Positions 1 through 64,000 of a DNA stretch of 64,000 nucleotides are shown piece by piece. The DNA is taken from assembly GCA_963662465.1 (NCBI GenBank), contig OY759599.1:1-64000 (forward strand), read 5' to 3'. A program made the translations under genes and the position numbers. The number at the start of each line of letters is the position of its first letter. The stretch's first letter is position 1. The notes beneath the pieces were generated by a model that was not told the DNA's origin, made no database searches, and worked only from the letters and a program-made list of their open reading frames with translations. The stretch comes from Desulfatiglandales bacterium (lineage in GTDB: Bacteria; Desulfobacterota; DSM-4660; Desulfatiglandales; Desulfatiglandaceae).

Positions 1-85
1 GGGATGTTCCCATCAGATGATAGAAAACTAGAATCCCCTGACCATATCTCAGCCCCAATGCCTATGTCAGTTACTTGATACGACA

Positions 86-586
86 TTACTCACCTTCTCC
101 ACCACCATTTTGATTTTGAGTCAAGTCATTCGCATTGGATGTTGAATCAAGAGTTACTTTAGAAGTTCCAACCTGAGACATGTGCCAAACAGCTTTAAAA
201 TATGAATCGTAAATATTATAGACAACAGCGTCGTCGGTATCCCCAACATAAGAATCATTATCAGACGCGCTTGCTCCATAATAGAGATACAATTTTGGAT
301 CTACTGTGTTTGAGACAGATGGGGCCAAAACGTGCAACCACGCAGACTCGTAATAGTCACCCCAGTAGTCTATCTCAACGTAACATTGTGTCGTACCGTC
401 GGATAATGTGACTGCAATTTTTTTCCGATTATCATAAGATCCGTTCTCTCCACCCGCATCTAGTTCATCAAAAAAACAGGATGCTGTTATATGAATCGGG
501 ACCGGGAATCCTGACAAGGCGGCGTCAATCTTATCAGAATCAAGAGTCAACTCTATACGTTTTGCAAACCCAGAAAGAGTCCCCAT
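86..586 (-). CDS. DUF2341-like virion/tail protein
   Basis: FPVPIHI...DGTTQCYVEIDYW...AWLHV..P...LYLYYG...AVWHM pattern; TAATG overlap with next ORF that runs off the window. Confidence 0.65.
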   Translation of the reverse strand: MGTLSGFAKRIELTLDSDKIDAALSGFPVPIHITASCFFDELDAGGENGSYDNRKKIAVTLSDGTTQCYVEIDYWGDYYESAWLHVLAPSVSNTVDPKLYLYYGASASDNDSYVGDTDDAVVYNIYDSYFKAVWHMSQVGTSKVTLDSTSNANDLTQNQNGGGEGE

Positions 587-595
587 GATAAGGCC

Positions 596-1024
596 CTATT
601 CCGCCTGAAACTTAATATCCTTGAATAAGTAACTCAACCCGTCTGTGATGGTATGGTTTGCTCCTAATTCAACGCAAGCCATAACAGTGTCATCAGATGT
701 TGTGTCGTCGTAAATGATCATGGCATTGAATGGGCCAATTGATCCGCCATCAGCCGTAAAAACAACGTCGTCCCATTCTACGTCTCCAGAGTCGTCGGTA
801 TCGTTTTCCGTAAGTGACACATTATCCAATTCTTCATCATTTTGGGTATATCCATAGTTTGTCGCCAACTGCGACGCTGTTACGTCTGCAAGCGTGGCAT
901 GGGCGTCTTTGTCAAATGTGAAGCTTGCAAGTAAAATAACCTTGAACACATCCGACGACATGTTGATGTTGCCGGCGTTTCGTTGGTGTTTAAAATGATT
1001 TGAAAGTGTTGATGTTATTGGCAT
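596..1024 (-). CDS. Phage tail-region structural protein
   Basis: Position after tape measure; D.FKVILL...GYT...WDDVVFTA.GGSIGP...IIYDDT pattern seen in virion proteins. Confidence 0.6.
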   Translation of the reverse strand: MPITSTLSNHFKHQRNAGNINMSSDVFKVILLASFTFDKDAHATLADVTASQLATNYGYTQNDEELDNVSLTENDTDDSGDVEWDDVVFTADGGSIGPFNAMIIYDDTTSDDTVMACVELGANHTITDGLSYLFKDIKFQAE

Positions 1025-1036
1025 ATTGTTTCTCCT

Positions 1037-1369
1037 CTATGCTGTGACATATAAAACCAATTTTAATGCTCCATTATCGACATCCATATTTTTTGGCGCG
1101 CAAACAAAATTCCCATTTTTCGTTGCAACATTCCAAAGGCCATGGTTTTTGATAAGATATTCCAAAATCTCTTTTTGCGCAGGCGTAACATCAGCTTCAA
1201 TCGTCAATGTTCTATCCGTATCAGTGCATCCCGAATCTGTAATAACCGACCCTCCGTTAAGAGTGGCAACCCTGGAAACGCGCCGCGAGAATCGCGCTAT
1301 TTGCGAATTCGTTTTTTCGTCCAGAACTACGTGGTAGATGCTTGCAGCTTGGGTCGATATACTGATCAT
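1037..1369 (-). CDS. Phage tail protein (distal-tail position)
   Basis: Directly after tape measure; RRVSRVATLNGG motif. Confidence 0.5.
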   Translation of the reverse strand: MISISTQAASIYHVVLDEKTNSQIARFSRRVSRVATLNGGSVITDSGCTDTDRTLTIEADVTPAQKEILEYLIKNHGLWNVATKNGNFVCAPKNMDVDNGALKLVLYVTA

Positions 1370-1372
1370 CGC

Positions 1373-4054
1373 TTATGCCCCCGCCGCCGCCAATAGGAAT
1401 TCTGCCCCTGCCTCATGCGCTCGGACCTGGATCTTTTTAAGCAGTTTCCACATAAACGCCTCCATTTCAGGCTCTAACCCCTGGGCATCAATGGTTATTG
1501 TGTTATCGTATTCTCCTGACATTTGCATGACATTTGCAGCTCTGAGCATCTGTTCAGCCGCAGCGTTCGATATATTTGCTGTTTTAATTTGCGCCTCTGA
1601 CATTTGCGCCTGGTATTTTATTTGATCGGAAATGGCTTTCTCTAACATTGCTCTTTCCCGTGGGTCAGTGGCTTCGTTTAATGCCGAGAATAAATCTGCC
1701 ATGCCAGATGGATCAAAGAGATCTTCCATCGGTATCGGAGCCATTGTTTCAAAGCTATTCTTGAAAGAGTTTGCTGGTCCCATCCCATTTTCACCAAAAT
1801 CGATGTCTAAATCTACTGGACCCATTTCCGCTTTAGAAAATGACTGTTTGATTTTCTTTTTTGTTTTATCGATAGACGCATCATCTACATCAACCGGCAA
1901 CGGGTCTATGTCAGGGGGGTAATCCGTAATTTCTTCCAGCCCTTCAAGCAATCCATCCGTATTAAGATCAGCTTCGATGGAAATCGGACTATTTTCCATC
2001 TCTTCAGTTATCGCATCCCAATCCGATTGAACTGAATCAAAGTCTGTTTGAGTTTCGATATATGCGTCCATTTCCAAGTTAAGCGCATCCCAATCGTTCT
2101 GAACGGATCGAAAATCAGTCTTCGGCATTTCAAGCTTTTTACTTCCAAATGCTAATACAATCGCATCTCCTAGTTTATCGCCTAGCTGAGCCCCCCACCC
2201 ACCCACTTTTGCAACAGCATCTCCAATCAACAAATCATATAGGCTCCCGGCAATGTCAACGGTCACCTCGAAAGCCTTTTTATCCCATTCTTTCAGTCCT
2301 GGGATAAGAGAGTAAACCAACTCAGCAAGAGCTTGCCCTCCCAAAATGGAAACCGTAACTGGCATGGCAATCGCTCCAACTTTAGACAGCGCTCCTAAGC
2401 CTTTTGATAACCCCCCTATATTGGTCACCATAGACGCAAGTTTTAAGTTTACCAAAGTGGACAAGACCCCGGCCACTCCGCCAATTACGCCCGCTGCACC
2501 GCCACCGAGTCCCGCAATAACGTTTAAAGCCTGTCCCATCCCAAGCAGTTTTCCTGTAAACTCCTGAGTACCGGTATTACTGTCCGCTGCGCTCTTTAAC
2601 CCATCTACAATTGTTTTAATAAATGGCGTAAACGATTTTCCAATACCGGAGATGACATTTCCGATCCCAGAAAAAGCTTTGACAATACTATCAATCGCTT
2701 TTGTCAAACCTTCAGCGCTTGATAAGTCAACATCGTCCCCAAATATTGCATCCATCAGCCCCTTGAACATATCCTTAAGATTGCCGAATGTTCCCTCAAT
2801 AGGGGTCCAGTTTACATTTGCCAGAGCTTCAGGCAGATTCTTAGCAATATCCGCAATGAAATCATTAATATCTGTCCCTACTGAGTTCAAAATTTCAAAA
2901 AGCGGTTGAAAATTTGTGCCGGTAAAGTCAACGTTTTTAAATAATTCAGACAAGCTTCCGACGATTTCGCCGTATTTATCTATGATTTTAGACCCTATAT
3001 CTATGAGCGTAACGCTTATGTTGTTGCTGAGATTGCTATGTATATTGCTAATTTCATCTTTCATTATCCCGAAATTTTTTACAACAATGCCGTTGGATGT
3101 CGAAATTTCTCCCATTGCGTCTTTGTACTTCGCAGATCCATCTTTCGATAATACCAAGGCTCCAGACAAAGCATTCACGTCCCCAAATAGAACGGAAGTG
3201 GGTTGTATATTGTCGCCTGTAGCTTTTGATATATCGGCAAGCAGGCCAGGCAACCCTTTTGCCTTTAACGCTTCAGATCCAAATGAAATACCCAATTCAT
3301 CGGCTTGCTTTTTTGCTTGTTCGGATGGCTTAATGATATTAGAAATAGCGCCGCGGATGGCATCAATTGCTTGCGGTGTGGGGGTTCCGTTGGCCGTCAA
3401 AACAGCAATGGCGCCCGCCAATTCTTCGAATGGGACCCCCGCCGATGCAGCGATGCTAACCAAAGGACCAAGTTTTCCACTCATTTCGGATAAAGTTGTT
3501 TGACCTATGGCAACGGCTTTGAACAAAGTATCAGAATAGTCACCTGCTTTGTCTGCACTTTCTCCATAAGCATTCAAAAGCCCTGCTAAAGTAGATGTCG
3601 TGCTTTGAAATTCACCCCTTCCTGCGACGGCTAATTGTTCCGCAACACGAAGAGCATCTATAGATTCTGAATATGGGATGCCTGCCGATATAGCATCATA
3701 AAGGGCGCCTGTAATTGTGTCTAACGGCTGGGTGGAATCACGCGCATAATCCAGAACAGCATTTTTAAAATCATCGACTTTATCAATAGGGGCATCAATC
3801 AATGTTGTAATTTCCGAAAACGACTCATCAAACTTTCCAGTTGCTGAGACGGCAGCTCCTACCCCCACGCCGATTGCTGCTGCAATCCCAGCACCCATGA
3901 TTTCGAATTTAGAAGCTATATTTGCCAAGGGTCCCGTCATGTCGCCAACTTTCCCGGAAAGGGTATCCAAATTCTTTCCGACGCCGGCCATGACGTTGCT
4001 GGTTGTGTCAGTCCAGGAGAATATGATGGAAACGGTTTTTTCAAGATCGGCCAT
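1373..4054 (-). CDS. Tail tape measure protein (TP901-type core)
   Basis: 893 aa Ala/Gly-rich helical protein with LYDAISAG, NAYG, G.TT..E, I.NIIKPSEQA motifs; follows chaperone gene. Confidence 0.92.
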   Translation of the reverse strand: MADLEKTVSIIFSWTDTTSNVMAGVGKNLDTLSGKVGDMTGPLANIASKFEIMGAGIAAAIGVGVGAAVSATGKFDESFSEITTLIDAPIDKVDDFKNAVLDYARDSTQPLDTITGALYDAISAGIPYSESIDALRVAEQLAVAGRGEFQSTTSTLAGLLNAYGESADKAGDYSDTLFKAVAIGQTTLSEMSGKLGPLVSIAASAGVPFEELAGAIAVLTANGTPTPQAIDAIRGAISNIIKPSEQAKKQADELGISFGSEALKAKGLPGLLADISKATGDNIQPTSVLFGDVNALSGALVLSKDGSAKYKDAMGEISTSNGIVVKNFGIMKDEISNIHSNLSNNISVTLIDIGSKIIDKYGEIVGSLSELFKNVDFTGTNFQPLFEILNSVGTDINDFIADIAKNLPEALANVNWTPIEGTFGNLKDMFKGLMDAIFGDDVDLSSAEGLTKAIDSIVKAFSGIGNVISGIGKSFTPFIKTIVDGLKSAADSNTGTQEFTGKLLGMGQALNVIAGLGGGAAGVIGGVAGVLSTLVNLKLASMVTNIGGLSKGLGALSKVGAIAMPVTVSILGGQALAELVYSLIPGLKEWDKKAFEVTVDIAGSLYDLLIGDAVAKVGGWGAQLGDKLGDAIVLAFGSKKLEMPKTDFRSVQNDWDALNLEMDAYIETQTDFDSVQSDWDAITEEMENSPISIEADLNTDGLLEGLEEITDYPPDIDPLPVDVDDASIDKTKKKIKQSFSKAEMGPVDLDIDFGENGMGPANSFKNSFETMAPIPMEDLFDPSGMADLFSALNEATDPRERAMLEKAISDQIKYQAQMSEAQIKTANISNAAAEQMLRAANVMQMSGEYDNTITIDAQGLEPEMEAFMWKLLKKIQVRAHEAGAEFLLAAAGA

Positions 4055-4223
4055 GTTTCACCCGTTCACTAAAATGAAAATTCCACAAATTTAATTCGAC
4101 TTCTGTTAGAAAACCCTCTGGAATCAGATCCGGCCGGACCTGGAAAAGGAAGGCGTGATGCATGGCGCATAGCGCAACGGAATCACGCACCCCCGGGTCC
4201 TGCCACATGATCATGGCTTTTTT
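4041..4223 (-). CDS. gpT-like -1 frameshift extension of tail chaperone
   Basis: The -1 frame after A AAA AAG (4223-4217) is open (AMIMWQDPGVRDSVALCAMHHAFLFQVRPDL...HGRS*) to a TGA overlapping the tape measure start. Confidence 0.8.
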   Translation of the reverse strand, partial: KKAMIMWQDPGVRDSVALCAMHHAFLFQVRPDLIPEGFLTEVELNLWNFHFSERVKHGRS

Positions 4224-4654
4224 TTTGCCTCGTGCCCCTGGCCTGTCAATTTATAAATTGCGCTTGTGATTATCGAAAATTCGATAGGCCACACCGTGCA
4301 AAATTTCACCGCATCCGGCATATCAACCTCTGGGTCAACCGACCCGATACGGAATATTTCCAACCGCTTTGCAACGTCCTCCGTGACATCGCCATCGGCC
4401 CCAATCAGTTTTTTGATGGCCGCCGCATTCTCGGTATTTTTATTACTAATCAACCCCTCCAGGATGGCCGTCAATTTCTTGTTCCGCTGGGCCGTTTCGT
4501 TTACCACCCCCAACTCCTGACCGGTCAGGCCCCGGACCGTCCAGACTGGCTCCCCTCCGTCGGGGAAAAAGTCTTTCAGGTCCGGGACTTTCACGGCTTC
4601 AGTCCGGGGTACAAATTGCGTAGACTGAAACTTCTTCAGGTCAAAGCCGCCCAT
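4211..4654 (-). CDS. Tail assembly chaperone (gpG-like)
   Basis: Between tail tube and tape measure; ends in slippery A AAA AAG. Confidence 0.8.
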   Translation of the reverse strand: MGGFDLKKFQSTQFVPRTEAVKVPDLKDFFPDGGEPVWTVRGLTGQELGVVNETAQRNKKLTAILEGLISNKNTENAAAIKKLIGADGDVTEDVAKRLEIFRIGSVDPEVDMPDAVKFCTVWPIEFSIITSAIYKLTGQGHEAKKKP

Positions 4655-5679
4655 TAGTTCGCCACCTCCTCACTGACCGCTTCCGACGAAATCGTACAGG
4701 CGACGGAAATATTATCCCCCGCCGGGAACGTGCGGGCGATGCCCAGTTTCCCATGGCAAATAATATACGGGGCCTTCAGACGATCCGGATAGAATTTGAA
4801 TGTCAGAATCTCCCCCTTCAGCTTGATTAGATTGTCGGTGATGCCGTCATTGGGATAGAACGTAAACGACCCACCGCCCAAACTGGCGGACGTGCTTCCG
4901 AGGGTGCGCCCATACACCTGTTTCGAACTGACGGAGTAGGCATTTTCCGGCGCCACGAAGTTTTCGGCATCGGCCTGCTCCGCAAACGCCGGCTCGGAAT
5001 ACTGTGCATAAACGATCTTTCCCGCCGTGGTGCTGCCAGCGTCATCAGAATGAATCTGGGGCAGGGCTGCGTTGAATTCAATTCCGGCATATCCGGCCAC
5101 CTGGTTGCTCACATTGATGGGTTTTTCAGTCCATACCGGATAATCAAAGCGTTCCTGATGGGTGTTGATCACCTGATAAATCTCAGATGAAAGGACTGCC
5201 GCTGGTGAGTCAGATGTATATTTCACCTGCCCGATTTCGATGGAGGTTGTGGGTATCCAACCCGGACCACCGTCCCCGCCGCGGGTAGTTGATAGGTCGG
5301 TATGGTCAGCGCCGGCCACAACCGCAATGGCCCCTGCGGAGGTGATTGTAAGGGAGTTGATTTTGCAATCATCCCCGCTTCCGGCAGGCCTGGTGCATTC
5401 CACATCCGTGTCGGCTTCAATTTCAGTCAGCACGCCAGCGATGTAGGCATACCCGGCGGCAACGTCAACAAGGTTGTTTGTTCCGCTGGCCGCCGGTGTT
5501 ATTTCACATCCGCTTACCAACCCGTTCGGACGCACGACGGCCTCAGAGCCGGATTTTTTGGACCAAACATTGGCGGCTGAATTGAACACCAAGTGGTCCC
5601 CGGCATCAGATAGCGCAGTGAAAGCAACCGGGGTCTGTCCCGCTTCGTAATACAGCTTTGCATTTTCAGCATTTCCCAT
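4654..5679 (-). CDS. Major tail (tube) protein, probably with inserted domain
   Basis: Position before chaperone; strong GGAGG RBS; beta-rich C-terminal part. Confidence 0.65.
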   Translation of the reverse strand: MGNAENAKLYYEAGQTPVAFTALSDAGDHLVFNSAANVWSKKSGSEAVVRPNGLVSGCEITPAASGTNNLVDVAAGYAYIAGVLTEIEADTDVECTRPAGSGDDCKINSLTITSAGAIAVVAGADHTDLSTTRGGDGGPGWIPTTSIEIGQVKYTSDSPAAVLSSEIYQVINTHQERFDYPVWTEKPINVSNQVAGYAGIEFNAALPQIHSDDAGSTTAGKIVYAQYSEPAFAEQADAENFVAPENAYSVSSKQVYGRTLGSTSASLGGGSFTFYPNDGITDNLIKLKGEILTFKFYPDRLKAPYIICHGKLGIARTFPAGDNISVACTISSEAVSEEVAN

Positions 5680-5702
5680 TTTTTAGATCCTCCGTTTGAT
5701 CA

Positions 5703-5772
5703 GGGCAAAGAAAAAGGGCGCAAGGTAAAAGTGGGTAAGCACTTACCTGCGCCCTTATTTCTTTCGTTGCCC
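5703..5772 (-). promoter_or_regulatory. Long imperfect hairpin upstream of tail tube RBS
   Basis: GGGCAAAGAAAAAGGGCGCAAGGTAA...TTACCTGCGCCCTTATTTCTTTCGTTGCCC inverted repeat. Confidence 0.55.
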
Positions 5773-5925
5773 CGTTTCAGTTGGCCGACCGTCCCGGAAA
5801 CCCTGATTGTTTAACTACATTTTACGCTCTACATTTTAACTCGGTTGGGCATATGGATTGCCCGTCACTGTCCTAATTTCCCATTTTTTAGATCCTCCGA
5901 GACGATGAGAGATTACTCATTACCG

Positions 5926-6633
5926 TCATTGATGATACGGATCACCGTTAAGCGCCCGATATTTGATATTCCACCGGGTGACAACCCCCACGGCCTGGTC
6001 GCCGCCTCCCGGGTACTCATTCATCCCGCCGCCGGTATATTCAATGTCGTCGGCAAGGCCTGCCGTGGTGGTATCGATAGGGCCCACTCCCGTGGTGGCG
6101 CCGGCGATAGTGGCCACGTTGGTTTGGGCGCCCACCTTCAGGTTTTCAGCCTGGAACGCGCCGGTCAAACGCCTGAACGTCAAGGCGCCCGCCGCGTCTC
6201 CACCGGCCCATGTGCCGGAAGAAAGAGTCACCCCCGTCACATAGCCCGTTGCGGACCCGGTAGCACCCGTGATGGTGTCCCCCACCTTGATTTCGTAGGT
6301 TCCGCCCGATGTGAACGGCAAGGACCACACGATCCCCGCCATGGCCTCGATCAGGTCCCCCAGCATCAGCTCGGAAACAACTGAGGGGTTGACCGTGCCG
6401 GGCAGGGCCAGGCTCTCCACTTGCACGGGCATCACATGCACGCCGGAGCCATACTGCCGCCCGGCTTCCTCGGACTTGGGCCACACCACGCAGGCGGGCA
6501 GGGCCTCGGGGTCCAGCTTGCCGATGGCCCGTTGCACGTTCGCGCCGCAATCGGTGTTATACCCGGCGGTGGTGTGAATCACGGCCATCTTGCTGATGAT
6601 GGCCAGGATGATTTGTTCTCTGGTGGTTTCCAT
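5926..6633 (-). CDS. Tail terminator/completion-like protein with inserted domain
   Basis: REQII.AI...GYNTD.G.NV.R N-terminus and IKYR..GDPY C-terminus; position before tail tube. Confidence 0.65.
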   Translation of the reverse strand: METTREQIILAIISKMAVIHTTAGYNTDCGANVQRAIGKLDPEALPACVVWPKSEEAGRQYGSGVHVMPVQVESLALPGTVNPSVVSELMLGDLIEAMAGIVWSLPFTSGGTYEIKVGDTITGATGSATGYVTGVTLSSGTWAGGDAAGALTFRRLTGAFQAENLKVGAQTNVATIAGATTGVGPIDTTTAGLADDIEYTGGGMNEYPGGGDQAVGVVTRWNIKYRALNGDPYHQ

Positions 6634-6635
6634 TT

Positions 6636-7247
6636 CTACATTTTGCTCAGTTCGTAGTTTAGGCGGTCGTTAAGATTCTTTTTTAGCCTGTCGCCGCCCA
6701 ACCGCAATATTTCCGCCATGGTGGGACCGTGTCCCATGACGTCGGGTATGGCCATTGACGTAAGGGCCTTACCGGGGAACCTGTATTTTTTCGGGAACGC
6801 CCCATATTTTTTCTTGTTGGGTTTGTCCCAGTTAGCCCGCGTACCCTCATATTTCCGCCACATGACCAGCTTTTGGCCGTTTTTCATGGTGGCGATGTAG
6901 GCATGCTTGATGAGACTCCGTCCACCGGATTTCTTTACCTGTACGGTTACGCCTTTATTGGTCGGATTGGCCTTGAAATTTATCAGGTTAAGCGGACCAC
7001 CAGTGCATTTCACGAAAGCGTTGCCGCCTGAAACGGTCATTTTATTTACGGTTATCGTACCCCGAATTTTCGTTTTCGTTGGCGTGATTACATTTGAGAC
7101 TTCATTTGTGGCATCCGTTCGCACCCCCGCCAGCGTCCTATTGATGGACTGCTGAATCACCCTGCCGACAGCCGGGTTCAATACCCCCAGCATCAATTTG
7201 ACCTTCGCAATATCGCCCTGATCCATTTTGACACTCAGCGCCGTCAT
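6636..7247 (-). CDS. Minor tail protein (gpZ-like)
   Basis: Basic; SINRT, GVTVQVKK.GGR..IKHAYIA motifs. Confidence 0.7.
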   Translation of the reverse strand: MTALSVKMDQGDIAKVKLMLGVLNPAVGRVIQQSINRTLAGVRTDATNEVSNVITPTKTKIRGTITVNKMTVSGGNAFVKCTGGPLNLINFKANPTNKGVTVQVKKSGGRSLIKHAYIATMKNGQKLVMWRKYEGTRANWDKPNKKKYGAFPKKYRFPGKALTSMAIPDVMGHGPTMAEILRLGGDRLKKNLNDRLNYELSKM

Positions 7248-7249
7248 CC

Positions 7250-7558
7250 CTACACACTCACTTTCACAAACCACCCATCGTTATCCATCACGTCCTTGAC
7301 CGTGTACACCGCGCCGTCCGCATCCATGGTAAACGTCTCTCCCTCATCCGCCTCCCGGCCCACATCGGACAACAGATATTCGATGGTGGTCTCCGACCCC
7401 CAGACCTGGGCCTCCAGCCCCCCGGGCTGGAAGTCGGTTGCGGTTGACCGGTTCACCTTCAGGGGAACCGGATCCCCAACCGCCGGGGTAAAAACGGCAT
7501 CATCCCAGTAGGCCACGACATGCGCGGCGGTCCTGGCTATCTGTTCGCTCGCGGTCAT
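7250..7558 (-). CDS. Head-tail joining protein (FII-like position)
   Basis: Size and position; GETFTMD...YTV...DG motif. Confidence 0.5.
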   Translation of the reverse strand: MTASEQIARTAAHVVAYWDDAVFTPAVGDPVPLKVNRSTATDFQPGGLEAQVWGSETTIEYLLSDVGREADEGETFTMDADGAVYTVKDVMDNDGWFVKVSV

Positions 7559-7893
7559 GCCCCGGCCCCGCTGCAAACATAGACGCTGTAGGTTTTATCG
7601 GCGTCGAATCCACTGGGGGTCACCCGGATGGCCGAAGCATACCCCTTGAACTGCATGATATACCCGGTGCTGTCGGTCATATCGATGGTATGATCCCCAA
7701 TGTCGCCGATGGTCGCAAAATCCGTTGCCCCCGGCGTCTTGACGGCCACGTCGAGTTCACCGGCCGAAGGGGCGGCGCTCACCGCCAGTTGAATCTGGTG
7801 CTCCCGGTATTTATCATCGGCGCCCAGGCTGATGACCTGGGCGCCATCCGCCTGGGATTTATTTTCGACGCTCCCCAGAAATATCTCTGACAT
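7555..7893 (-). CDS. Hypothetical virion protein
   Basis: Co-oriented ORF coupled to neighbours after capsid gene. Confidence 0.55.
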   Translation of the reverse strand: MSEIFLGSVENKSQADGAQVISLGADDKYREHQIQLAVSAAPSAGELDVAVKTPGATDFATIGDIGDHTIDMTDSTGYIMQFKGYASAIRVTPSGFDADKTYSVYVCSGAGA

Positions 7894-7907
7894 CAGAAAG
7901 GCCCCCT

Positions 7908-8921
7908 TTAATTGGAGCTATAGACTTCCACCAGCACGCCCGGACGATAACAGAGCGGCAGCGGGTTTGACTGCGTGTGCAGATCGATGCCCCGGTTGAA
8001 CTTGCGCGGTTCCTGTTTCGCGTAAACCTCTTTGCCGAGGGTGTTCGCGGTCTCGATGAAATCCGCCGGCGCAAACAGGGTTTTGAATGTATTCATGGTG
8101 CCTTCCGGGTATGCATGGCCGTACCCGCTGGCGATGAAGCGCCGGGCCGTGCCATCCGGATCGGTTGCCGTTCCTCGGTATTCCTCGAAAATGACGCCGC
8201 CGAAGGAAAAGTTTTTCCGGGGGTCTCCGCCCAGGCGATCCAGGGCGGCCGAGTGGTTTGCGAAAACATCCCTGACAGTTGCGTGTGCAATGAGCTTGTC
8301 AAAAAACTCCTGGCTCACCAGGCATCTTACGCCGCTCATCACTTCGCCCATAAGGTTGTCCTCGATGTGGCGGACCACTGAGAGGCATTTGGTTTGAATG
8401 TTGGTGCCCGACGTGCCGAGTACAAAATCAACCTGCTTTTTGGTGATTTCAAACTCGGTGTACAGGTTGTAAATGGTGGATGCGTCGGCATCCAGAATCA
8501 CGCCCTTGAGCGCGCCCATACGCAGGTGCTCCAGCGTTATGGCATGCTTGTTGCGCATGGTTTGGAGATGATCGTTCATCACCTCCGCTACTGCCGACAT
8601 GTCGGTTTCGGAGCCGAATGCCCGGATGCCGTCGTATTCCGACGGCAAGATCACATCATCGTGAGGGATATGCGGGATGGTAAAGCTTCGCACCTTACGC
8701 TTGCCCCTCCCTCCGACGGTACCGGGACTCCCCGGCGGCTGGGTGGGGAGCAGGTTCAGCACGCCGTTTTTCTCTTCCACGACAACGCTGCGGGTTCGGA
8801 CGCCTTTTTCGGGCATCAAATTCAGTTCCCTGATCCGCCCGTAATTGTTGGGCAGAATATTGATGGAACCGGTCAGGGATACCACGTTAAAAGCATCGGT
8901 TTCAAACGGATTGAGTATCAT
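7908..8921 (-). CDS. Major capsid protein (lambda gpE family)
   Basis: SLT.SIN.LP, PHIPHDD, TLEHLRMGALKG, QSNPLP.C.RP motifs. Confidence 0.95.
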   Translation of the reverse strand: MILNPFETDAFNVVSLTGSINILPNNYGRIRELNLMPEKGVRTRSVVVEEKNGVLNLLPTQPPGSPGTVGGRGKRKVRSFTIPHIPHDDVILPSEYDGIRAFGSETDMSAVAEVMNDHLQTMRNKHAITLEHLRMGALKGVILDADASTIYNLYTEFEITKKQVDFVLGTSGTNIQTKCLSVVRHIEDNLMGEVMSGVRCLVSQEFFDKLIAHATVRDVFANHSAALDRLGGDPRKNFSFGGVIFEEYRGTATDPDGTARRFIASGYGHAYPEGTMNTFKTLFAPADFIETANTLGKEVYAKQEPRKFNRGIDLHTQSNPLPLCYRPGVLVEVYSSN

Positions 8922-8951
8922 TGGAAAACCTCCTTGGTTTTGGAATCAAAG

Positions 8952-8995
8952 GTAGAGACAAGGCATGCCTGAGACAAGGCATGCCTTGTCTCTAC
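8952..8995. repeat. GTAG-type REP-like palindrome with internal 16-bp duplication
   Basis: GTAGAGACAAGGCATGCCT-GAGACAAGGCATGCCTTGTCTCTAC; related copy at 25023-25047. Confidence 0.7.
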
Positions 8996-9006
8996 GTGCC
9001 CTGTTT

Positions 9007-9879
9007 CTACGCGCCGTCTCTGGCGATAATGCCGGCGGCGGCCATCACGGCCAGGGCCGTTGTCGTGTCCAGGGCCGCGGCGATGGATGCGAAATTGGTG
9101 ATGCTGCGGGCATCGATGTCCAGGTTCTCGGCCTGGAACTCACCGCTCACATTGCGCAGCCACAGGGTCCCCGCGGCATCCCCGCCGGCCCATGAACCGC
9201 TGCTCACGGTGATTTTGCAGATTTCAGCCGTATCGGAGCTGGTAGCGCCCACAACAGTATCCCCCACTGCCGGAACATCCGTGCCGCCGGAAGTGAACTC
9301 CATGGGCCACGCCAGATGGTTGGGATCGATGATGGCGTCTCGTACGACGGCCACGCCGGACACGGCCGCATCGGAAGCGTCGTATTCGGCGATTACGAAC
9401 CCGTAGGCATCCTCGGACCCGTCAACCGCGTCAAAATCGATCCGAACCACATAGAGGGTTCCCGCGGATACGGCGATGGTGAAAATATCGCCCACGTCGA
9501 AATCCTCGTCGCCATCGTTCAGCGTAAAATTGATCTCCTCGCTGGTATAGGCCACGGCAACCGTCGCCTGACCCAGGGTGATGTCGTCCGGGTCCTTGAC
9601 CTCGAAAGTCCCGGCCCCGGCGGCCTCGGCAATACAGGTGAGGGTGTAGGTCCCCAGCTTGGTCTTATCCCCGGCGGTTACACTGGTGCAGGTACCGTCC
9701 CCCGTATTGCCGGCATCCTTGGTCCCCGTGGTCGGACAGGACGTTTTGATCTTCCCGATCACCGCGCCGCACGGGAGGTCCTCGCCGCTCGCGATGGTGA
9801 CCTTCTCACGGGAAAAGAGATTCTCCATTTCCCACTTAAGCACATCGTTCAATCGGTCTTTTTCAATTAGTTTGGCCAT
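9007..9879 (-). CDS. Head decoration protein (gpD-like) with extra domains
   Basis: SREKVTIASG..L..GAVIG and DGSE.A.G motifs; between protease and capsid. Confidence 0.8.
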   Translation of the reverse strand: MAKLIEKDRLNDVLKWEMENLFSREKVTIASGEDLPCGAVIGKIKTSCPTTGTKDAGNTGDGTCTSVTAGDKTKLGTYTLTCIAEAAGAGTFEVKDPDDITLGQATVAVAYTSEEINFTLNDGDEDFDVGDIFTIAVSAGTLYVVRIDFDAVDGSEDAYGFVIAEYDASDAAVSGVAVVRDAIIDPNHLAWPMEFTSGGTDVPAVGDTVVGATSSDTAEICKITVSSGSWAGGDAAGTLWLRNVSGEFQAENLDIDARSITNFASIAAALDTTTALAVMAAAGIIARDGA

Positions 9880-9918
9880 TTTGCCTGTCTCCTTTGTTTG
9901 CGCGCTATTGCTTGCGCT

Positions 9919-11187
9919 CTATTTCCCCGCGTTGTCGCGCCGCTTCCGCGCATCGGCCAAGAGCGGATTGATATCTCCGGTGTTGGTGGGGGTAAGGGTT
10001 GATATGACTTCGTTCCTGCCGTCCATGGCCGCCTTGTGCGCCAGAATCTTTTTCCGGGCCTCTTCCACGGTGGCCCCCTCTTTCAACAGGGCGTTGGCCA
10101 TTTCGGGCACGCCGCCCAAAAGACACAGGTCCAGAATGCCCGTCATGGTGGTTTCAGCCTCCTGGCGGCCCCTGGCTTCCGCATCAGCGGTCAGGGCGTC
10201 AATGTCCACCGGCGTGTTGGCCGCCGCCGGTACATAGCCCATCGCCGAAAGCGCCGCCGCGGCGTCCACGTTGGGCGCGGCGATCAAGCCCTTCAGCTGC
10301 GTTTCAAATTGGTCCTGCGTCATTCCTGTTTCCGTCATGGTTCTGCCTCCCTGCCTGATATCGGCATTAATAAATTGTATCGCCTGGTCCATGCTCATGA
10401 TCTTATCCGCCAACCCCGCATCAACGGCGGAAAACCCCTGGAAAATACCTGCCTCGGTGGCCCGGAAAATATCCGATGAGGCGCCCCGTCCGCGAGCCAC
10501 GGTTTCGGCGAAGAGGTCGTAAACCGTATTGATGCTTTCCTGAAGCCTGGCGTGTACCTCGGATTTCAGTGGATGATGCGGGGAATAGTCGTTTTTTTGC
10601 GCGCCGGCGTAAATGGCGGTATATTTAAACCCCGCCTTTTCATCAAACCCGGATTCATCCACGTGCATGGCGATCACGCCGATGGACCCCAGTTGCGCCG
10701 TTCGCGGAACAAAGACGGTCTTTGCCTGCGAAAGCAGCAGGTACGCCGCTGAAAAGGCCGCCTCATTGGCAATGCCGTAGATGGGTTTTCGGTCGCGGGC
10801 TTCATAGATTTCATCGGCCAGGTCGAAAGCGCCCGCCACTTCACCGCCCGGACTGTCCACGACCAGCAACACGGCGTCAATGTCCGGGTCCGCCAGGGCG
10901 GCGCGGAAGTCTTTTCGGATTTCCTCGTAGCTCATCAGCCCTGACAGGGCATCCACCCCCATGGTCCGATGTACCAATGAGCCGTAAATGGGAATAACGG
11001 CGATATTGGACCGCCCTTCAATGGGGGCCCTGTCCCCGGGAACGGCGGCTTCCGTAATCGGCAAAATATCCAGGCCGATCCGGTTCCCCACCACGCCCAG
11101 AATCACGTCCAGCTTTTCGGGTTGGATCATCAAGGGCGTGTTGGTAATCTTCTGTGCCAGGCGCATTAAAACCGCTTTTGAATTCAT
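9919..11187 (-). CDS. S49 head maturation protease (gpC-like) with C-terminal scaffold
   Basis: DSPGGEV, AFSAAY, GSIGV motifs. Confidence 0.93.
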   Translation of the reverse strand: MNSKAVLMRLAQKITNTPLMIQPEKLDVILGVVGNRIGLDILPITEAAVPGDRAPIEGRSNIAVIPIYGSLVHRTMGVDALSGLMSYEEIRKDFRAALADPDIDAVLLVVDSPGGEVAGAFDLADEIYEARDRKPIYGIANEAAFSAAYLLLSQAKTVFVPRTAQLGSIGVIAMHVDESGFDEKAGFKYTAIYAGAQKNDYSPHHPLKSEVHARLQESINTVYDLFAETVARGRGASSDIFRATEAGIFQGFSAVDAGLADKIMSMDQAIQFINADIRQGGRTMTETGMTQDQFETQLKGLIAAPNVDAAAALSAMGYVPAAANTPVDIDALTADAEARGRQEAETTMTGILDLCLLGGVPEMANALLKEGATVEEARKKILAHKAAMDGRNEVISTLTPTNTGDINPLLADARKRRDNAGK

Positions 11188-12683
11188 GTGTCACGCTCCA
11201 CTGTTTGCTGTATCTTTCCGCCGGCGTCGGTCATGCGGCCGTCGCTGTCGTAGACATTTTCGTATTGATCGGCCCTGGCATTGTCCCTGGCGATTTCCTC
11301 ATCCACCATCTCGCTGTCATGGCCCATTTCTCCCACGATCTGGGACCGGCTTTTGAACCCATTCCGGTTCGCGGCCTTGGCCGCCTTGCCGTCCTTTTCC
11401 GGATCCACCCACGGCCAGCCGTCATGGTCCCATTTGAGGCGGTAATATTGCCGCCGGTTAGTCAGGTAATCGGGCAGGTCCAGGTCCCGGGACAGCACGG
11501 CCGTATCCAGCCACCGCCGAACCACCTTCCGGCAGAACTGAAACACCAGCACGTTGTTGATGGTCTGTTTGCAAAGACGTTGGAACTCAAGGTTCCCTGC
11601 CCGGATGGAGGAATAGGTAACGCCCTCCAGGTCGCCGGTGAACTTTTCGTAGGTCAACCCACCGAACCCCCTGGCGGATCTGCGGTCCTGTCGTTTGGTG
11701 AAGGCCTCATATCCCCCGCCCACATCCGCCGGGGTTGAAAACCGCACATCCTTGCCGTCGGGCAAAACCGGAAATGTCCCCGGCTCCAGGGCCACCACAT
11801 CCTGCCCTTCCAGGTCGTCATCCACCTTCCTGCCGAAGCCGGGTACATCCGGGTAATCCGTCTGGCTGTCTACGATGAAGCCGCCGAACATGGCGGCGCC
11901 CTTTTTACGCACGATCTCGGCATCATCGAACTGATTGGTTTCATGCTGGGTGACAATGACCGACGCCAGCCAGGGCACGCCGATCATCTGCCCGGCCCTG
12001 AGCGGTTGGAACACATGGATGATCTCGCTTGCCGGCACGCGGATCCGTTGGGAGCAGTCTTTGGATGTGACGAAGGATTCTCCCGGATGTTCCTTGAACA
12101 GCCAGTAGGCCGCCCGTTGCCCGGTTTTGTCGAGTTCGATCCCCATGCGGATTTCATTCCCGTTGGGCGCGATAGTGTTATAGGTTTCATCCAGGTGGTC
12201 TCCCTCTATCAGCTGCAACTGCAACGGCACGGAAAGCCCCGCTTCTGGACCCCGGGACCGGAACCGAACCAGCATGTGACCGCCTTCAATGACGCCCCGG
12301 GTCAACAGGGATTGCAGCCCGTAGAAATCACATATTCCATCCGCGTCCGCCTCTTCCGTCCAATCAGACCACAGCTCCTGAATGGCGGCCTTTATCTCCG
12401 GATTTTTCAGGCGCCACCGGGGCGTGATGCCGGTGCCCACCAGGTTGGCCACCAGGGTGCCCATGCCGCCCGTCGCCAGGGGGTCGTTTCGAACCAGTTG
12501 ACGGGCACGGGCGCGGAGCGTGTTGAGGCTGTTGAAGAGCGTTGTGTTGACCCCGGCCGTGGAGGTTCCCCAGCTGTTCATGCGGCGGCCGTATGCGGCC
12601 CCCTCATAGTGGCCGGCGTAGGCCCTGGCGGGAATGGGGGCGCCTTTCGCGTCCACGATTTTGAGATATGCCGGTTTTCTCAT
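11184..12683 (-). CDS. Portal protein, lambda family
   Basis: LRARARQLVRND, VGTGI.P, YSSIRAG, WVDP.KD motifs. Confidence 0.96.
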   Translation of the reverse strand: MRKPAYLKIVDAKGAPIPARAYAGHYEGAAYGRRMNSWGTSTAGVNTTLFNSLNTLRARARQLVRNDPLATGGMGTLVANLVGTGITPRWRLKNPEIKAAIQELWSDWTEEADADGICDFYGLQSLLTRGVIEGGHMLVRFRSRGPEAGLSVPLQLQLIEGDHLDETYNTIAPNGNEIRMGIELDKTGQRAAYWLFKEHPGESFVTSKDCSQRIRVPASEIIHVFQPLRAGQMIGVPWLASVIVTQHETNQFDDAEIVRKKGAAMFGGFIVDSQTDYPDVPGFGRKVDDDLEGQDVVALEPGTFPVLPDGKDVRFSTPADVGGGYEAFTKRQDRRSARGFGGLTYEKFTGDLEGVTYSSIRAGNLEFQRLCKQTINNVLVFQFCRKVVRRWLDTAVLSRDLDLPDYLTNRRQYYRLKWDHDGWPWVDPEKDGKAAKAANRNGFKSRSQIVGEMGHDSEMVDEEIARDNARADQYENVYDSDGRMTDAGGKIQQTVERDT

Positions 12684-12904
12684 TAGAGCCCCTTGCTGGT
12701 TTGGGTCAGGACATAAGAGCCCCGGCCGGAGGCCCTTCTCAGCGCCCTTTTGATTTCGGTTTCGCGGCGGTACAACAGGTCCAGGTTCACTTCCGAATAC
12801 TTGAACTGCTTATCTCCGAAACTGACGCTAACCGCCCTTTCGCCGCTTTCAAGGGCGCGAATCGCCGTCTGAATATTGCTAAGATCCGTACTGGTATAAG
12901 CCAT
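12683..12904 (-). CDS. Head-tail joining protein (gpW-like)
   Basis: MAYT..DL..I..AI..L.SG....SVS...Y; directly upstream of portal. Confidence 0.8.
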   Translation of the reverse strand: MAYTSTDLSNIQTAIRALESGERAVSVSFGDKQFKYSEVNLDLLYRRETEIKRALRRASGRGSYVLTQTSKGL

Positions 12905-13035
12905 TGGGTGCTCCCATAAAAAAAGGCCGGACAATGCAATGGATGCAGCCACTGCATTGGCCGGCCTAAGCGAAAGGATGAAAAAGATGAAACGTGAAAA
13001 CACTATAACACGGGTTTTTCAGCCTTTTTCAAAAC

Positions 13036-13092
13036 TTTCGGAATCTTTTGATGATTTTCGGAATCTTTTGATGATTTTCGGAATCTTTTGAT
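13036..13092. repeat. Three tandem 20-bp repeats upstream of head operon
   Basis: TTTCGGAATCTTTTGATGAT x2 plus 17-bp third copy. Confidence 0.9.
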
Positions 13093-13219
13093 CTTTTCGC
13101 TTGACATGCCCCTATGCTAAACCATTCAGAGGCCTCCAAACGTCGATTCTCGGGGCTCTCAGGAGGTCGTTTTTTGGGCGGGGTTGTAACGTTTTTTATT
13201 GAATCTTCCTATGTAGCAT

Positions 13220-13241
13220 AAAAAAACCGCCCGGAGGCGGT
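13220..13241 (-). terminator. Rho-independent terminator of moron
   Basis: Minus strand ACCGCC-TCCG-GGCGGT followed by T run. Confidence 0.7.
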
Positions 13242-13273
13242 GGGGTAGATTAAGGGATGAAGTGGCGAGGCGG

Positions 13274-13711
13274 TTAATCTTCGTTTTGATCCGGTTTAGG
13301 TATTTTTGAAGCTCTAAGGCCATAGCCTCCAACAAAACCACAGGCAACTAAACCGACTATTTTAATTAACTCCATGACAAGGGGCGCTTGGCCTATTGAC
13401 AAAGCATATGCACAAAAAGCGGCCATAATTAAAAAAATAGTAACTGCAAGGGTAGAAATGATTCTCATCCTACCGGATAGATAGCCTCTCTCCCCTTTCA
13501 GGTTCTCTAAGTTCGCTGCTATGGCTTTTTCCGCGATATCCTTCTGGTTATTGTCTTGCTGAACAGCTAATGCAAATTCTTTATCTCTAATTTCAAGCTC
13601 TTGACCTTTGACTTCAAGCTCTTTCTTCTGAAGTTGAAGAAAGTTGACAAAAATTTCCGGGGTCAGCTTTTGTTTCTTAGGGGGAAGGGGATTGTTTTCT
13701 GTATTTGACAT
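13274..13711 (-). CDS. Moron membrane protein (coiled coil plus 2 TM, DUF2335-like)
   Basis: Charged helical N-terminus, two hydrophobic C-terminal segments; AT-rich. Confidence 0.6.
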   Translation of the reverse strand: MSNTENNPLPPKKQKLTPEIFVNFLQLQKKELEVKGQELEIRDKEFALAVQQDNNQKDIAEKAIAANLENLKGERGYLSGRMRIISTLAVTIFLIMAAFCAYALSIGQAPLVMELIKIVGLVACGFVGGYGLRASKIPKPDQNED

Positions 13712-13897
13712 TTAACGTTTTAAATATACAGGATGTTTAAGTGTTGCAATAAAATATCCAAAATTTTTATCACCGATGGATGGGGGGACAAACTTGATTG
13801 AACGGATTTTATGCCGAGCTTTAGCATCAAGAGAGAGATATTTCTTTGGGGTAAGTTTTATTTCATTTTTTGGTGTTAAATTTATTGCTTTTTCCAT
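13712..13897 (-). CDS. Small basic moron protein
   Basis: GGAGG RBS; I.SIKFVPP.IG..NFG.F motif; abuts membrane protein gene. Confidence 0.6.
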   Translation of the reverse strand: MEKAINLTPKNEIKLTPKKYLSLDAKARHKIRSIKFVPPSIGDKNFGYFIATLKHPVYLKR

Positions 13898-13916
13898 CTT
13901 AGCGCCTCCTCTCTTA

Positions 13917-14163
13917 TTAGGCAAAAGCAACCCTCGAATGAAAGGTCTGAGTGTAGTTATTGGTTCCTGCTTCACATTTTTGGATTAAGAATGTTCCAAG
14001 ATTATGGGTTTCGCTTGTTTTCTCGATAGCTTCAAGTTCATCAGGATATGCACCAATAACTTTTTCATCTTTAATCACGATAAACTTGCCTTTATATTTT
14101 TTTTACAAGGCTGTCCTGGTTGTTAATATAGAATCGAAATTCTTTTTGTAGTGGATTTGACAT
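13917..14163 (-). pseudogene. DUF5678-like small gene frameshifted in an A8 run
   Basis: MSNPLQKEFRFYINNQDSLVKK / YKGKFIVIKDEKVIGAY...FHSRVAFA*; one extra A at 14097-14104. Confidence 0.7.
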
Positions 14164-14203
14164 TTCGCACCCCCCCCTTTTTTTTTCTTGTTTCAGGGAA
14201 AAA

Positions 14204-14232
14204 AGTATCCCACAACCAAAAAACGCCGTCAA
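14204..14232 (-). promoter_or_regulatory. Sigma70-type moron promoter
   Basis: TTGACG-17 bp-GATACT. Confidence 0.55.
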
Positions 14233-14596
14233 GAAAATTGTGTATTGTTACACGTAGGCTGCCGGAGGCAAAAACCCCCGGAACGGGATCTGTACCGGGC
14301 AAGAAGGGCGTGGGGGTCAAGGGAGGTACACTATTACGTTTATAGGCTTGTGCCATTTTCAGCAAGGGACATGTTTCGCTTTTCGATTTGAATGCTCTCC
14401 CTGTATTCCAATGCCTCGGCTTTAAGACTCCAGTGTACATAAGGAAGGCGGCAATTTTTAACAATCCATTTTATATTGTGGGGTAAAAGAAAATTGGCGG
14501 CATATATTGAAAAACCAGGCGTGCCGCCTCCAGGGACACCCCACTTAATTCCGGAAGATATCCCCGAAGCATAAGCAAGGCGCCCCCGGATGGATC

Positions 14597-15484
14597 CTAG
14601 CCCACCAACCCTGGGACCGGCTTGTCCGCATAGTACGCCAGCTGGGTCCGCGCCCCTTTTTGCATGGCATTCCAGGCTTGAGCGATTCTGTAGCAATACT
14701 CGTGGTTCCTAACCATTCTGTTGTTTTGTCCAATGCCTGACGAACCCAGCAAAAAGTTTCTGAGTTTCATTTCCGGCATTTCTTTGCTGAGATATTCACC
14801 GTCTCTTACCTTTACCCAAAACGCCAGCGCCTTATCGGGATCCAGGCGGTACGTCTGGAACATCATGTAAACAACGGCGGCCCGGGCAAGATGCCGATGG
14901 GACCGCCGGTTGGCAATCACGCGGGCGACAAATTTCCCTTCCTCTAAATAATCCTTCAACAATTCTACCCGGTCGTCTTTCGTGAACCATTTTTTAGCTC
15001 TGACGTTTCCAACCAGGCCCGCGGGTTCTTTCGATTTATAGCCCAGCGCTTCAATGGCGGCGGCGGCCACAATGAGAGTGGAAATCGCAAGGGGCCATTC
15101 CACATGCAGGCTGCTCGCTTCTACCCGCACCATTTCCCGCAATGACCTTGGCAGGATTTCGAATTGCCGGAACAGCTCGGAGAGCTCGCCTTCATCGTGT
15201 ACTTTATATTTTTCAAAGCAAACGGGAACGGTTATTCCGGATTCAATTGCCGCGCTGCAAACATGCTGACCGTTGACCATGATATCGCCCTTTACGGCCA
15301 TATTGGCAAAGGCAACCTCGCCAAATCTGAAAAGGCCTGATTTCATTTTATTGGCCAGGTCAAACACGTGGGCCTTTCGGATGGTCCGCTGCATTTCGTA
15401 TTTGTTGAAACCCAGATAATGCTTTGCAAGAGTTGCGTCCAACTCCACCATGCGACGTTCGATCAGGTTCATTCTTAAATCCAT
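14597..15484 (-). CDS. ParB/DGQHR-like domain phage protein
   Basis: QRTI...V..LA..M..G.F...MVNGQH..AA motif. Confidence 0.55.
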   Translation of the reverse strand: MDLRMNLIERRMVELDATLAKHYLGFNKYEMQRTIRKAHVFDLANKMKSGLFRFGEVAFANMAVKGDIMVNGQHVCSAAIESGITVPVCFEKYKVHDEGELSELFRQFEILPRSLREMVRVEASSLHVEWPLAISTLIVAAAAIEALGYKSKEPAGLVGNVRAKKWFTKDDRVELLKDYLEEGKFVARVIANRRSHRHLARAAVVYMMFQTYRLDPDKALAFWVKVRDGEYLSKEMPEMKLRNFLLGSSGIGQNNRMVRNHEYCYRIAQAWNAMQKGARTQLAYYADKPVPGLVG

Positions 15485-15493
15485 TTTCCCCTC

Positions 15494-16114
15494 CTATGTC
15501 AATTCTACGAGGTCTTTGGCCCGTTTAATCAAAAATAATGCAACGTCCCTGGAGGTCTTTTCCCAGTTTTCGAAGCGCACCCGTTTTACCTCCCGGTAAA
15601 AAGCGTCAAACGCCTGCCTGAAATCTTCATCGATCGCCGAGGCTGTATTGGCTGCTTCTCTCGTTTTTTTCTCCAGCCGCCCGACGGCTTTTTTTGTGTT
15701 TTCTCTTTTAATTTCCGCAACGACTTTGGCGACATGCCGGGCGGTCAGTTTGCCGGCGGGCGCTGATTCAACTGCCATCTCCCAGGCTTCCTGCTGGGCT
15801 TCGGGGGTTGATAGTTTGGTGAGAGGGCGGACTTGGCGTTCATTTGAAGGAAGTACGCCCATGGGCGTACTTTGCAGAGCATCCATGGTCTTAACCGTCA
15901 ACATCAATTTATCTGCATAACGAATGCTAAGTTCCCACCGATCCCGACAATAATCCTCAAACGTCGCGTGCTGCTCACGATACAACCGTGAACCCCGGAT
16001 CTCTACGAGGGCCATCCCGATCCTGTAAAAAGCTTTTTTGTCCGTTTCGATCTGGGCCTCCAGAATCGATAAGCGTGATTTTTCCAAAACGTTCATTTCC
16101 GTGGTTGGTTCCAT
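15494..16114 (-). CDS. Phage DNA-binding protein
   Basis: IG.AL.EIR..RLYR...TFEDYC..RW and P.NERQ.RPL motifs. Confidence 0.6.
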   Translation of the reverse strand: MEPTTEMNVLEKSRLSILEAQIETDKKAFYRIGMALVEIRGSRLYREQHATFEDYCRDRWELSIRYADKLMLTVKTMDALQSTPMGVLPSNERQVRPLTKLSTPEAQQEAWEMAVESAPAGKLTARHVAKVVAEIKRENTKKAVGRLEKKTREAANTASAIDEDFRQAFDAFYREVKRVRFENWEKTSRDVALFLIKRAKDLVELT

Positions 16115-16126
16115 GAAACCTCCTCC

Positions 16127-16642
16127 TTATCGCACTTGGCGCCATTGGTTTTCATCGTGGTAAAACTTCAGCCTTGCGGGGTGTTGGCCGCCGTAAATCA
16201 ATTTCATCGATACCTTGCCCCTGGAAATAATTTTGCCCGGGCTGGATGAGAAGGCCCTGATCTCATCCAGCTTTTGCCGGATTTCCTGTTTCAGTGCGTC
16301 GCGTCGTTTCGGCCACCCCTTTACGGCGGCATCATATTGCTTGCGGGTGGAGGCTTTCAGGGGCTTGCCGCCATGATCCAGCCGCCGTCTCTTGGCCCTC
16401 ACCTCTCCGGCGGCACGCCGGTAACATTTCAAGGTGGTCTTAAGCGCCGCCTGCAATGCGGCCACGGTGACCTCCTCCCGGACGGAACCGGCCATTTTCC
16501 CCGCATCCAGGAATATGTCGGTCAACGCTTCAGGGTTCTTGGTTTCACAGGCCGCATTGAGCCGATCGATCATATGCGCCAGGTATGGCCACCACTCGAT
16601 GGCCTTTTGCCGAACCATCATGCCCGCTGGATATGCCATCAT
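16127..16642 (-). CDS. Hypothetical phage protein
   Basis: Translationally coupled ORF in C4-controlled operon. Confidence 0.45.
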   Translation of the reverse strand: MMAYPAGMMVRQKAIEWWPYLAHMIDRLNAACETKNPEALTDIFLDAGKMAGSVREEVTVAALQAALKTTLKCYRRAAGEVRAKRRRLDHGGKPLKASTRKQYDAAVKGWPKRRDALKQEIRQKLDEIRAFSSSPGKIISRGKVSMKLIYGGQHPARLKFYHDENQWRQVR

Positions 16643-16923
16643 AGGATCACCCCCTCCAGGCCCTCACCGATAATGGCCACCAGGGCGTCGTTTTGGTCTG
16701 CCAGGGAGTTGAAAGCGGCATGGCCGGGCAGGGCCTGCATGACCTGGAAAATGCCCACGGCAATGTCTTTCAGCGCAAAAAGCGTATCGCGGTCAATGAG
16801 CCGCAACCTTTCGGGAATAGGCGGCGAAGCGTCGGGGCCCTTGGGATCGTGCAATGGGTATGCAATGTTTTCGGAAACGTTGGGACGGGGTTGTGTTCGG
16901 GATAAAACAGTAGGTTTAAACAT
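16639..16923 (-). CDS. First ORF downstream of C4-type RNA
   Basis: AAGGAG RBS overlapping antisense target. Confidence 0.5.
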   Translation of the reverse strand: MFKPTVLSRTQPRPNVSENIAYPLHDPKGPDASPPIPERLRLIDRDTLFALKDIAVGIFQVMQALPGHAAFNSLADQNDALVAIIGEGLEGVIL

Positions 16924-16982
16924 GACGGATCTCCTTTTGTAAGAGGTTGGAATATCCGCCTTTCATGCTTCTAAACAAAAAA

Positions 16983-17056
16983 GGCGGGTCGCACGCGGTT
17001 AGAAGACCGGCCAAAAGGAAACCGGCGAGCCCGAAGGCTCCCGCGCGCAACCCGCC
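16983..17056 (-). ncRNA. C4-type antisense RNA (P1/P7 c4, P4 CI-like cloverleaf)
   Basis: Closing stem GGCGGGT..G.GCG/CGCGTGCGACCCGCC, GAGCC-TTCG-GGCTC arm, CCTTTTG and CTTCTAA segments complementary to sites both upstream and downstream. Confidence 0.75.
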
Positions 17057-17165
17057 AGGGATCTCATAGAGCATAAAAAAAAGCGCTCTATGAGTTAGGC
17101 GCTTACGCACCTTTTGACATGCCGGCTTCTAACCCGGGCCGATGGATTTTGCCATCGACGGGGTT

Positions 17166-17194
17166 AGCGTACCGGCTGTTTTGGCGGTTGTCAA
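17166..17194 (-). promoter_or_regulatory. Sigma70 promoter for C4 module
   Basis: TTGACA-17 bp-TACGCT. Confidence 0.7.
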
Positions 17195-17373
17195 GTTTTT
17201 TTATCATTCTTTATTTCCTTTCGCCTGGCGTCCAGGACTGCGTTAAGGCAGAAAGCCGCTCTCTCTAAATTCCGATAGGCCTTATCCATGTTCCCTTTCT
17301 TAAGGTGCCCCTCATAATAATCCATAAACCATTTTCCGCATTGCCCAAGCGATGCCGCAAGGTCATTCGTCAT
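17191..17373 (-). CDS. Hypothetical phage protein
   Basis: ATGA overlap with upstream ORF, GAGG RBS. Confidence 0.45.
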   Translation of the reverse strand: MTNDLAASLGQCGKWFMDYYEGHLKKGNMDKAYRNLERAAFCLNAVLDARRKEIKNDKKT

Positions 17374-17558
17374 TCCGTTTCCTCCTCATCCTCAATCGGC
17401 GCCGCCCGACGCAAGCATTCCGGGTGGCGCATGACCCCATCATGGGTAGCCTCCAATCGCCAGAATAAACGGCAGACAGGGGGCTCAACCTCATCCAGCT
17501 GCAAGAAATTGCAATCCCATGAACAGAACTTGCCATTATGCCTGATGATGGCTTCCAT
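17370..17558 (-). CDS. Small Cys-rich phage protein
   Basis: C...C.FL......C.LF...L.......R..EC pattern. Confidence 0.45.
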   Translation of the reverse strand: MEAIIRHNGKFCSWDCNFLQLDEVEPPVCRLFWRLEATHDGVMRHPECLRRAAPIEDEEETE

Positions 17559-17884
17559 CCGCCTTGCCCTCCCGCCAGGGTTTCTTCCACCCGTAAACTA
17601 TCATAAACGCGAAATCCTTGGAAAATTGCCATGGCTGCCCATTCGCCCAATACTTAACCGTCAAATATAGCCAGAATATTTTTTTCATTCTGTAACGCTC
17701 CTTTCAAATACCGCCGCCTGGATCTCACCATTTGCTTTTTTTCCCACTGAGAAAAACCATTGCGGCTATTTCCCGGATTTTCGTTGCGCCAATAAAGCCA
17801 CTTGGCTTCTGCTTTGCATATTGGTTTCATGGTTATATTAAGCTGACTTTTGCCCCTTCGGGCTTTGCAAAACCCGAGGGTTGG

Positions 17885-18127
17885 TTATGCGTTTTTTAAA
17901 AACCTCGCCTTTTCCATTTGAATGGCCCGGCTAATGGCATCCTTAGCCTCCGAAAGGTCTTGCATCGTATCTGCCTTGCCACGAATGCCGGCACATAAAA
18001 GTTTTTTTATTGCATGTTGACGAGCGGGGCAAACCACACCGAATGCGTCTAACACAGCGTATACGTCTATTTTACCGCCAATATGACAAACAAGTTCTCG
18101 CAAATATTTAGTACCACTTTCGTTCAT
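17885..18127 (-). CDS. Conserved phage protein (DUF3310-like)
   Basis: IDVY.VL.AF.V..PA.QHAIKKLLCAG.RG.....QDL.EA motif; GGAGG RBS. Confidence 0.65.
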   Translation of the reverse strand: MNESGTKYLRELVCHIGGKIDVYAVLDAFGVVCPARQHAIKKLLCAGIRGKADTMQDLSEAKDAISRAIQMEKARFLKNA

Positions 18128-18210
18128 TTTGCCTCCGCCTAACCAGCGATTATACAGTTTTTTTTGTCGTCAAATATCCGTTCCCGCATGTTAGCCGGAA
18201 GATACTCGGA

Positions 18211-18411
18211 TCAAAAACCGTCAAATGTCTCATAACTATCAAATTCTTTTTGCGTCATCGTGACAGGCTCAAACACGGGCGGATAGGCATCTTCATCTTG
18301 ATCCTCAAAATATGATAATACCTCTTCATTCATCTCGTCTGTAGTCATTAAAGCAAAATTATACTGAGTTGACTCTTTGTCTTGATACATCTTCCAAAAT
18401 ATCTTTTTCAT
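18211..18411 (-). CDS. Small acidic phage protein
   Basis: ATGA overlap with thymidylate synthase stop. Confidence 0.45.
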   Translation of the reverse strand: MKKIFWKMYQDKESTQYNFALMTTDEMNEEVLSYFEDQDEDAYPPVFEPVTMTQKEFDSYETFDGF

Positions 18412-19058
18412 TTCCCAGACCTCAGCTTCGCCAATTCCCAAACGTAGTCATACAGGTGAAGGCCCTTACTGGATGCAATAATTTCACCGTCTTCAACTCC
18501 GATGCAAGATGCCATGTACTCTTTCAAGAGCTGAATGGCGCCCAGGTTGGCAGGGAAACCGTTCCATAAGTCCCAGGATCTGAAATAGACAATGAAGTGA
18601 AGCTTCCCATCGCTGATCCGGGTGTCAATACCTCGCAGGCATGGTGGGTCTGTCAGGCAAATAGAATCTTTATTCCCCACAGTCATGTATGCCTGGTTGG
18701 TTCTGAAACCGTCTTTTCGGTATATCCTGATAACTTCAGCGATTTGTGGCTCTAGTGATTGGCCATAGGTGTAAATTTCCCCTGGTTGCTTAGCTGAAGT
18801 CATAAGATACGGCAAATACTCCTCGATATAGCCGTCTGCCACGGGATTGGGAATACCCAGGGCGGGCGGGATTTCGGGGATGAGCGGCCGCTGCCCGGGG
18901 TGTTTAATATGAATGGTCACGTAATCGAATTCAAGCCGCTTCTGACCTTCGAAACTTCCCCGGTCAATGACATATTCCCTGCCTGTTTCCAGGAGCCGGT
19001 AAACACACTGGAACCAGGCGTCCGGCAGGTCTCTTGCTTCTATGGTTTCAAGTATCAT
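18408..19058 (-). CDS. thyA: Thymidylate synthase family protein (short type)
   Basis: YTYG, DPPCL, FRSWDL..GFPAN, LHLY motifs. Confidence 0.85.
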   Translation of the reverse strand: MILETIEARDLPDAWFQCVYRLLETGREYVIDRGSFEGQKRLEFDYVTIHIKHPGQRPLIPEIPPALGIPNPVADGYIEEYLPYLMTSAKQPGEIYTYGQSLEPQIAEVIRIYRKDGFRTNQAYMTVGNKDSICLTDPPCLRGIDTRISDGKLHFIVYFRSWDLWNGFPANLGAIQLLKEYMASCIGVEDGEIIASSKGLHLYDYVWELAKLRSGK

Positions 19059-19094
19059 TTTTTCCTCCAATTAAGGCCGGCAGATAACCATTGA

Positions 19095-19343
19095 TTACCC
19101 GGCATTTCCGCCCTGACAAGCTGCCATTGCCGTATTCTTCAGGCAATCCCTATTCCCACCCTTCCCACTCCCATTCAAGATCTGCGCGCGGCGCCACTTG
19201 TCAATCAACTCCGTGTCGGACGTCCAACTCCCACCGGAGAGTTTAACAGCGGGAAACCCCCGCTTCCGGATCAACACCAGTATGGTGGGGGCGCTGTACC
19301 CATAATGTTCTGAAATCGCATCCATTCCGTTAAGTGCCGCCAT
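19095..19343 (-). CDS. Excisionase/MerR-like HTH regulator
   Basis: GM.AI..Y.....TIL.LIR..GFPA.K..GSW motif; GGAGG RBS. Confidence 0.6.
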   Translation of the reverse strand: MAALNGMDAISEHYGYSAPTILVLIRKRGFPAVKLSGGSWTSDTELIDKWRRAQILNGSGKGGNRDCLKNTAMAACQGGNAG

Positions 19344-19363
19344 TGCTTTATCCTCCACTGCTA

Positions 19364-21352
19364 TCAACTCATGAATTTTGACCGGGCCACCGGGATAGGT
19401 TTCCCGGCGTCGGATTTCTTCTTTTCCCGCTGATGGACCGGCGCCCAGTTCCGCAACACAATATCCGCCATGGCAATGTGGTACCCCGAAATATCCCAAG
19501 CATGATTGTCACGGTTGTCGACAACTTCCCATATCCCTTTGTCGTCATTGCGAATCTCTGAACACATCTGCCTGGCCCAATCAAACGTGGTTTCCCGATG
19601 CAGGTGCCATGCCCCGGGGTCCACGGGCGAAATCTTCAGCCGGTTGGCCAACAGGTCCTTGTAATGGTTCACGTTCAAACCGTACAGCTTGATGTCCCGG
19701 CCCCGCTTCCGATGCTTCTCACCGGGCTTATCCCACTTCCAGGCCTGGGCCATGCGATCATGCCCCTTGATCCCCCAGACTCGCGGATAATGCTTTCGGC
19801 ACCAGTCGTACACCTCCCCGGTCCGATGTCCGCCCGTGTCAATGAAAACCAGCTGCACGGGATAAATCACGCCGTTCAAGTCCTTGTAAACTTCCTCAAA
19901 CAACACCCGTTCGAGGGCTGAGAAATCCTTGGAATGAATCGATATGGCAAACCCATCGCGCACCTGCCAGCTCTCCTGGTCCGGCCAGGGGCCCCAAGCG
20001 CGTATCTCATACCAGAACCCGTCATCCTGGGTATCCACGGAGGCCGTCAATGCCACAATGGGTTCCGACGGCATAGTGCCCCGGTCCCGATCATCGCGCA
20101 GGGCCAGGATGTCATCCTCCTTGCGCGGGCTGATCTTCCGCCGATACGCCTCGGCCTTATCCGCGTTGATAAAATGCTGCATTTTCACCGGGTCTTTGAG
20201 CCCCCGCAAAAAAGCGGCCGCCGGTTTCGCCAGCGGCATGAAGGAGCTGATCCAGGAGGGAAGGGTGAACCCGATTTTTCGGGGACGCTCCGCTTCCAGA
20301 TACTTGAACATCTCGATGCCGCCGGGGACTTTCGTCCATTCCTTCCGTTCCCGGGTCCGCCACTGGCCGCCGCGCGCGGCCTTGTTCCGGCCATTATCAT
20401 CCCACTTGGCGCCGCAAAGGGGGCATTCGTACCAGACCGGCCCCTTGGCTTCCAGTTCCTCAGGATCCGGGCGGACCTCCTTGCCGTCATCATCGATCAC
20501 CTTGTTCCATTTGATTTGATCAAACTCCATCACATGGCGGCGGTTGCACGATGGGCATTTCACCCAGAAATCAAACACCACCTGGGCTTCCGGCGAAACC
20601 TTCCCGGGGATGCCCACCAGCGCCCGGGAGATGGGGGCGTCCTCGAGGGTCGGCTTGGAAATTTTGATGATCTTGTGGTCGTACTGATACGTGATGGTCC
20701 TCTTTTCCCCCTGGGAAATGGGATCGGTCTCCCGCTTGTTGGGCTGATCCGGATAGAGATCCGTTTCATCGAAGATCATGACCTTGATGGGGCGGTTGGC
20801 CATGCGGGCGGGGGATCCGGCCCAGCCAATGTAGATGGGCATGTGCATCAGCTTGATCCGCAGGGATGATTTATCATCCTCATATCCGGTGAGATATTCC
20901 CGCAACCGGGCGGAACTTTCGATCATGGGCAGGATGCGGTCCTTGCAGTTCTCGGCGGCGGTGTTCCGGTCCGGGTAGTTGTATTGAATGGGGCCCGGGG
21001 AATGATCAATGCACCACCCCACAAAATTATGAACACACTCGGATTTTCCGATCTGATTGGCAGCCGCGATGATCACCACGCGAACATACGGAAGGGCCAT
21101 GGCGTCCATGATGCCTACCAAATAGGGGGTGACATCGTTCCGCCAGGGTCCCTTGAGCTTGCTCATGGTAACGATCCGGTGTTGCTCCGCCCACCGACTG
21201 GGCCGGATGGGACGCCGCTTGCGCAGCACCTGCTTTTCCGCCTTGGAAAAAGATCCCACGTATTCCAGCCGACCCTTCTCCTTCAGCTCGTTGACCAGAT
21301 ACGGAGGCAGTAAATCCGTTCGACGGGTTACAATGGATGTTTGGATATCCAT
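19364..21352 (-). CDS. Terminase large subunit, GpA family
   Basis: TPYL..IMD, QIGKSE, FDE.D, VDTQDD, IDTGG, NHAWD motifs. Confidence 0.96.
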   Translation of the reverse strand: MDIQTSIVTRRTDLLPPYLVNELKEKGRLEYVGSFSKAEKQVLRKRRPIRPSRWAEQHRIVTMSKLKGPWRNDVTPYLVGIMDAMALPYVRVVIIAAANQIGKSECVHNFVGWCIDHSPGPIQYNYPDRNTAAENCKDRILPMIESSARLREYLTGYEDDKSSLRIKLMHMPIYIGWAGSPARMANRPIKVMIFDETDLYPDQPNKRETDPISQGEKRTITYQYDHKIIKISKPTLEDAPISRALVGIPGKVSPEAQVVFDFWVKCPSCNRRHVMEFDQIKWNKVIDDDGKEVRPDPEELEAKGPVWYECPLCGAKWDDNGRNKAARGGQWRTRERKEWTKVPGGIEMFKYLEAERPRKIGFTLPSWISSFMPLAKPAAAFLRGLKDPVKMQHFINADKAEAYRRKISPRKEDDILALRDDRDRGTMPSEPIVALTASVDTQDDGFWYEIRAWGPWPDQESWQVRDGFAISIHSKDFSALERVLFEEVYKDLNGVIYPVQLVFIDTGGHRTGEVYDWCRKHYPRVWGIKGHDRMAQAWKWDKPGEKHRKRGRDIKLYGLNVNHYKDLLANRLKISPVDPGAWHLHRETTFDWARQMCSEIRNDDKGIWEVVDNRDNHAWDISGYHIAMADIVLRNWAPVHQREKKKSDAGKPIPVARSKFMS

Positions 21353-22105
21353 TTATATCGCTTCCGCCTCCTCGCTTTCGAAGGTGATCCGGAACTGAGG
21401 CGTTCGGATCAATTGGTTAAACATCTTATCCATGGCCATGCCCATGGCATCGATCAGCTCCGAGGCGCGTGCGGGATTTCCGTTAACAAGCTCGATCCAT
21501 GCCAGCGCTTCCGTCAGATGCATATTTCGGATGTTGGCTTCAACCATTTGGTGATGCGCCGCCTTTTCCATGTCGGCATCCGCAACCAGGCGGTATTTCC
21601 CTTCAATCACCCCGATGTCGATATCCATCATCCGGTTCTTCTTTTCCGCGATGTCCGCTTCCGCCTTCATCTTTCGAAGATGGGATTCGTCCACCTGGGC
21701 CACCCGATCTTCCGACCGGGGCAAGGTAATGGCGTAAGCGTCCAGGTCCCGCTTCAACACGGCGCCGTCCTTTTGAAGGAACAGCTTGGGCGGACTCCCG
21801 CCCTTGCCGGGTTTGAAATCTTTGTAAAACTTGGCGTGCCTGATTTTGAAACCGTTGACCTGGAGATATTCGAGAGCGGTTTTCCGGTCCTCAAACCGCT
21901 CATCCTTCGGAAAGTACCGCTCCCACATCCGGATCATGCATTTCTCGAATCCTTCCTGCGCCGCCGTCAGCTTACGGTCGTTTTCCTCTGACCACTGGGC
22001 GGCGAAAGCTTCCCGGAGTTTCGAAACGGCATCCCGGCGAAGAACCAACTCCTTGCGGTCATCCTCGCCGGCAATCTCCATCAGTTTGTCGATCTTATCC
22101 TTCAT
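21353..22105 (-). CDS. Terminase small subunit-like protein
   Basis: Immediately upstream of large subunit; HTH-like core and coiled coil with G.Y motif. Confidence 0.6.
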   Translation of the reverse strand: MKDKIDKLMEIAGEDDRKELVLRRDAVSKLREAFAAQWSEENDRKLTAAQEGFEKCMIRMWERYFPKDERFEDRKTALEYLQVNGFKIRHAKFYKDFKPGKGGSPPKLFLQKDGAVLKRDLDAYAITLPRSEDRVAQVDESHLRKMKAEADIAEKKNRMMDIDIGVIEGKYRLVADADMEKAAHHQMVEANIRNMHLTEALAWIELVNGNPARASELIDAMGMAMDKMFNQLIRTPQFRITFESEEAEAI

Positions 22106-22121
22106 GGGTGGCTCCGCATCA

Positions 22122-22325
22122 TTAATACTCAACCGCATCGATTTGGAATGACTTCGCGCATTCAGGGCATTCTATTTCCTCGCCTTCGACCTCATCCCAT
22201 TTATTGGTGAATATTAGTTTTGATAAAGCATAGTCTTCATCGTGGTCTACCAGGTTAATCTGCTCGCCGCAATGGGGGCATTCTACGAATAGATACCATG
22301 ATAAGACTGCCGTTGCTTCTAACAT
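22122..22325 (-). CDS. Zinc-ribbon phage protein
   Basis: CPHC...CPEC. Confidence 0.6.
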   Translation of the reverse strand: MLEATAVLSWYLFVECPHCGEQINLVDHDEDYALSKLIFTNKWDEVEGEEIECPECAKSFQIDAVEY

Positions 22326-22354
22326 GATTTATTCCTTTCCCGTGCATTCCATGT

Positions 22355-22558
22355 TTATATTTCTTTCCACGATTCCATCTCCTCTTCCGCAAAATTCTCG
22401 TTTTCAAAATAAAAATCGTTCCATTTACCGAGATAGGGTTCACAGTGAGGCACTGCCGCAACCCATTCTTGAGATGCGCCATTCCACATTGTCGCCAGTG
22501 GCACTGGGTAATTTTTAAATTGGCCGATAAACATGGTTCCGTTTTTGGGCGCCGCCAT
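22355..22558 (-). CDS. Small phage protein (APKNGT motif)
   Basis: APK.GT motif common in phage early genes; GGAG RBS. Confidence 0.5.
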   Translation of the reverse strand: MAAPKNGTMFIGQFKNYPVPLATMWNGASQEWVAAVPHCEPYLGKWNDFYFENENFAEEEMESWKEI

Positions 22559-23230
22559 TCGTTATCTCCTATCAAAATAAACTTACCTTAATTATACGCC
22601 CCCGAGAGCCACCGCACGGAATGTCTCGGATGGTTTTGAACCGGCAATGCTTAATTCCGGGCTTGGCTTTGTCCGTGCCGTCCGGTTCCCGTGCATGCCC
22701 AGGTTTCGCTCCGGCGCATATGCCGTGACCTGTTTTTGGCGTCAAGGCCGGCATTGCTCCTCGATGTCAATCCCTTGCGCCCATCCGTTAACGATATGCC
22801 CGGCGCTTGCCAGTTCCCCACCATGGGTCGCCAATTCCGCGAACCCACCATGATAAGCCATATCAACCCCTAACTGGATCATCTCGGCGGCCAGCGCCCG
22901 AAGGCGATTCGATATGTTTTTCTCGTCTTTCATGACGTCAACGCCTCCCAACACCAGTAGTATCCGAATGCCACGCCTATTGCCGTCCACCACAGGGATG
23001 CCAGGAAGCGCCGCAGCATAAATTTTTCCCGGGTTGATTGATTATTTTCCATCAGTTTCCTCCATCAGGGTCTTCAGGAGTTTTTTCGTGCGCTCATGTT
23101 CCATGGTTTTGATATATAGCTGCCGCTCCAGTCGGATGGTTTTTCGTTCCAACTGAATATATCGTTCGCACCAGTCTTCATTTTCCATTTCACGGATCTG
23201 TGTTGTCATCGATGGCGGCATGGGCCTCCT

Positions 23231-23971
23231 TTACGCAATAATGGCTAACCCGGCGGACAGGGCGCCTGTTTTCGTGCCAACCTGACCTTGCAACCATTCC
23301 CGAATCCCTTGAATGGCGTCCAGCCGCCAGGAGCCCCCGTCCGCCTCATGCAGACAACAGAGCGGAAGGCCGCCTTCGGGATCTGATTTCATGCGGAAGA
23401 TGAACGCCGATTCCGGTTGCTCGATCTCCATGAACGTTCGAAACGGACAAAGCGCCACCGAATTCGGGAGAACCTCCTCGCCCACGGTGGAAATCCCGCG
23501 CTTCACGGTAACCTGCTGGGAAATCCCGTCGTCTGAAACCGTCTTGACCGCACTGTCTTTCAGGTTGCCGACAATTCGCAGGATATTTTCCCGATCCGGC
23601 GTCGCGTGGAACATGCTCTGCAGCATGATGATGAATGGCTCCACAGGCTGGTATTTGCCGAACGGAATCCCGGGGACGTCCGCCTCAGCTGACAAATAAT
23701 GAGCACGGGTCATAAACCCGCCATACAAACTGGAATAAAGGTTAACCTGGATCGGACTTTGTACATGGATCATCAATGAATCGAACTCCAGATGGTCGAT
23801 ATTGCATATCAGGTAATCCACCATGCCGGTTAGGGTATGAACGTCCCCGATGAGGCCAGGAATTGACACTTTGACTGGATAGATCGGTTTGCTGGTATAT
23901 TCCCGCCCGTCGAAATTCAGCACTTCCGGCTTAGCCATTTCTTCTATTTTCTCAATCATTTTCTTCAACAT
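23231..23971 (-). CDS. Conserved phage early protein
   Basis: TLTG.VDY, DDGISQ.VT, L.PFRTF.E.EQP.S.F.FR, EADGG.W motifs. Confidence 0.75.
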   Translation of the reverse strand: MLKKMIEKIEEMAKPEVLNFDGREYTSKPIYPVKVSIPGLIGDVHTLTGMVDYLICNIDHLEFDSLMIHVQSPIQVNLYSSLYGGFMTRAHYLSAEADVPGIPFGKYQPVEPFIIMLQSMFHATPDRENILRIVGNLKDSAVKTVSDDGISQQVTVKRGISTVGEEVLPNSVALCPFRTFMEIEQPESAFIFRMKSDPEGGLPLCCLHEADGGSWRLDAIQGIREWLQGQVGTKTGALSAGLAIIA

Positions 23972-23972
23972 C

Positions 23973-24326
23973 TCACTCGCTCCTTTCGCCTATGGGAATC
24001 ACTTTCCCTTTTTCGAACATGGAAGGCTGATTATTCTCGAACTCCCTGACCTCCACCTTCCCGCGCACGTCCTTCCCGAAAAGAACCTTGGTCAAAAAAG
24101 CTTTGGAACCGGAAAGCCTGGACCCCACAGACAGGTCCACCGTTGCCAGGTCCCTGTTTTCATCCGGTTTAAAGGTCACCTTCATGGTGATGGATCGGCT
24201 CTGCTTTGCATCGGTGTTCGGGTCCATGATATTTTTCAACACCTTGTTCAGCTCCGCCTCAAACAACTCCACCGCGGCGCCGTCCCCCAGATTTGCCAGA
24301 TTCAACGTTTCTTCCTTTGTGTACAT
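23973..24326 (-). CDS. Conserved phage early protein (partner of downstream gene)
   Basis: GAA.E.F..EL.KV..NI.DPNT.....R.IT motif. Confidence 0.75.
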   Translation of the reverse strand: MYTKEETLNLANLGDGAAVELFEAELNKVLKNIMDPNTDAKQSRSITMKVTFKPDENRDLATVDLSVGSRLSGSKAFLTKVLFGKDVRGKVEVREFENNQPSMFEKGKVIPIGERSE

Positions 24327-24360
24327 GCGTTTCTCCTTTCTCTTTTCTCTTTTCGTTTTC

Positions 24361-24747
24361 CTACCGCCCTTGATTCGCCGCCTCCTTCGTCAGCCGGCGC
24401 ATCACCGTCAACGGCACGGGATGGACACTCCGTCTTACGCCACTGCATTGGATGATCTCAAATTGAGCGGAGTGGTAGGCCGCCAGATCCCGATACGGAT
24501 CAATTTCCGTGGTCTTATGGAACAGATCGCATACCACCACGTTTTCCCCGTTCGACAGGGCCACGTCCGCCAGGGAAAAAACCAGCTCCCGGGCCTGTTG
24601 CCATATCTGAGCGTTGAAGCGATACCGACCGCCGCAATCCGTAAAAAGGTGATCCGTTTCATAATGCAGAAGATCCGGGTATTTCATCCTGGCCTTGGTG
24701 GTCTTTCCGCTGCCGGGAAGCCCGCCTATTAAAATCAGTTTAGACAT
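24361..24747 (-). CDS. P-loop kinase-like protein
   Basis: LI.GLPGSGKTT Walker A; H.VP C-terminal motif. Confidence 0.8.
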   Translation of the reverse strand: MSKLILIGGLPGSGKTTKARMKYPDLLHYETDHLFTDCGGRYRFNAQIWQQARELVFSLADVALSNGENVVVCDLFHKTTEIDPYRDLAAYHSAQFEIIQCSGVRRSVHPVPLTVMRRLTKEAANQGR

Positions 24748-25012
24748 TCCTCGCTCCCATAAGCCGCTGGATGCCTTTTTGATTGTCGAAAGCATCACAT
24801 TGATTATTTGGGTTGATGCGGTATCTCGACCCGTTCATGGCCCCAACGATACGGCACCTTGGATAAATCCCCAGTGGTTCTCCGCCGATGCCTGTTTCCT
24901 GGAACCGCGTTATGAAATAATCACAACCTCCACAATTCCGAGATTGCTGCCCTCGTCGGTAATTCAATTCTTTCTTCTTTTTCAACATCGGAACTCCCAT
25001 ATTCGCCTCCAT
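24740..25012 (-). CDS. Cys-rich phage protein
   Basis: C..C...C...C pattern. Confidence 0.5.
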   Translation of the reverse strand: MEANMGVPMLKKKKELNYRRGQQSRNCGGCDYFITRFQETGIGGEPLGIYPRCRIVGAMNGSRYRINPNNQCDAFDNQKGIQRLMGARNV

Positions 25013-25068
25013 CCTCTTTGTTGAGACAAGGCATGCCTTCTCTCTACGTCAACCAAACCGGTCGCGTT

Positions 25069-25764
25069 TTATGCTGCCAACAAATCCACAAGCCAATATT
25101 TATCCACTTTCCGAAAATCAATAATGGCGACATTTTCCACAATGAAAGTCTTCGTGTCCTTATCCAGGATGTAATACATATCCCCACCTTGCTGTTCAGT
25201 GCGGGCCGTCCCCCGTTTTTTTGCGCGAAGCTCGCCGGATTTGATGGCGCGGGTCACAAACTTCGAATCTTCGCCCAAACACATGGCCAGGGAGCAGGCG
25301 CTCTGCCCATGCAGGTTTTGGCTCATATGCAGCCTTCTCATCTTCAAAACGCACGCCGTAGTGCTCCGATGATAACCGGCTGCCTTCATTTTCCGGGAGA
25401 CAACTTCCGGGGCATACCGGGCCAGTCTCTGAAGCTGTTCCGTTTCCGCTTCCGTCCAGGGCGCCTGTTTTTTCTGCTTCGCAATCCACCCCTGGTGACT
25501 GGCATACCGGGTGATCTTCCATCTCGGAATCCGAAGCCGCTTGGCCAGGTCATTAATCTGGTTTGAAACCGGTTCCCGCTGGTATACCCTGCGGATCTCC
25601 TCATGCATCTCCGGCGTCACTGGATATTTTGATTTTGTCTTCCGGCCGCGCATTCCTTCGACTTTGCATTTACGGCTGCAAAACTTCGGGGGGCCATTTT
25701 CCTCCGATCGCCAGGCCCGTCCGGGCATCCTGCACGTCTCGCATATAAAATCAAACATGGGCAT
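25069..25764 (-). CDS. Zn-finger/HTH phage protein
   Basis: CETC..FCSRKC, WT..E...L motif, C-terminal HTH. Confidence 0.55.
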   Translation of the reverse strand: MPMFDFICETCRMPGRAWRSEENGPPKFCSRKCKVEGMRGRKTKSKYPVTPEMHEEIRRVYQREPVSNQINDLAKRLRIPRWKITRYASHQGWIAKQKKQAPWTEAETEQLQRLARYAPEVVSRKMKAAGYHRSTTACVLKMRRLHMSQNLHGQSACSLAMCLGEDSKFVTRAIKSGELRAKKRGTARTEQQGGDMYYILDKDTKTFIVENVAIIDFRKVDKYWLVDLLAA

Positions 25765-25769
25765 TTCAA

Positions 25770-26150
25770 TTAACCCCGTTTCCTTGTTACCATGCTGCAC
25801 CACTCATCATGATGCTCATCAACCCCATGGCAGATGGGGCAGATGGATTTATCTTTATCCGTTTTAAACCCCAGGTCTTTGACGATGGGCTTTAAAATCA
25901 TAACCTGGATCGGTCGGTCAAACTCATGAAGCAGGTTGCGGATAACCATTTCCGCTTTTTCGATCCGGGTTTGGAAACTGGATGAAGCTCCGGACCGCGT
26001 TTCAATGCCGAATTCCTTAAAACGGGAACGCACCGTGCCCAGGCTGCAGCCAAGACGCTCCGCGATTTCTGGGAGGGTGTATTTGTCGTACATCCGGGTT
26101 AATGCCTCCCGATCGTTCAATGCCGGGGCGTCAATTCGTTTTGGGGCCAT
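25770..26150 (-). CDS. HTH phage protein
   Basis: TL.EIAERLGCS.GTV..R...FGI..R. Confidence 0.65.
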   Translation of the reverse strand: MAPKRIDAPALNDREALTRMYDKYTLPEIAERLGCSLGTVRSRFKEFGIETRSGASSSFQTRIEKAEMVIRNLLHEFDRPIQVMILKPIVKDLGFKTDKDKSICPICHGVDEHHDEWCSMVTRKRG

Positions 26151-26177
26151 GTTGAAAACCTTCCTTTTCCGTTGCGT

Positions 26178-27242
26178 TTATAGGAACCAACCCTTTGGCA
26201 ATCCGCCCTTGATCCATTCCCGGATATCCACCCCTTGCTCAAAGGATTCTCCCGGGTCCTTTCCCAACGGCACCGGCCAACGCTTTGTCCGAGGGAAGTT
26301 GTTTGTCCACCATTGCCCCTGGTTCGCGCCGGCGTGATCGTAATCCAGGGCGTTCAGGATAACGGCGGCGTTTTGCAGGATCGCCGCTGTTTTCACGTCG
26401 GGTTTCCGGCTGGAGTTCCCCAGGGCCACCACGCCGGTGATGGTGTCTCCGTAGTTCGCCCAATGGTGGATCATCATGGCGTCCAGTTCCGACTCCACGA
26501 TGGCGTAGGCCCGGGCGGCGTCCCCTTCTACCAAGCAGCGCATGGAAGACCCGGGGAGCACATAATATCTCGGTTCACCGGATTCCCGGCGGATGCGGAT
26601 CCGGTGGATCTCTTTTCCCTCCAACAAAGGAATCACCAGGCCTTGGGGTATCCACATCATCTTCTTTCGGCCATCAGGCTTCAGCTCGGTCGGCAGTCCC
26701 CACGATTCGCGCGGGCGGAAGAGGTCTTTCCCGTCCTTGCCGGGGTTCCAGCCCAGACCGAAGTATTTGATCACATATTCGTTGATGCCCCGTTTGGCCA
26801 GCCACCCCTTGGGACCTTCATCGTTTTGCATTGCCATGAGGTTGTCAAAGGCCCACACCACAAACTTGTGGGCCTTTTCCCGCCACAGTTCCGGCGGCGG
26901 CCCCTGTTCAGCATCAGGTTTCCACATGGGTTTCCCTCCCTTTCCATTCAGGTTTGGTTTCGGCACCCTGTAATCCGACGCCTCTCGCGGCGTATGCCCC
27001 AGGCGCTCGCAGGCGTCCCGGTAGCTGAGACCCTCGAACTCCCGCAGGAACTGTATGCCGTCCCCACCTTTGCCGCACTGGCGGCACCACCAGGAGCCTT
27101 CACCGTGATTCTCTTCAGGCCACACATGGAAGCGATCTGTTCCGCCGCACCCGGGGCAGGGGCAGTGGTATTCCCCACCCTTGGTGGATGCCGCCTTTTT
27201 GGGCTCACAGTATCGACCTACCAGAGACAGAACATTTTCCAT
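26178..27242 (-). CDS. DNA primase (Zn finger plus TOPRIM)
   Basis: CPGCGGTDRF...CRQC, VESELDA, LDYD.AG, KDP motifs. Confidence 0.88.
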   Translation of the reverse strand: MENVLSLVGRYCEPKKAASTKGGEYHCPCPGCGGTDRFHVWPEENHGEGSWWCRQCGKGGDGIQFLREFEGLSYRDACERLGHTPREASDYRVPKPNLNGKGGKPMWKPDAEQGPPPELWREKAHKFVVWAFDNLMAMQNDEGPKGWLAKRGINEYVIKYFGLGWNPGKDGKDLFRPRESWGLPTELKPDGRKKMMWIPQGLVIPLLEGKEIHRIRIRRESGEPRYYVLPGSSMRCLVEGDAARAYAIVESELDAMMIHHWANYGDTITGVVALGNSSRKPDVKTAAILQNAAVILNALDYDHAGANQGQWWTNNFPRTKRWPVPLGKDPGESFEQGVDIREWIKGGLPKGWFL

Positions 27243-27447
27243 TTTTTACGCCTCCAACCCTTTGTCCGCCATCGTCAAGAAACAGTCCAAAAAAAACTTC
27301 TTTTTTATTCTAATAACTTACATCTTCTTTTTTATAAAAAAGGACGATAATACTATATTATCAATAAAGTGCTTAAAAGAACTCCCTAGGGAAGTTTTAC
27401 GGGGTATTTGTCGCAATCAGGGGCCTAAGGTCCCTTTGATCCACGAA

Positions 27448-29025
27448 TTAGGCCGTCATGAGCCTCAGCCCCTGATAAAAATACGTGCCGCGTTTCACCT
27501 TATCGAACCGATCCTTCATCAAATTGCCGAATTTCTTTTGGCTGAAGGTGCCCTGCTTGCTGACATTCTCCGCGAACCACTCCTTGAACCCGTCGTACAG
27601 TTCCGTGGCCGGGGCTTCGGCGCCGGCGGAGATATGACATCGCTGATCCAGGAAGTCCGCCAGAAGATCCTCATCCTGTTTGTATTCTTTTGTGGCATCC
27701 AGAATCACTTTGGGAGGCGACAGGCCGTCCCGTTGCCACTTTAAACACCCGCGCACCAGCCATGCTAAGATCCCGGGCGCTTCCATTTTCAGCTTGTCAC
27801 CGACCGATTTGTCCACGGCGCGCTCATTGTCGCGCTGGGGCGCCCGATCGACAAACGAGAGCGTGAACGGGATCAGGTGGACCCGTTCCCAGAAGGCGAA
27901 ATCATTGGCCGGCGCATGGGGCTTGTGGTTGGTCAGGAGAACAAGGGTGTGAGTCGGGGTGAAATAGGTGTCATCGCGATCGTAAAGGGAACGGCCCACC
28001 AGCGTGTCGGATCCTGAAAGCCACTTCACTTTGGCCGGGGAGAAACGGCGTCCCTCATCAGCTTCGGATCCGAACGCGATCCGCAGGCCCTTGAGCGCCA
28101 TAATATCCGGACTGGCGGATGAAGCGCTCTTGGTGCGTCCCTGATCCAAAAGCATCTCCGATTGAATGGGAGCAGACATGGGCCCCAGGATGCTTTTGAT
28201 CATTTCAACAATGGTGGTTTTGCCATTGCGGCCTTGCCCCCACATAATGGGCAACACGGCTTCAATGGCCAACCCGGTAATACTGTACCCAAGCAGGCGC
28301 TGAAGATAATCTACCAGCTCCTGGTCGCCATCGAAGATTTCAAACAATATTTTTTTGAAAACGGGTGCCTCGGCCTCGATGCCGGGATATTCAACCGGAC
28401 TGGCTTTGCTGATCATATCGTCGCATCGCCCAGGGCGCAGGTCACCGGTACGGAGATCGATAACACCGTTTGCACAGGCGAACAACCAGGGGTTCTGATC
28501 CAGATCATCTCCGGGCATGGCCAGGGCATGGGTATTGTTCGCTTGCGCAAAGCTCCGGCAATTCTTGCGGCCGTTTTCAGACCGTAACCGGTTTACTCGT
28601 TTGTATATGGAATCCTGAATACCCTTCAACGCATCGGCAGTTTCTGTTTCCTTATTTTTCATGGCATTATTGATATCGGAAACAATGTCTTTTGCCTCTT
28701 CAAGATATCGTTGGGCCACATTCGCAACGGCGGAAAGGGATTCATCCATCGTGTCAATAGCCCAATAATGCCCGGCCCACTTATGCCATCTCTGGGACTT
28801 CATGTTGAAAATAAACTTTCCATCATGAAGCGCCGCAAAAAGAATTCCGTCCCCTTCCTGGTTCGCGTTCAGGCAATCGCGGACAAACTTCCGGGGAATT
28901 TCCCCGTTGTCGGACCCTGTATTTTCAGTTTCGGGTTGCGCCTGGGTGTCCTTAGACGCCTTCGCCTGGCGCTCCGCTTCAATCCGCTGGCGTACCATTT
29001 CATCAATTGAAATGTCGTTGGACAT
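27448..29025 (-). CDS. P4/D5-family SF3 helicase
   Basis: CANGVIDLRTG, GQGRNGKTT, VKWLSG.D, NHKP, W.R...IPF motifs. Confidence 0.93.
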   Translation of the reverse strand: MSNDISIDEMVRQRIEAERQAKASKDTQAQPETENTGSDNGEIPRKFVRDCLNANQEGDGILFAALHDGKFIFNMKSQRWHKWAGHYWAIDTMDESLSAVANVAQRYLEEAKDIVSDINNAMKNKETETADALKGIQDSIYKRVNRLRSENGRKNCRSFAQANNTHALAMPGDDLDQNPWLFACANGVIDLRTGDLRPGRCDDMISKASPVEYPGIEAEAPVFKKILFEIFDGDQELVDYLQRLLGYSITGLAIEAVLPIMWGQGRNGKTTIVEMIKSILGPMSAPIQSEMLLDQGRTKSASSASPDIMALKGLRIAFGSEADEGRRFSPAKVKWLSGSDTLVGRSLYDRDDTYFTPTHTLVLLTNHKPHAPANDFAFWERVHLIPFTLSFVDRAPQRDNERAVDKSVGDKLKMEAPGILAWLVRGCLKWQRDGLSPPKVILDATKEYKQDEDLLADFLDQRCHISAGAEAPATELYDGFKEWFAENVSKQGTFSQKKFGNLMKDRFDKVKRGTYFYQGLRLMTA

Positions 29026-29145
29026 AAAAATCCTCCAATCAATCTGGCTGTGAATTTAGATTCGTTTTTGCAGGAATTTTATTAGGTCGGAATTACGAAA
29101 AAATTACTAGAAGTGATGTAACTCATTGAATTTAATGGAGACCGC

Positions 29146-29172
29146 CGGGTTCGACTCCCGCCGCCTCCACCA
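29146..29172 (+). other. att site: displaced tmRNA (ssrA) 3' end
   Basis: CGGGTTCGACTCCCGCCGCCTCCACCA without upstream gene body; IHF consensus TATCAATAGGTTG at 29189-29201; TTGTG(C/T)C(C/T) x3 at 29231-29261. Confidence 0.85.
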
Positions 29173-29259
29173 ATAATATTTCAAGCAATATCAATAGGTT
29201 GAGTCAATAAGGCAACCCCGAAATAGGCGATTGTGCCCAAAATTGTGCCTATTTTGTGT

Positions 29260-30564
29260 CTAAATCGGTTGTCTTTTTTCATTGGCGGCCTCCATATACT
29301 GTCTCTCAAAGGCGGAACCGTCTTGCCTTGTGAGGTTGGGGATATAGCGGCCATACGTTCTGTAGACCATGGAAGTGTCGACGTGCCCCAGGGTTCTGGC
29401 TACCCACTCCGGTGTTTCACCGGCCGCCAGCGCCCAGGATGCAAAGGTGTGTCGGGTTTCATACATACGTCGGTATCTAATGTCCGTTTTCTTCAAAACC
29501 CTTGCCCATACTTCCCTGAGCTTATCCTGGAGGATCGGCCTTCCCTCCGTATTTACGAACACATACGGGCTATCAAGGTAATGATTTAGTGCCCTTTGCT
29601 GCTTCAAACATTTCTTAATGCTCGGCCTGATTTTGATACTCCGTCTGCTTTCTTCGGTCTTAAGGTCAGACTTTTCTCTGTTGCGCACCCTGCTTAACTC
29701 AATATGGATATACTCATTATCAATTGCTTTCCATTTGAGTGCAACCTGCTCAGAAGGCCTGAGGCCTGTTTGAATCGCGAAATCGAAGTAGGGTTTGTAC
29801 CAGGGCAGCATGATTTTCATGACCGTTTCCCACTCCTCAAAGCTGAAGGGAAATATCCTGATTTTCCTCACTTTCGGGAGCTTGAGCCTTGAAAATGGAT
29901 CCGGAAGATCGGTCCAGCCGTATTCATCTATCGCATCTCTTACGATTATCCGCAACGGGATCATGACATTCTGAATTGTCTTTCCCGAAATGGGCTGTCC
30001 GTACCGGTTTTTCTTGCTCTTGAGATTCGCGACAAATTTTTTCATCCCAACCTTCGAGCAGATCTCCTTAAAAGATGTATCTTTAAAGTAGGGGAGATGG
30101 TGCATTTTGAGAATGGTGGTGTAGTCTTTGACTTGACTGAAATTCATCCCTGGTTCCATTTCATCCCACCACTTCTTTACATATTCCCCAAATAGCACCT
30201 CATCAGGGTCCTTTACGACGTTCTTTCCTTCCAGTATGGCAAAATACGCTTTCTTTTTGCTGCAAGGAAACCTTTCCGAAAATTCAAATACACCATTTTC
30301 AATTTCGGCTACTACGAGATCAAGCTGCTTACGAACGATATTTCGATTGGATGAGGTGTCTTTCAGACCGGACGGTTCGCGTACACGTTCATCCAGATAC
30401 CGGAAATCCACCCACAATTTTCCACTACGGCTATAAACCCTTCCTTTTTTTCCCGCATTTAGCAGACTACGCTTTCTCTTTTTCTCTTCATCCGTGCGGT
30501 AACGGGATATTTCGATGACTTTTAATCTTTCCACAAAAAGCCCCCTTTCCGCTTCTTCAACCAC
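29260..30564 (-). CDS. Tyrosine integrase with N-terminal arm-binding domain
   Basis: TGLRPSE, LKT, YETRHTFAS, LGH....MV...Y. Confidence 0.95.
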   Translation of the reverse strand: MVEEAERGLFVERLKVIEISRYRTDEEKKRKRSLLNAGKKGRVYSRSGKLWVDFRYLDERVREPSGLKDTSSNRNIVRKQLDLVVAEIENGVFEFSERFPCSKKKAYFAILEGKNVVKDPDEVLFGEYVKKWWDEMEPGMNFSQVKDYTTILKMHHLPYFKDTSFKEICSKVGMKKFVANLKSKKNRYGQPISGKTIQNVMIPLRIIVRDAIDEYGWTDLPDPFSRLKLPKVRKIRIFPFSFEEWETVMKIMLPWYKPYFDFAIQTGLRPSEQVALKWKAIDNEYIHIELSRVRNREKSDLKTEESRRSIKIRPSIKKCLKQQRALNHYLDSPYVFVNTEGRPILQDKLREVWARVLKKTDIRYRRMYETRHTFASWALAAGETPEWVARTLGHVDTSMVYRTYGRYIPNLTRQDGSAFERQYMEAANEKRQPI

Positions 30565-30634
30565 CTCCTTTCTGTCCGGATATCACCATAACATGGCTAA
30601 CACGAACCGGAAGAGGAGGTCAATAGAATAGAGG

Positions 30635-30862
30635 TCATATGTTTATCAAACCCTTTGGGCGATTGTCTGATCGAGGGTAACCACCGGAATTGCGGTGCAA
30701 CCATTGTTGAACTTCGCTCCATACAAAAAGAAGTTTTCTGGATGTAGGCTTAAGATAATGGACATTCTTTTTGAGTTCATTTTTCCAAACGAGATTCCGG
30801 ATGGTACCGGGTGCCATCTTTATACGTTCGCTGAGTTCGACTGTGGTAAGATACTCTTCCAT
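30635..30862 (-). CDS. Excisionase-like HTH
   Basis: YLT..ELS.RIK....TIRN...HY.KP..RK.LF.W; upstream of integrase. Confidence 0.8.
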   Translation of the reverse strand: MEEYLTTVELSERIKMAPGTIRNLVWKNELKKNVHYLKPTSRKLLFVWSEVQQWLHRNSGGYPRSDNRPKGLINI

Positions 30863-30874
30863 TCCGATGCCTTT

Positions 30875-31951
30875 CTATGAAGAACTGTGTTTACGACCAT
30901 TAGATTGGATCAGTGCCCGAGGATCTTCCTCAGAAGAAATCTGCTTTTTGCTATCCTTCCATTGCCTAACTGAACAGAATACTTCACAAAAAGGCTCTAT
31001 GGCTGCACTGCTACAACCATACCCTGAATATGAACTTTTAAAGGCATATGATGTCTGGGCCAAGATCTCCGACTCATGGATGACCTCTTTTCCATTGATA
31101 GGTCTGTTCTTCAATGCCCATGTCTTAAGCGCCGCTACTGCCATATCGTAGGGCAGACCCAGTCTCTTTAGATGTACTGCAAGCCTAAAACACCCAACCC
31201 TCTGGTATTGGGAAACGCCGTCCTTAAGAATCCTGACCGCACAAGGCGGAAGAGCGAATGTGCCCTCACCGGTCTTTTGTGAGGAGTGCTCCGAAGACAA
31301 GACCTCTTTTTTGGCCGATAGCTCGTTGAGCTCAATTACCTCATCCAGAACCCGTTCACTGGATCGCTCTACCGATTCAAGAAAGCTCCACTGGTCAGGG
31401 TATGGGCTAAACTCTGCGGGTTCTACAAAAGCGGTTTTCCCTTGGAGGACGAGCGGGCCGAACAAAGGGGCATTAATGAAATTGCCGTAGCGCATATCAC
31501 CGCCCAGTTTGTCCTGCTTGGGGAATATCTCTGTTTGGGGCAGTTCGATTTCTTCGAGAATATGTTGCGCTACCATCCGTGCTTTGAGTGCCTGAACTCC
31601 ATTTTCATCAAAAAAGATCCATACATGGTAGCCTTTCGATTTGCTGGCCTCGACATAGGCGGAAAGCCCATAATGCTTCGCCCTGCCGACAAATTCCGAT
31701 GGTGCGGTACGGTCTTTTGTATCAAAATCAACGGCGATGGCTCGGGTTCGATCCTTGACCAGGAGGTACACTCCGTACGGTTGTTTCCCGGTAAGATGGG
31801 CCAGAAGCACCTCGTTCGTAACCGGTTCTTTCACCTGTCTTGCCCGGGCGGTTTTGAGATCATATGTTCCGTAGACGTTGCTAAGCCCGGAAAAACACGA
31901 TCTGAAAATCGCCACCTTTTCTGTGTTCGTCCTTTTGCTGGTTGTGTCCAT
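30875..31951 (-). CDS. Archaeo-eukaryotic primase (TOTE-type) with PriL-like Cys domain
   Basis: HL.G...GVY, VDFD, SKSKGYHVW.FF, EIFPKQ, GNFIN.PL; LPPC..GC..FC...C. Confidence 0.8.
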   Translation of the reverse strand: MDTTSKRTNTEKVAIFRSCFSGLSNVYGTYDLKTARARQVKEPVTNEVLLAHLTGKQPYGVYLLVKDRTRAIAVDFDTKDRTAPSEFVGRAKHYGLSAYVEASKSKGYHVWIFFDENGVQALKARMVAQHILEEIELPQTEIFPKQDKLGGDMRYGNFINAPLFGPLVLQGKTAFVEPAEFSPYPDQWSFLESVERSSERVLDEVIELNELSAKKEVLSSEHSSQKTGEGTFALPPCAVRILKDGVSQYQRVGCFRLAVHLKRLGLPYDMAVAALKTWALKNRPINGKEVIHESEILAQTSYAFKSSYSGYGCSSAAIEPFCEVFCSVRQWKDSKKQISSEEDPRALIQSNGRKHSSS

Positions 31952-32052
31952 TTTCTCCTCCGCTCAGTGAAAAGGCCTGAACGAACCTCCCTAACAGGAA
32001 GGTTCAAAGCTTTCACCACATTAAGCGGATGAAAAAAGGGATGCATTTCACC

Positions 32053-32652
32053 CTAAAGAGAGTTTTTAATGAAATACCATAAATGATGTGCCAGTCGGGA
32101 TGGATTCAAGGCGAGCAAATCAGGGGGAAAGAATTCTGTATTTCGTTTCCGATAAACAGCCGCGATACGCAGTTTGGCATTCCAGTCCAGTTGGTCAACA
32201 TTGTCGATGAAAACCCACTCCATATACTTTTCCCTCTCAACCTCCTTTATGGATTCTGCCAATCGGGACAATATCAGCTCCATTCCCTCCAGTTTGGTGT
32301 CAGAGGCATCCATGAGCGCCACATCATAACCATCGTCGTGAGCGCCCGGGTAATTTTTTCTGAGCAGGGAAACGGCCTCGGCAAGGGCCTCTTCGGTGGA
32401 AAGGTGTCGGGGAAGGCGAAGCCCGGTCTTGTAGACGTGGGAAACAAACCTGCCGATTATTCTATTGAAGTCACAATGGGAACAACCTTCTTCGGTCTCC
32501 CATCGAAATGCCTGTGCCGCCTGATCGATGGGGTCATCAATTTCATTAGCCATCTGTTTTCCATCGAGGAGCATCATGATGGCATCGATGGCCTTGTCTG
32601 CCGAATGATCGGTATCAGAACTCCTCATAGGTGAACTCCTCGGGTGCTTCAC
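32053..32652 (-). CDS. Hypothetical protein, paralogous domain copy 1
   Basis: Aligns by eye with C-terminus of 34834-36486 and N-terminus of 32615-34810. Confidence 0.65.
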   Translation of the reverse strand: MKHPRSSPMRSSDTDHSADKAIDAIMMLLDGKQMANEIDDPIDQAAQAFRWETEEGCSHCDFNRIIGRFVSHVYKTGLRLPRHLSTEEALAEAVSLLRKNYPGAHDDGYDVALMDASDTKLEGMELILSRLAESIKEVEREKYMEWVFIDNVDQLDWNAKLRIAAVYRKRNTEFFPPDLLALNPSRLAHHLWYFIKNSL

Positions 32653-34810
32653 TTTGGACAGGGGTCAAAGGACTATGGTGGAGATCCCAACGCCGGTTCC
32701 TTTGCCGGATGAGATCACGGACCACATGCACCGGTTTGTAATATTGCCTGTAGGAGCGCTCTATAATGGCATCTCTAAAATGTCGCTCGGGAATTTCCAG
32801 AGGGCCGGACAACTCCACCTTTACGATGTCTATTCCGATACGGGCGACTGCCTGGCCAAGTTTTAGATTTACGAGGTCATCGCTTCGAACAAGGCCGTTA
32901 AGGTCCTTGGTCAAATAGCGGGCATCTTTACCGTCCACATTCATGATGATGGTCGTACCCACGCTGGATAAGGCGTCAATCTTCTTGGTGCCAAACTGGC
33001 TGAGGTAATGATGGGCCAAGGTAAGGCTGGCATTGAATTTTCTCGTCTCGGAAATGAGGTCTTCCATTGCGGGGGTCAGGAAGCGATGGGCCTCATCTAC
33101 ATGAAGAAAAAACTGTTTACGTTCTTTTTCCTTGGTGTCACTCCGGCCCAAGGCGGCAAGATGGAAAAGCGATAAAATAAAACACCCCAGTATCTCCCGG
33201 ACTTCTGAGCCTATGGTGGAAAGGTCTACCAGAAAAATCATTCCTTCGTCCATGATCCGACGAAAATCGATGACGTTCTCCGGCTGGGACAGCATCAGGG
33301 CGACCGTGCCGGAGACGAGAAGCTTGCTCAGTTTATGTTTTGGAGGGCCAAGGGCCTCGTTGGAATAATTCAGGAAATCCTCTTGCCAGAATCGGAGGGC
33401 GGTCTGGTTATCCACCACCTTGATGATCTCTTTGCGGAGCCGCTCGCTCTCTTCGCTCCCGCGGCGAAGAAGGTCAGACAGATCCAAAAGAGTGCTGCCG
33501 GGTAGCTGAAGAAGGGCATAGAGGCCGTGCCTGAGCAGGTGCTCTAATCGATCCCCCCATCCCGTAACCACGCTCTTGAACGCAGCCACAATGTCATCTG
33601 CGGTACGGGTTACATCCTGCCCGCGATTTCTCTTGAGACAGTTCCACAAAGGAACATGATCATGGTTTCCGGGATCAAAGTAGATCGTTTTTTCAACATG
33701 CTCTTCCTTTATCAGGCAAAGAAGATCTTCAATAAGGTCTCCATGGGGATCCAGCACGGCCACACCCATCCCCTTGTCAATGTCGTCTAATATCATTCGA
33801 GCCATGGTGGTGGATTTGGCGGTTCCGGGCCTGCCAATGATGTGGGTGGAACGGGAACGAGACATAAGGGGCATGCAGACCGGGGATTCAACCCCCGCAT
33901 ACTCGCATGTTCCGATAAGCGTGCCCTTATGGAGAGCGATATTTCGTACAGGGAGCGTTTCAAGGATGTCCATCGGCGCTTCCCGATATTCCAGGATTCC
34001 AACCGGAGGAATGTGTACAAGTCCGGCAAGCTCTGCAGAGTTGACAAGGAAGCCGGGACGATACGTCACGCCCAAGAGAAACATATCCATGATCCTTTCA
34101 CTGGAGATAACCCTGCGGTATTGTGTATCGGTGATGGATTCAAGGGGACGACCGCCGTGCTGGAATACGCTCAAAAATGTAGAGATTGCCTTGAGATAGA
34201 AATCCCCAAATTCCTTCCCTGATATCATTCCCACTCGGATCGCAGCAGAATAGAAGGGTTTATCGTTGTGGGCTTTACATTCAACATCCTTGGCCATTTC
34301 CCGCAAATCCCCGGATGGCGCCTGCTGAAGGTGTTTTTGAGGGGTCTGAAGGCCGTTTAACAACTTGAGTGAATATTCCAGATCCAGAAGACTTTCCACA
34401 TTCTGGTGCCAGCAGTGCTCAGGCCTGACGGGTTGCAGGAGTGCTTGATAAAATCCAATCCCCGGAGGTTTTATTTCCATGAGGGCGGCGATCAGCGGTT
34501 TATAAGAGGAAACCTGGATTTCATCCGGTTGTGTAAGAATGATGTTTCCACCCTGACGTCTATATTCTTTCTCTAATATTTCCTTTGCCCGTCCCGCGGC
34601 CTCGGTGCGGGACATAACTCCCCCATGTACCACACACAGGCTGAAGTGGTAGCTGAAATAGTCGGCAATCACGTTGGTAAACTCGTCAAAATCTCCGACC
34701 GTGTTCTTGCTGAGAGAGAAATGCACGCGCGCTTCGTCGTGAGAATTCGTGACATTCTTGGCAATTGCCAGCTCATCCAATGCTGCCACAAGGCTTTCCA
34801 ATGATCCCAT
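32615..34810 (-). CDS. HerA/VirD4(TraD)-like ATPase with N-terminal paralog domain
   Basis: THIIGRPGTAKST, VLDPHGDL, LHVDEAHRF, E.RKF...L.LAH..LSQ. Confidence 0.85.
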   Translation of the reverse strand: MGSLESLVAALDELAIAKNVTNSHDEARVHFSLSKNTVGDFDEFTNVIADYFSYHFSLCVVHGGVMSRTEAAGRAKEILEKEYRRQGGNIILTQPDEIQVSSYKPLIAALMEIKPPGIGFYQALLQPVRPEHCWHQNVESLLDLEYSLKLLNGLQTPQKHLQQAPSGDLREMAKDVECKAHNDKPFYSAAIRVGMISGKEFGDFYLKAISTFLSVFQHGGRPLESITDTQYRRVISSERIMDMFLLGVTYRPGFLVNSAELAGLVHIPPVGILEYREAPMDILETLPVRNIALHKGTLIGTCEYAGVESPVCMPLMSRSRSTHIIGRPGTAKSTTMARMILDDIDKGMGVAVLDPHGDLIEDLLCLIKEEHVEKTIYFDPGNHDHVPLWNCLKRNRGQDVTRTADDIVAAFKSVVTGWGDRLEHLLRHGLYALLQLPGSTLLDLSDLLRRGSEESERLRKEIIKVVDNQTALRFWQEDFLNYSNEALGPPKHKLSKLLVSGTVALMLSQPENVIDFRRIMDEGMIFLVDLSTIGSEVREILGCFILSLFHLAALGRSDTKEKERKQFFLHVDEAHRFLTPAMEDLISETRKFNASLTLAHHYLSQFGTKKIDALSSVGTTIIMNVDGKDARYLTKDLNGLVRSDDLVNLKLGQAVARIGIDIVKVELSGPLEIPERHFRDAIIERSYRQYYKPVHVVRDLIRQRNRRWDLHHSPLTPVQSEAPEEFTYEEF

Positions 34811-34833
34811 GTATCCCCCCCTTTTTTATGTCC

Positions 34834-36486
34834 TTAGAGTGTTTTCAGCAGTTCCGAAACCCTGTCTAACGATTCCATATAGTAGAGTATAACCTCTTCC
34901 CAATGGAACGAAAGCTGTTCTGGCGATTTCCCCCTGAGGTCGACTGGCAGTTGCGGCCCTATCCGTTCCATAAAGACCTTCATTAACCTGATTTTTGCAT
35001 CCTGGTCAAGAGGGTCTATTGAAACTTTGAGCACCATACCAGTGTGGTTTTTCATTTTCTCGTGCTTCAAGTGTTCCGTCATGGAGTCAAACACCAGGCG
35101 CATTCCCCCGTTAATGCCGTGCTTTCCCTCTGCCAGTGCGGCATTGTACCCTCCTTTGCGTGCAAAAGCGGCTCTTACCAGTTCAATTGCCTCAGAAGCA
35201 AGAGCACTCCTCTTGAGGCTCCCTTCAGGCGAGCCGATGTGCCGGAAAATATGGCCATAAAAGGAGGTAATTGCATCGTTGAATGTGAAGCCGTCTTTGA
35301 CCGTAACGGAATCAGGGGCATAACTGCCCCGGGCATTGTCGAAAGGGTGCCCGATCTTTTTGGCCAGGTTTTCTTTGCTTAGTTCTGCCAGGAGCCTTTC
35401 AAAAAGCGCGTTTTCCGTGTCATGTTCATGCGATTCGGCGGCGCTGGCTGCATTGATTGCAAAAGGCCGCTCGCCAAAACCGTCACCAAACAAGGCCTTG
35501 TAGAGCTTCCGAACATCCTCTATATCATTTTTTTTGGCATGTTGTGTCAGCTGGATACAAAACTCAGGTGAAACCAGTGGAAACAGGTCATCTAACGTTC
35601 GTGTGGAGGGAGGCAGGGAAACAACCAGTCGAAATAGTTGTTCACCGAAACGCTCGGGATAGCTCTGATTTTTGAGGTGAAAATCAACGTAGGCTTGGAG
35701 CAGCAGCCGGCCATTTTCGACCATACGATTCATAAGGGACCGCCCCAGGGCATCCCAGAACCTCTTTTCGTTTCCCTCAACAAACATGCCAACTGTCCTG
35801 CCTATGGGGTCTTGGGCCTCTCCGGGAGGGGTCTTCAAACCAAAAAAACCGGTCTTTAAGCTGCCGAGCACAATGGATGAATCTGTGGCGAAAATCCTCA
35901 AGGCATCGGACACATCACCCAAGGGGTAGATCTTTAAATCTCCTTTGTGACGGAGCAGACTCTCTTTTGCGGATTGATATTCAATTGGCGTCAGGACCTG
36001 TAAGGATCGGTCCATTTCAAGTTCCGGAAAGGCCTCGGCCTCCTTTTTAATGCGCTCATATTCCGCATTCCAATGGGGAATGCTCCTGAATGTGCTTATC
36101 AGGGTTTCCTCCTGTTCTTCATTGCCTGTGAACGTATCGGTGGCCAGATCATAGAGTAAACCGTAGATTACGTCCCTGATTTGTTGTATCCCCTGGTCGG
36201 CCCTTACACCGGATGGTTTGAGAGCGGCCCTGGTAAATTCCATGAACTGGCGAAAACCTTCTAAATATTCCGGTTGGCTGCCGAGTTCTCTGATCTCCTC
36301 GAAAGCGTCATCCATTGCGTCTCTTGTATTTACGTTGTTAAGGGCACGAGCAATTATCGGAATAAAGTACAAATCCTTGTTATTTGTCATTCCCTGAGCC
36401 CCTTTCACGTTCAATAAGATCCAGTACCTCTTCCAAACCGCCTGCAACACCGGAAGAGAGAACTGTTTCCACACCGTATCCACCAT
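34834..36486 (-). CDS. Hypothetical protein with C-terminal paralog domain (true start may be MTNNKDLY)
   Basis: Long ORF co-oriented with the element; C-terminal ~190 aa paralogous to 32053-32652. Confidence 0.6.
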   Translation of the reverse strand: MVDTVWKQFSLPVLQAVWKRYWILLNVKGAQGMTNNKDLYFIPIIARALNNVNTRDAMDDAFEEIRELGSQPEYLEGFRQFMEFTRAALKPSGVRADQGIQQIRDVIYGLLYDLATDTFTGNEEQEETLISTFRSIPHWNAEYERIKKEAEAFPELEMDRSLQVLTPIEYQSAKESLLRHKGDLKIYPLGDVSDALRIFATDSSIVLGSLKTGFFGLKTPPGEAQDPIGRTVGMFVEGNEKRFWDALGRSLMNRMVENGRLLLQAYVDFHLKNQSYPERFGEQLFRLVVSLPPSTRTLDDLFPLVSPEFCIQLTQHAKKNDIEDVRKLYKALFGDGFGERPFAINAASAAESHEHDTENALFERLLAELSKENLAKKIGHPFDNARGSYAPDSVTVKDGFTFNDAITSFYGHIFRHIGSPEGSLKRSALASEAIELVRAAFARKGGYNAALAEGKHGINGGMRLVFDSMTEHLKHEKMKNHTGMVLKVSIDPLDQDAKIRLMKVFMERIGPQLPVDLRGKSPEQLSFHWEEVILYYMESLDRVSELLKTL

Positions 36487-36587
36487 CTTACAGAGAGAGG
36501 CCTATATCGGGACCATGGTCTACAACAAGGTCAGCAAGGTCCCGGGCACCGAAAAAAGAAAGAGAAATCCGGAATCAGAATGGGTGA
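36470..36587 (+). pseudogene. Large serine recombinase fragment
   Basis: Frame reading TILQREAYIGTMVYNK...RKRNPESEWV resembles the IL.N..Y.G..YN...EW recombinase motif. Confidence 0.5.
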
Positions 36588-36692
36588 ATGGGATTGTTTA
36601 CGAATCAACCTCCGGAGGATTGTTTCGCACGAAAAATTCAGGGGCCTGAATTGTTAGTGCAACAACAAAAAAATAACCGCGTAATCTGTGAA

Positions 36693-37042
36693 ATGCGCCT
36701 GTCGGAGATGCCGCTAAGCGGTGCCCCGTTAAATTGGTGGAACCACAGCGTATTTATCTGGGGTGCCAAGAAAAGCATCAAGAGGGCAATGGCCGCTGAG
36801 TGCAGCCGGAAACTGGGCTGTAAGGCCAAGCAGGAAACCCAACGACGATGTCGACCTCTAAAAGATGGTGAAAGCCTTTAAGCAGGATTGCAGAAAATGG
36901 GCGATGGACCTTCTTTAACAACAGCGGAATCGGGATTCCCTGTGCATGCCTTACGACAAGAGTATCGGGAGAGCCGTACAGTGGAAATCTCTACCTACGG
37001 TTCGACGAGGACCTCGGGATTAAACCCCCGAGGTTACTCTAC
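36693..37042 (+). ncRNA. Degenerate ORF-less group II intron (5' end approximate)
   Basis: Domain V GAGCCGTA..GAAA..TACGGTTC at 36971-37003, domain VI hairpin ending CTCTAC, candidate 5' ATGCG. Confidence 0.7.
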
Positions 37043-37526
37043 CGGTTCACACAACTAAATCCCTTTTTGCTTCTACCTGCCCCGTGAAACCGTTGTTGCA
37101 GTTGTTTCACTGGGGTTTAACCGGGGTGCCAGAAACCCCTTGTCGTTAATAACCGGGTACAGACCTCAACATAACAACCACCAAGAGTCAACGGCAGATT
37201 TGACCCCATGCCCTTTGATGCACATCCCAAGGTCACTGAAGGTGTAAAACCACGACCCGGCATCGAGTGGCAGGTGACTTCAATATAAGGACGTTATAAC
37301 CAACACCCAAATAACGGCAATAAGGAAGGCCTGACCCCATCATCACAACCCTCTAACGCATCCAAATCCGTGTAACCCAAAGGGCGGAGCTGTCTTCAAG
37401 ATTTGACTGCAAAACAAAACCAAAAACCGTGTCATCCGTGAAATCCGCGCCAAAAAAACTAAAGAAACCACCAACGTCCCCTGCACCAATTTGTGTTTCC
37501 GCTTTTCACATATGAGGTAACCAGTC

Positions 37527-37751
37527 ATGAAAAGTCGCATCTTTGATAAACATTTTCCGACGATTCTTGGGGCAGGCAGTGTAATGGAAATCTGGCCAAC
37601 GGAAAATTATGATCGTTATATGCCAGACCCTATTCCGGCAAATAGCCTCAAGGGATATTGGATGAACGTTAACTCGTACGTGTGCAAAGGCATTGTGCAA
37701 TATGAGTTGGATTGCCATACCAGACTAGCCGAAAGTCTAAATGATGAATAA
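37527..37751 (+). CDS. Small hypothetical protein
   Basis: GAGG RBS; G.GSV.EI.P...W..V motif. Confidence 0.45.
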   Translation: MKSRIFDKHFPTILGAGSVMEIWPTENYDRYMPDPIPANSLKGYWMNVNSYVCKGIVQYELDCHTRLAESLNDE

Positions 37752-38043
37752 TAAGCGAAGCCTGACCCCCTAATTTTATGGTCTCGTCCCCCTACCTTTC
37801 CGAATACGAACTGAAGAAGAGGGAGTTTAGGGATCGTACGAAAAGGTACGCTTCGGCTGTTAGTGCCAACGTTCCCCATTACTCCCCAAATGACAAAGAG
37901 AGCAAAATACCCTCAGTCCATGAGAAATGCAGTTGCGTAGCAACGTCCCCCATTCCACAGACCTCAGGAAATTGGGAACCGCTATAAAAATCTGTTGTCA
38001 TTTTGGCGTCATTAATTTATCCTGTTTGTAAAGAAGGAGGTGT

Positions 38044-38334
38044 ATGATGACGCTGAACAAAACAGAAGAAAGAATTCCTGCCCGAATGCCCCATGAGGTT
38101 TACGAGCGAATTGTTGCGGCTGCCCATACTGTCGGAGCCACACTGAACCAGTTTCTTGTTCAGGCGGCTATTGACAAAGCGAATGAAATTCTGGAAAGGG
38201 AGCGCATTATTTCTCTTACTTCAAAAGACGCAGATACGCTTTTTCATCTGATCGATAATCCGCCTGAACCGAATGATCATCTCAAAGCAATTATGAATCA
38301 GAGAGAGGCAGAGGCGCTTTTGTGCCGGAAATAG
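38044..38334 (+). CDS. DUF1778/TacA antitoxin
   Basis: ERI.AR....AA...G.TLNQF...AA...A..I....L...D...L.NPP.PN. Confidence 0.88.
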   Translation: MMTLNKTEERIPARMPHEVYERIVAAAHTVGATLNQFLVQAAIDKANEILERERIISLTSKDADTLFHLIDNPPEPNDHLKAIMNQREAEALLCRK

Positions 38335-38825
38335 GTTCTCTTTTTCGCCATCATGACCGGGCCGGATTTGATTGCGGAGTTCCAGCACTGAACGGTTTTC
38401 TCAAGTTCACGGCCAGGCAGCATGGTGATAAAGGGATTTCACGCACATTTGTTTTAACCGGGCCGGAAAACCCATCCATCATTCTGGGCTATTTTACACT
38501 GACACTCTGTGAAGTCAAAACAGAACATCTTCCAGCCTTATATGCCAGGAAATTTCCGAAACACGGGCTTCCAGCCGTTCGACTGGCCCGCCTGGCCGTT
38601 GACACGCGATTTCAGGGTCGTGGATATGGTGGACGTCTTCTTGCCGAAGCGATCCATCGGACGGTTTTGATTGCGGAACATGCAGGCGTGATTGGACTGT
38701 TTGTGGATGCGAAAGATGAAACTGCCTGTCTGTTTTATCAACGGTATGATTTTAAGTCTCTTCCGGACAATATCCGGAAATTGTTTCTGCCGATTGAAAC
38801 CCTACGAAAAGGGTCCCTGCGATAA
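38322..38825 (+). CDS. GNAT toxin (TacT/AtaT family)
   Basis: HDR..FDCG...LN.FL, LARLAVD...QG.G.G, VDAK.E.A..FY..Y. Confidence 0.9.
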   Translation: MPEIGSLFRHHDRAGFDCGVPALNGFLKFTARQHGDKGISRTFVLTGPENPSIILGYFTLTLCEVKTEHLPALYARKFPKHGLPAVRLARLAVDTRFQGRGYGGRLLAEAIHRTVLIAEHAGVIGLFVDAKDETACLFYQRYDFKSLPDNIRKLFLPIETLRKGSLR

Positions 38826-38844
38826 CTTCAAAAAGAAGGACCCG

Positions 38845-39006
38845 GAAGCCATCAGGAAGAACCCGGAAAAGTTCCCGGCAGATTTTATATTCGAGTTGAA
38901 CGAAAAGGAACAGGATTTTTTAAGGTCGAAAATTTCGACCATAAAGACAGGAAGGGGCAAGCACGGAAAATTTGCCACAAAGGCTTTCGCGGAACAAGGC
39001 ATTTGA
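38845..39006 (+). pseudogene. ORF6N-domain fragment
   Basis: AIRKNPEKFPADFIFEL...LRSKIST...GRG.H....AF.EQG. Confidence 0.65.
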
Positions 39007-39324
39007 TATTCGACAAAGGAAAAACAGGCGCGGTATGGAAAACACGGCAAATAGAAATATGAGAGAAACGCAAGAACGCATGGGCGTCCCCAAGGGCCCC
39101 AGAATATGCTGGTCAGCTGGGTGAGATCCATGCCCTGGGTTTATAATGCGTGCCCTAATCAAGTCCTTAACCCCTAAATCTTAAATCCTAATAACCACAA
39201 TAAATAAACCCTGACCCCCTAATAAAAAATCCGTGTAATCCGTGAAATCCGCGCCAAAAAAAGAAAAAACAGTCATCCCCAACCCCAATAACGACAATAA
39301 AGAAAGCCTGACCCCCTGATTGTT

Positions 39325-39534
39325 ATGACCCATGTCGCAGGTTTTCCATTTTCCATCGTGAACTTTCACAGTATTTATGCCGCGCCCAAAGATTATCTCC
39401 TGGAACTGGCCGGCAGACAGAACCTACGCATTCGGCTTCGGCCGCCATACCGGGAAAACCTGTCGCAGGCCTTTGGCAAGTATTTTATGCGTGTTGGGCT
39501 TCCTCTGGATATTCGAGCGTTTGCTCGCAGTTAG
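39325..39534 (+). pseudogene. 3' fragment of conserved hypothetical gene
   Basis: RL.PPYRE.LSQAF...FMRVGLP C-terminal motif. Confidence 0.5.
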
Positions 39535-40342
39535 ATAGGATGTCCCCATTATAATACAAGCGTAAACTAGTGAAACAAGCAACGTCCCCCATTATTTTTT
39601 TGACAGGTTCGAAATAGTTACATTCAAGTATCCAGTCGAATGTTGTACTTTGACCTCCACCTCTCAGATTTATAGGAATTTCCTTTAAGTAGCCATTTAC
39701 TATTATTTTTGTGCCAGGGCATGACCTCTTTTCAGATATTGGCGATATAAGGTCTTGTTTTAAGAAAATTTTCATTTTTTTTGGTTGTTCACCACCGTCA
39801 AGGGTTTCAATATCTTCTTCAATCGTCATATGTTGGGCATCTATCAATTCTTTAGAAAGCATTTTGAATTTACCCTTACGCCCACATCCACATCTTGAAG
39901 GCTCTCTAAATTTCTGTTCAAGTTGAAGAAGTGGTATGATATTTCCACATGAAGGGCATTCAAATTTTGATGTTACAACTTGAGGTCTAATGTCGCTTTT
40001 TTGTCGAATAGTTCCTTGAACACAAATGAATTTTTCTAAATGTTTGCTTCGTAAGTCTCTGATTCGCTTTTTCTGACTTTTTGGAATATTTTTAATCCTT
40101 ACAATTACTTCAATATTATTTTTGATAGCGAGATCAAATAATGAAATTGATATACTTACTGCCTTAAGGGATTCCTCAGGATTTTCAATCAGGTCTTCTG
40201 CTAAATTGATATTCTGTTTTGATATTTCATTAAAATCCATAACGAAATATCTATCCCCTTTTCTTACAGATTCTATAAGGGTGTCATAATAGAGGATTTC
40301 TATTAATTTTCTGTATTCACCTATTTGTTCTTGGGTTTCCAT
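39485..40342 (-). CDS. mcm: Archaeal MCM helicase N-terminal half (no AAA+ domain)
   Basis: LAEDLIENPEE, IRDLRSKHL, QKSDIRPQV...KFECPSCG, CGCGRKGKF, DAQ...IEE, GGEQPK, LKQDL, PG.KI.V.G; similarity ends near 39600. Confidence 0.88.
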   Translation of the reverse strand: METQEQIGEYRKLIEILYYDTLIESVRKGDRYFVMDFNEISKQNINLAEDLIENPEESLKAVSISISLFDLAIKNNIEVIVRIKNIPKSQKKRIRDLRSKHLEKFICVQGTIRQKSDIRPQVVTSKFECPSCGNIIPLLQLEQKFREPSRCGCGRKGKFKMLSKELIDAQHMTIEEDIETLDGGEQPKKMKIFLKQDLISPISEKRSCPGTKIIVNGYLKEIPINLRGGGQSTTFDWILECNYFEPVKKIMGDVACFTSLRLYYNGDILSNCEQTLEYPEEAQHA

Positions 40343-41088
40343 TGTATAATTTGTTTAGGAGATAATTTTCTATAGCATTCTTTATGCAGAAATACTCCAT
40401 TGTACACTTCTGAATAATCTTTTGAGTCTTTGTGAATAGGGCGCTTACATTTAGCACAGTCACCTATCTTGTTTTTTTCTATATCAGCATCTTCATTGAT
40501 TTCTCCGATTTTAGATTTGTATATTTTATTGAAAGAGATTTTTCTTCTTTCGATATTCGCATAGTCACTTTGATAAAGATATTTGCCATATATCTCATCT
40601 AAGAATTGTTCAACAACTGGTTTGAAATCATCAGAGAGTTTGAATAGTTTTGTTTTTTTATAACTTCTTTTGCCATTTGGATGAATCATATTCCATGTTT
40701 CTCTTATAGCTTTATTCTCATTAGAGTCTTCATGCAATTCTTCAACAATATTCTTCGTTTCAAAGTGAAATAATAAATCTCTTAGGTCTTTGCCATAACC
40801 TAGATTGAAATGCATTGTTAGTTCCCAAAGGCTTGAGACTCCAACGTTATATAGGACATAAACTAATTTGCTTTTCGTTTTATCAAGGAATATAGAAAGG
40901 ATATCTCTGAAGTTTCTTTCAAAATTCAGATTTATATTTTGATCATTATGGATTTCGAGTTTTGAGACAAAATCACAGATTACACATACTCTTCTCTGAA
41001 ATTTGTTTTCAGTGGGTGTGATTGTTGCCACCTCTTTCAAATTTATCCGGCCTTGCAGAGAAATCAGTAATTTCTTCAGGATCAACAA
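40321..41088 (-). CDS. Hypothetical wHTH-like protein with C-terminal CxxC..HxxC finger (start uncertain)
   Basis: AT-rich ORF overlapping the MCM start; CAKC...HKEC. Confidence 0.55.
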   Translation of the reverse strand: MLILKKLLISLQGRINLKEVATITPTENKFQRRVCVICDFVSKLEIHNDQNINLNFERNFRDILSIFLDKTKSKLVYVLYNVGVSSLWELTMHFNLGYGKDLRDLLFHFETKNIVEELHEDSNENKAIRETWNMIHPNGKRSYKKTKLFKLSDDFKPVVEQFLDEIYGKYLYQSDYANIERRKISFNKIYKSKIGEINEDADIEKNKIGDCAKCKRPIHKDSKDYSEVYNGVFLHKECYRKLSPKQIIQWKPKNK

Positions 41089-41169
41089 GCCAAATGAAAT
41101 TAGATCCTTTTATGAATAGTTTATTATCTGAAGTAATATTTTTTAGAATTCCGATTGCTTTTCTTTTAT

Positions 41170-41799
41170 TAAAAAGTAAACCACTACCTCTGGTAGTGGA
41201 ATAAAAAAAGGTTCTACCGGTGTATTGAATATGACGAGTATTATATGTCTTCCTGGAAGGTGCGAAACTAACAGGAGGCATATAATGACTCGTCAACGTC
41301 AATTCAAGAAATTAGCACATTCTTTGTATGAGTGTAAGTACCATGTGGTGTTTTGCCCGAAATATCGCTACAAAATATTGCAGGAAGAAGTGGCAAAATA
41401 TGTGATGCAACAGATATATCGGTTATGTAATCAAAAAGATGACGTAGAAGTGGTGGAAGGTAATGTGCAAATTGACCATGTTCACCTGGTCGTATCAATC
41501 CCTCCGAAATACGCCATATCGCAGTTCATGGGGTTCCTGAAGGGGAAACTGGCTCTACAACTATTTGACCGTTTTCCTCAACTGCGAAAAAAATACTGGG
41601 GACAACATGTGTGGTCGAGAGGCTATTGTGTGAGTACGGTAGGCTTAGATGAAGAGCGGATCAAAAAGTATGTAAAATGGCAGCATAGTAAAGATAAAGA
41701 TGCCCATGTGACGCAAGGTAAATTGTTCAAATAGAATAGGTACCATGCACCTTCCAGGTGCATTAATTCAAGCCACCACCTTTGGTGGTGGTCATTGAC
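41170..41799 (+). mobile_element. IS200-type element (tnpA only)
   Basis: Subterminal hairpins CCACTACC..GGTAGTGG and CCACCACC..GGTGGTGG, inserted after TTAT, ends TGAC, no TSD. Confidence 0.9.
41285..41734 (+). CDS. tnpA: IS200/IS605 Y1 transposase
   Basis: YHVVFCPKYR, DHVH, KGK, WSRGY.VSTVG, YVKWQ; AGGAGG RBS. Confidence 0.96.
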   Translation: MTRQRQFKKLAHSLYECKYHVVFCPKYRYKILQEEVAKYVMQQIYRLCNQKDDVEVVEGNVQIDHVHLVVSIPPKYAISQFMGFLKGKLALQLFDRFPQLRKKYWGQHVWSRGYCVSTVGLDEERIKKYVKWQHSKDKDAHVTQGKLFK

Positions 41800-41967
41800 T
41801 CTTTCTTTCAGCAACAACAAACATTCCTAGAAAGTTTCTGTACTGCTCAACTAAACTATCATTTGTCAAATATACACCTCTAAACTTATCTTATCTAAAA
41901 CCGTAAAATATATATACTCATTACCCTTAGAATTCACTAAGTTGTTCAATCTTAATGTTTGAGTGAT

Positions 41968-42168
41968 TTAGCCTTGTTCTTTCAGGGTGGGATCAGGACC
42001 AGGGCTGGGTGCTCTGGTCTGCTTTTTTTTAATATCATCTGGAATATCTACAGTTACTATACTTCCTATTTCAACAACATCATTATACATTGGTGGGACA
42101 GAAATAAATTTTCTTGTGTTTCCATGTCTATCCTTTCCAGCTTTGATTGCCTTTGCTCTAAACCTCAT
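41968..42168 (-). CDS. Small AbrB-like regulator
   Basis: F.AK.IK.G....R..ISVP......G..V.V.I pattern; leaderless after TATA box. Confidence 0.55.
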   Translation of the reverse strand: MRFRAKAIKAGKDRHGNTRKFISVPPMYNDVVEIGSIVTVDIPDDIKKKQTRAPSPGPDPTLKEQG

Positions 42169-42191
42169 ACACACACGATAAACACAGCATA

Positions 42192-42204
42192 TATTTAAAC
42201 TTTC
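42192..42204 (-). promoter_or_regulatory. Archaeal BRE-TATA promoter
   Basis: GAAAGTTTAAATA ending 23 nt before ATG 42168. Confidence 0.7.
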
Positions 42205-42229
42205 CTAACTCCTTTTAAGTGGTTAATAA

Positions 42230-42515
42230 ACTCTACGCCATTTTACGTAGAGTGTTTTTGCAACATGTTATAAAAAACTATCAAAAAGTATGATTTTTGC
42301 CGGAAAATTGACTCTACGGAATTATCACGTAGAGTCCTATTTTGACCTATTTGTTGCCTCTGAAAAATAACTCTACGGTCAAAACACGTAGAGTGGTTTT
42401 TATGCATTTACCGTGTTTAACTTAACTACTACTCTACGTATTTTCTACTAGTAGTTAGTCTACGTTACATAAATATATATTATATAATATACTCTACGGA
42501 ATTATCGCGTAGAGT
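42230..42515. repeat. Array of five ACTCTACG-N8/9-CGTAGAGT palindromes
   Basis: Starts at 42230, 42311, 42370, 42431 (right arm degenerate), 42491. Confidence 0.92.
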
Positions 42516-42553
42516 TAAATCCTTATTTTTTGATGAAAATGTCAAAATCCACC

Positions 42554-42567
42554 AAAAAGTATATATA
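42554..42567 (+). promoter_or_regulatory. Archaeal BRE-TATA promoter
   Basis: AAAAAGTATATATA ending 24 nt before ATG 42592; no SD. Confidence 0.65.
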
Positions 42568-42591
42568 CTCAAGCATGTATGAATAAAAAAT

Positions 42592-43803
42592 ATGGCAGAA
42601 ATTGATATCCTTGCACCTTTCCGAAACATCAGCCCAGGCCAATTCATATCCAGATATTCTGATTGGATTCTTTTTATACTCCTGATCTTCTTTTTTTGGT
42701 CCGTTATCACAATCTCACTCAAAAAACGCTTTGGTGATTCAAAGGCATTTAGAATCCTAGCAACCTCTACAGCCCTATTATTATCAGTTAGTACATACTA
42801 TATGATTTACAAAGGCAAACTTAACATATCTCTAGAAGGGCTTGGTATGTTTGGAGCCATGCTCGTCCTGATTGTGATATTTTTCATTCTTTTTGCTCTG
42901 CAAAGAAACTTTAATATGAAAACTAAACTTTCTCTTCCATTAGGATTTGTCCTGTTTTATTTGTCGCTAGTTAGACTAACACCTAACATCATGAATGATA
43001 TCCAAAATATATTTCCATTTGCAAAAGCAATTATGGTAGGACTATTTTTATTTTCATTATATAGGGTGATAGTCGAGTTCATAAAACATTCAAAAGGAGA
43101 TTTGAAGTTAGAAGCACAAAAAATAGAAAATATTCGAATCCCACCAAAAGATGTGCCAGAGATCAACCATGAGCTGAAGGATGACAAGAAGGAAAAAAAA
43201 CTGCTGAAAGGCAAAACCTTGAAACTTACAAAGATGGAGATCAATACTGTTGATGATATAGAAAACCTACTAGGCCACCTAATTAAATTGATTAAGGAGA
43301 AAGGCAAAAATATCAGTCAGGATGAAACCTTGCAGATCTCCAACTATCTTAGGCAATTGTCTAACAAAGAAAATATTCTCATCAGAAGTATGCCTATTTT
43401 GAAAAGGCAGGCAGAAATCTTCAAATCAAAACATAGAAAAGATATCAATGAACTCCAAAAGCGATACCAGGAAGCCAAGGATAATCCTAAACAACAGGAA
43501 ATAATAAAAGAAGAAATCTCATTCCAAAAGCGAATGATTGAAGTGCTGGACTTCATCGAAACCTATGAAAATAGAATCGTAGAATTCACACAATCACTCA
43601 ACCAAACAATCTCTAAGTCTATGATTAAGCTCAGAAGTATTTACCCTCACGAATGCGTGGAATATCTGGAATCTGCCAGAAAATCGATTGAAGGCATGAA
43701 ACATATTTTCAAAAAACAAAAAGAGCTTGAGAAATATGTCCTCTCGCTGAACAAGAAAACAATTAAGGATCTGAAGAAAGAAAAAAAGGCAGATCAATCT
43801 TAA
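42592..43803 (+). CDS. Membrane protein (about 5 TM) with long C-terminal coiled coil
   Basis: Hydrophobic first ~165 aa, then K/E/Q-rich heptads. Confidence 0.8.
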   Translation: MAEIDILAPFRNISPGQFISRYSDWILFILLIFFFWSVITISLKKRFGDSKAFRILATSTALLLSVSTYYMIYKGKLNISLEGLGMFGAMLVLIVIFFILFALQRNFNMKTKLSLPLGFVLFYLSLVRLTPNIMNDIQNIFPFAKAIMVGLFLFSLYRVIVEFIKHSKGDLKLEAQKIENIRIPPKDVPEINHELKDDKKEKKLLKGKTLKLTKMEINTVDDIENLLGHLIKLIKEKGKNISQDETLQISNYLRQLSNKENILIRSMPILKRQAEIFKSKHRKDINELQKRYQEAKDNPKQQEIIKEEISFQKRMIEVLDFIETYENRIVEFTQSLNQTISKSMIKLRSIYPHECVEYLESARKSIEGMKHIFKKQKELEKYVLSLNKKTIKDLKKEKKADQS

Positions 43804-43930
43804 AATTAGAACAACGCTCAAAGATTAATCTTTTGCCTTCTGATTTGGCACGCCAGACATCTGTTTGACTCAATGCATTGTTAAGAAAGAAGTTTCTTTG
43901 TAGAAATTGGTTTCGCGCTTTCAATTTTAG

Positions 43931-44101
43931 TCACCTCAAATTGCCAAAATAGGCATTATAGTTTTTACCGAAAGAAGGGTTTGAATTGCTCACCTTTTTT
44001 CTATTCTCATCCTCAATAACGAGGCAAATATTTCCGTTCTGAATCCTATATTTGTCGATTACTTTGCCATCAATTGTCTGCAATGAATTCATATAACCCA
44101 T
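43931..44101 (-). CDS. Small hypothetical protein, upstream region cut by IS701
   Basis: MGYMNSLQTIDGKVIDKY...; TATA-like GAAAGATTTAAAA at 46101-46089 on the far side of the IS. Confidence 0.4.
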   Translation of the reverse strand: MGYMNSLQTIDGKVIDKYRIQNGNICLVIEDENRKKVSNSNPSFGKNYNAYFGNLR

Positions 44102-44336
44102 TTTTGTCGAAGCCTTTAGTTCTACTTTGTCACTCTCCATTTGAGGGTTATTTTCAATATATGCTATTGATTTAATTTATATTTTTCTCTTGACATGGTC
44201 AGAATAACATGTTAGTTTCGACCCATGAAAAAACGAAATCAATGGGGCGTTGGTATGAGTACCAACAGCCCACCAGAACAATCGTAGTCTTGATAAAGGA
44301 GCGACCCATGCCAACAGCCCCCTCGGGGGCATAGAT

Positions 44337-45662
44337 GTGTATTTTGGTGAGTTCCACGATAGATATTCTCCGTTATTTCAAACACATAGCAGAGTAGCGG
44401 CAAGAAAGTCTCTTCAATATTTTAAAGGCTTGGTCCAAGCAAAGAAAAAGAACATGGAGCGGATGGCCGAGGCTGTTCCTTTTTCAGATGATCAAGCTCT
44501 TCAACATTTTTTGACAAATTCTCGGTGGGATGAACAACTGATTGTCGACCAAATTGCGGCAGACGCAAACAATCATATTGGGGGAAAACAAGACAGCTGT
44601 TTGATCATTGATGAAACGGGGTTCCCCAAGAAAGGAGATAAGTCGGTTGGGGTTAAAAGGCAGTGGTGTGGGCAACTTGGGAAGGTAGACAATTGTCAGG
44701 TAGGCGTTTTTTCAGCGCTTGGGTGCAGGGAACACGCTACTCCTGTTGGCTTCAAATTGTACCTTCCGGAAGACTGGACTGATGATAAGGAAAGATGTAA
44801 AGCTGCTGGTATTCCAGATGAATCCATTGTTTTTTACAGCAAGCATGACCTTGCTTTCCAGCTGGTCCTTGAGGCCCGGAAACAGGGCATTCAATTCGGC
44901 TGGGTCGGTGCAGATGGTTTCTACGGGGAAAGCCCTGCCTTTTTACGGTCTTTGGATCAAATCAATGAAACCTTCATGATTGACGTTCATAAGAATCAAC
45001 GTATTTATCTCGAAAACCCGGAGCCGGTAGTTCCACAGAGAAGATCAAATAAAGGTCCAGAGCCGAAAAAGGCAAAAGCCCAAACAGAACCTGTCAGGGT
45101 CGATAAGTGGTCAGAACAACAGCCGGAAGATGCTTGGCAGAGAACGAATGTAAGAGACACGACCAAGGGAAAGCTTCAGGTCGACGTTCTGCATAGACGT
45201 GTATGGCTTTGGGACGGGGAGGAACTGGAGGCACATTGTTGGCACCTGATTGTTCGGAGGGAGGTTGCTGGAAATAAAGTAAAATTTACTTTGAGCAATG
45301 CTCCAGAGAACACTTCGCTGGAACGTTTGATATTTATGCAGGCACAGCGCTACTGGATAGAGCGTTCATTTCAAGACGCAAAGGTTGAATGTGGTTTAGG
45401 GGAGTACCAGGTGCGAAAGTGGCGGAGTTGGCATCACCACATGGCAATGGTCATGATGGCAATGCTATTTTTATTAGAGCAACGCCTTTTATATAAAAGG
45501 GATATCCCCTTATTGAGTTGTTTTGACATTGTTTGCATTCTTTCATTTCTTTTACCCCAAAGAGCCTTCACAACGGATGAAGTTTTTCGGCAAATGGAAA
45601 TTCGCCACAAAAAGCGTCAATCTGCAATTGACTCAGCATATCGTAAACAGCTCGCAGAATAA
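44337..45662 (+). CDS. IS701 transposase
   Basis: KNMERMAE, IIDETGFPKKG..SVGV.RQWCGQLGKVDNCQ, ADGFYG, R.WIE..FQDAK...GL..YQ.R.W..WHHH. Confidence 0.95.
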   Translation: MYFGEFHDRYSPLFQTHSRVAARKSLQYFKGLVQAKKKNMERMAEAVPFSDDQALQHFLTNSRWDEQLIVDQIAADANNHIGGKQDSCLIIDETGFPKKGDKSVGVKRQWCGQLGKVDNCQVGVFSALGCREHATPVGFKLYLPEDWTDDKERCKAAGIPDESIVFYSKHDLAFQLVLEARKQGIQFGWVGADGFYGESPAFLRSLDQINETFMIDVHKNQRIYLENPEPVVPQRRSNKGPEPKKAKAQTEPVRVDKWSEQQPEDAWQRTNVRDTTKGKLQVDVLHRRVWLWDGEELEAHCWHLIVRREVAGNKVKFTLSNAPENTSLERLIFMQAQRYWIERSFQDAKVECGLGEYQVRKWRSWHHHMAMVMMAMLFLLEQRLLYKRDIPLLSCFDIVCILSFLLPQRAFTTDEVFRQMEIRHKKRQSAIDSAYRKQLAE

Positions 45663-45685
45663 GCGGAAGGTTGGTTGTGGGAAAG

Positions 45686-46040
45686 CAGCAATTCTAATTA
45701 CGGCTTTTGAGTTAAGCCGCAGTTTGTTTTTTTTGTTGCCATTCACGGGTAGCGAATTCACCTTATTCCCAGATTCTGTTCAGGAATAAGGGAAAAAACA
45801 TTAGGCGCTGGATGTTATTGTAGGGGCAAGCCCCTGTGCCTGCCCTGCTGATGCTGTCCAAACGCCTTAATAGAGGACAAGCAGGGTAACCACGGGGGGA
45901 TTGCCCCTACGGCACGACATAAAACTGGATGTGTAATGAGATGTGTTTGTGGGAGCAACTTTCAGAACTACGAGAAATTGTGGAGGAATGCCGTCTGTAC
46001 TGCGTTTTGCGATTAAACGACATCATAATGAGAATTGCTG
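45686..46040. mobile_element. MITE inside IS701
   Basis: TIR CAGCAATTCT(A/C)ATTA(C/T)G, 9-bp TSD GTGGGAAAG (45677-45685, 46041-46049). Confidence 0.85.
45820..45910. repeat. GTAG-type REP doublet (REPIN-like)
   Basis: GTAGGGGCAAGCCCCTGTGCCTGCCCTG...CAGGGTAACCACGGGGGGATTGCCCCTAC. Confidence 0.75.
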
Positions 46041-46406
46041 GTGGGAAAGTGACAAAGTAGAATTAGTTGTTTGGGAAATACTGGAAGCTTTTAAATCTTT
46101 CGGTTTAGGGTGAGCAGCCTTGGATTTTCGAGGTATGGTTACAAAATAGGATTTCTTGTCTATGTATTTAAGCGATTATCAGCTGAAAGGGAAGGAGCAT
46201 TGGAATATCTTTCGCAGAACTACCCTCACTTGCCCGCCAATGCCTTTCTGGGCGTAATGGTTCAGACAGCTTAAATGGCAAAAAAGTGATCCAGCATAAT
46301 AGATTGTGTATAATGACGATGGCAGGCGGGGATGGTAAAAGAAGTGCAAAAGATCCTGGCCCGATCGGAAACCGAGGTTTTATCCTGAAATTTTATCGTT
46401 TTTGTG

Positions 46407-46435
46407 TTGACAATATTTTTGGCCCCGATTATAAG
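46407..46435 (+). promoter_or_regulatory. Sigma70 promoter of polysaccharide locus
   Basis: TTGACA-17 bp-TATAAG. Confidence 0.6.
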
Positions 46436-46490
46436 GCCGTTCTATGTAAAACGTTTCGATCAGGCATTCATCCTTCTGGCATAGAATAAA

Positions 46491-47051
46491 ATGGAAATCT
46501 CGGAAAAATCTTTTCAGATATTAGATGCCCTCGACACGCATGAAGTCGTCAGCCAACGTCAGCTGGCTAAACACTCCAGTGTAAGCCTTGCCCAGGTCAA
46601 TTATCTCCTCAAGAGGCTTTTAGAAAAAGGCCTTGTGAAGGTAAAAAACTTCCAAAAGAAACCCAATAAATCAAGCTATCTCTATCTCTTAACACCAAAA
46701 GGCCTGGAAGCCAAATCTCAGGTGGCCGTCCGATTTGTAAAATCCAGACTGAAAGAATACAACCATCTCAAAGACTCATTGACCAAAAAGTTGACCTCTA
46801 TTGAAAGAACGGTCCCCGTCAGGGTTATTTTTGTTGGACCTCTTATGGTCAAAGACTTTGTGGATTCCGTAATAAAAGAGAACGGTCTGAAGCTTATTGT
46901 AGTTGGTCACTATAACCAATGGAAGGATCTGAAAGAAACCGAACAGGAATCGTTCGATGTCGCGCTATTGTTAGACGGTAATAAAGAAGGCATAAAGAAG
47001 ATCAGTAATCACCTGAATATTCCCAGAGATAAGTTTGCCGCCTTGTGGTAA
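46491..47051 (+). CDS. MarR-family EPS-associated regulator
   Basis: SQRQLA....SL..VNY.LK.L.EKGLVK.KNF.....K..Y.Y.LTPKG...K. Confidence 0.88.
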   Translation: MEISEKSFQILDALDTHEVVSQRQLAKHSSVSLAQVNYLLKRLLEKGLVKVKNFQKKPNKSSYLYLLTPKGLEAKSQVAVRFVKSRLKEYNHLKDSLTKKLTSIERTVPVRVIFVGPLMVKDFVDSVIKENGLKLIVVGHYNQWKDLKETEQESFDVALLLDGNKEGIKKISNHLNIPRDKFAALW

Positions 47052-47230
47052 AAATGTTCGAAACGTGCAGTAAAAAACAAGCTATCTAAACCAATATTAA
47101 GTGAAATTGAAAGGTTATATCAAGTCATCCAGCGTAACCCAAGGGGCGGAGCTGTCTCAACATCTTTTGCCCCCTCCAGAAGATTGAAGTTCATCACGTC
47201 CATGCTTACTGAATAAAACAGCAGAACTTC

Positions 47231-47320
47231 AACCCAAAACCCAAAACTCAAAACCCAAAACCGCTGTTCCAATGCCCGAAACTCAAAACCCAAAACTGCT
47301 GTTCCAATGCCCAAAACCGC
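47231..47320. repeat. Heptamer tandem repeats (AAC(C/T)CAA type)
   Basis: Also at ~51221-51252, ~52751-52781, ~54704-54741. Confidence 0.8.
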
Positions 47321-47460
47321 CTTCTTGTAATCCAAAGAGCGGGGAGCTATGTGCGAAGTACCTTAAGAACCATGATCTTACTGCCCTCTGCCCCCTGACA
47401 ACTGCACCCTTTAACAACGACAATAAGGAAAGCCTTACACGAATTGGAGGAGAAGGAACT

Positions 47461-47847
47461 ATGCCGACGGCCCTGGAATTGCTCCCAAAAGGTTGGCGTT
47501 ATTACATTGAGGCTGCGTCCCGCCGGCCCGCCCCACCTGAATTGACCCAGGAACAGGAACACCAACGCGAGCAGATTATAGCGCGACTTCAAGAGGTGGC
47601 AGCAATGCTGAAAAGCCGCTTTGGTGTTCGACGAGTTATTTTATTTGGCTCGCTTGCCCGAAAGCTCTCGTTTACTCCTGGTTCAGATGTGGATATAGCC
47701 GTTGAAGGACTGAACACGAAAAAATATTGGCAGGCTTGGAAGTTGGCTGAGGAGATGATCGGAGATCGCCCAGTGGACTTTGTCCAAATTGAGACAGCGA
47801 AAGAGTCTCTCAAGCGAGCGGTTCAACGCTATGGAATAGACCTATGA
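47461..47847 (+). CDS. Minimal nucleotidyltransferase (MNT antitoxin)
   Basis: LFGSLA.......SDVDIAVEGL. Confidence 0.9.
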   Translation: MPTALELLPKGWRYYIEAASRRPAPPELTQEQEHQREQIIARLQEVAAMLKSRFGVRRVILFGSLARKLSFTPGSDVDIAVEGLNTKKYWQAWKLAEEMIGDRPVDFVQIETAKESLKRAVQRYGIDL

Positions 47848-48089
47848 ACAGGGGATTGGAAGCGCTTGTTGAGCGAATTCATGGAGAAATCCCTGATTTG
47901 GATCGGCTTGTGCAAAGGGTGTTATCTGCTTGGAACCGCTCCAAAAGCAAATTGAAGGAACAAGACATTTACTTGGAATCTGTTGCTTTAAATCTCCACG
48001 GCTTTTATTCAGGAGTTGAACGTCTATTTGCTGAACTACTGGCTTTCGCAGATTTTCTAGCAGATTTGGCTCAGGCAAGCAAGACGTGA
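47844..48089 (+). pseudogene. HEPN toxin, internally deleted
   Basis: SVALNLHGFYSGVERLF joined directly to C-terminal helix; Rx4H motif missing. Confidence 0.7.
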
Positions 48090-48395
48090 TCATTCTTAGT
48101 GCAATATTCCACAGAAATTCTCAAAAGGACTTCATTCCCCATGCTCTCTGCCATTATACGCACCCCCGGTGGATTGTTCGTATCCTATTCAAATTCCCTG
48201 GTAGATTCAGCAGAAATGATGAAGAAAGGGAAAACTTTCATCCATTAACCTTCAAGCCCTTCATGTCCTTCATGGTAAAACACATTTTTTCAATTCGTCC
48301 ATAGCCCATTTGCCCATAGCCCATTGCCTACCATACCGATGCCGCAGGCTTCATAAACTTACACCTTTAAAAAATCTCAATCCAAGAGGAATCAA

Positions 48396-50057
48396 ATGAA
48401 AAACAATCAACCCAACATCGCCGTCATCGGCTCCGGCTACTGGGGCAAAAACCTCGTTCGCAACTACCACCAGATCGGTGCTCTCAAACTCATCTGCGAT
48501 AAAAACGAAACCGTCCTCTCCAGCTTTCAAGAGCAATACCCCGGCGTGGACACCTGCATGGCCCTAAACGACACCCTCTCCCGAGAAGACATTCAAGGGA
48601 TCGTCATCGCTACACCGGCCGAAACCCACTACATCCTGGCTCGGGAAGCCCTCCTCGCCGGCAAACATGTCTATATCGAAAAACCCCTGGTCCTCAAAGA
48701 GGAAGATGGGCAGGATCTGATTCGACTGGCCAAAGAGAAAAACCTGGTCCTCATGGTGGGCCACCTGCTTCAGTACCATCCCGTCTTTCTCAAACTGAAG
48801 GAGATGGCCGCCTCCGGTGAACTGGGGCGCATCAATTACATCTATTCCCACCGGCTCAATTTAGGCAAAATCCGCCGGGAAGAAAATATCCTCTGGTCCT
48901 TCGCCCCCCACGACATCTCCATGATCCTCTCCCTGGCCGGAGAAGTACCGGATGCGGTCATGGCCACGGGCGGCAATTATCTACACAAAAAAATCGCCGA
49001 TGTCACCACCACCCACCTGGAGTTCCCCTCGGGCCTTCGCGCTCACATCTTTGTCTCCTGGCTGCACCCCTTTAAGGTCCAGCAACTGGTCGTGGTTGGG
49101 GACAAAAAGATGGCGGTATTTGACGACACCCAACCATGGGAAGACAAACTGCTCCTCTATCCCCACGAAATCAAGTGGCAGAACAACATCCCCATCCCCT
49201 CCAAAGCAGAAGCGCAAAGGGTCGATATTCCTCAGGCCGAACCACTCAAAATGGAATGCGAACATTTTCTCCATTGCATGACAAATTGCCGGAGACCCCA
49301 GACCGACGGTGCCGAAGGCCTCCGCGTTCTCCGTATCCTGAATGCCGCACAACAATCGCTGGATGGTGACAGTGAGAAGATTGATCTCGCGCAAAGACGC
49401 AAAGACGCAAAGGGGTTAGATCGGGGAAAAGAAGAAGGTAAGAAGGTTAGAGGGTTAGAGGGTAAGGCAGACAAAGAAAAAACATATTTTTCCCACGAAA
49501 CGGCCCTTATTGACGATAATGTAACAGTCGGGGATGGAAGCAAAATCTGGCATTTCAGTCACGTACTTTCCAACTCGACCATCGGTGAAAACTGCAACAT
49601 CGGGCAGAACGTGGTGATCGGTCCGGACGTCACCATCGGCAAAGGATGCAAAATCCAGAACAACGTTTCCGTCTACAAAGGGGTCACCCTGGAAGACGGT
49701 GTTTTCTGTGGACCTTCCATGGTCTTCACCAATATCTACAATCCCCGGGCCGAAATCCGGAAGATGGACCAGGTACGTCCCACCTTGGTCAAACATGGCG
49801 CAACCCTGGGCGCCAACTGCACAATCGTCTGTGGAACCACCATAGGGGAATACGGCTTTGTGGGCGCCGGCGCCGTGGTCACCCGAAATGTCCCTAGGCA
49901 TGCCCTAATGTTGGGCAATCCAGCCAGAAGGGTCGGATGGATGTGCCAATGCGGAGAACGCCTGACCGACGACCTGGACTGCCTCACGTGCGGAAAGACC
50001 TATGAAAAGAATGAAGAAGGCCTAAAAGAAAAAATTAGACAGGATTTACAGGATTAA
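48396..50057 (+). CDS. Gfo/Idh/MocA oxidoreductase fused to hexapeptide N-acetyltransferase (WbpB+WbpD-like)
   Basis: [43 protein letters not shown]. Confidence 0.9.
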
Positions 50058-50123
50058 CAAGATAAAATAATAAAAAAATCCTGCAAAATCCTGTAAATCC
50101 TGTCTAAAAAAAGAGAGGAAAAA

Positions 50124-51212
50124 ATGCAATTCATAGACCTAAAAACCCAACAATCCCGCATCCGTCAAAAACTCGAAGCCCGCATCAACCACGTCCTCGA
50201 CCACGGTCAATACATCATGGGCCCGGAAGTGAAAGAGCTGGAAGAGAAGCTCCGTGCTTTCGTCGGCACCAACCATTGCATCACCTGTTCATCCGGCACG
50301 GATGCCCTCTTGATCGCCCTCATGGCCCTGGATATCGGACCCGGTGACGAGGTGATCACCGTCCCCTACACCTGGATTTCAACCGCGGAAGTCATTGCGC
50401 TCCTGAACGCCAAACCCGTTTTCGTGGACATCCAGGACACCTTCAACATGGACCCGGACCTGATTGAAGCGGCCATCACCCCCAATACCAAAGCCATCAT
50501 GCCGGTGAGTATCTACGGCCAATGCGCGGACATGACCCGGATCAACGCCATTGCGGAAAAGCACAACATCCCGGTCATCGAAGACGGGGCTCAGAGCTTT
50601 GGCGCCACGCACCATGGCAAGAAGTCCTGCGGTCTTTCCGCCATCGGCTGCACCTCCTTCTTCCCGTCCAAACCCCTGGGCTGTTATGGCGACGGTGGCG
50701 CCATCTTCACCAATGATGATGGATTGGCGGAGAAAATGCGACAGATCCGCGTCCACGGTCAGAAGGTCAAGCATCAGCATCCCCTGGTCGGCATCAATGG
50801 ACGTTTGGACACCATGCAGGCAGCCATTCTGCTTGAAAAATTGGAGCTATTCCCTGAGGAATGCTGGCTACGATGGGAGGCCGGGCAGTGTTACAATGAA
50901 CTCCTTTCTGAAGTCACAGGTATTAAAACCCCAGTCATTTCAAAGGGAAACGATTCCGTTTATGCCCAGTATACGCTTCTAACGGAAAATCGCGACAAGG
51001 TATCGAATGTGCTGAAGGCAGAGGGCATCCCATCTGTAGCCTACTATGCAGTACCGTTGCACCTGCAGGGGGCATTTACAGATCTCGGTCATAAAGCGGG
51101 AGATTTTCCAGTCGCGGAACAGGTCGCGGCCAACTGCCTGAGTCTGCCGATGCATCCATATCTCAGTCTGGAAGACCAGAAGCGGATCGCTTCCGCCATT
51201 GAAGATGGATGA
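50124..51212 (+). CDS. DegT-family aminotransferase (WbpE/WlbC-like)
   Basis: GQYIMGPEV, SGTDAL, ED.AQSFGA, SFFPSKPLGCYGDGG. Confidence 0.92.
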   Translation: MQFIDLKTQQSRIRQKLEARINHVLDHGQYIMGPEVKELEEKLRAFVGTNHCITCSSGTDALLIALMALDIGPGDEVITVPYTWISTAEVIALLNAKPVFVDIQDTFNMDPDLIEAAITPNTKAIMPVSIYGQCADMTRINAIAEKHNIPVIEDGAQSFGATHHGKKSCGLSAIGCTSFFPSKPLGCYGDGGAIFTNDDGLAEKMRQIRVHGQKVKHQHPLVGINGRLDTMQAAILLEKLELFPEECWLRWEAGQCYNELLSEVTGIKTPVISKGNDSVYAQYTLLTENRDKVSNVLKAEGIPSVAYYAVPLHLQGAFTDLGHKAGDFPVAEQVAANCLSLPMHPYLSLEDQKRIASAIEDG

Positions 51213-51389
51213 TGGTCATTAACTCAAAACCCATAACCCAACACTCAAAACTGATTTTCCACCCATGCATCCATAACTCAGCGGTGAAGACCAAAAGCGA
51301 ATCGCGGTCAGTATTGGAGATGGGCGATGTAACTGTTTAACTGGGGTTGGCAAAGTCTCCCATTATACAAGATTTGACAACGATTCTTA

Positions 51390-51418
51390 TTGACTAAAAT
51401 AGCCGATATGTCTATAAT
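51390..51418 (+). promoter_or_regulatory. Sigma70 promoter of TA cassette
   Basis: TTGACT-17 bp-TATAAT. Confidence 0.7.
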
Positions 51419-51454
51419 GCCTACATTAGCTAACAATCAATTGGAGGATATAGT

Positions 51455-51697
51455 ATGGACGTTACGGCGACAGAGTTGAAAAACAGATTGGGGAGATACC
51501 TGGATACGGCCGAGAGGGTTCCTGTCATTGTCAAAAAGTCAGGAAGGAAGAAGTCAGTCATCATATCCCATAGAATGTATGAGAGATTCCTCGAAATGGA
51601 GGACACATACTGGGCTCAGAAGGCTCGCGAAGCTGAAGAGGGGGGCTACTTGGGTGAGATTGAAACCAGACGCCTTTTGAGCGGAGAAGATGTATAA
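51455..51697 (+). CDS. Phd/YefM antitoxin
   Basis: TATELKNRLG.YLD.A...PV. Confidence 0.9.
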   Translation: MDVTATELKNRLGRYLDTAERVPVIVKKSGRKKSVIISHRMYERFLEMEDTYWAQKAREAEEGGYLGEIETRRLLSGEDV

Positions 51698-51965
51698 GCT
51701 GGATATCACCAAGGCTGCCGGAAAATTTGTCAAAAAATTGGATGCAAAACAATACCGTCAAGTATTATCAAAAATTCTGGAACTGAGAGAAGAGGCCGAT
51801 CCCCATGACTCAAAGCAACTCATTGGCAGCCCTGAGTACAGACGAGTGGATATAGGCGAGTATCGTATCATCTATAGAGTTGAAAAAGATAATTTTAAAA
51901 TCGCTGTCGTTGGCAAACGAAACGATGACGATGTTTACAGAAGATTTAAAAGAAAAGACAAATGA
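51690..51965 (+). CDS. RelE/ParE toxin
   Basis: A.KF.KKL...R.D.GEYRIIY.V......VGKRND..VY. Confidence 0.9.
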   Translation: MYKLDITKAAGKFVKKLDAKQYRQVLSKILELREEADPHDSKQLIGSPEYRRVDIGEYRIIYRVEKDNFKIAVVGKRNDDDVYRRFKRKDK

Positions 51966-52210
51966 GTGTAATAAGGGAAATTAGAGAAGTTCTTGATGTG
52001 TCGATTTCTATCGATATGCCGGCAAGCCTGCTTCATCGGAAAGTGGAGGTGATTGTTATTCCTTTGGATGAAATCTCCAGTGATGATGATTTTAATGGGG
52101 GGGATACCTGGCCTTACGGATTTTTTGAGAAAACGGCCGGTTGCATGGCTGATGATCCTATTCGAAGGCCAGATCAAGGGGAGTACGAACAGCGGGGGCT
52201 TCTTGCATGA
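51962..52210 (+). CDS. VapB-like antitoxin
   Basis: VEVIV...W..GFFEKTAG......R..QGEYE; overlaps PIN fragment. Confidence 0.65.
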   Translation: MSVIREIREVLDVSISIDMPASLLHRKVEVIVIPLDEISSDDDFNGGDTWPYGFFEKTAGCMADDPIRRPDQGEYEQRGLLA

Positions 52211-52270
52211 GATACCTTCTCGACACGAATGTGTGTATTTCGTATTTGAATAACCCTCAGTCACTCGTTC
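52207..52270 (+). pseudogene. VapC PIN toxin 5' fragment
   Basis: MRYLLDTNVCISYLN then breaks. Confidence 0.7.
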
Positions 52271-52399
52271 GTTTTCATCTCGAGCGCTCGGAACCAAGCT
52301 CCATACGCACAAAACTCATATAGAGTTGTATAGAAGATGGCTCAATTGTAAAGAAAATCCTTTGTCCCCCCCTTGCGTGCAGCATTAGGAGCAGAGAAA

Positions 52400-52675
52400 A
52401 TGGAAGTAACTTGCTTTGTAAAAAGAGAAGGTAATCAATACGCTTCTTTGTGCGTAGAACTGGATGTTGCCTCCTGCGGGAGAACCAAGACAGATGCACT
52501 TGATGGTCTTAAACGCGCTATCGAAACATATATAGAATACATGGTTTCCGAGGGCCGTCAAAAAGACATCTATAGACCTGTTCCAATGAATGAGTTGAAA
52601 ACATTCCTATTTCCTGAAGATACGTTGGAGGAGAAAAGTCTTAAAGCGATTCCTTTGAGCTTCCAATATGCTTAA
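52400..52675 (+). CDS. HicB-family antitoxin
   Basis: EG.QY.SLC.ELDVASCG.T...A...LK.AI..Y. Confidence 0.8.
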   Translation: MEVTCFVKREGNQYASLCVELDVASCGRTKTDALDGLKRAIETYIEYMVSEGRQKDIYRPVPMNELKTFLFPEDTLEEKSLKAIPLSFQYA

Positions 52676-52727
52676 GAATTTATCAAGCCGGGATGTCGCA
52701 TGGGTGTTGAGTCAACTTGGTATTTAG
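52668..52727 (+). pseudogene. HicA 5' fragment
   Basis: MLKNLSSRDVAWVLSQLGI*. Confidence 0.5.
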
Positions 52728-52910
52728 ACAGATAGATATAAGAGTTGGCAACTCAAAACCCAACACTCAAAACCCAACACCATCTTTGCTCTCTCCGTTA
52801 CCTTCTGTAAAAAGCCCTTAAAAAAAAATCCTGTAAAATCCTGTAAATCCTGCCTGCCCCGTGAAACCCGTTTTTTTGTTTCTCTGGGGTCAAAAAAAAC
52901 CGGAGAACCC

Positions 52911-54679
52911 TTGATGCAACAAAAACAACCCAATGCAACCATTAACAACGCCTCCTCTCCTCTCGACGTGTCCACCTCCCCCAGCGGAGAGGAGTTCCCT
53001 TTGCCGCGGCCCGAGGACTATAACCAGGAATTCAAGAGACTCAAGAAACTGGTGAATGAACAACGGCTCAAGGGTCGGGAAATAGTCGTTGTCATGGGTG
53101 TGGGGTTTGTAGGCGCTGTTATGGCGGGTGTGGTTGCCGACTCGGTGAATCGGGAAACGGGGGAATCCAGGTATTTCGTCATCGGTATGCAGCGGCCTTC
53201 TCCCCGATCTTTCTGGAAAATCCCGTACCTAAACAGGGGGATTGCTCCTGTGGAGGCTGAAGATCCGGATGTGGCGCCCTTGATTCAACGGTGTGTACAG
53301 GACAAGCAGACCCTCACAGCCACCTTTACCTACGATGCCCTGTCACTTGCGGATGTGGTGGTAGTGGATGTTCAGTGCGATTACCACAAGGAGAGCCTGG
53401 GGAATGTTCGTCAGGGACATGCCGACATAGAGGCACTGGAAGAGAGCCTCAAGATTATCGGAGAGAAAATAGAGCCGCACTGCCTGGTCCTGATCGAAAC
53501 GACCGTTCCTCCCGGCACCACGGAGTATGTGGCATACCCCATCATAAAAAGGGCCTTTGAAGCGCGCGGGCTTTTTCAGAAACCGACCTCTGACGTCTGT
53601 CCTCCGTCCTCTGACGTCTGTCCTCTGACTTCTGACTTCCGTCCTCCGACCTCAGTCCTCCGAAAAACGGCGGAGCCGCTTTTAGCCCATTCATTTGAGC
53701 GGGTAATGCCGGGGCGGGAATACGTGGCCTCCATTCGCGACTTCTGGCGCGTGTGCTCCGGCATCAACGATGAAGCCAGAGAGCGGGTGGTGGTGTTTCT
53801 GTCCAACATACTCAATGTAGATAAGTTCCCCCTGACCGTGCTGGACCGGCCGATTGAAAGCGAGACCTGCAAGATCGTAGAGAACTCCTACAGAGCCACC
53901 ATTCTGGCATTCATGGACGAATGGAGTCGGTTTTCCGAGAAAAACGGGGTTGACCTCATCAAGGTCGTGAAGGCCATCAAGGTGCGACCCACGCACGCCA
54001 ACATGATTTTCCCCGGCCCCGGCATTGGGGGATACTGCCTTCCGAAAGACGGAGGTCTTGGCGTCTGGGCCTATCATACGCTTATGGGGTTTGAAGATGA
54101 CATCTTCAAAATCACCCCGATGGCCATCGACATCAACGATACCCGTGCCCTGCATGTGGCCCAGTTGGTGCGTGATGCGCTGCGGAATATGGGACGGATA
54201 GTGGCCGCCTCCAAAATTGCGGTATTGGGCGCTTCCTACCGGGAAGATGTGGGTGACACGCGTTACAGCGGTTCAGAGATGGTCGTCCGGAAACTCACGG
54301 AGATGGGCGCGGATGTGGTGGTTCATGATCCGTATGTCAGCCACTGGTGGGAGCTGGAAAAGCAGGATACCTATCCCTCTCCCGGCCCCGGTTTTTCAGG
54401 AACCAGGACAAACTGAAGGAAATCTCAGTTCAGGATGACCTGAATAAGACCCTGTCCGGAGCTGATGCCGTTATTTTGGCGGTGCGACACCGGGCCTATC
54501 TTGGTTTGGACCCGGATGGGGTGGTGGAAATGATCGGTGGTCCGGCGGCTGTGGTGGACTGCTTCGGGGTGTTGGATGATGCGGCCATCAAGCGGTATTT
54601 CGAGTTGGGCTGCGAGGTCAAGGGACTTGGGCGGGGGCATATTAAGCGGATTAAGGATGCGGTCAGAGCTTCTGCGTAG
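52911..54679 (+). pseudogene. UDP-glucose/GDP-mannose dehydrogenase family gene with frameshift near 54385
   Basis: GVGFVG, ETTVPPGTT, ERVMPG, K..ENSYR, GPGIGGYCLPKD; C-terminus (RFFRNQ...LAVRH...GLGRGH) in another frame. Confidence 0.85.
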
Positions 54680-55113
54680 GGAACTATAAATGTAAGAGTT
54701 GGCAACTCAAAACCCAAAACTCAAAACTCAAAACCCAAAACCATCTTTGCTCTCTTCGTTACCTTCTGTAAAAAGCCCTTAAAAAAAATCCTGTAAAATC
54801 CTGTTAATCCTGTCAAAAAAAGAGTTATGGAATTATGAACAATGTCCCCCATTCCCCTCTATCTCACAGAGGATGACCAAAAGAAAATTGCGGCTGCTAT
54901 CGGGGATAGACCATAGCCTAATACCTATCGCCCATAGGGGGAGGAATATGAGGGAAACCAGTGGCATTATGAACTGGGAGAGAAAGGGGCTGCTTACAGT
55001 GCCAATTTTGCCCCCAAAAATGTACTTCTAAGCCCAGAAAACGCATATATTTTGGACTTAAATATTGAATAATCAATAGGATAGTTTGGTCAGACCTCAG
55101 ACTGCAGCATGAC

Positions 55114-55968
55114 ATGAGCGCAGAAAATAAAATTCAGTTATTTCAAAACCAAAGCGTAAGAACACATTGGGATGAAGAACAAGAAAAATGGTTTTTTTCT
55201 ATTGTGGATGTTATTGCAATTTTAACGGAGCAAAAAGATTATCAAGGAGCAAGAAATTACTGGAAAGTATTAAAACATAGACTTGTAAAAGAAGGAAACG
55301 AAACGGTTACAAATTGTAACCGTTTGAAAATGATTGCCAAAGATGGCAAAATGCGAATGACTGATGTAGCTGATACTCAACAGCTATTACGTCTTATCCA
55401 ATCTGTTCCATCGCCGAAAGCAGAGCCTTTTAAAATCTGGTTGGCAAAAGTAGGTGCACAGCGGATAGACGAAATAGAGGATCCCGAACTATCTTTTGAA
55501 CGTGCTATGGAAACCTACCTTGCAAAAGGATACTCCAGGGAGTGGATAAACCAACGCCTGAAAAGTATTGAAGTTAGAAAAGAACTAACAGACGAATGGC
55601 AAGAAAGAGGAATGAAACAAGGCTTGGAATACGCCATTTTAACCAATGAACTCACTCAAGCCTGGGCCGGAAAAAATGTAAAAGAATACAAGAAATACAA
55701 AGGGTTGAAAAAGGAAAACTTGCGAGATAATATGAGCAACCTTGAACTGGTTTTGAATATGCTTGCAGAAGCTTCTACAGCAGAAATATCGAAAGAAAAG
55801 ATACCAAAAGGATTAGAAGAAAATAAGGATATTGCTCGTAAAGGTGGTAATGCTGCTAAAAAAGCAAGATTGGAGATTGAAAAACAAACAGGGAAACCAG
55901 TCGTAACAACTAAAAATGCAAACAACCTTTTAGACAAACCTAATCATGAAAATATTGAAAATGAGTAA
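55114..55968 (+). CDS. BRO-N domain protein
   Basis: VR..WDE..EKWFFS.VDV, YW.VLK.RL, RLIQS.PSPKAEPFK.WLA, NLRDNM. Confidence 0.9.
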   Translation: MSAENKIQLFQNQSVRTHWDEEQEKWFFSIVDVIAILTEQKDYQGARNYWKVLKHRLVKEGNETVTNCNRLKMIAKDGKMRMTDVADTQQLLRLIQSVPSPKAEPFKIWLAKVGAQRIDEIEDPELSFERAMETYLAKGYSREWINQRLKSIEVRKELTDEWQERGMKQGLEYAILTNELTQAWAGKNVKEYKKYKGLKKENLRDNMSNLELVLNMLAEASTAEISKEKIPKGLEENKDIARKGGNAAKKARLEIEKQTGKPVVTTKNANNLLDKPNHENIENE

Positions 55969-56062
55969 ATCATTAGGCTTTTACAGCTTAGTTTTCTTCC
56001 TTAACTTCTGTAAAAAGCCCGAAGCAAACATCCTGATAATCCTGTAAATCCTGTCAAAAAAA

Positions 56063-56484
56063 ATGGAGCCGGTTTTCCGAGAAAAACGGGGTTAACCTCA
56101 TCAAAGTCGTTCAGGCCATCAAGGTGCGGCCCACGCACTCCAACATGATTTTCCCCGGCCCCGGCATCGGCGGATACTGCCTTCCGAAAGATGGAGGTCT
56201 TGGCGTCTGGGCTTACCATACGCTTATGGGGTTTGAGGATGACATTTTCAAGATGACCCCTTTAGCCATCGATATTAACGACACGCGTGCCTTGCATGTG
56301 GTCCAGTTGGTGCGGGATGCTCTGCGGAATATGGGACGGATCGTGGGGGCATCCCGGATTGCGGTTTTGGGCGCCTCCTACCGGGAAGACGTGGGCGATA
56401 CGCGTTACAGCGGTTCTGAGATGGTCGTCCGAAAACTCACTGAAATGGGCGCTGAAGTGGTGGTCCACGATCCGTATGTCAGCC
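56063..56484 (+). pseudogene. Diverged internal copy of the dehydrogenase gene (matches 53921-54342)
   Basis: Colinear 422 bp, mostly synonymous differences. Confidence 0.9.
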
Positions 56485-56695
56485 TTTCAGCCTGATTCGG
56501 AAAAGAGTCGTTGAAAAGATACCGGAAGTCATAGAGTTTGAACCGGAATAGCGTGATTTTCGCCAAGGTGATGTGCGGCACTCTTTGGCGGACATTTCAA
56601 AGGCAAGGGAAAAGTTGGGGTTTGCGCCGAGATTTTCTGTGAAAGAAGGACTTGAAAAATCGGGAGACTGGTATCTCCATAAGTTTGCTGGATAG
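56485..56695 (+). pseudogene. NAD-dependent epimerase (WbpP-like) 3' fragment
   Basis: RDFRQGDVRHSLADISKAREKLGFAP..EGL....WY with internal TAG. Confidence 0.75.
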
Positions 56696-56802
56696 TCATG
56701 ATACAACAAGTAACGGACGAGGATAGAGAGTAATCTTCATTATCTACCGACGTCCCCCCCCATTCCACGTCCCCCCCATTCCATATAAGTATTGGAGGAA
56801 TT

Positions 56803-57036
56803 ATGGAAGCTTTTGAGTTTGAAACCGTTCATGAAAATGGAATGATCACAATACCCGATGAAATTAGACATAACTTAACGAAGAAACTTAAGATAATTAT
56901 TCTGACCCAAGAGGAAAAAGAAACTGCTTTAAGTAAACTGTTGCTTGATGCTCCTACATGGAATGAATCTTATATAACTGAGTTTTATAAAGAAATTCGA
57001 GAAGGATATGCAGATTGGAAGATAGACGAATTCTAG
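56803..57036 (+). CDS. Antitoxin partner of VapC
   Basis: MEAFEFET...NG.I.IP; GGAGG RBS; overlaps PIN gene. Confidence 0.7.
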   Translation: MEAFEFETVHENGMITIPDEIRHNLTKKLKIIILTQEEKETALSKLLLDAPTWNESYITEFYKEIREGYADWKIDEF

Positions 57037-57404
57037 TTGACACTTCTGTTGTTATTGATCACTTCAGAAAGAAAAATAAACAAAAGTCATTACTTTATGA
57101 ACTGGCAAAAGATAACAAATTGTTTTTGTCTGCGATAAGCAAATTTGAGTTTTTGGTAGGTACAAAACCTTCCCAAATTAGTCAAACAGAAAAACTAATT
57201 GAAGGGTTTTTTATTTTATCTTTCAATTCTAATGTTGCTGCTGTTGCAAGTGATATTGCCAAAAAATTAAAAACAAAAAATAAAATTATCGAATTTAGAG
57301 ATATATTTATTGCTGCAACAGCTATTGCCAACGATATACCGCTATCTACTTTAAATATTAAACATTTCGAAAGAATAGATGATTTAGAATTAATTGGTTT
57401 TTAG
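57015..57404 (+). CDS. VapC PIN toxin
   Basis: ILVDTSV.ID, E...G, D..IAATA......L.T.N.KHF. Confidence 0.92.
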   Translation: MEDRRILVDTSVVIDHFRKKNKQKSLLYELAKDNKLFLSAISKFEFLVGTKPSQISQTEKLIEGFFILSFNSNVAAVASDIAKKLKTKNKIIEFRDIFIAATAIANDIPLSTLNIKHFERIDDLELIGF

Positions 57405-57508
57405 ATTGTAATGTTTTGAAAGTCGCGTCGCGATTCTATCTGGAAAAGAATAGTGGAATAGTGACAACGTCCCCCATTAAGCGAATTGCGATCCTGGGGC
57501 ATCCTATC

Positions 57509-57646
57509 GTGAGGCACTCTCATGCAACTACGGAAAAAGCAAAGCACTTGATCGGTTATGATCCTTGTTTCTCAATCAATGATGGACTCAAAGAAACCGC
57601 TAAATGGCAGTGGAAAAAATTCCCCTTAACAAAAGCTGAAGGATAA
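57509..57646 (+). pseudogene. Second epimerase 3' fragment
   Basis: VRHSHA..EKAK.LIGYDP......GL.....W. Confidence 0.65.
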
Positions 57647-57654
57647 AATTTCAT

Positions 57655-58788
57655 TTGGAAAACCCCACATACGTCACAAGACCCGCGCTCCCTCCCCTGT
57701 CGGAATTTGTTGAGTATCTCGAAAAAATCTGGCAAAGCAAGATCCTCACCAACAACGGTCCTTTTCATCAGGAGCTTGAAAAAGAGTTGGCCCGGTATCT
57801 GGGCGTAGAATACCTCTCCCTTTTTTCCAACGGGACCCTGGCATTGGTGACGGCGCTTCAGGTCCTGCGCATCAGCGGAGAGGTCATCACCACGCCTTTT
57901 AGCTTTGTGGCCACCACTCATGCCCTGTGGTGGAACAACATCAAGCCCGTGTTTGTGGATGTTGAGCCCGAAACCTTCAACCTGGACCCCACCAAAATCG
58001 AGTCGGCCATCACGCCCAAAACCACAGCTCTGTTACCGGTACACGTTTATGGCAACCCGTGCGATGTGGATAAGCTTCGGGCAATCTGCGATATCTACGG
58101 TCTCCGGTTGATCTACGATGCAGCCCATACTTTCGGAGTCAAAATCAACGGCTCCTCAATTGTTGATTTCGGAGATCTTTCCGTACTCAGTTTCCACGCC
58201 ACCAAGGTTTTTAATACGTTTGAGGGCGGTGCCATTGTATGCCATGACGAGGCCACCAAAAAGCGGATCGACTACTTGAAAAATTTCGGGTTTGCAGGAG
58301 AAACCGTTGTTGTGGCCCCCGGCGTCAACGCCAAAATGAACGAATGCCAGGCGGCCCTGGGACTTCTTCAGCTCAAATACATAGATGAAAATATTAAAAA
58401 GCGAAAGGCCGTTGCAGACAGATACCGGGAAGGATTGCGACAGATAAAGGGGATGAGCTTTCTTGAGGACATACCCGGAGTGCATCACAACTATGCGTAT
58501 TTTCCCATCTTCGTTGATGAAGCCGAATATGGCTATTCACGGGACGTTCTGTACGAAGAACTGAAACGCCACAACATTTACGGACGGCGATATTTCTATC
58601 CCTTGATCAGTACCTTTCCCGCCTACCGCAGTCTCGAGTCCGCAGACCCAAAGAACCTGTCAGTGGCCTCCCGTGTTGCCGATCAGGTCATATGCCTGCC
58701 CATTTTTCCGGATCTGGAGCAAGAGGTTCAGGACAGGGTCATTGAGATTTGCACGGAAATGTCTTACACTGCCCAATCAAGCGCATAG
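57655..58788 (+). CDS. DegT-family sugar 4-aminotransferase (VioA-like)
   Basis: VT.P.LPPL, LTN.GP, YDAAH.FG, SFHATKVFNTFEGG, RRYFYP. Confidence 0.9.
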   Translation: MENPTYVTRPALPPLSEFVEYLEKIWQSKILTNNGPFHQELEKELARYLGVEYLSLFSNGTLALVTALQVLRISGEVITTPFSFVATTHALWWNNIKPVFVDVEPETFNLDPTKIESAITPKTTALLPVHVYGNPCDVDKLRAICDIYGLRLIYDAAHTFGVKINGSSIVDFGDLSVLSFHATKVFNTFEGGAIVCHDEATKKRIDYLKNFGFAGETVVVAPGVNAKMNECQAALGLLQLKYIDENIKKRKAVADRYREGLRQIKGMSFLEDIPGVHHNYAYFPIFVDEAEYGYSRDVLYEELKRHNIYGRRYFYPLISTFPAYRSLESADPKNLSVASRVADQVICLPIFPDLEQEVQDRVIEICTEMSYTAQSSA

Positions 58789-58839
58789 GACGTTGATTGA
58801 TTTGTCATACTTTGGCCATTGTGTGGAACACATCAACGG

Positions 58840-58950
58840 ATGAACAAGTATGTGAAATATTGGATCGACTCGGCAGCTTATGAGTTTGAGGTTGCAGAAT
58901 CACTTTTTGAAAATGAAAAGAGAAAATGGCTCCTCAAAAAGATAACCTGC
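58840..58950 (+). pseudogene. HEPN-domain remnant
   Basis: VKYWIDSA.Y..EVA.SLF.N.K joined to C-terminal KWLLKK. Confidence 0.5.
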
Positions 58951-59363
58951 TACCTAAAATATGCAATCGCTGATACGTAATTTGTTGACATAGTATTGAA
59001 AATAGCGGAAATTTAATACTGCAGCTCTCTACGACCCTGAGCCGCCAGAATTCAGAATTCCCACCGACCAAACGGTTTGCCGCTCAGAAAAAGCGGTGGA
59101 CCAGCCAAAAATGGACCAAACAGCCAAAAAAAGAAAACACCAATCCCCTGGAAAGAGAATCAGCGTTTTTTTCAGGCCAGACTTATGTGGTTTATTCCCG
59201 AGCTACTCGATCTGAATGATATTTTGAATGGATTTAGGAATTGGGGATGGTCTCAGCTCCAGGGATTTTGCAAATTGATTGGTGATCTTGACAATGAATG
59301 AAAGTGCGCGCTTGAGTAGCAATGTGATACCGGCCATCTGCCCGAGGATGTTGGATCTAAAAC

Positions 59364-61043
59364 CAATACCCGTGAATGAATGATGTTCATGCTGCCTTTT
59401 TGTACAGGACTTCCACATCTTGATTGAAATGGACGGTTTGCGATTTATCCTTGCTACGCTTTCGTTTGAAATTAGACATTTTTACTTTTATGACCCGTGG
59501 ATTACGTCTGGGTCTGCGTGGTCTATCAATTTTTGATTCTGCGATCATTTTAAGCAGAAAAGACCGCTTTTCTTTTCTCTTTCCCGTTATCATACTCATG
59601 AGTGGGGCACTTTGTATGATAAGATCGACAGTATCTACGAAACTGATCAACAAAGGATCACCGCCTTCCATGTTTGTTGCTTCTTGGATCAAAGAGCGAA
59701 TCAGATTGTATACGATCATTATTGAATACAATTCCTGTTCAACCAAATCACTGCGTTTACTACGAATTATGGTCGGCATTTGCCCTTTAAGAGTAGCGCA
59801 CTGATGAGTTTTAATTTCATCAAAAGCAATTTCTATATCCCAGCGCTTATGATAATGGGTGACAATCTCTTTTGCGCTGATATCTGAATCCAAGAGGCTT
59901 GTAATTAAACGTACAGGTCGAAAACCTGGAATTTGGAAATGAATTACACGAACGATTATTTCAACCTTTTTCCATTTTTTCCGGCCGGTTTTCGGGTCTT
60001 CCGATTCAACGATTTTCCCGTCAATTTTGCTCAGATAACTGCCGTCAAGCATTTGGGAACCAGGAATTGGTTTTAATTTTCCCGATTTTGCTATTTTCAT
60101 AATGTGTTGAATCCCATTCTCGAACATATAATTGGCCAAATCAAATGAGTAAAATCCAGCATCAAAAAGCAATAATGCGCTTTCTATTGAACATCTTTTC
60201 AGGATTTGAAACATCAAGGTTCTTTCGCCGGTCTTTTTTCCTTTGTAGGGAGCATAAGCAATATCTATAATTCGACGGGCAGTCAGACCCATTAATGCAA
60301 CCAATCTCATTTGCGGGAATGCGCCGTAGCCTCTTCCCGAGTTGTGTTTTCCAAACTTTTGCCAATTGCTTTCAGTGTCCGGCATTGTCAAGGAGGTACC
60401 ATCAAACATAGCGGTTCTCATTCCATGAAAATCAGGAGGTTCAATGTCTTTGAAAGTCGAAGCAAATCTGTAAAAAATGGTACGAAAGACGTCAATTCCC
60501 ATTTTGGATCGAGCATGGCTAATCGTGCCTGCTTTTACAAATTTTCCATGGAAATCCAAATCCTTCCAGCGCATACCGGCGACCAGCCAGTTCAAAGTTT
60601 TGTCGTAATTCAAGTTTCGACGCAAAGCTAATGCAAAGCATAGCCAAACCAAAACAACCGGCGTCAGAATCGTGCCTTTCCTGTATTTGTCTTTCTGATG
60701 TTCTTTGAGAGCATCCTCAATGATCGGTTGAATAATTTTTTCAAAAGGAGCAAACTCAAAATCACTTTCAATTTTGGAAAAAATTTCTGAAACCCTTTTG
60801 ATCATGACTCTATCCTCGTCTAAGTTTTCTGATTAGTTGGTCTTTACATGAACCCATCAGAGTTTAAACGAGTATGAAGCGAATGTCCCGCTCCGTATTG
60901 CGGCATTATTCGCTAAAATCAGCCGTATGGCCTTATTAGATCGTTTTTTCTCGCTTTTATATAGAATTTCTTTTTATTTTGACGATTATCTTTACTGAGG
61001 ATTGGCCTCAGAAAAAGTGAAGCCAATTCATTCACGGGTATTG
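59364..61043 (-). mobile_element. IS4-family element
   Basis: Perfect 18-bp TIR CAATACCCGTGAATGAAT; 10-bp TSD GATCTAAAAC (59354-59363, 61044-61053). Confidence 0.93.
59387..60805 (-). CDS. IS4 transposase
   Basis: FDGT...PDT..N, FDAGF, YH.RWDIE..FDE.KT (YREK motif). Confidence 0.93.
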   Translation of the reverse strand: MIKRVSEIFSKIESDFEFAPFEKIIQPIIEDALKEHQKDKYRKGTILTPVVLVWLCFALALRRNLNYDKTLNWLVAGMRWKDLDFHGKFVKAGTISHARSKMGIDVFRTIFYRFASTFKDIEPPDFHGMRTAMFDGTSLTMPDTESNWQKFGKHNSGRGYGAFPQMRLVALMGLTARRIIDIAYAPYKGKKTGERTLMFQILKRCSIESALLLFDAGFYSFDLANYMFENGIQHIMKIAKSGKLKPIPGSQMLDGSYLSKIDGKIVESEDPKTGRKKWKKVEIIVRVIHFQIPGFRPVRLITSLLDSDISAKEIVTHYHKRWDIEIAFDEIKTHQCATLKGQMPTIIRSKRSDLVEQELYSIMIVYNLIRSLIQEATNMEGGDPLLISFVDTVDLIIQSAPLMSMITGKRKEKRSFLLKMIAESKIDRPRRPRRNPRVIKVKMSNFKRKRSKDKSQTVHFNQDVEVLYKKAA

Positions 61044-61539
61044 GATCTAAAACCATTTAAAACCCGCGGTTTTTCAAGGATCTTGATATCTTCTTTAAGG
61101 GTGCTGTTGGCGCGTTCAGCAGCGGACCGCAAATTCTTGATGGTGTTGTACCGTCCGGACCCTCTTGGAATTTCATTGATCAGACGCGGATACTCTTTGA
61201 TGGACATGTGCTTTGCAAAACCGGTTCGATTTCCAATATGAGGGGATTGGGAGATATTGTAGACGGCTTGAAGATTTTCCAGGGTGGTCTTATTGAGCTT
61301 AAGACACTGCTTGAAACAACAAAAGGTCAACCGCTGATGCTCCTGGTCAAACCCATTGGGCAGGGTAAGGAGTCCACAAGGGGCAAAAGGCCAGCCGTTC
61401 TGATCATACCCCCGATTCAAAATGGCAGTTTTGGATAAATCTTCGTTTCTTCGATTGTAATCAATGGTGGTCTTGGTCCGGATATAATAGCCGGTTTTAT
61501 TAGTTCACGCTTTCATGACCGCTTTGAGCGGTTCACAAT

Positions 61540-61572
61540 ACAAGCCTCCGGCTCTGCCGGAGATAGTTGACT
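61540..61572 (+). other. IS200-like right-end remnant
   Basis: AAGCCTCCGGCTCTGCCGGAG..AGTTGAC, same layout as 41770-41799. Confidence 0.5.
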
Positions 61573-61588
61573 TTTATGGGAGAGTGTT

Positions 61589-62608
61589 GTGGAGTCATTA
61601 TTAAAAAAGTATGCAGATAAAACGACCGTGCCGTTCGTGAAAAACCCTCTGCTTGATGAGCTGATCGCTACTCTAAAAAAGAAACTTTTGCCGGTACAAA
61701 GGGAAATTGAGGCGACGTTAGTTTCTCCGCAATGGCCTGTGTTGGGGATACTTGGGAACTCCCGTTGCGGATCTACTTTTTTTCAGCAATGGCTTGCCTC
61801 GTTGGGATGTTTCTCATATCCAACAAATCTTTTAGCCCGCTTTGCGTATGCTCCAGCAATTGGCGCAATGGTTCAGAATATGCTGTTTGACCCGAAATAC
61901 GACTTTCATGGTGACTTTTCCGATATCCAATCAGTACGCGGTTTTAATAGCGATTTAGGTAAGAGCAAAGGTGCGATGGCAGCAAATGAATTTTATCATT
62001 TTTTTAGGAACTATCTTCCGAGTTTTGATATCCAATATCTTGATGAATACGAGCTTTCAAAGTCAAATGTGACAGGTCTGAAGGCAGGGCTGGCTTCCAT
62101 TGAGTCCCAGTTTAAAAAGCCTTTTATTATTAAGGCCAAAATGCTGCAGTACAATCTCGGTTTTTTTGATTCTCTCATGCCTTTTTGGGTTTATGTGCAC
62201 ATCAGACGCGATCCATTTTTTACCATGCAGTCTCTTTTGCTGGGGCGAGAAAGATATTATAACGATCGAACCCTTTGGTGGGCTGCCAAACCGAAAGAAT
62301 ATGAGTGGCTGAAAGATATGGATGTATTCAGCCAGATCGCCGGGCAGGTGTATTTTACAAACAAGGCAATCCGGCTTGGATTAGAAAACGTTCCTGTTGA
62401 GCGAAAGCTTGTCATAGACTACGAGAGGTTTTGCGAGAGACCGAAAGATTTCTATGATCAACTTGTAGAAAAGTACGCAGTGCTGGGATATGCATTGCCT
62501 TCGCAGTATTCAGGGAAGGAAATTTTTTCTGCGAGTCAGAGCGTGCGGCTCTCAAAGAGCGATGCAGATGCGTTGCGGCATGCTTATCAGGAACTTGATG
62601 GCCAGTAA
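61589..62608 (+). CDS. Sulfotransferase family protein
   Basis: ILG..R.GST 5'-PSB loop, IRRDP.....S 3'-PB motif, YE.F...P. Confidence 0.8.
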   Translation: MESLLKKYADKTTVPFVKNPLLDELIATLKKKLLPVQREIEATLVSPQWPVLGILGNSRCGSTFFQQWLASLGCFSYPTNLLARFAYAPAIGAMVQNMLFDPKYDFHGDFSDIQSVRGFNSDLGKSKGAMAANEFYHFFRNYLPSFDIQYLDEYELSKSNVTGLKAGLASIESQFKKPFIIKAKMLQYNLGFFDSLMPFWVYVHIRRDPFFTMQSLLLGRERYYNDRTLWWAAKPKEYEWLKDMDVFSQIAGQVYFTNKAIRLGLENVPVERKLVIDYERFCERPKDFYDQLVEKYAVLGYALPSQYSGKEIFSASQSVRLSKSDADALRHAYQELDGQ

Positions 62609-62702
62609 CGCCCGCATGGAATGCCTTGCCTATAGACTTTAAAGAACAATTGCTGAGAGTTTTGGTTCGGCTAATGTGATAGAAGATAGAAGGGGGTGTG
62701 TT

Positions 62703-63860
62703 TTGAAAATTGCGAGAGAGTTAAAGGAATTCCCTAAACTGAACTTCGGAAAAGTTGCGCAGAGTAAGGTTGAGAGTGGAGAGAAACTGATTTCTTTAGG
62801 CTTGGGGGAACCCTGCTTTTCAACACCTCCGGAAATTGTAGAAGCAACAGTTGATGCGCTTCGCGAGGGATATACCCGCTACTGCAACTGGCTTGGCCTT
62901 CCGGAGCTTCGCAAGCTGATTGCAAAAAAACTTCACGACGAGAACGGCATTGACGTGAGGCATGAAAATGTGGTGGTGACCGTCGGAGCCAAACAGGCAT
63001 TTCTGGTTGCCCTGCAATCTATTCTCCGGCCGGGCGACGAGGTGATCAATATCACGCCCTGCTTCCTTAGTTTCATTCCCGCCATAAAAATTGCGGAGCC
63101 GGATTGTGTTTTGCACAACATCGAGCTGTCGCGGGACGAGTTTTCTTTTGACATCGGGAAAATTCGGAAGACGATGAGCAAAAAGACCAAGGTGATTATC
63201 ATCAACACGCCGCATAATCCAACAGGCACGATGCTGACAGAAGATCAGGCAAAAGAGTTGGTAGCGATCATGCAGGAATATCCGGACTGCTACATTTTGT
63301 CAGATGAGATTTACGAATACCTCTCCTGGTCCGGAGCGAAGCACATCAGCCTGGGGTCATTTCCGGAAATCAAGGATCGGGTGTTCACCATGAATGGAAT
63401 GAGCAAATCATTTAGCATGACCGGCTGGCGCCTCGGATATTTGGCCGTTCCCTCGTCCTGCATGGATGCAGTTTCTCAAATCATGCAGCACTCGAATATG
63501 AATGTGACCACCTTCATCCAGAAGGGAGCATGCAAGGCGTTTGAAATCGACCGCCAGTTCCTCCACGATTACTGCACTATGCTGAAGTCTTCTGCGGAAT
63601 ATATCTACAATGAGCTGAAAGATACGCCGTTGAAAATGATTAGGCCAAAGGGGTCTTTCTTCTGCTTTGTCGATGTTTCCGCGACTGGAATGACTTCAGA
63701 TCAGTTTGCCACTGAGCTGTTGCGCGAAACCAATGTGGCTTTGAACCCCGGAATTCTATCCGGCAGTACATGGGATACGCATGTGCGAATTTCATATGCC
63801 GGTGATTTCGAGGAGATAAAAAAAGGAATTGCAGGCATGAAGAGGTTTTTGGACAAATGA
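62703..63860 (+). CDS. Class I/II PLP aminotransferase
   Basis: GEP.F.TP, G.PELR..IA, NTPHNPTG, SDEIYE, SKSFSMTGWRLGY. Confidence 0.92.
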   Translation: MKIARELKEFPKLNFGKVAQSKVESGEKLISLGLGEPCFSTPPEIVEATVDALREGYTRYCNWLGLPELRKLIAKKLHDENGIDVRHENVVVTVGAKQAFLVALQSILRPGDEVINITPCFLSFIPAIKIAEPDCVLHNIELSRDEFSFDIGKIRKTMSKKTKVIIINTPHNPTGTMLTEDQAKELVAIMQEYPDCYILSDEIYEYLSWSGAKHISLGSFPEIKDRVFTMNGMSKSFSMTGWRLGYLAVPSSCMDAVSQIMQHSNMNVTTFIQKGACKAFEIDRQFLHDYCTMLKSSAEYIYNELKDTPLKMIRPKGSFFCFVDVSATGMTSDQFATELLRETNVALNPGILSGSTWDTHVRISYAGDFEEIKKGIAGMKRFLDK

Positions 63861-64000
63861 AACGGATTCTGGTCGCACAAAACCTGAAGGCGGAGGATCG
63901 CGAGACTCTGAATCGTCAGCTCGGCGGCCTGTATGAGATGGTCTTTCCGGAAGATTATTCTGATGAACTACTGGTGCTCAGAATTCCGGACGCGGATATC
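63857..64000 (+). CDS. Partial ORF, possibly D-2-hydroxyacid dehydrogenase N-terminus
   Basis: ATGA overlap; MKRILV...ELL...IPDAD pattern; only 48 codons visible. Confidence 0.4.
   Translation, partial: MKRILVAQNLKAEDRETLNRQLGGLYEMVFPEDYSDELLVLRIPDADI

What the first reader, a model, noticed from the sequence alone, without database searches (positions are those of the whole stretch)
39594..46190. Archaeal (DPANN-like) replicon fragment resident in a bacterial island
This AT-rich block has an archaeal-type MCM N-terminal half, a wHTH/Zn-finger gene, an Sm-like gene and an AbrB-like gene in one operon. Its divergent genes start 23 and 24 nt after BRE-TATA boxes with no SD, as in leaderless archaeal transcripts, and a third TATA-like box lies at 46101-46089. 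The MCM motifs (QKSDIRPQV, CGCGRKGKF, GGEQPK) recall Woesearchaeota/Pacearchaeota proteins from memory. Bacterial-type IS200 and IS701 are cleanly inserted within it, which argues against a simple chimeric join. It suggests cross-domain capture of an archaeal plasmid or virus module.
Basis: partly seen in the sequence, partly recalled or inferred. Interest (0 to 1): 0.9.

Follow-up and report, generated by a model that had tools for sequence, protein, structure and literature searches.

The report
Archaeal-type MCM remnant in bacterial island
A bacterial chromosome carries, twice, the broken remains of a small mobile replication module whose helicase gene clearly descends from tiny DPANN archaea, a rare sign that a core archaeal replication gene recently entered the bacterial mobile gene pool.

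Summary
Window 39594-46190 is a roughly 4-kb AT-rich block (GC about 0.25-0.40; genome 0.495) interrupted by two host insertion sequences. It encodes the N-terminal 250 residues of a canonical MCM (Pfam MCM_OB, 7e-24), cut at the N-C linker. No MCM ATPase half was found elsewhere in the genome.

In trees this MCM nests among DPANN (Woesearchaeota/Nanobdellota-labelled) MCMs. It lies in an 8-row clade whose other 7 members share a contig, or a contig length, with homologues of its neighbours: a 239-aa Zn-ribbon protein or a 403-aa membrane protein. The host is a bacterium. MCM_OB was found in 0 of 400 other genomes of its phylum.

The block is not a misassembly. A second copy lies 110 kb away, in a tandem tmRNA-integrated island. 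That copy lacks both IS and carries two different ones.

The block is chimeric. All genome-assigned relatives of the membrane protein in my tree, except the DPANN outgroup, are bacterial. The two closest come from the host's own family, and more distant ones sit beside Orc1/Cdc6-like genes.

Best reading: a decayed remnant of a mobile element family, probably bacterial, that borrowed a DPANN MCM. The Sm-like, AbrB-like and wHTH labels got no support.

The parts
29146..29172 (+). 27-nt repeat of the 3' end of the tmRNA gene (att-like); left end of island copy A
   Evidence: The tmRNA gene lies at genome 8081765-8082118. Its last 27 nt occur only there and at window 29146-29172. The A and B left junctions align from this base.
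29260..30564 (-). Tyrosine integrase of the island, identical in both copies
   Evidence: NCBIfam XerA/XerC-type hits. Window 29146-41170 is 99.99% identical to genome 8082092-8094116.
39558..39591 (.). 34-nt stretch at the left junction, identical to the sequence directly after the 3' end of a HUH (Y1) transposase-like ORF elsewhere in the genome
   Evidence: The third copy is at genome 7039460-7039493. It directly follows an ORF with an HUH-like motif (my reading of the translation) and abuts a truncated aminotransferase-like ORF. The short-read unitigs of X1 branch here exactly as that third copy predicts.
39485..40342 (-). MCM gene remnant. Residues 1 to about 250 (nt 40342 to ~39601) form the N-terminal helical, Zn-finger and OB domain. 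The last 35 codons are read from unrelated flank, and the AAA+ and WH domains are missing.
   Evidence: Pfam MCM_OB 7.1e-24. PHROG 10371 DNA helicase 1.1e-39, matching profile positions 27-260 of 683. Alignment A1. 76% identity to a full-length 686-aa MCM on L091. No MCM-specific AAA+ match in the genome.
40321..41040 (-). 239-aa partner protein (wHTHZn) with a C-terminal Zn-ribbon-like C-x2-C...H-x2-C; its end overlaps the MCM start by 22 nt
   Evidence: 6 family members among 5.8 billion proteins. Alignment A2. An 80% identical homologue lies directly upstream of the MCM in L091. In the AF2 model only the C-terminal part reaches moderate confidence.
41009..41869 (-). ORF76, a small gene upstream of wHTHZn. 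IS200 splits it in this copy into 41009-41170 and 41801-41869. It is intact in copy B (L010 3955-4185).
   Evidence: The intact 76-aa ORF is in copy B. It is conserved in L091 with an in-frame 3-nt indel. AGGTG lies 5 nt before its start.
41171..41800 (+). IS200/IS605-family insertion sequence of the host (transposase 41225-41734)
   Evidence: Pfam Y1_Tnp 3.8e-38. Three further copies at 98.9-99.8% DNA identity over 637-643 nt elsewhere in the genome, and an empty site in copy B.
41968..42168 (-).
   Evidence: ORF. One credible homologue (P0194, 48%) among 1.84 billion representatives. No family assignment.
42230..42515 (.). Array of four perfect palindromes, ACTCTACG-N8/9-CGTAGAGT, plus one half-site, in the divergent intergenic region. 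Candidate operator or origin repeats.
   Evidence: 4 matches to CTCTACG-N(8-12)-CGTAGAG against 0.00 expected. All 9 ACTCTACG octamers of the 64-kb window fall here, against 0.46 expected. Repeat family D1.
42561..42568 (+). TATATATA box ending 24 nt before the TM403 ATG. A matching TTTAAATATA at 42200-42191(-) ends 21-22 nt before the ATG of the 66-aa gene.
   Evidence: Upstream sequences printed. The sigma-70 pattern scan shows no enrichment (21 found, 21.6 expected).
42592..43803 (+). TM403: 403-aa protein. By my reading of the translation it has an N-terminal hydrophobic half and a K/E-rich, probably coiled-coil C-terminal half. Full-length ORF in both copies.
   Evidence: No Pfam or PHROG hit. 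55 homologues. Those at 57-74% share contig lengths with module MCMs. Tree.
43931..44101 (-). 56-aa small gene convergent with TM403. In this copy the ORF runs on to 44140 into the IS701 end.
   Evidence: Copy B ORF at L010 12814-12984. A weak match (37-41% over 34-38 aa, E 3e-5 to 9e-5 in small local databases) lies about 1 kb from the TM403 homologue of G007, with two ORFs between. No family hit.
44116..46062 (+). IS701-family insertion sequence of the host (transposase 44337-45662)
   Evidence: Pfam DDE_5 3.3e-60. Two more copies at 99.8-99.9% over ~1950 nt, and an empty site in copy B. The IS-less joint 44115->46063 is present in contigs of metagenome runs X4 and X5.
46063..46187 (.). Right end of the AT-rich block
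   Evidence: GC rises at the equivalent place in copy B. One X4 metagenome contig runs on with unlike sequence after 46187, and that sequence is not found in this genome.

Best explanation
The block is the decayed remnant of a small, AT-rich mobile replication module. It is carried as cargo about 10.4 kb inside two related islands that lie in tandem at the tmRNA gene of a bacterium.

Intact relatives exist in metagenomes. One contig, L091, shows the tail of ORF76, wHTHZn and a full-length MCM in the same order. The full module layout is inferred from the IS-free parts of copies A and B together. It is a leftward operon (66-aa gene, ORF76, the 239-aa Zn-ribbon protein, MCM). This operon diverges from the membrane protein TM403 across a 417-nt region that holds four palindromes.

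The MCM gene descends from cellular MCMs of DPANN archaea. TM403 belongs to a family carried on genomic islands of the host's own bacterial family, several of which also carry Orc1/Cdc6-type genes. I therefore infer that the module belongs to a mobile-element lineage that lives in, or exchanges genes with, these bacteria and that recruited an archaeal MCM as its helicase. It is less likely to be a piece of archaeal DNA that strayed directly into a bacterium.

In this genome the helicase was cut at the N-C linker, at a 34-nt sequence also found next to a HUH-transposase-like ORF elsewhere in the genome. The ATPase half is gone, so the module can no longer supply a helicase. Host IS elements (IS200 and IS701 in copy A, an IS21-like and an IS4-like element in copy B) have since landed in it.

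Shown: the gene content, the truncation, the duplication, the IS history, the MCM and TM403 phylogenies and the rarity of MCM in the host's kin.

Inferred: that the palindromes are the binding sites or origin of the module, that the Zn-ribbon protein or the 66-aa protein binds them, that the element's normal host is bacterial, and that the truncation arose through transposition or recombination in the host.
For: Truncated canonical MCM. No other MCM in the genome: only weak AAA+ hits of a kind that ring in all 14 control genomes; the two copies only.

MCM origin:
- Top named hits are Woesearchaeota/Nanoarchaeota at 51-57%.
- All 80 best loci among GTDB species representatives are at 46-55%. 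79 of the 80 carry archaeal titles; one (L065) is titled 'MAG: bacterium'.
- In the careful outgroup-rooted tree the window falls in an 8-row clade (100/100). That clade lies in a 14-row clade (98/93), which is sister to two DPANN MAG rows (95/97), all inside a 47-row clade (98/93) whose other rows carry archaeal, mostly DPANN, labels.
- One of those MAGs (G833) has a single MCM_OB gene.

Module conservation:
- L091 holds wHTHZn (80%) directly upstream of a full-length MCM (76%), with 78.7% DNA identity over 1.6 kb that ends at the truncation point.
- Contig lengths 12235, 73802, 65866, 13096, 45027 and 77120 recur between the MCM, wHTHZn and TM403 hit lists.

Bacterial side:
- Host rRNA and DnaA are bacterial.
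- The TM403 module clade (24 rows, SH-aLRT 100) has as its neighbours rows from G912 and G900 (host family, 44%, E about 1e-106) and from MAGs labelled Desulfobacteraceae and Thermodesulfobacteriota. All deeper branches are bacterial.
- The best of 401 DPANN genomes reached only 25%, E 5e-14.
- TM403 homologues share a contig with Orc1/Cdc6-like genes in G000, G007 and G912. 6 of the 7 other TM403-positive genomes of the class also have Cdc6_C.

Not vertical: MCM-N in 0 of 208 other genomes of the class and MCM_OB in 0 of 400 of the phylum.

Not an artefact: two copies, four different host IS, and empty sites. X1 unitigs tile the stretch with depths 27.7, 35.4, 37.6 and 28.8. Metagenome runs of two other studies hold both the flank and the block at 95-99%.

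Palindromes.
Against: - None of the long metagenome contigs that carry the intact module could be fetched, so their host domain is unknown. Co-occurrence on those contigs is inferred from equal contig lengths alone.
- The three bacterial names (Kosmotogaceae, Desulfobacteraceae, Thermodesulfobacteriota) are bin labels, and mobile contigs are often mis-binned. The two TM403 labels belong to the sister group at 43-46%, not to the module clade itself.
- The low GC (about 0.33), the TATA-like boxes at leaderless distance and the lack of SD before the first genes fit a DPANN-resident element equally well.
- Weak TM403-like matches are more frequent in the DPANN sample (18 of 401, one of them in the unpublished genome G792) than in the even sample of the host phylum (4 of 400).
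- The TM403 tree is a quick tree, rooted on one long DPANN branch, and carries long-branch warnings.
- No binding or replication function of the palindromes has been tested.
Confidence: 0.55

Rival explanations
1. Direct cross-domain capture. The whole block is a fragment of a plasmid or virus of a DPANN archaeon. It entered the bacterial island by illegitimate recombination, and the metagenome relatives are archaeal elements.
For: The MCM nests among DPANN MCMs. GC is about 0.33, as in many DPANN genomes. TATA-like boxes end 21-24 nt before the first ATGs, and there is no SD. Every MCM-N match in PLSDB and INPHARED that was listed by name is from an archaeal plasmid or virus: 37 and 12 records in all, and not every organism was listed. 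TM403-like N-terminal domains give weak matches in 18 of 401 DPANN genomes. wHTHZn, ORF76 and the 66-aa gene have no relatives of known host at all.
Against: The closest genome-assigned TM403 relatives are bacterial and lie in the host's own family (E about 1e-106, against 5e-14 for the best DPANN genome). None of about 160 DPANN-type MCM loci with up to 10-kb flanks holds a wHTHZn or TM403 homologue, L091 aside. No module-clade MCM was seen in DPANN species representatives. The three named relatives carry bacterial labels.
Confidence: 0.3
2. Assembly artefact or contamination. DPANN DNA was wrongly joined into a bacterial contig.
For: Copy B's homology to copy A ends exactly at the last base of the contig. 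Short-read unitigs break at the left junction, inside a 34-nt repeat.
Against: There are two copies in the same context. They share 12 kb of flank at 99.99%, then differ by SNPs and by four different IS insertions, and each of those IS has other copies in the chromosome. The unitig branches at 39558-39591 are fully explained by a third genomic copy of the 34-mer. Unitig depths of flank and block are of the same order, although contig depths are coarse and X1 may be the source sample. Metagenomes of other studies hold both flank and block.
Confidence: 0.02
3. Domesticated fragment. The MCM N-terminal domain (an oligomerising, DNA-binding OB/Zn module), together with wHTHZn and TM403, is kept by the island because it does something useful, for instance interfering with incoming MCM-dependent elements.
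For: The 285-codon frame is open, and the same is true of the wHTHZn and TM403 frames in both copies. ORF76 is intact in copy B. The cut falls precisely at the domain boundary.
Against: The two MCM-N copies are identical, so they say nothing about selection. The window's end branch (0.22-0.24) is about twice that of its nearest relatives. IS elements have hit the operon and its control region in both copies. No expression data could be laid.
Confidence: 0.08

Closest known systems
MCM-encoding mobile elements of archaea (integrated elements, plasmids and viruses that recruited the host mcm gene; Krupovic et al. 2010, known to me only through the text and reference list of PMC5862659)
   Same: A mobile module built around an MCM that branches from within the cellular MCMs of one archaeal lineage, on a long stem branch. 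The plasmid and virus records with MCM-N matches that were listed by name are all archaeal.
   Different: Here the carrier genome is bacterial. The partner genes (wHTHZn, ORF76, the 66-aa gene) have no relatives in PLSDB, IMG/VR or PHROGs. The accessory gene TM403 has bacterial kin. Identity to listed archaeal plasmid and virus MCMs is at most about 30%.
MCM-like helicases of bacterial phages and integrative plasmids (Bacillus cereus prophage MCM; PrimQH-family fusions; passages of Kazlauskas et al. 2018, PMC5862659, read)
   Same: An MCM-family gene inside a bacterial mobile element.
   Different: [quoted passage not shown] Here the protein has the canonical N-terminal Zn/OB domain. It is 46-57% identical to DPANN MCMs and nests among them. 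There is no primase fusion.
Orc1/Cdc6-plus-TM403-like islands of the host's own bacterial class (found here; I know of no published name and did not search for one)
   Same: They share the TM403 family. They also pair it with a replication protein of archaeal type inside an island.
   Different: Those islands have GC 0.40-0.53, carry Orc1/Cdc6 and no MCM, and their TM403 is only 27-44% identical. None of the other block genes is found there, apart from a weak match of the 56-aa gene.

Membership tests
MCM helicase (archaeal/eukaryotic type) | N-terminal domain with OB fold and Zn finger | tested here: met
   Pfam MCM_OB 7.1e-24, 84.4 bits against a cut-off of 24.8. The CPSC...CGCG cysteines are invariant in alignment A1. 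In control genomes the family rings only in the 4 archaea out of 14.
MCM helicase (archaeal/eukaryotic type) | AAA+ ATPase core (Walker A/B, arginine finger) and C-terminal winged helix | tested here: not met
   Homology stops at about residue 250 of roughly 686. Pfam PF00493 gives only weak generic AAA+ hits elsewhere in the genome, of a kind that ring in all 14 control genomes. The gene is a remnant, not a helicase.
DPANN (Woesearchaeota/Nanobdellota-type) MCM lineage | Branches within DPANN cellular MCMs in a rooted tree | tested here: met
   a 16-row clade containing two DPANN MAG rows (95/97), inside a 47-row clade (98/93) whose other rows carry archaeal, mostly DPANN, labels. Caveats: only 248 columns, the root is on two long viral branches, and labels are record titles, many of them the generic 'uncultured Methanosarcinales archaeon'.
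Archaeal plasmid or virus (element resident in an archaeon) | Relatives of the module found in archaeal genomes, archaeal plasmids or archaeal viruses | tested here: not met
   wHTHZn and TM403 are absent from about 160 DPANN-type MCM loci other than L091, and from PLSDB, INPHARED (TM403 only) and IMG/VR. TM403 gives only weak matches in 18 of 401 DPANN genomes. The module-bearing metagenome contigs themselves could not be inspected.
AbrB/SpoVT-type DNA-binding protein (66-aa gene) | Significant match to the family profile, or a swapped-hairpin barrel fold | tested here: inconclusive
   No Pfam hit at E up to 1, no PDB sequence hit at E up to 10, and atlas score 0.80. The AF2 model has pLDDT 56.6 and shows one hairpin only.
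Sm/LSm fold (ORF76 or the 56-aa gene) | Significant match to an Sm-family profile | tested here: not met
   ORF76: SM-ATX at E 0.075, 13.7 bits against a cut-off of 29.8. 56-aa gene: no Pfam hit, PDB hits at chance level (E at least 0.27), atlas score 0.80. Fold not tested.
Integrative island at a tmRNA gene | Integrase next to the 3' end of ssrA, and a direct repeat of that end at the far side | tested here: met
   tmRNA gene. The integrase starts 88 nt downstream of it. The 27-nt repeat occurs only at genome 8082092 and window 29146.

The most novel reading that the evidence does not exclude
There may be an undescribed family of mobile elements of sulfate-reducer-related bacteria that replicate with genuine archaeal-type machinery. 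One branch uses Orc1/Cdc6-like initiators. An AT-rich branch uses a canonical MCM taken recently from DPANN archaea, together with a dedicated Zn-ribbon partner and a palindrome-array origin. If so, an archaeal replicative helicase is working in bacterial cells today, and this window holds a dead copy of such an element.
Probability: 0.3. Interest if true: 0.85.

Novelty: new variant of a known kind. Interest (0 to 1): 0.6.

Why it matters
MCM is the core replicative helicase of archaea and eukaryotes, and bacteria do not use it. The only review text I read (passages of PMC5862659) says that bacterial MCM-like genes are highly divergent and that recent transfer from archaea is unlikely.

Here a canonical MCM N-terminal domain sits in a single-contig bacterial genome. 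It nests among DPANN sequences and shares 46-57% identity with them. It lies beside a gene whose kin are bacterial. That gives a concrete, datable case of an archaeal replication gene entering the bacterial mobile gene pool.

It also points to full-length relatives in metagenomes whose host can now be determined. If those relatives replicate in bacteria, they would give a natural system for studying how an archaeal helicase is loaded and used in a bacterial cell. They would also bear on how DPANN archaea and their bacterial neighbours exchange DNA.

The copy in this window is itself broken and probably inert.

Tried and rejected
- Single-protein scans for MCM-N in metagenome and viral contigs found nothing. 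Alignment-based scans were needed.
- IMG/VR holds only distant MCMs (41%, 37% and a fragment). It holds no wHTHZn or TM403 relatives. PLSDB and INPHARED hold no TM403 relatives, and PLSDB holds no wHTHZn relatives.
- The AF2 models of wHTHZn (pLDDT 53.7) and of the 66-aa protein (56.6) were too poor for fold searches, so none was run.
- Atlas and PDB sequence look-ups of the two small proteins gave only chance-level hits.
- The Rfam E-value scan of 38000-47500 gave two sub-threshold chance matches.
- The sigma-70 scan showed no enrichment.
- I asked whether the contig ends simply overlap (an uncircularised assembly). I rejected this because window 1-29145 has no counterpart before copy B, and the tmRNA/att structure explains the layout.
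- A joint 39262->46489 in one X5 contig would be an 'empty site', but only 29 letters lie on one side and the place is a high-depth repeat, so I do not use it.
- Two loose-end sequences of X4 contigs, at 39596 and 46187, are not in this genome at up to 3 mismatches. They hint only that the block edges are real breakpoints in a relative.
- A blastp of all block proteins against the native-GC islands found only TM403 and a weak 56-aa match.

Full report
**What is there**

The window is the first 64 kb of a single 8.16-Mb contig with GC 0.495. Between about 39596 and 46187 the GC falls to 0.25-0.40. Two insertion sequences interrupt the block.

With the IS removed, the block is about 4 kb. It holds these features:
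- Leftward strand: a 66-aa gene (41968-42168).
- Leftward strand: ORF76. It is split by IS200 in this copy and intact in the second copy.
- Leftward strand: a 239-aa protein with a conserved C-x2-C...H-x2-C (40321-41040).
- Leftward strand, overlapping the previous gene by 22 nt: an MCM gene (40342 downwards).
- Rightward strand: a 403-aa protein (TM403, 42592-43803), which I read as an N-terminal membrane half plus a coiled-coil half.
- A convergent 56-aa gene (43931-44101).
- A 417-nt divergent intergenic region with four perfect palindromes, ACTCTACG-N8/9-CGTAGAGT, and one half-site.

All 9 copies of that octamer in the 64-kb window lie in this region, against 0.46 expected. The gapped palindrome matched 4 times, against 0.00 expected.

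**The MCM is real, canonical and broken**

Pfam MCM_OB scores 7.1e-24. A PHROG DNA-helicase family matches profile positions 27-260 of 683. Alignment with full-length relatives shows homology ending after ...NYFEPV, at the linker between the N-terminal domain and the ATPase. The remaining 35 codons of the ORF come from unrelated flank.

A 3.7-kb metagenome contig (L091) carries the same gene pair with a full-length 686-aa MCM. Its DNA is 78.7% identical over 1.6 kb, and the identity stops at window ~39600. Nothing in the genome supplies the missing half.

The breakpoint abuts a 34-nt stretch (39558-39591). An identical stretch directly follows a HUH-transposase-like ORF at 7.04 Mb. This suggests, but does not prove, that a transposition or recombination event in the host made the cut.

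**Is it an artefact? No**

The whole region is present twice. Window 29146-41170 is 99.99% identical to genome 8082092-8094116. The right half of the block is 98-99% identical, and the flank beyond it is 91-96% identical.

Copy B lacks both IS200 and IS701, so it shows clean empty sites. It carries instead a 5-kb IS21-like element and an IS4-like element in the palindrome region (my reading of the ORFs, no profile run). IS200 has 3 further copies and IS701 has 2 further copies elsewhere in the chromosome, at 98.9-99.9% identity.

Contigs of run X1, which may be the source sample and so is not independent, tile the stretch. Their depths are 27.7, 35.4, 37.6 and 28.8 for flank, block, block and flank. 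Their only branch at the left junction is explained by the third copy of the 34-mer. Contigs from two metagenome runs of other studies hold pieces of both the flank and the block at 95-99% identity, and they also hold the IS701-less joint.

**Host and island**

The genome has three bacterial 16S genes (1594 bits; the bacterial model won the clan competition) and a DnaA above the curated cut-off.

Copy B starts at the 3' end of the tmRNA gene, with a tyrosine integrase next to it. The last 27 nt of the tmRNA gene recur only once, at window 29146-29172, where copy A starts with the same integrase. The layout is therefore tmRNA - island B - a 29-kb phage-like segment (portal, protease, tape measure and P4-type primase) - 27-nt repeat - island A. 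These are tandem integrative islands. The block lies about 10.4 kb inside each island.

**Where the MCM comes from**

The 120 best of 1139 longer homologues are full-length MCMs or intein-containing ones. Of those that carry an organism name, all are Woesearchaeota, Nanoarchaeota or 'archaeon' at 51-57% identity, except one labelled a Kosmotogaceae MAG (59%).

Among GTDB species representatives the best 80 loci are at 46-55% identity. 79 of them have archaeal titles. Many carry the generic title 'uncultured Methanosarcinales archaeon', which I could not verify. One is titled 'bacterium'.

In trees of the N-terminal domain, the window falls in an 8-row clade with support 100. The other 7 members share a contig, or a contig length, with a wHTHZn or TM403 homologue, or (P0004) have a cluster-mate that does. 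P0006 is included only because it groups with P0007.

Rooted on two distant viral MCMs, this clade lies in a 14-row clade (98/93). That clade is sister to two DPANN MAG rows (95/97), and the whole lies inside a 47-row clade (98/93) whose other rows carry archaeal, mostly DPANN, labels. One of the two MAGs has a single MCM_OB gene, so that gene is its cellular MCM.

The stem of the module clade is long (0.34), as expected for a gene recruited by a mobile element.

MCM-N was not found in 0 of 40 relatives, 0 of 208 other genomes of the host's class, or (as Pfam MCM_OB) 0 of 400 other genomes of its phylum. The family rings in 4 of 4 archaeal and 0 of 10 bacterial control genomes.

**Where the rest comes from**

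wHTHZn has 5 relatives among 5.8 billion proteins, none with an organism name. The 66-aa gene has one credible relative among 1.84 billion representatives.

TM403 has 55 homologues. Five of those at 57-74% identity share contig lengths with module MCMs, and the rows at about 54% and above form a 24-row clade (support 100). The neighbours of that clade are proteins of G912 and G900, both in the host's own family (44%, E about 1e-106), and of MAGs labelled Desulfobacteraceae and Thermodesulfobacteriota. All deeper branches are bacterial. In 401 DPANN genomes the best match was 25%, E 5e-14, and most of the 18 matches covered only the membrane half.

Six of the 7 other genomes of the host's class with a TM403 homologue also have an Orc1/Cdc6-type gene (Pfam Cdc6_C). 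In G000 the two genes lie 2 kb apart, in G007 7 kb apart and in G912 23 kb apart on one contig. The G000 and G007 regions are syntenic. Related genomes are not independent samples.

**Reading**

The block is a chimera. It combines a DPANN-derived helicase operon with an accessory gene of a family carried on islands of these bacteria. The simplest account is a mobile-element lineage associated with these bacteria that took up an archaeal MCM. One copy was carried into the tmRNA island, lost its ATPase half, and then became a landing pad for host IS.

Direct capture of a DPANN element remains possible (about 0.3). The intact relatives could not be inspected, and the low GC, the lack of SD and the TATA-like boxes ending 21-24 nt before the two first ATGs fit an archaeal home. 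That promoter argument rests on two genes in AT-rich DNA and cannot be tested here.

**Literature**

I ran two full-text searches and read only the MCM passages of PMC5862659. That paper states that bacterial MCMs had been known only from phages, that it adds integrative plasmids, that bacterial MCMs are highly divergent, and that recent transfer from archaea is unlikely. The Woesearchaeota/plasmid/MCM search listed 10 of 20 papers, and none was on this subject by its title. I have not shown that this case is unpublished.

**Verdict**

This is a new variant of a known kind, an MCM-bearing mobile element. It is interesting mainly as a lead to intact relatives.

Noticed in passing
window 1-29172, with genome 8081765-8161625: There are tandem integrative islands at the tmRNA gene. 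A 108.65-kb unit (copy B plus a phage-like segment with portal, protease, tape measure and P4-type primase) is bounded by 27-nt direct repeats of the tmRNA 3' end. It is followed by a second island that starts with an identical integrase. Copy B's homology to copy A ends exactly at the last base of the contig, inside a gene upstream of a PemK-like ORF that is whole only in copy A.
   Followed up: partly
genome 134001-150000 (L181); Orc1/Cdc6-like gene at genome 144017-145273(+): A bacterial island holds a bona fide Orc1/Cdc6-type gene (Pfam Cdc6_C 5.4e-23, Cdc6_lid 1.7e-10). Beside it are a TM403 paralogue, a SIR2-HerA pair, a nucleoside deoxyribosyltransferase and a Replic_Relax protein. The region is syntenic with a region in another species of the genus. 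Cdc6_C was found in 10 of 208 other genomes of the class.
   Followed up: partly
window 39558-39591 and genome 7039460-7039493: An identical 34-nt sequence marks the MCM breakpoint. It also directly follows a HUH/Y1-transposase-like ORF that sits next to a truncated aminotransferase-like ORF. It may be a transposon end or a recombination site.
   Followed up: partly
window 39148-39434: Two 40-nt direct repeats (39184-39223 and 39281-39320, 85% identical) lie in an A-rich stretch. This stretch reaches very high summed contig depth in two metagenome runs (412 and 230, against about 7-20 around it), so it looks like a widespread short repeat.
   Followed up: no
window 38044-38825: A TacA-like antitoxin (Pfam 2.5e-18) and a GNAT acetyltransferase form a TacT-like toxin-antitoxin pair just left of the block. 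A nucleotidyltransferase gene (47272-47847) lies right of it.
   Followed up: no
window 30875-36486: Island genes next to the integrase: a PrimPol-like protein (NCBIfam 4.1e-28), a 731-aa ATPase with a weak CedD-like hit (2.1e-7), and a 550-aa protein with no family.
   Followed up: no
window 41900-41920 and 42551-42571: Two 21-nt stretches are 86% identical and centred on TATATATA. One lies upstream of TM403. The other points into the 3' end of the 66-aa gene, or, read on the other strand, lies upstream of ORF76. The second may be another promoter or an antisense start.
   Followed up: no
window 46491-47051, with genome 7012088, 7036734, 7065073 and 8116208: A MarR/HTH_24-type regulator has about 37-40% identical paralogues, several of them in regions of sugar-modifying genes that are repeated at 7.0-7.1 Mb and 8.10-8.12 Mb. 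It is not part of the AT-rich block.
   Followed up: partly
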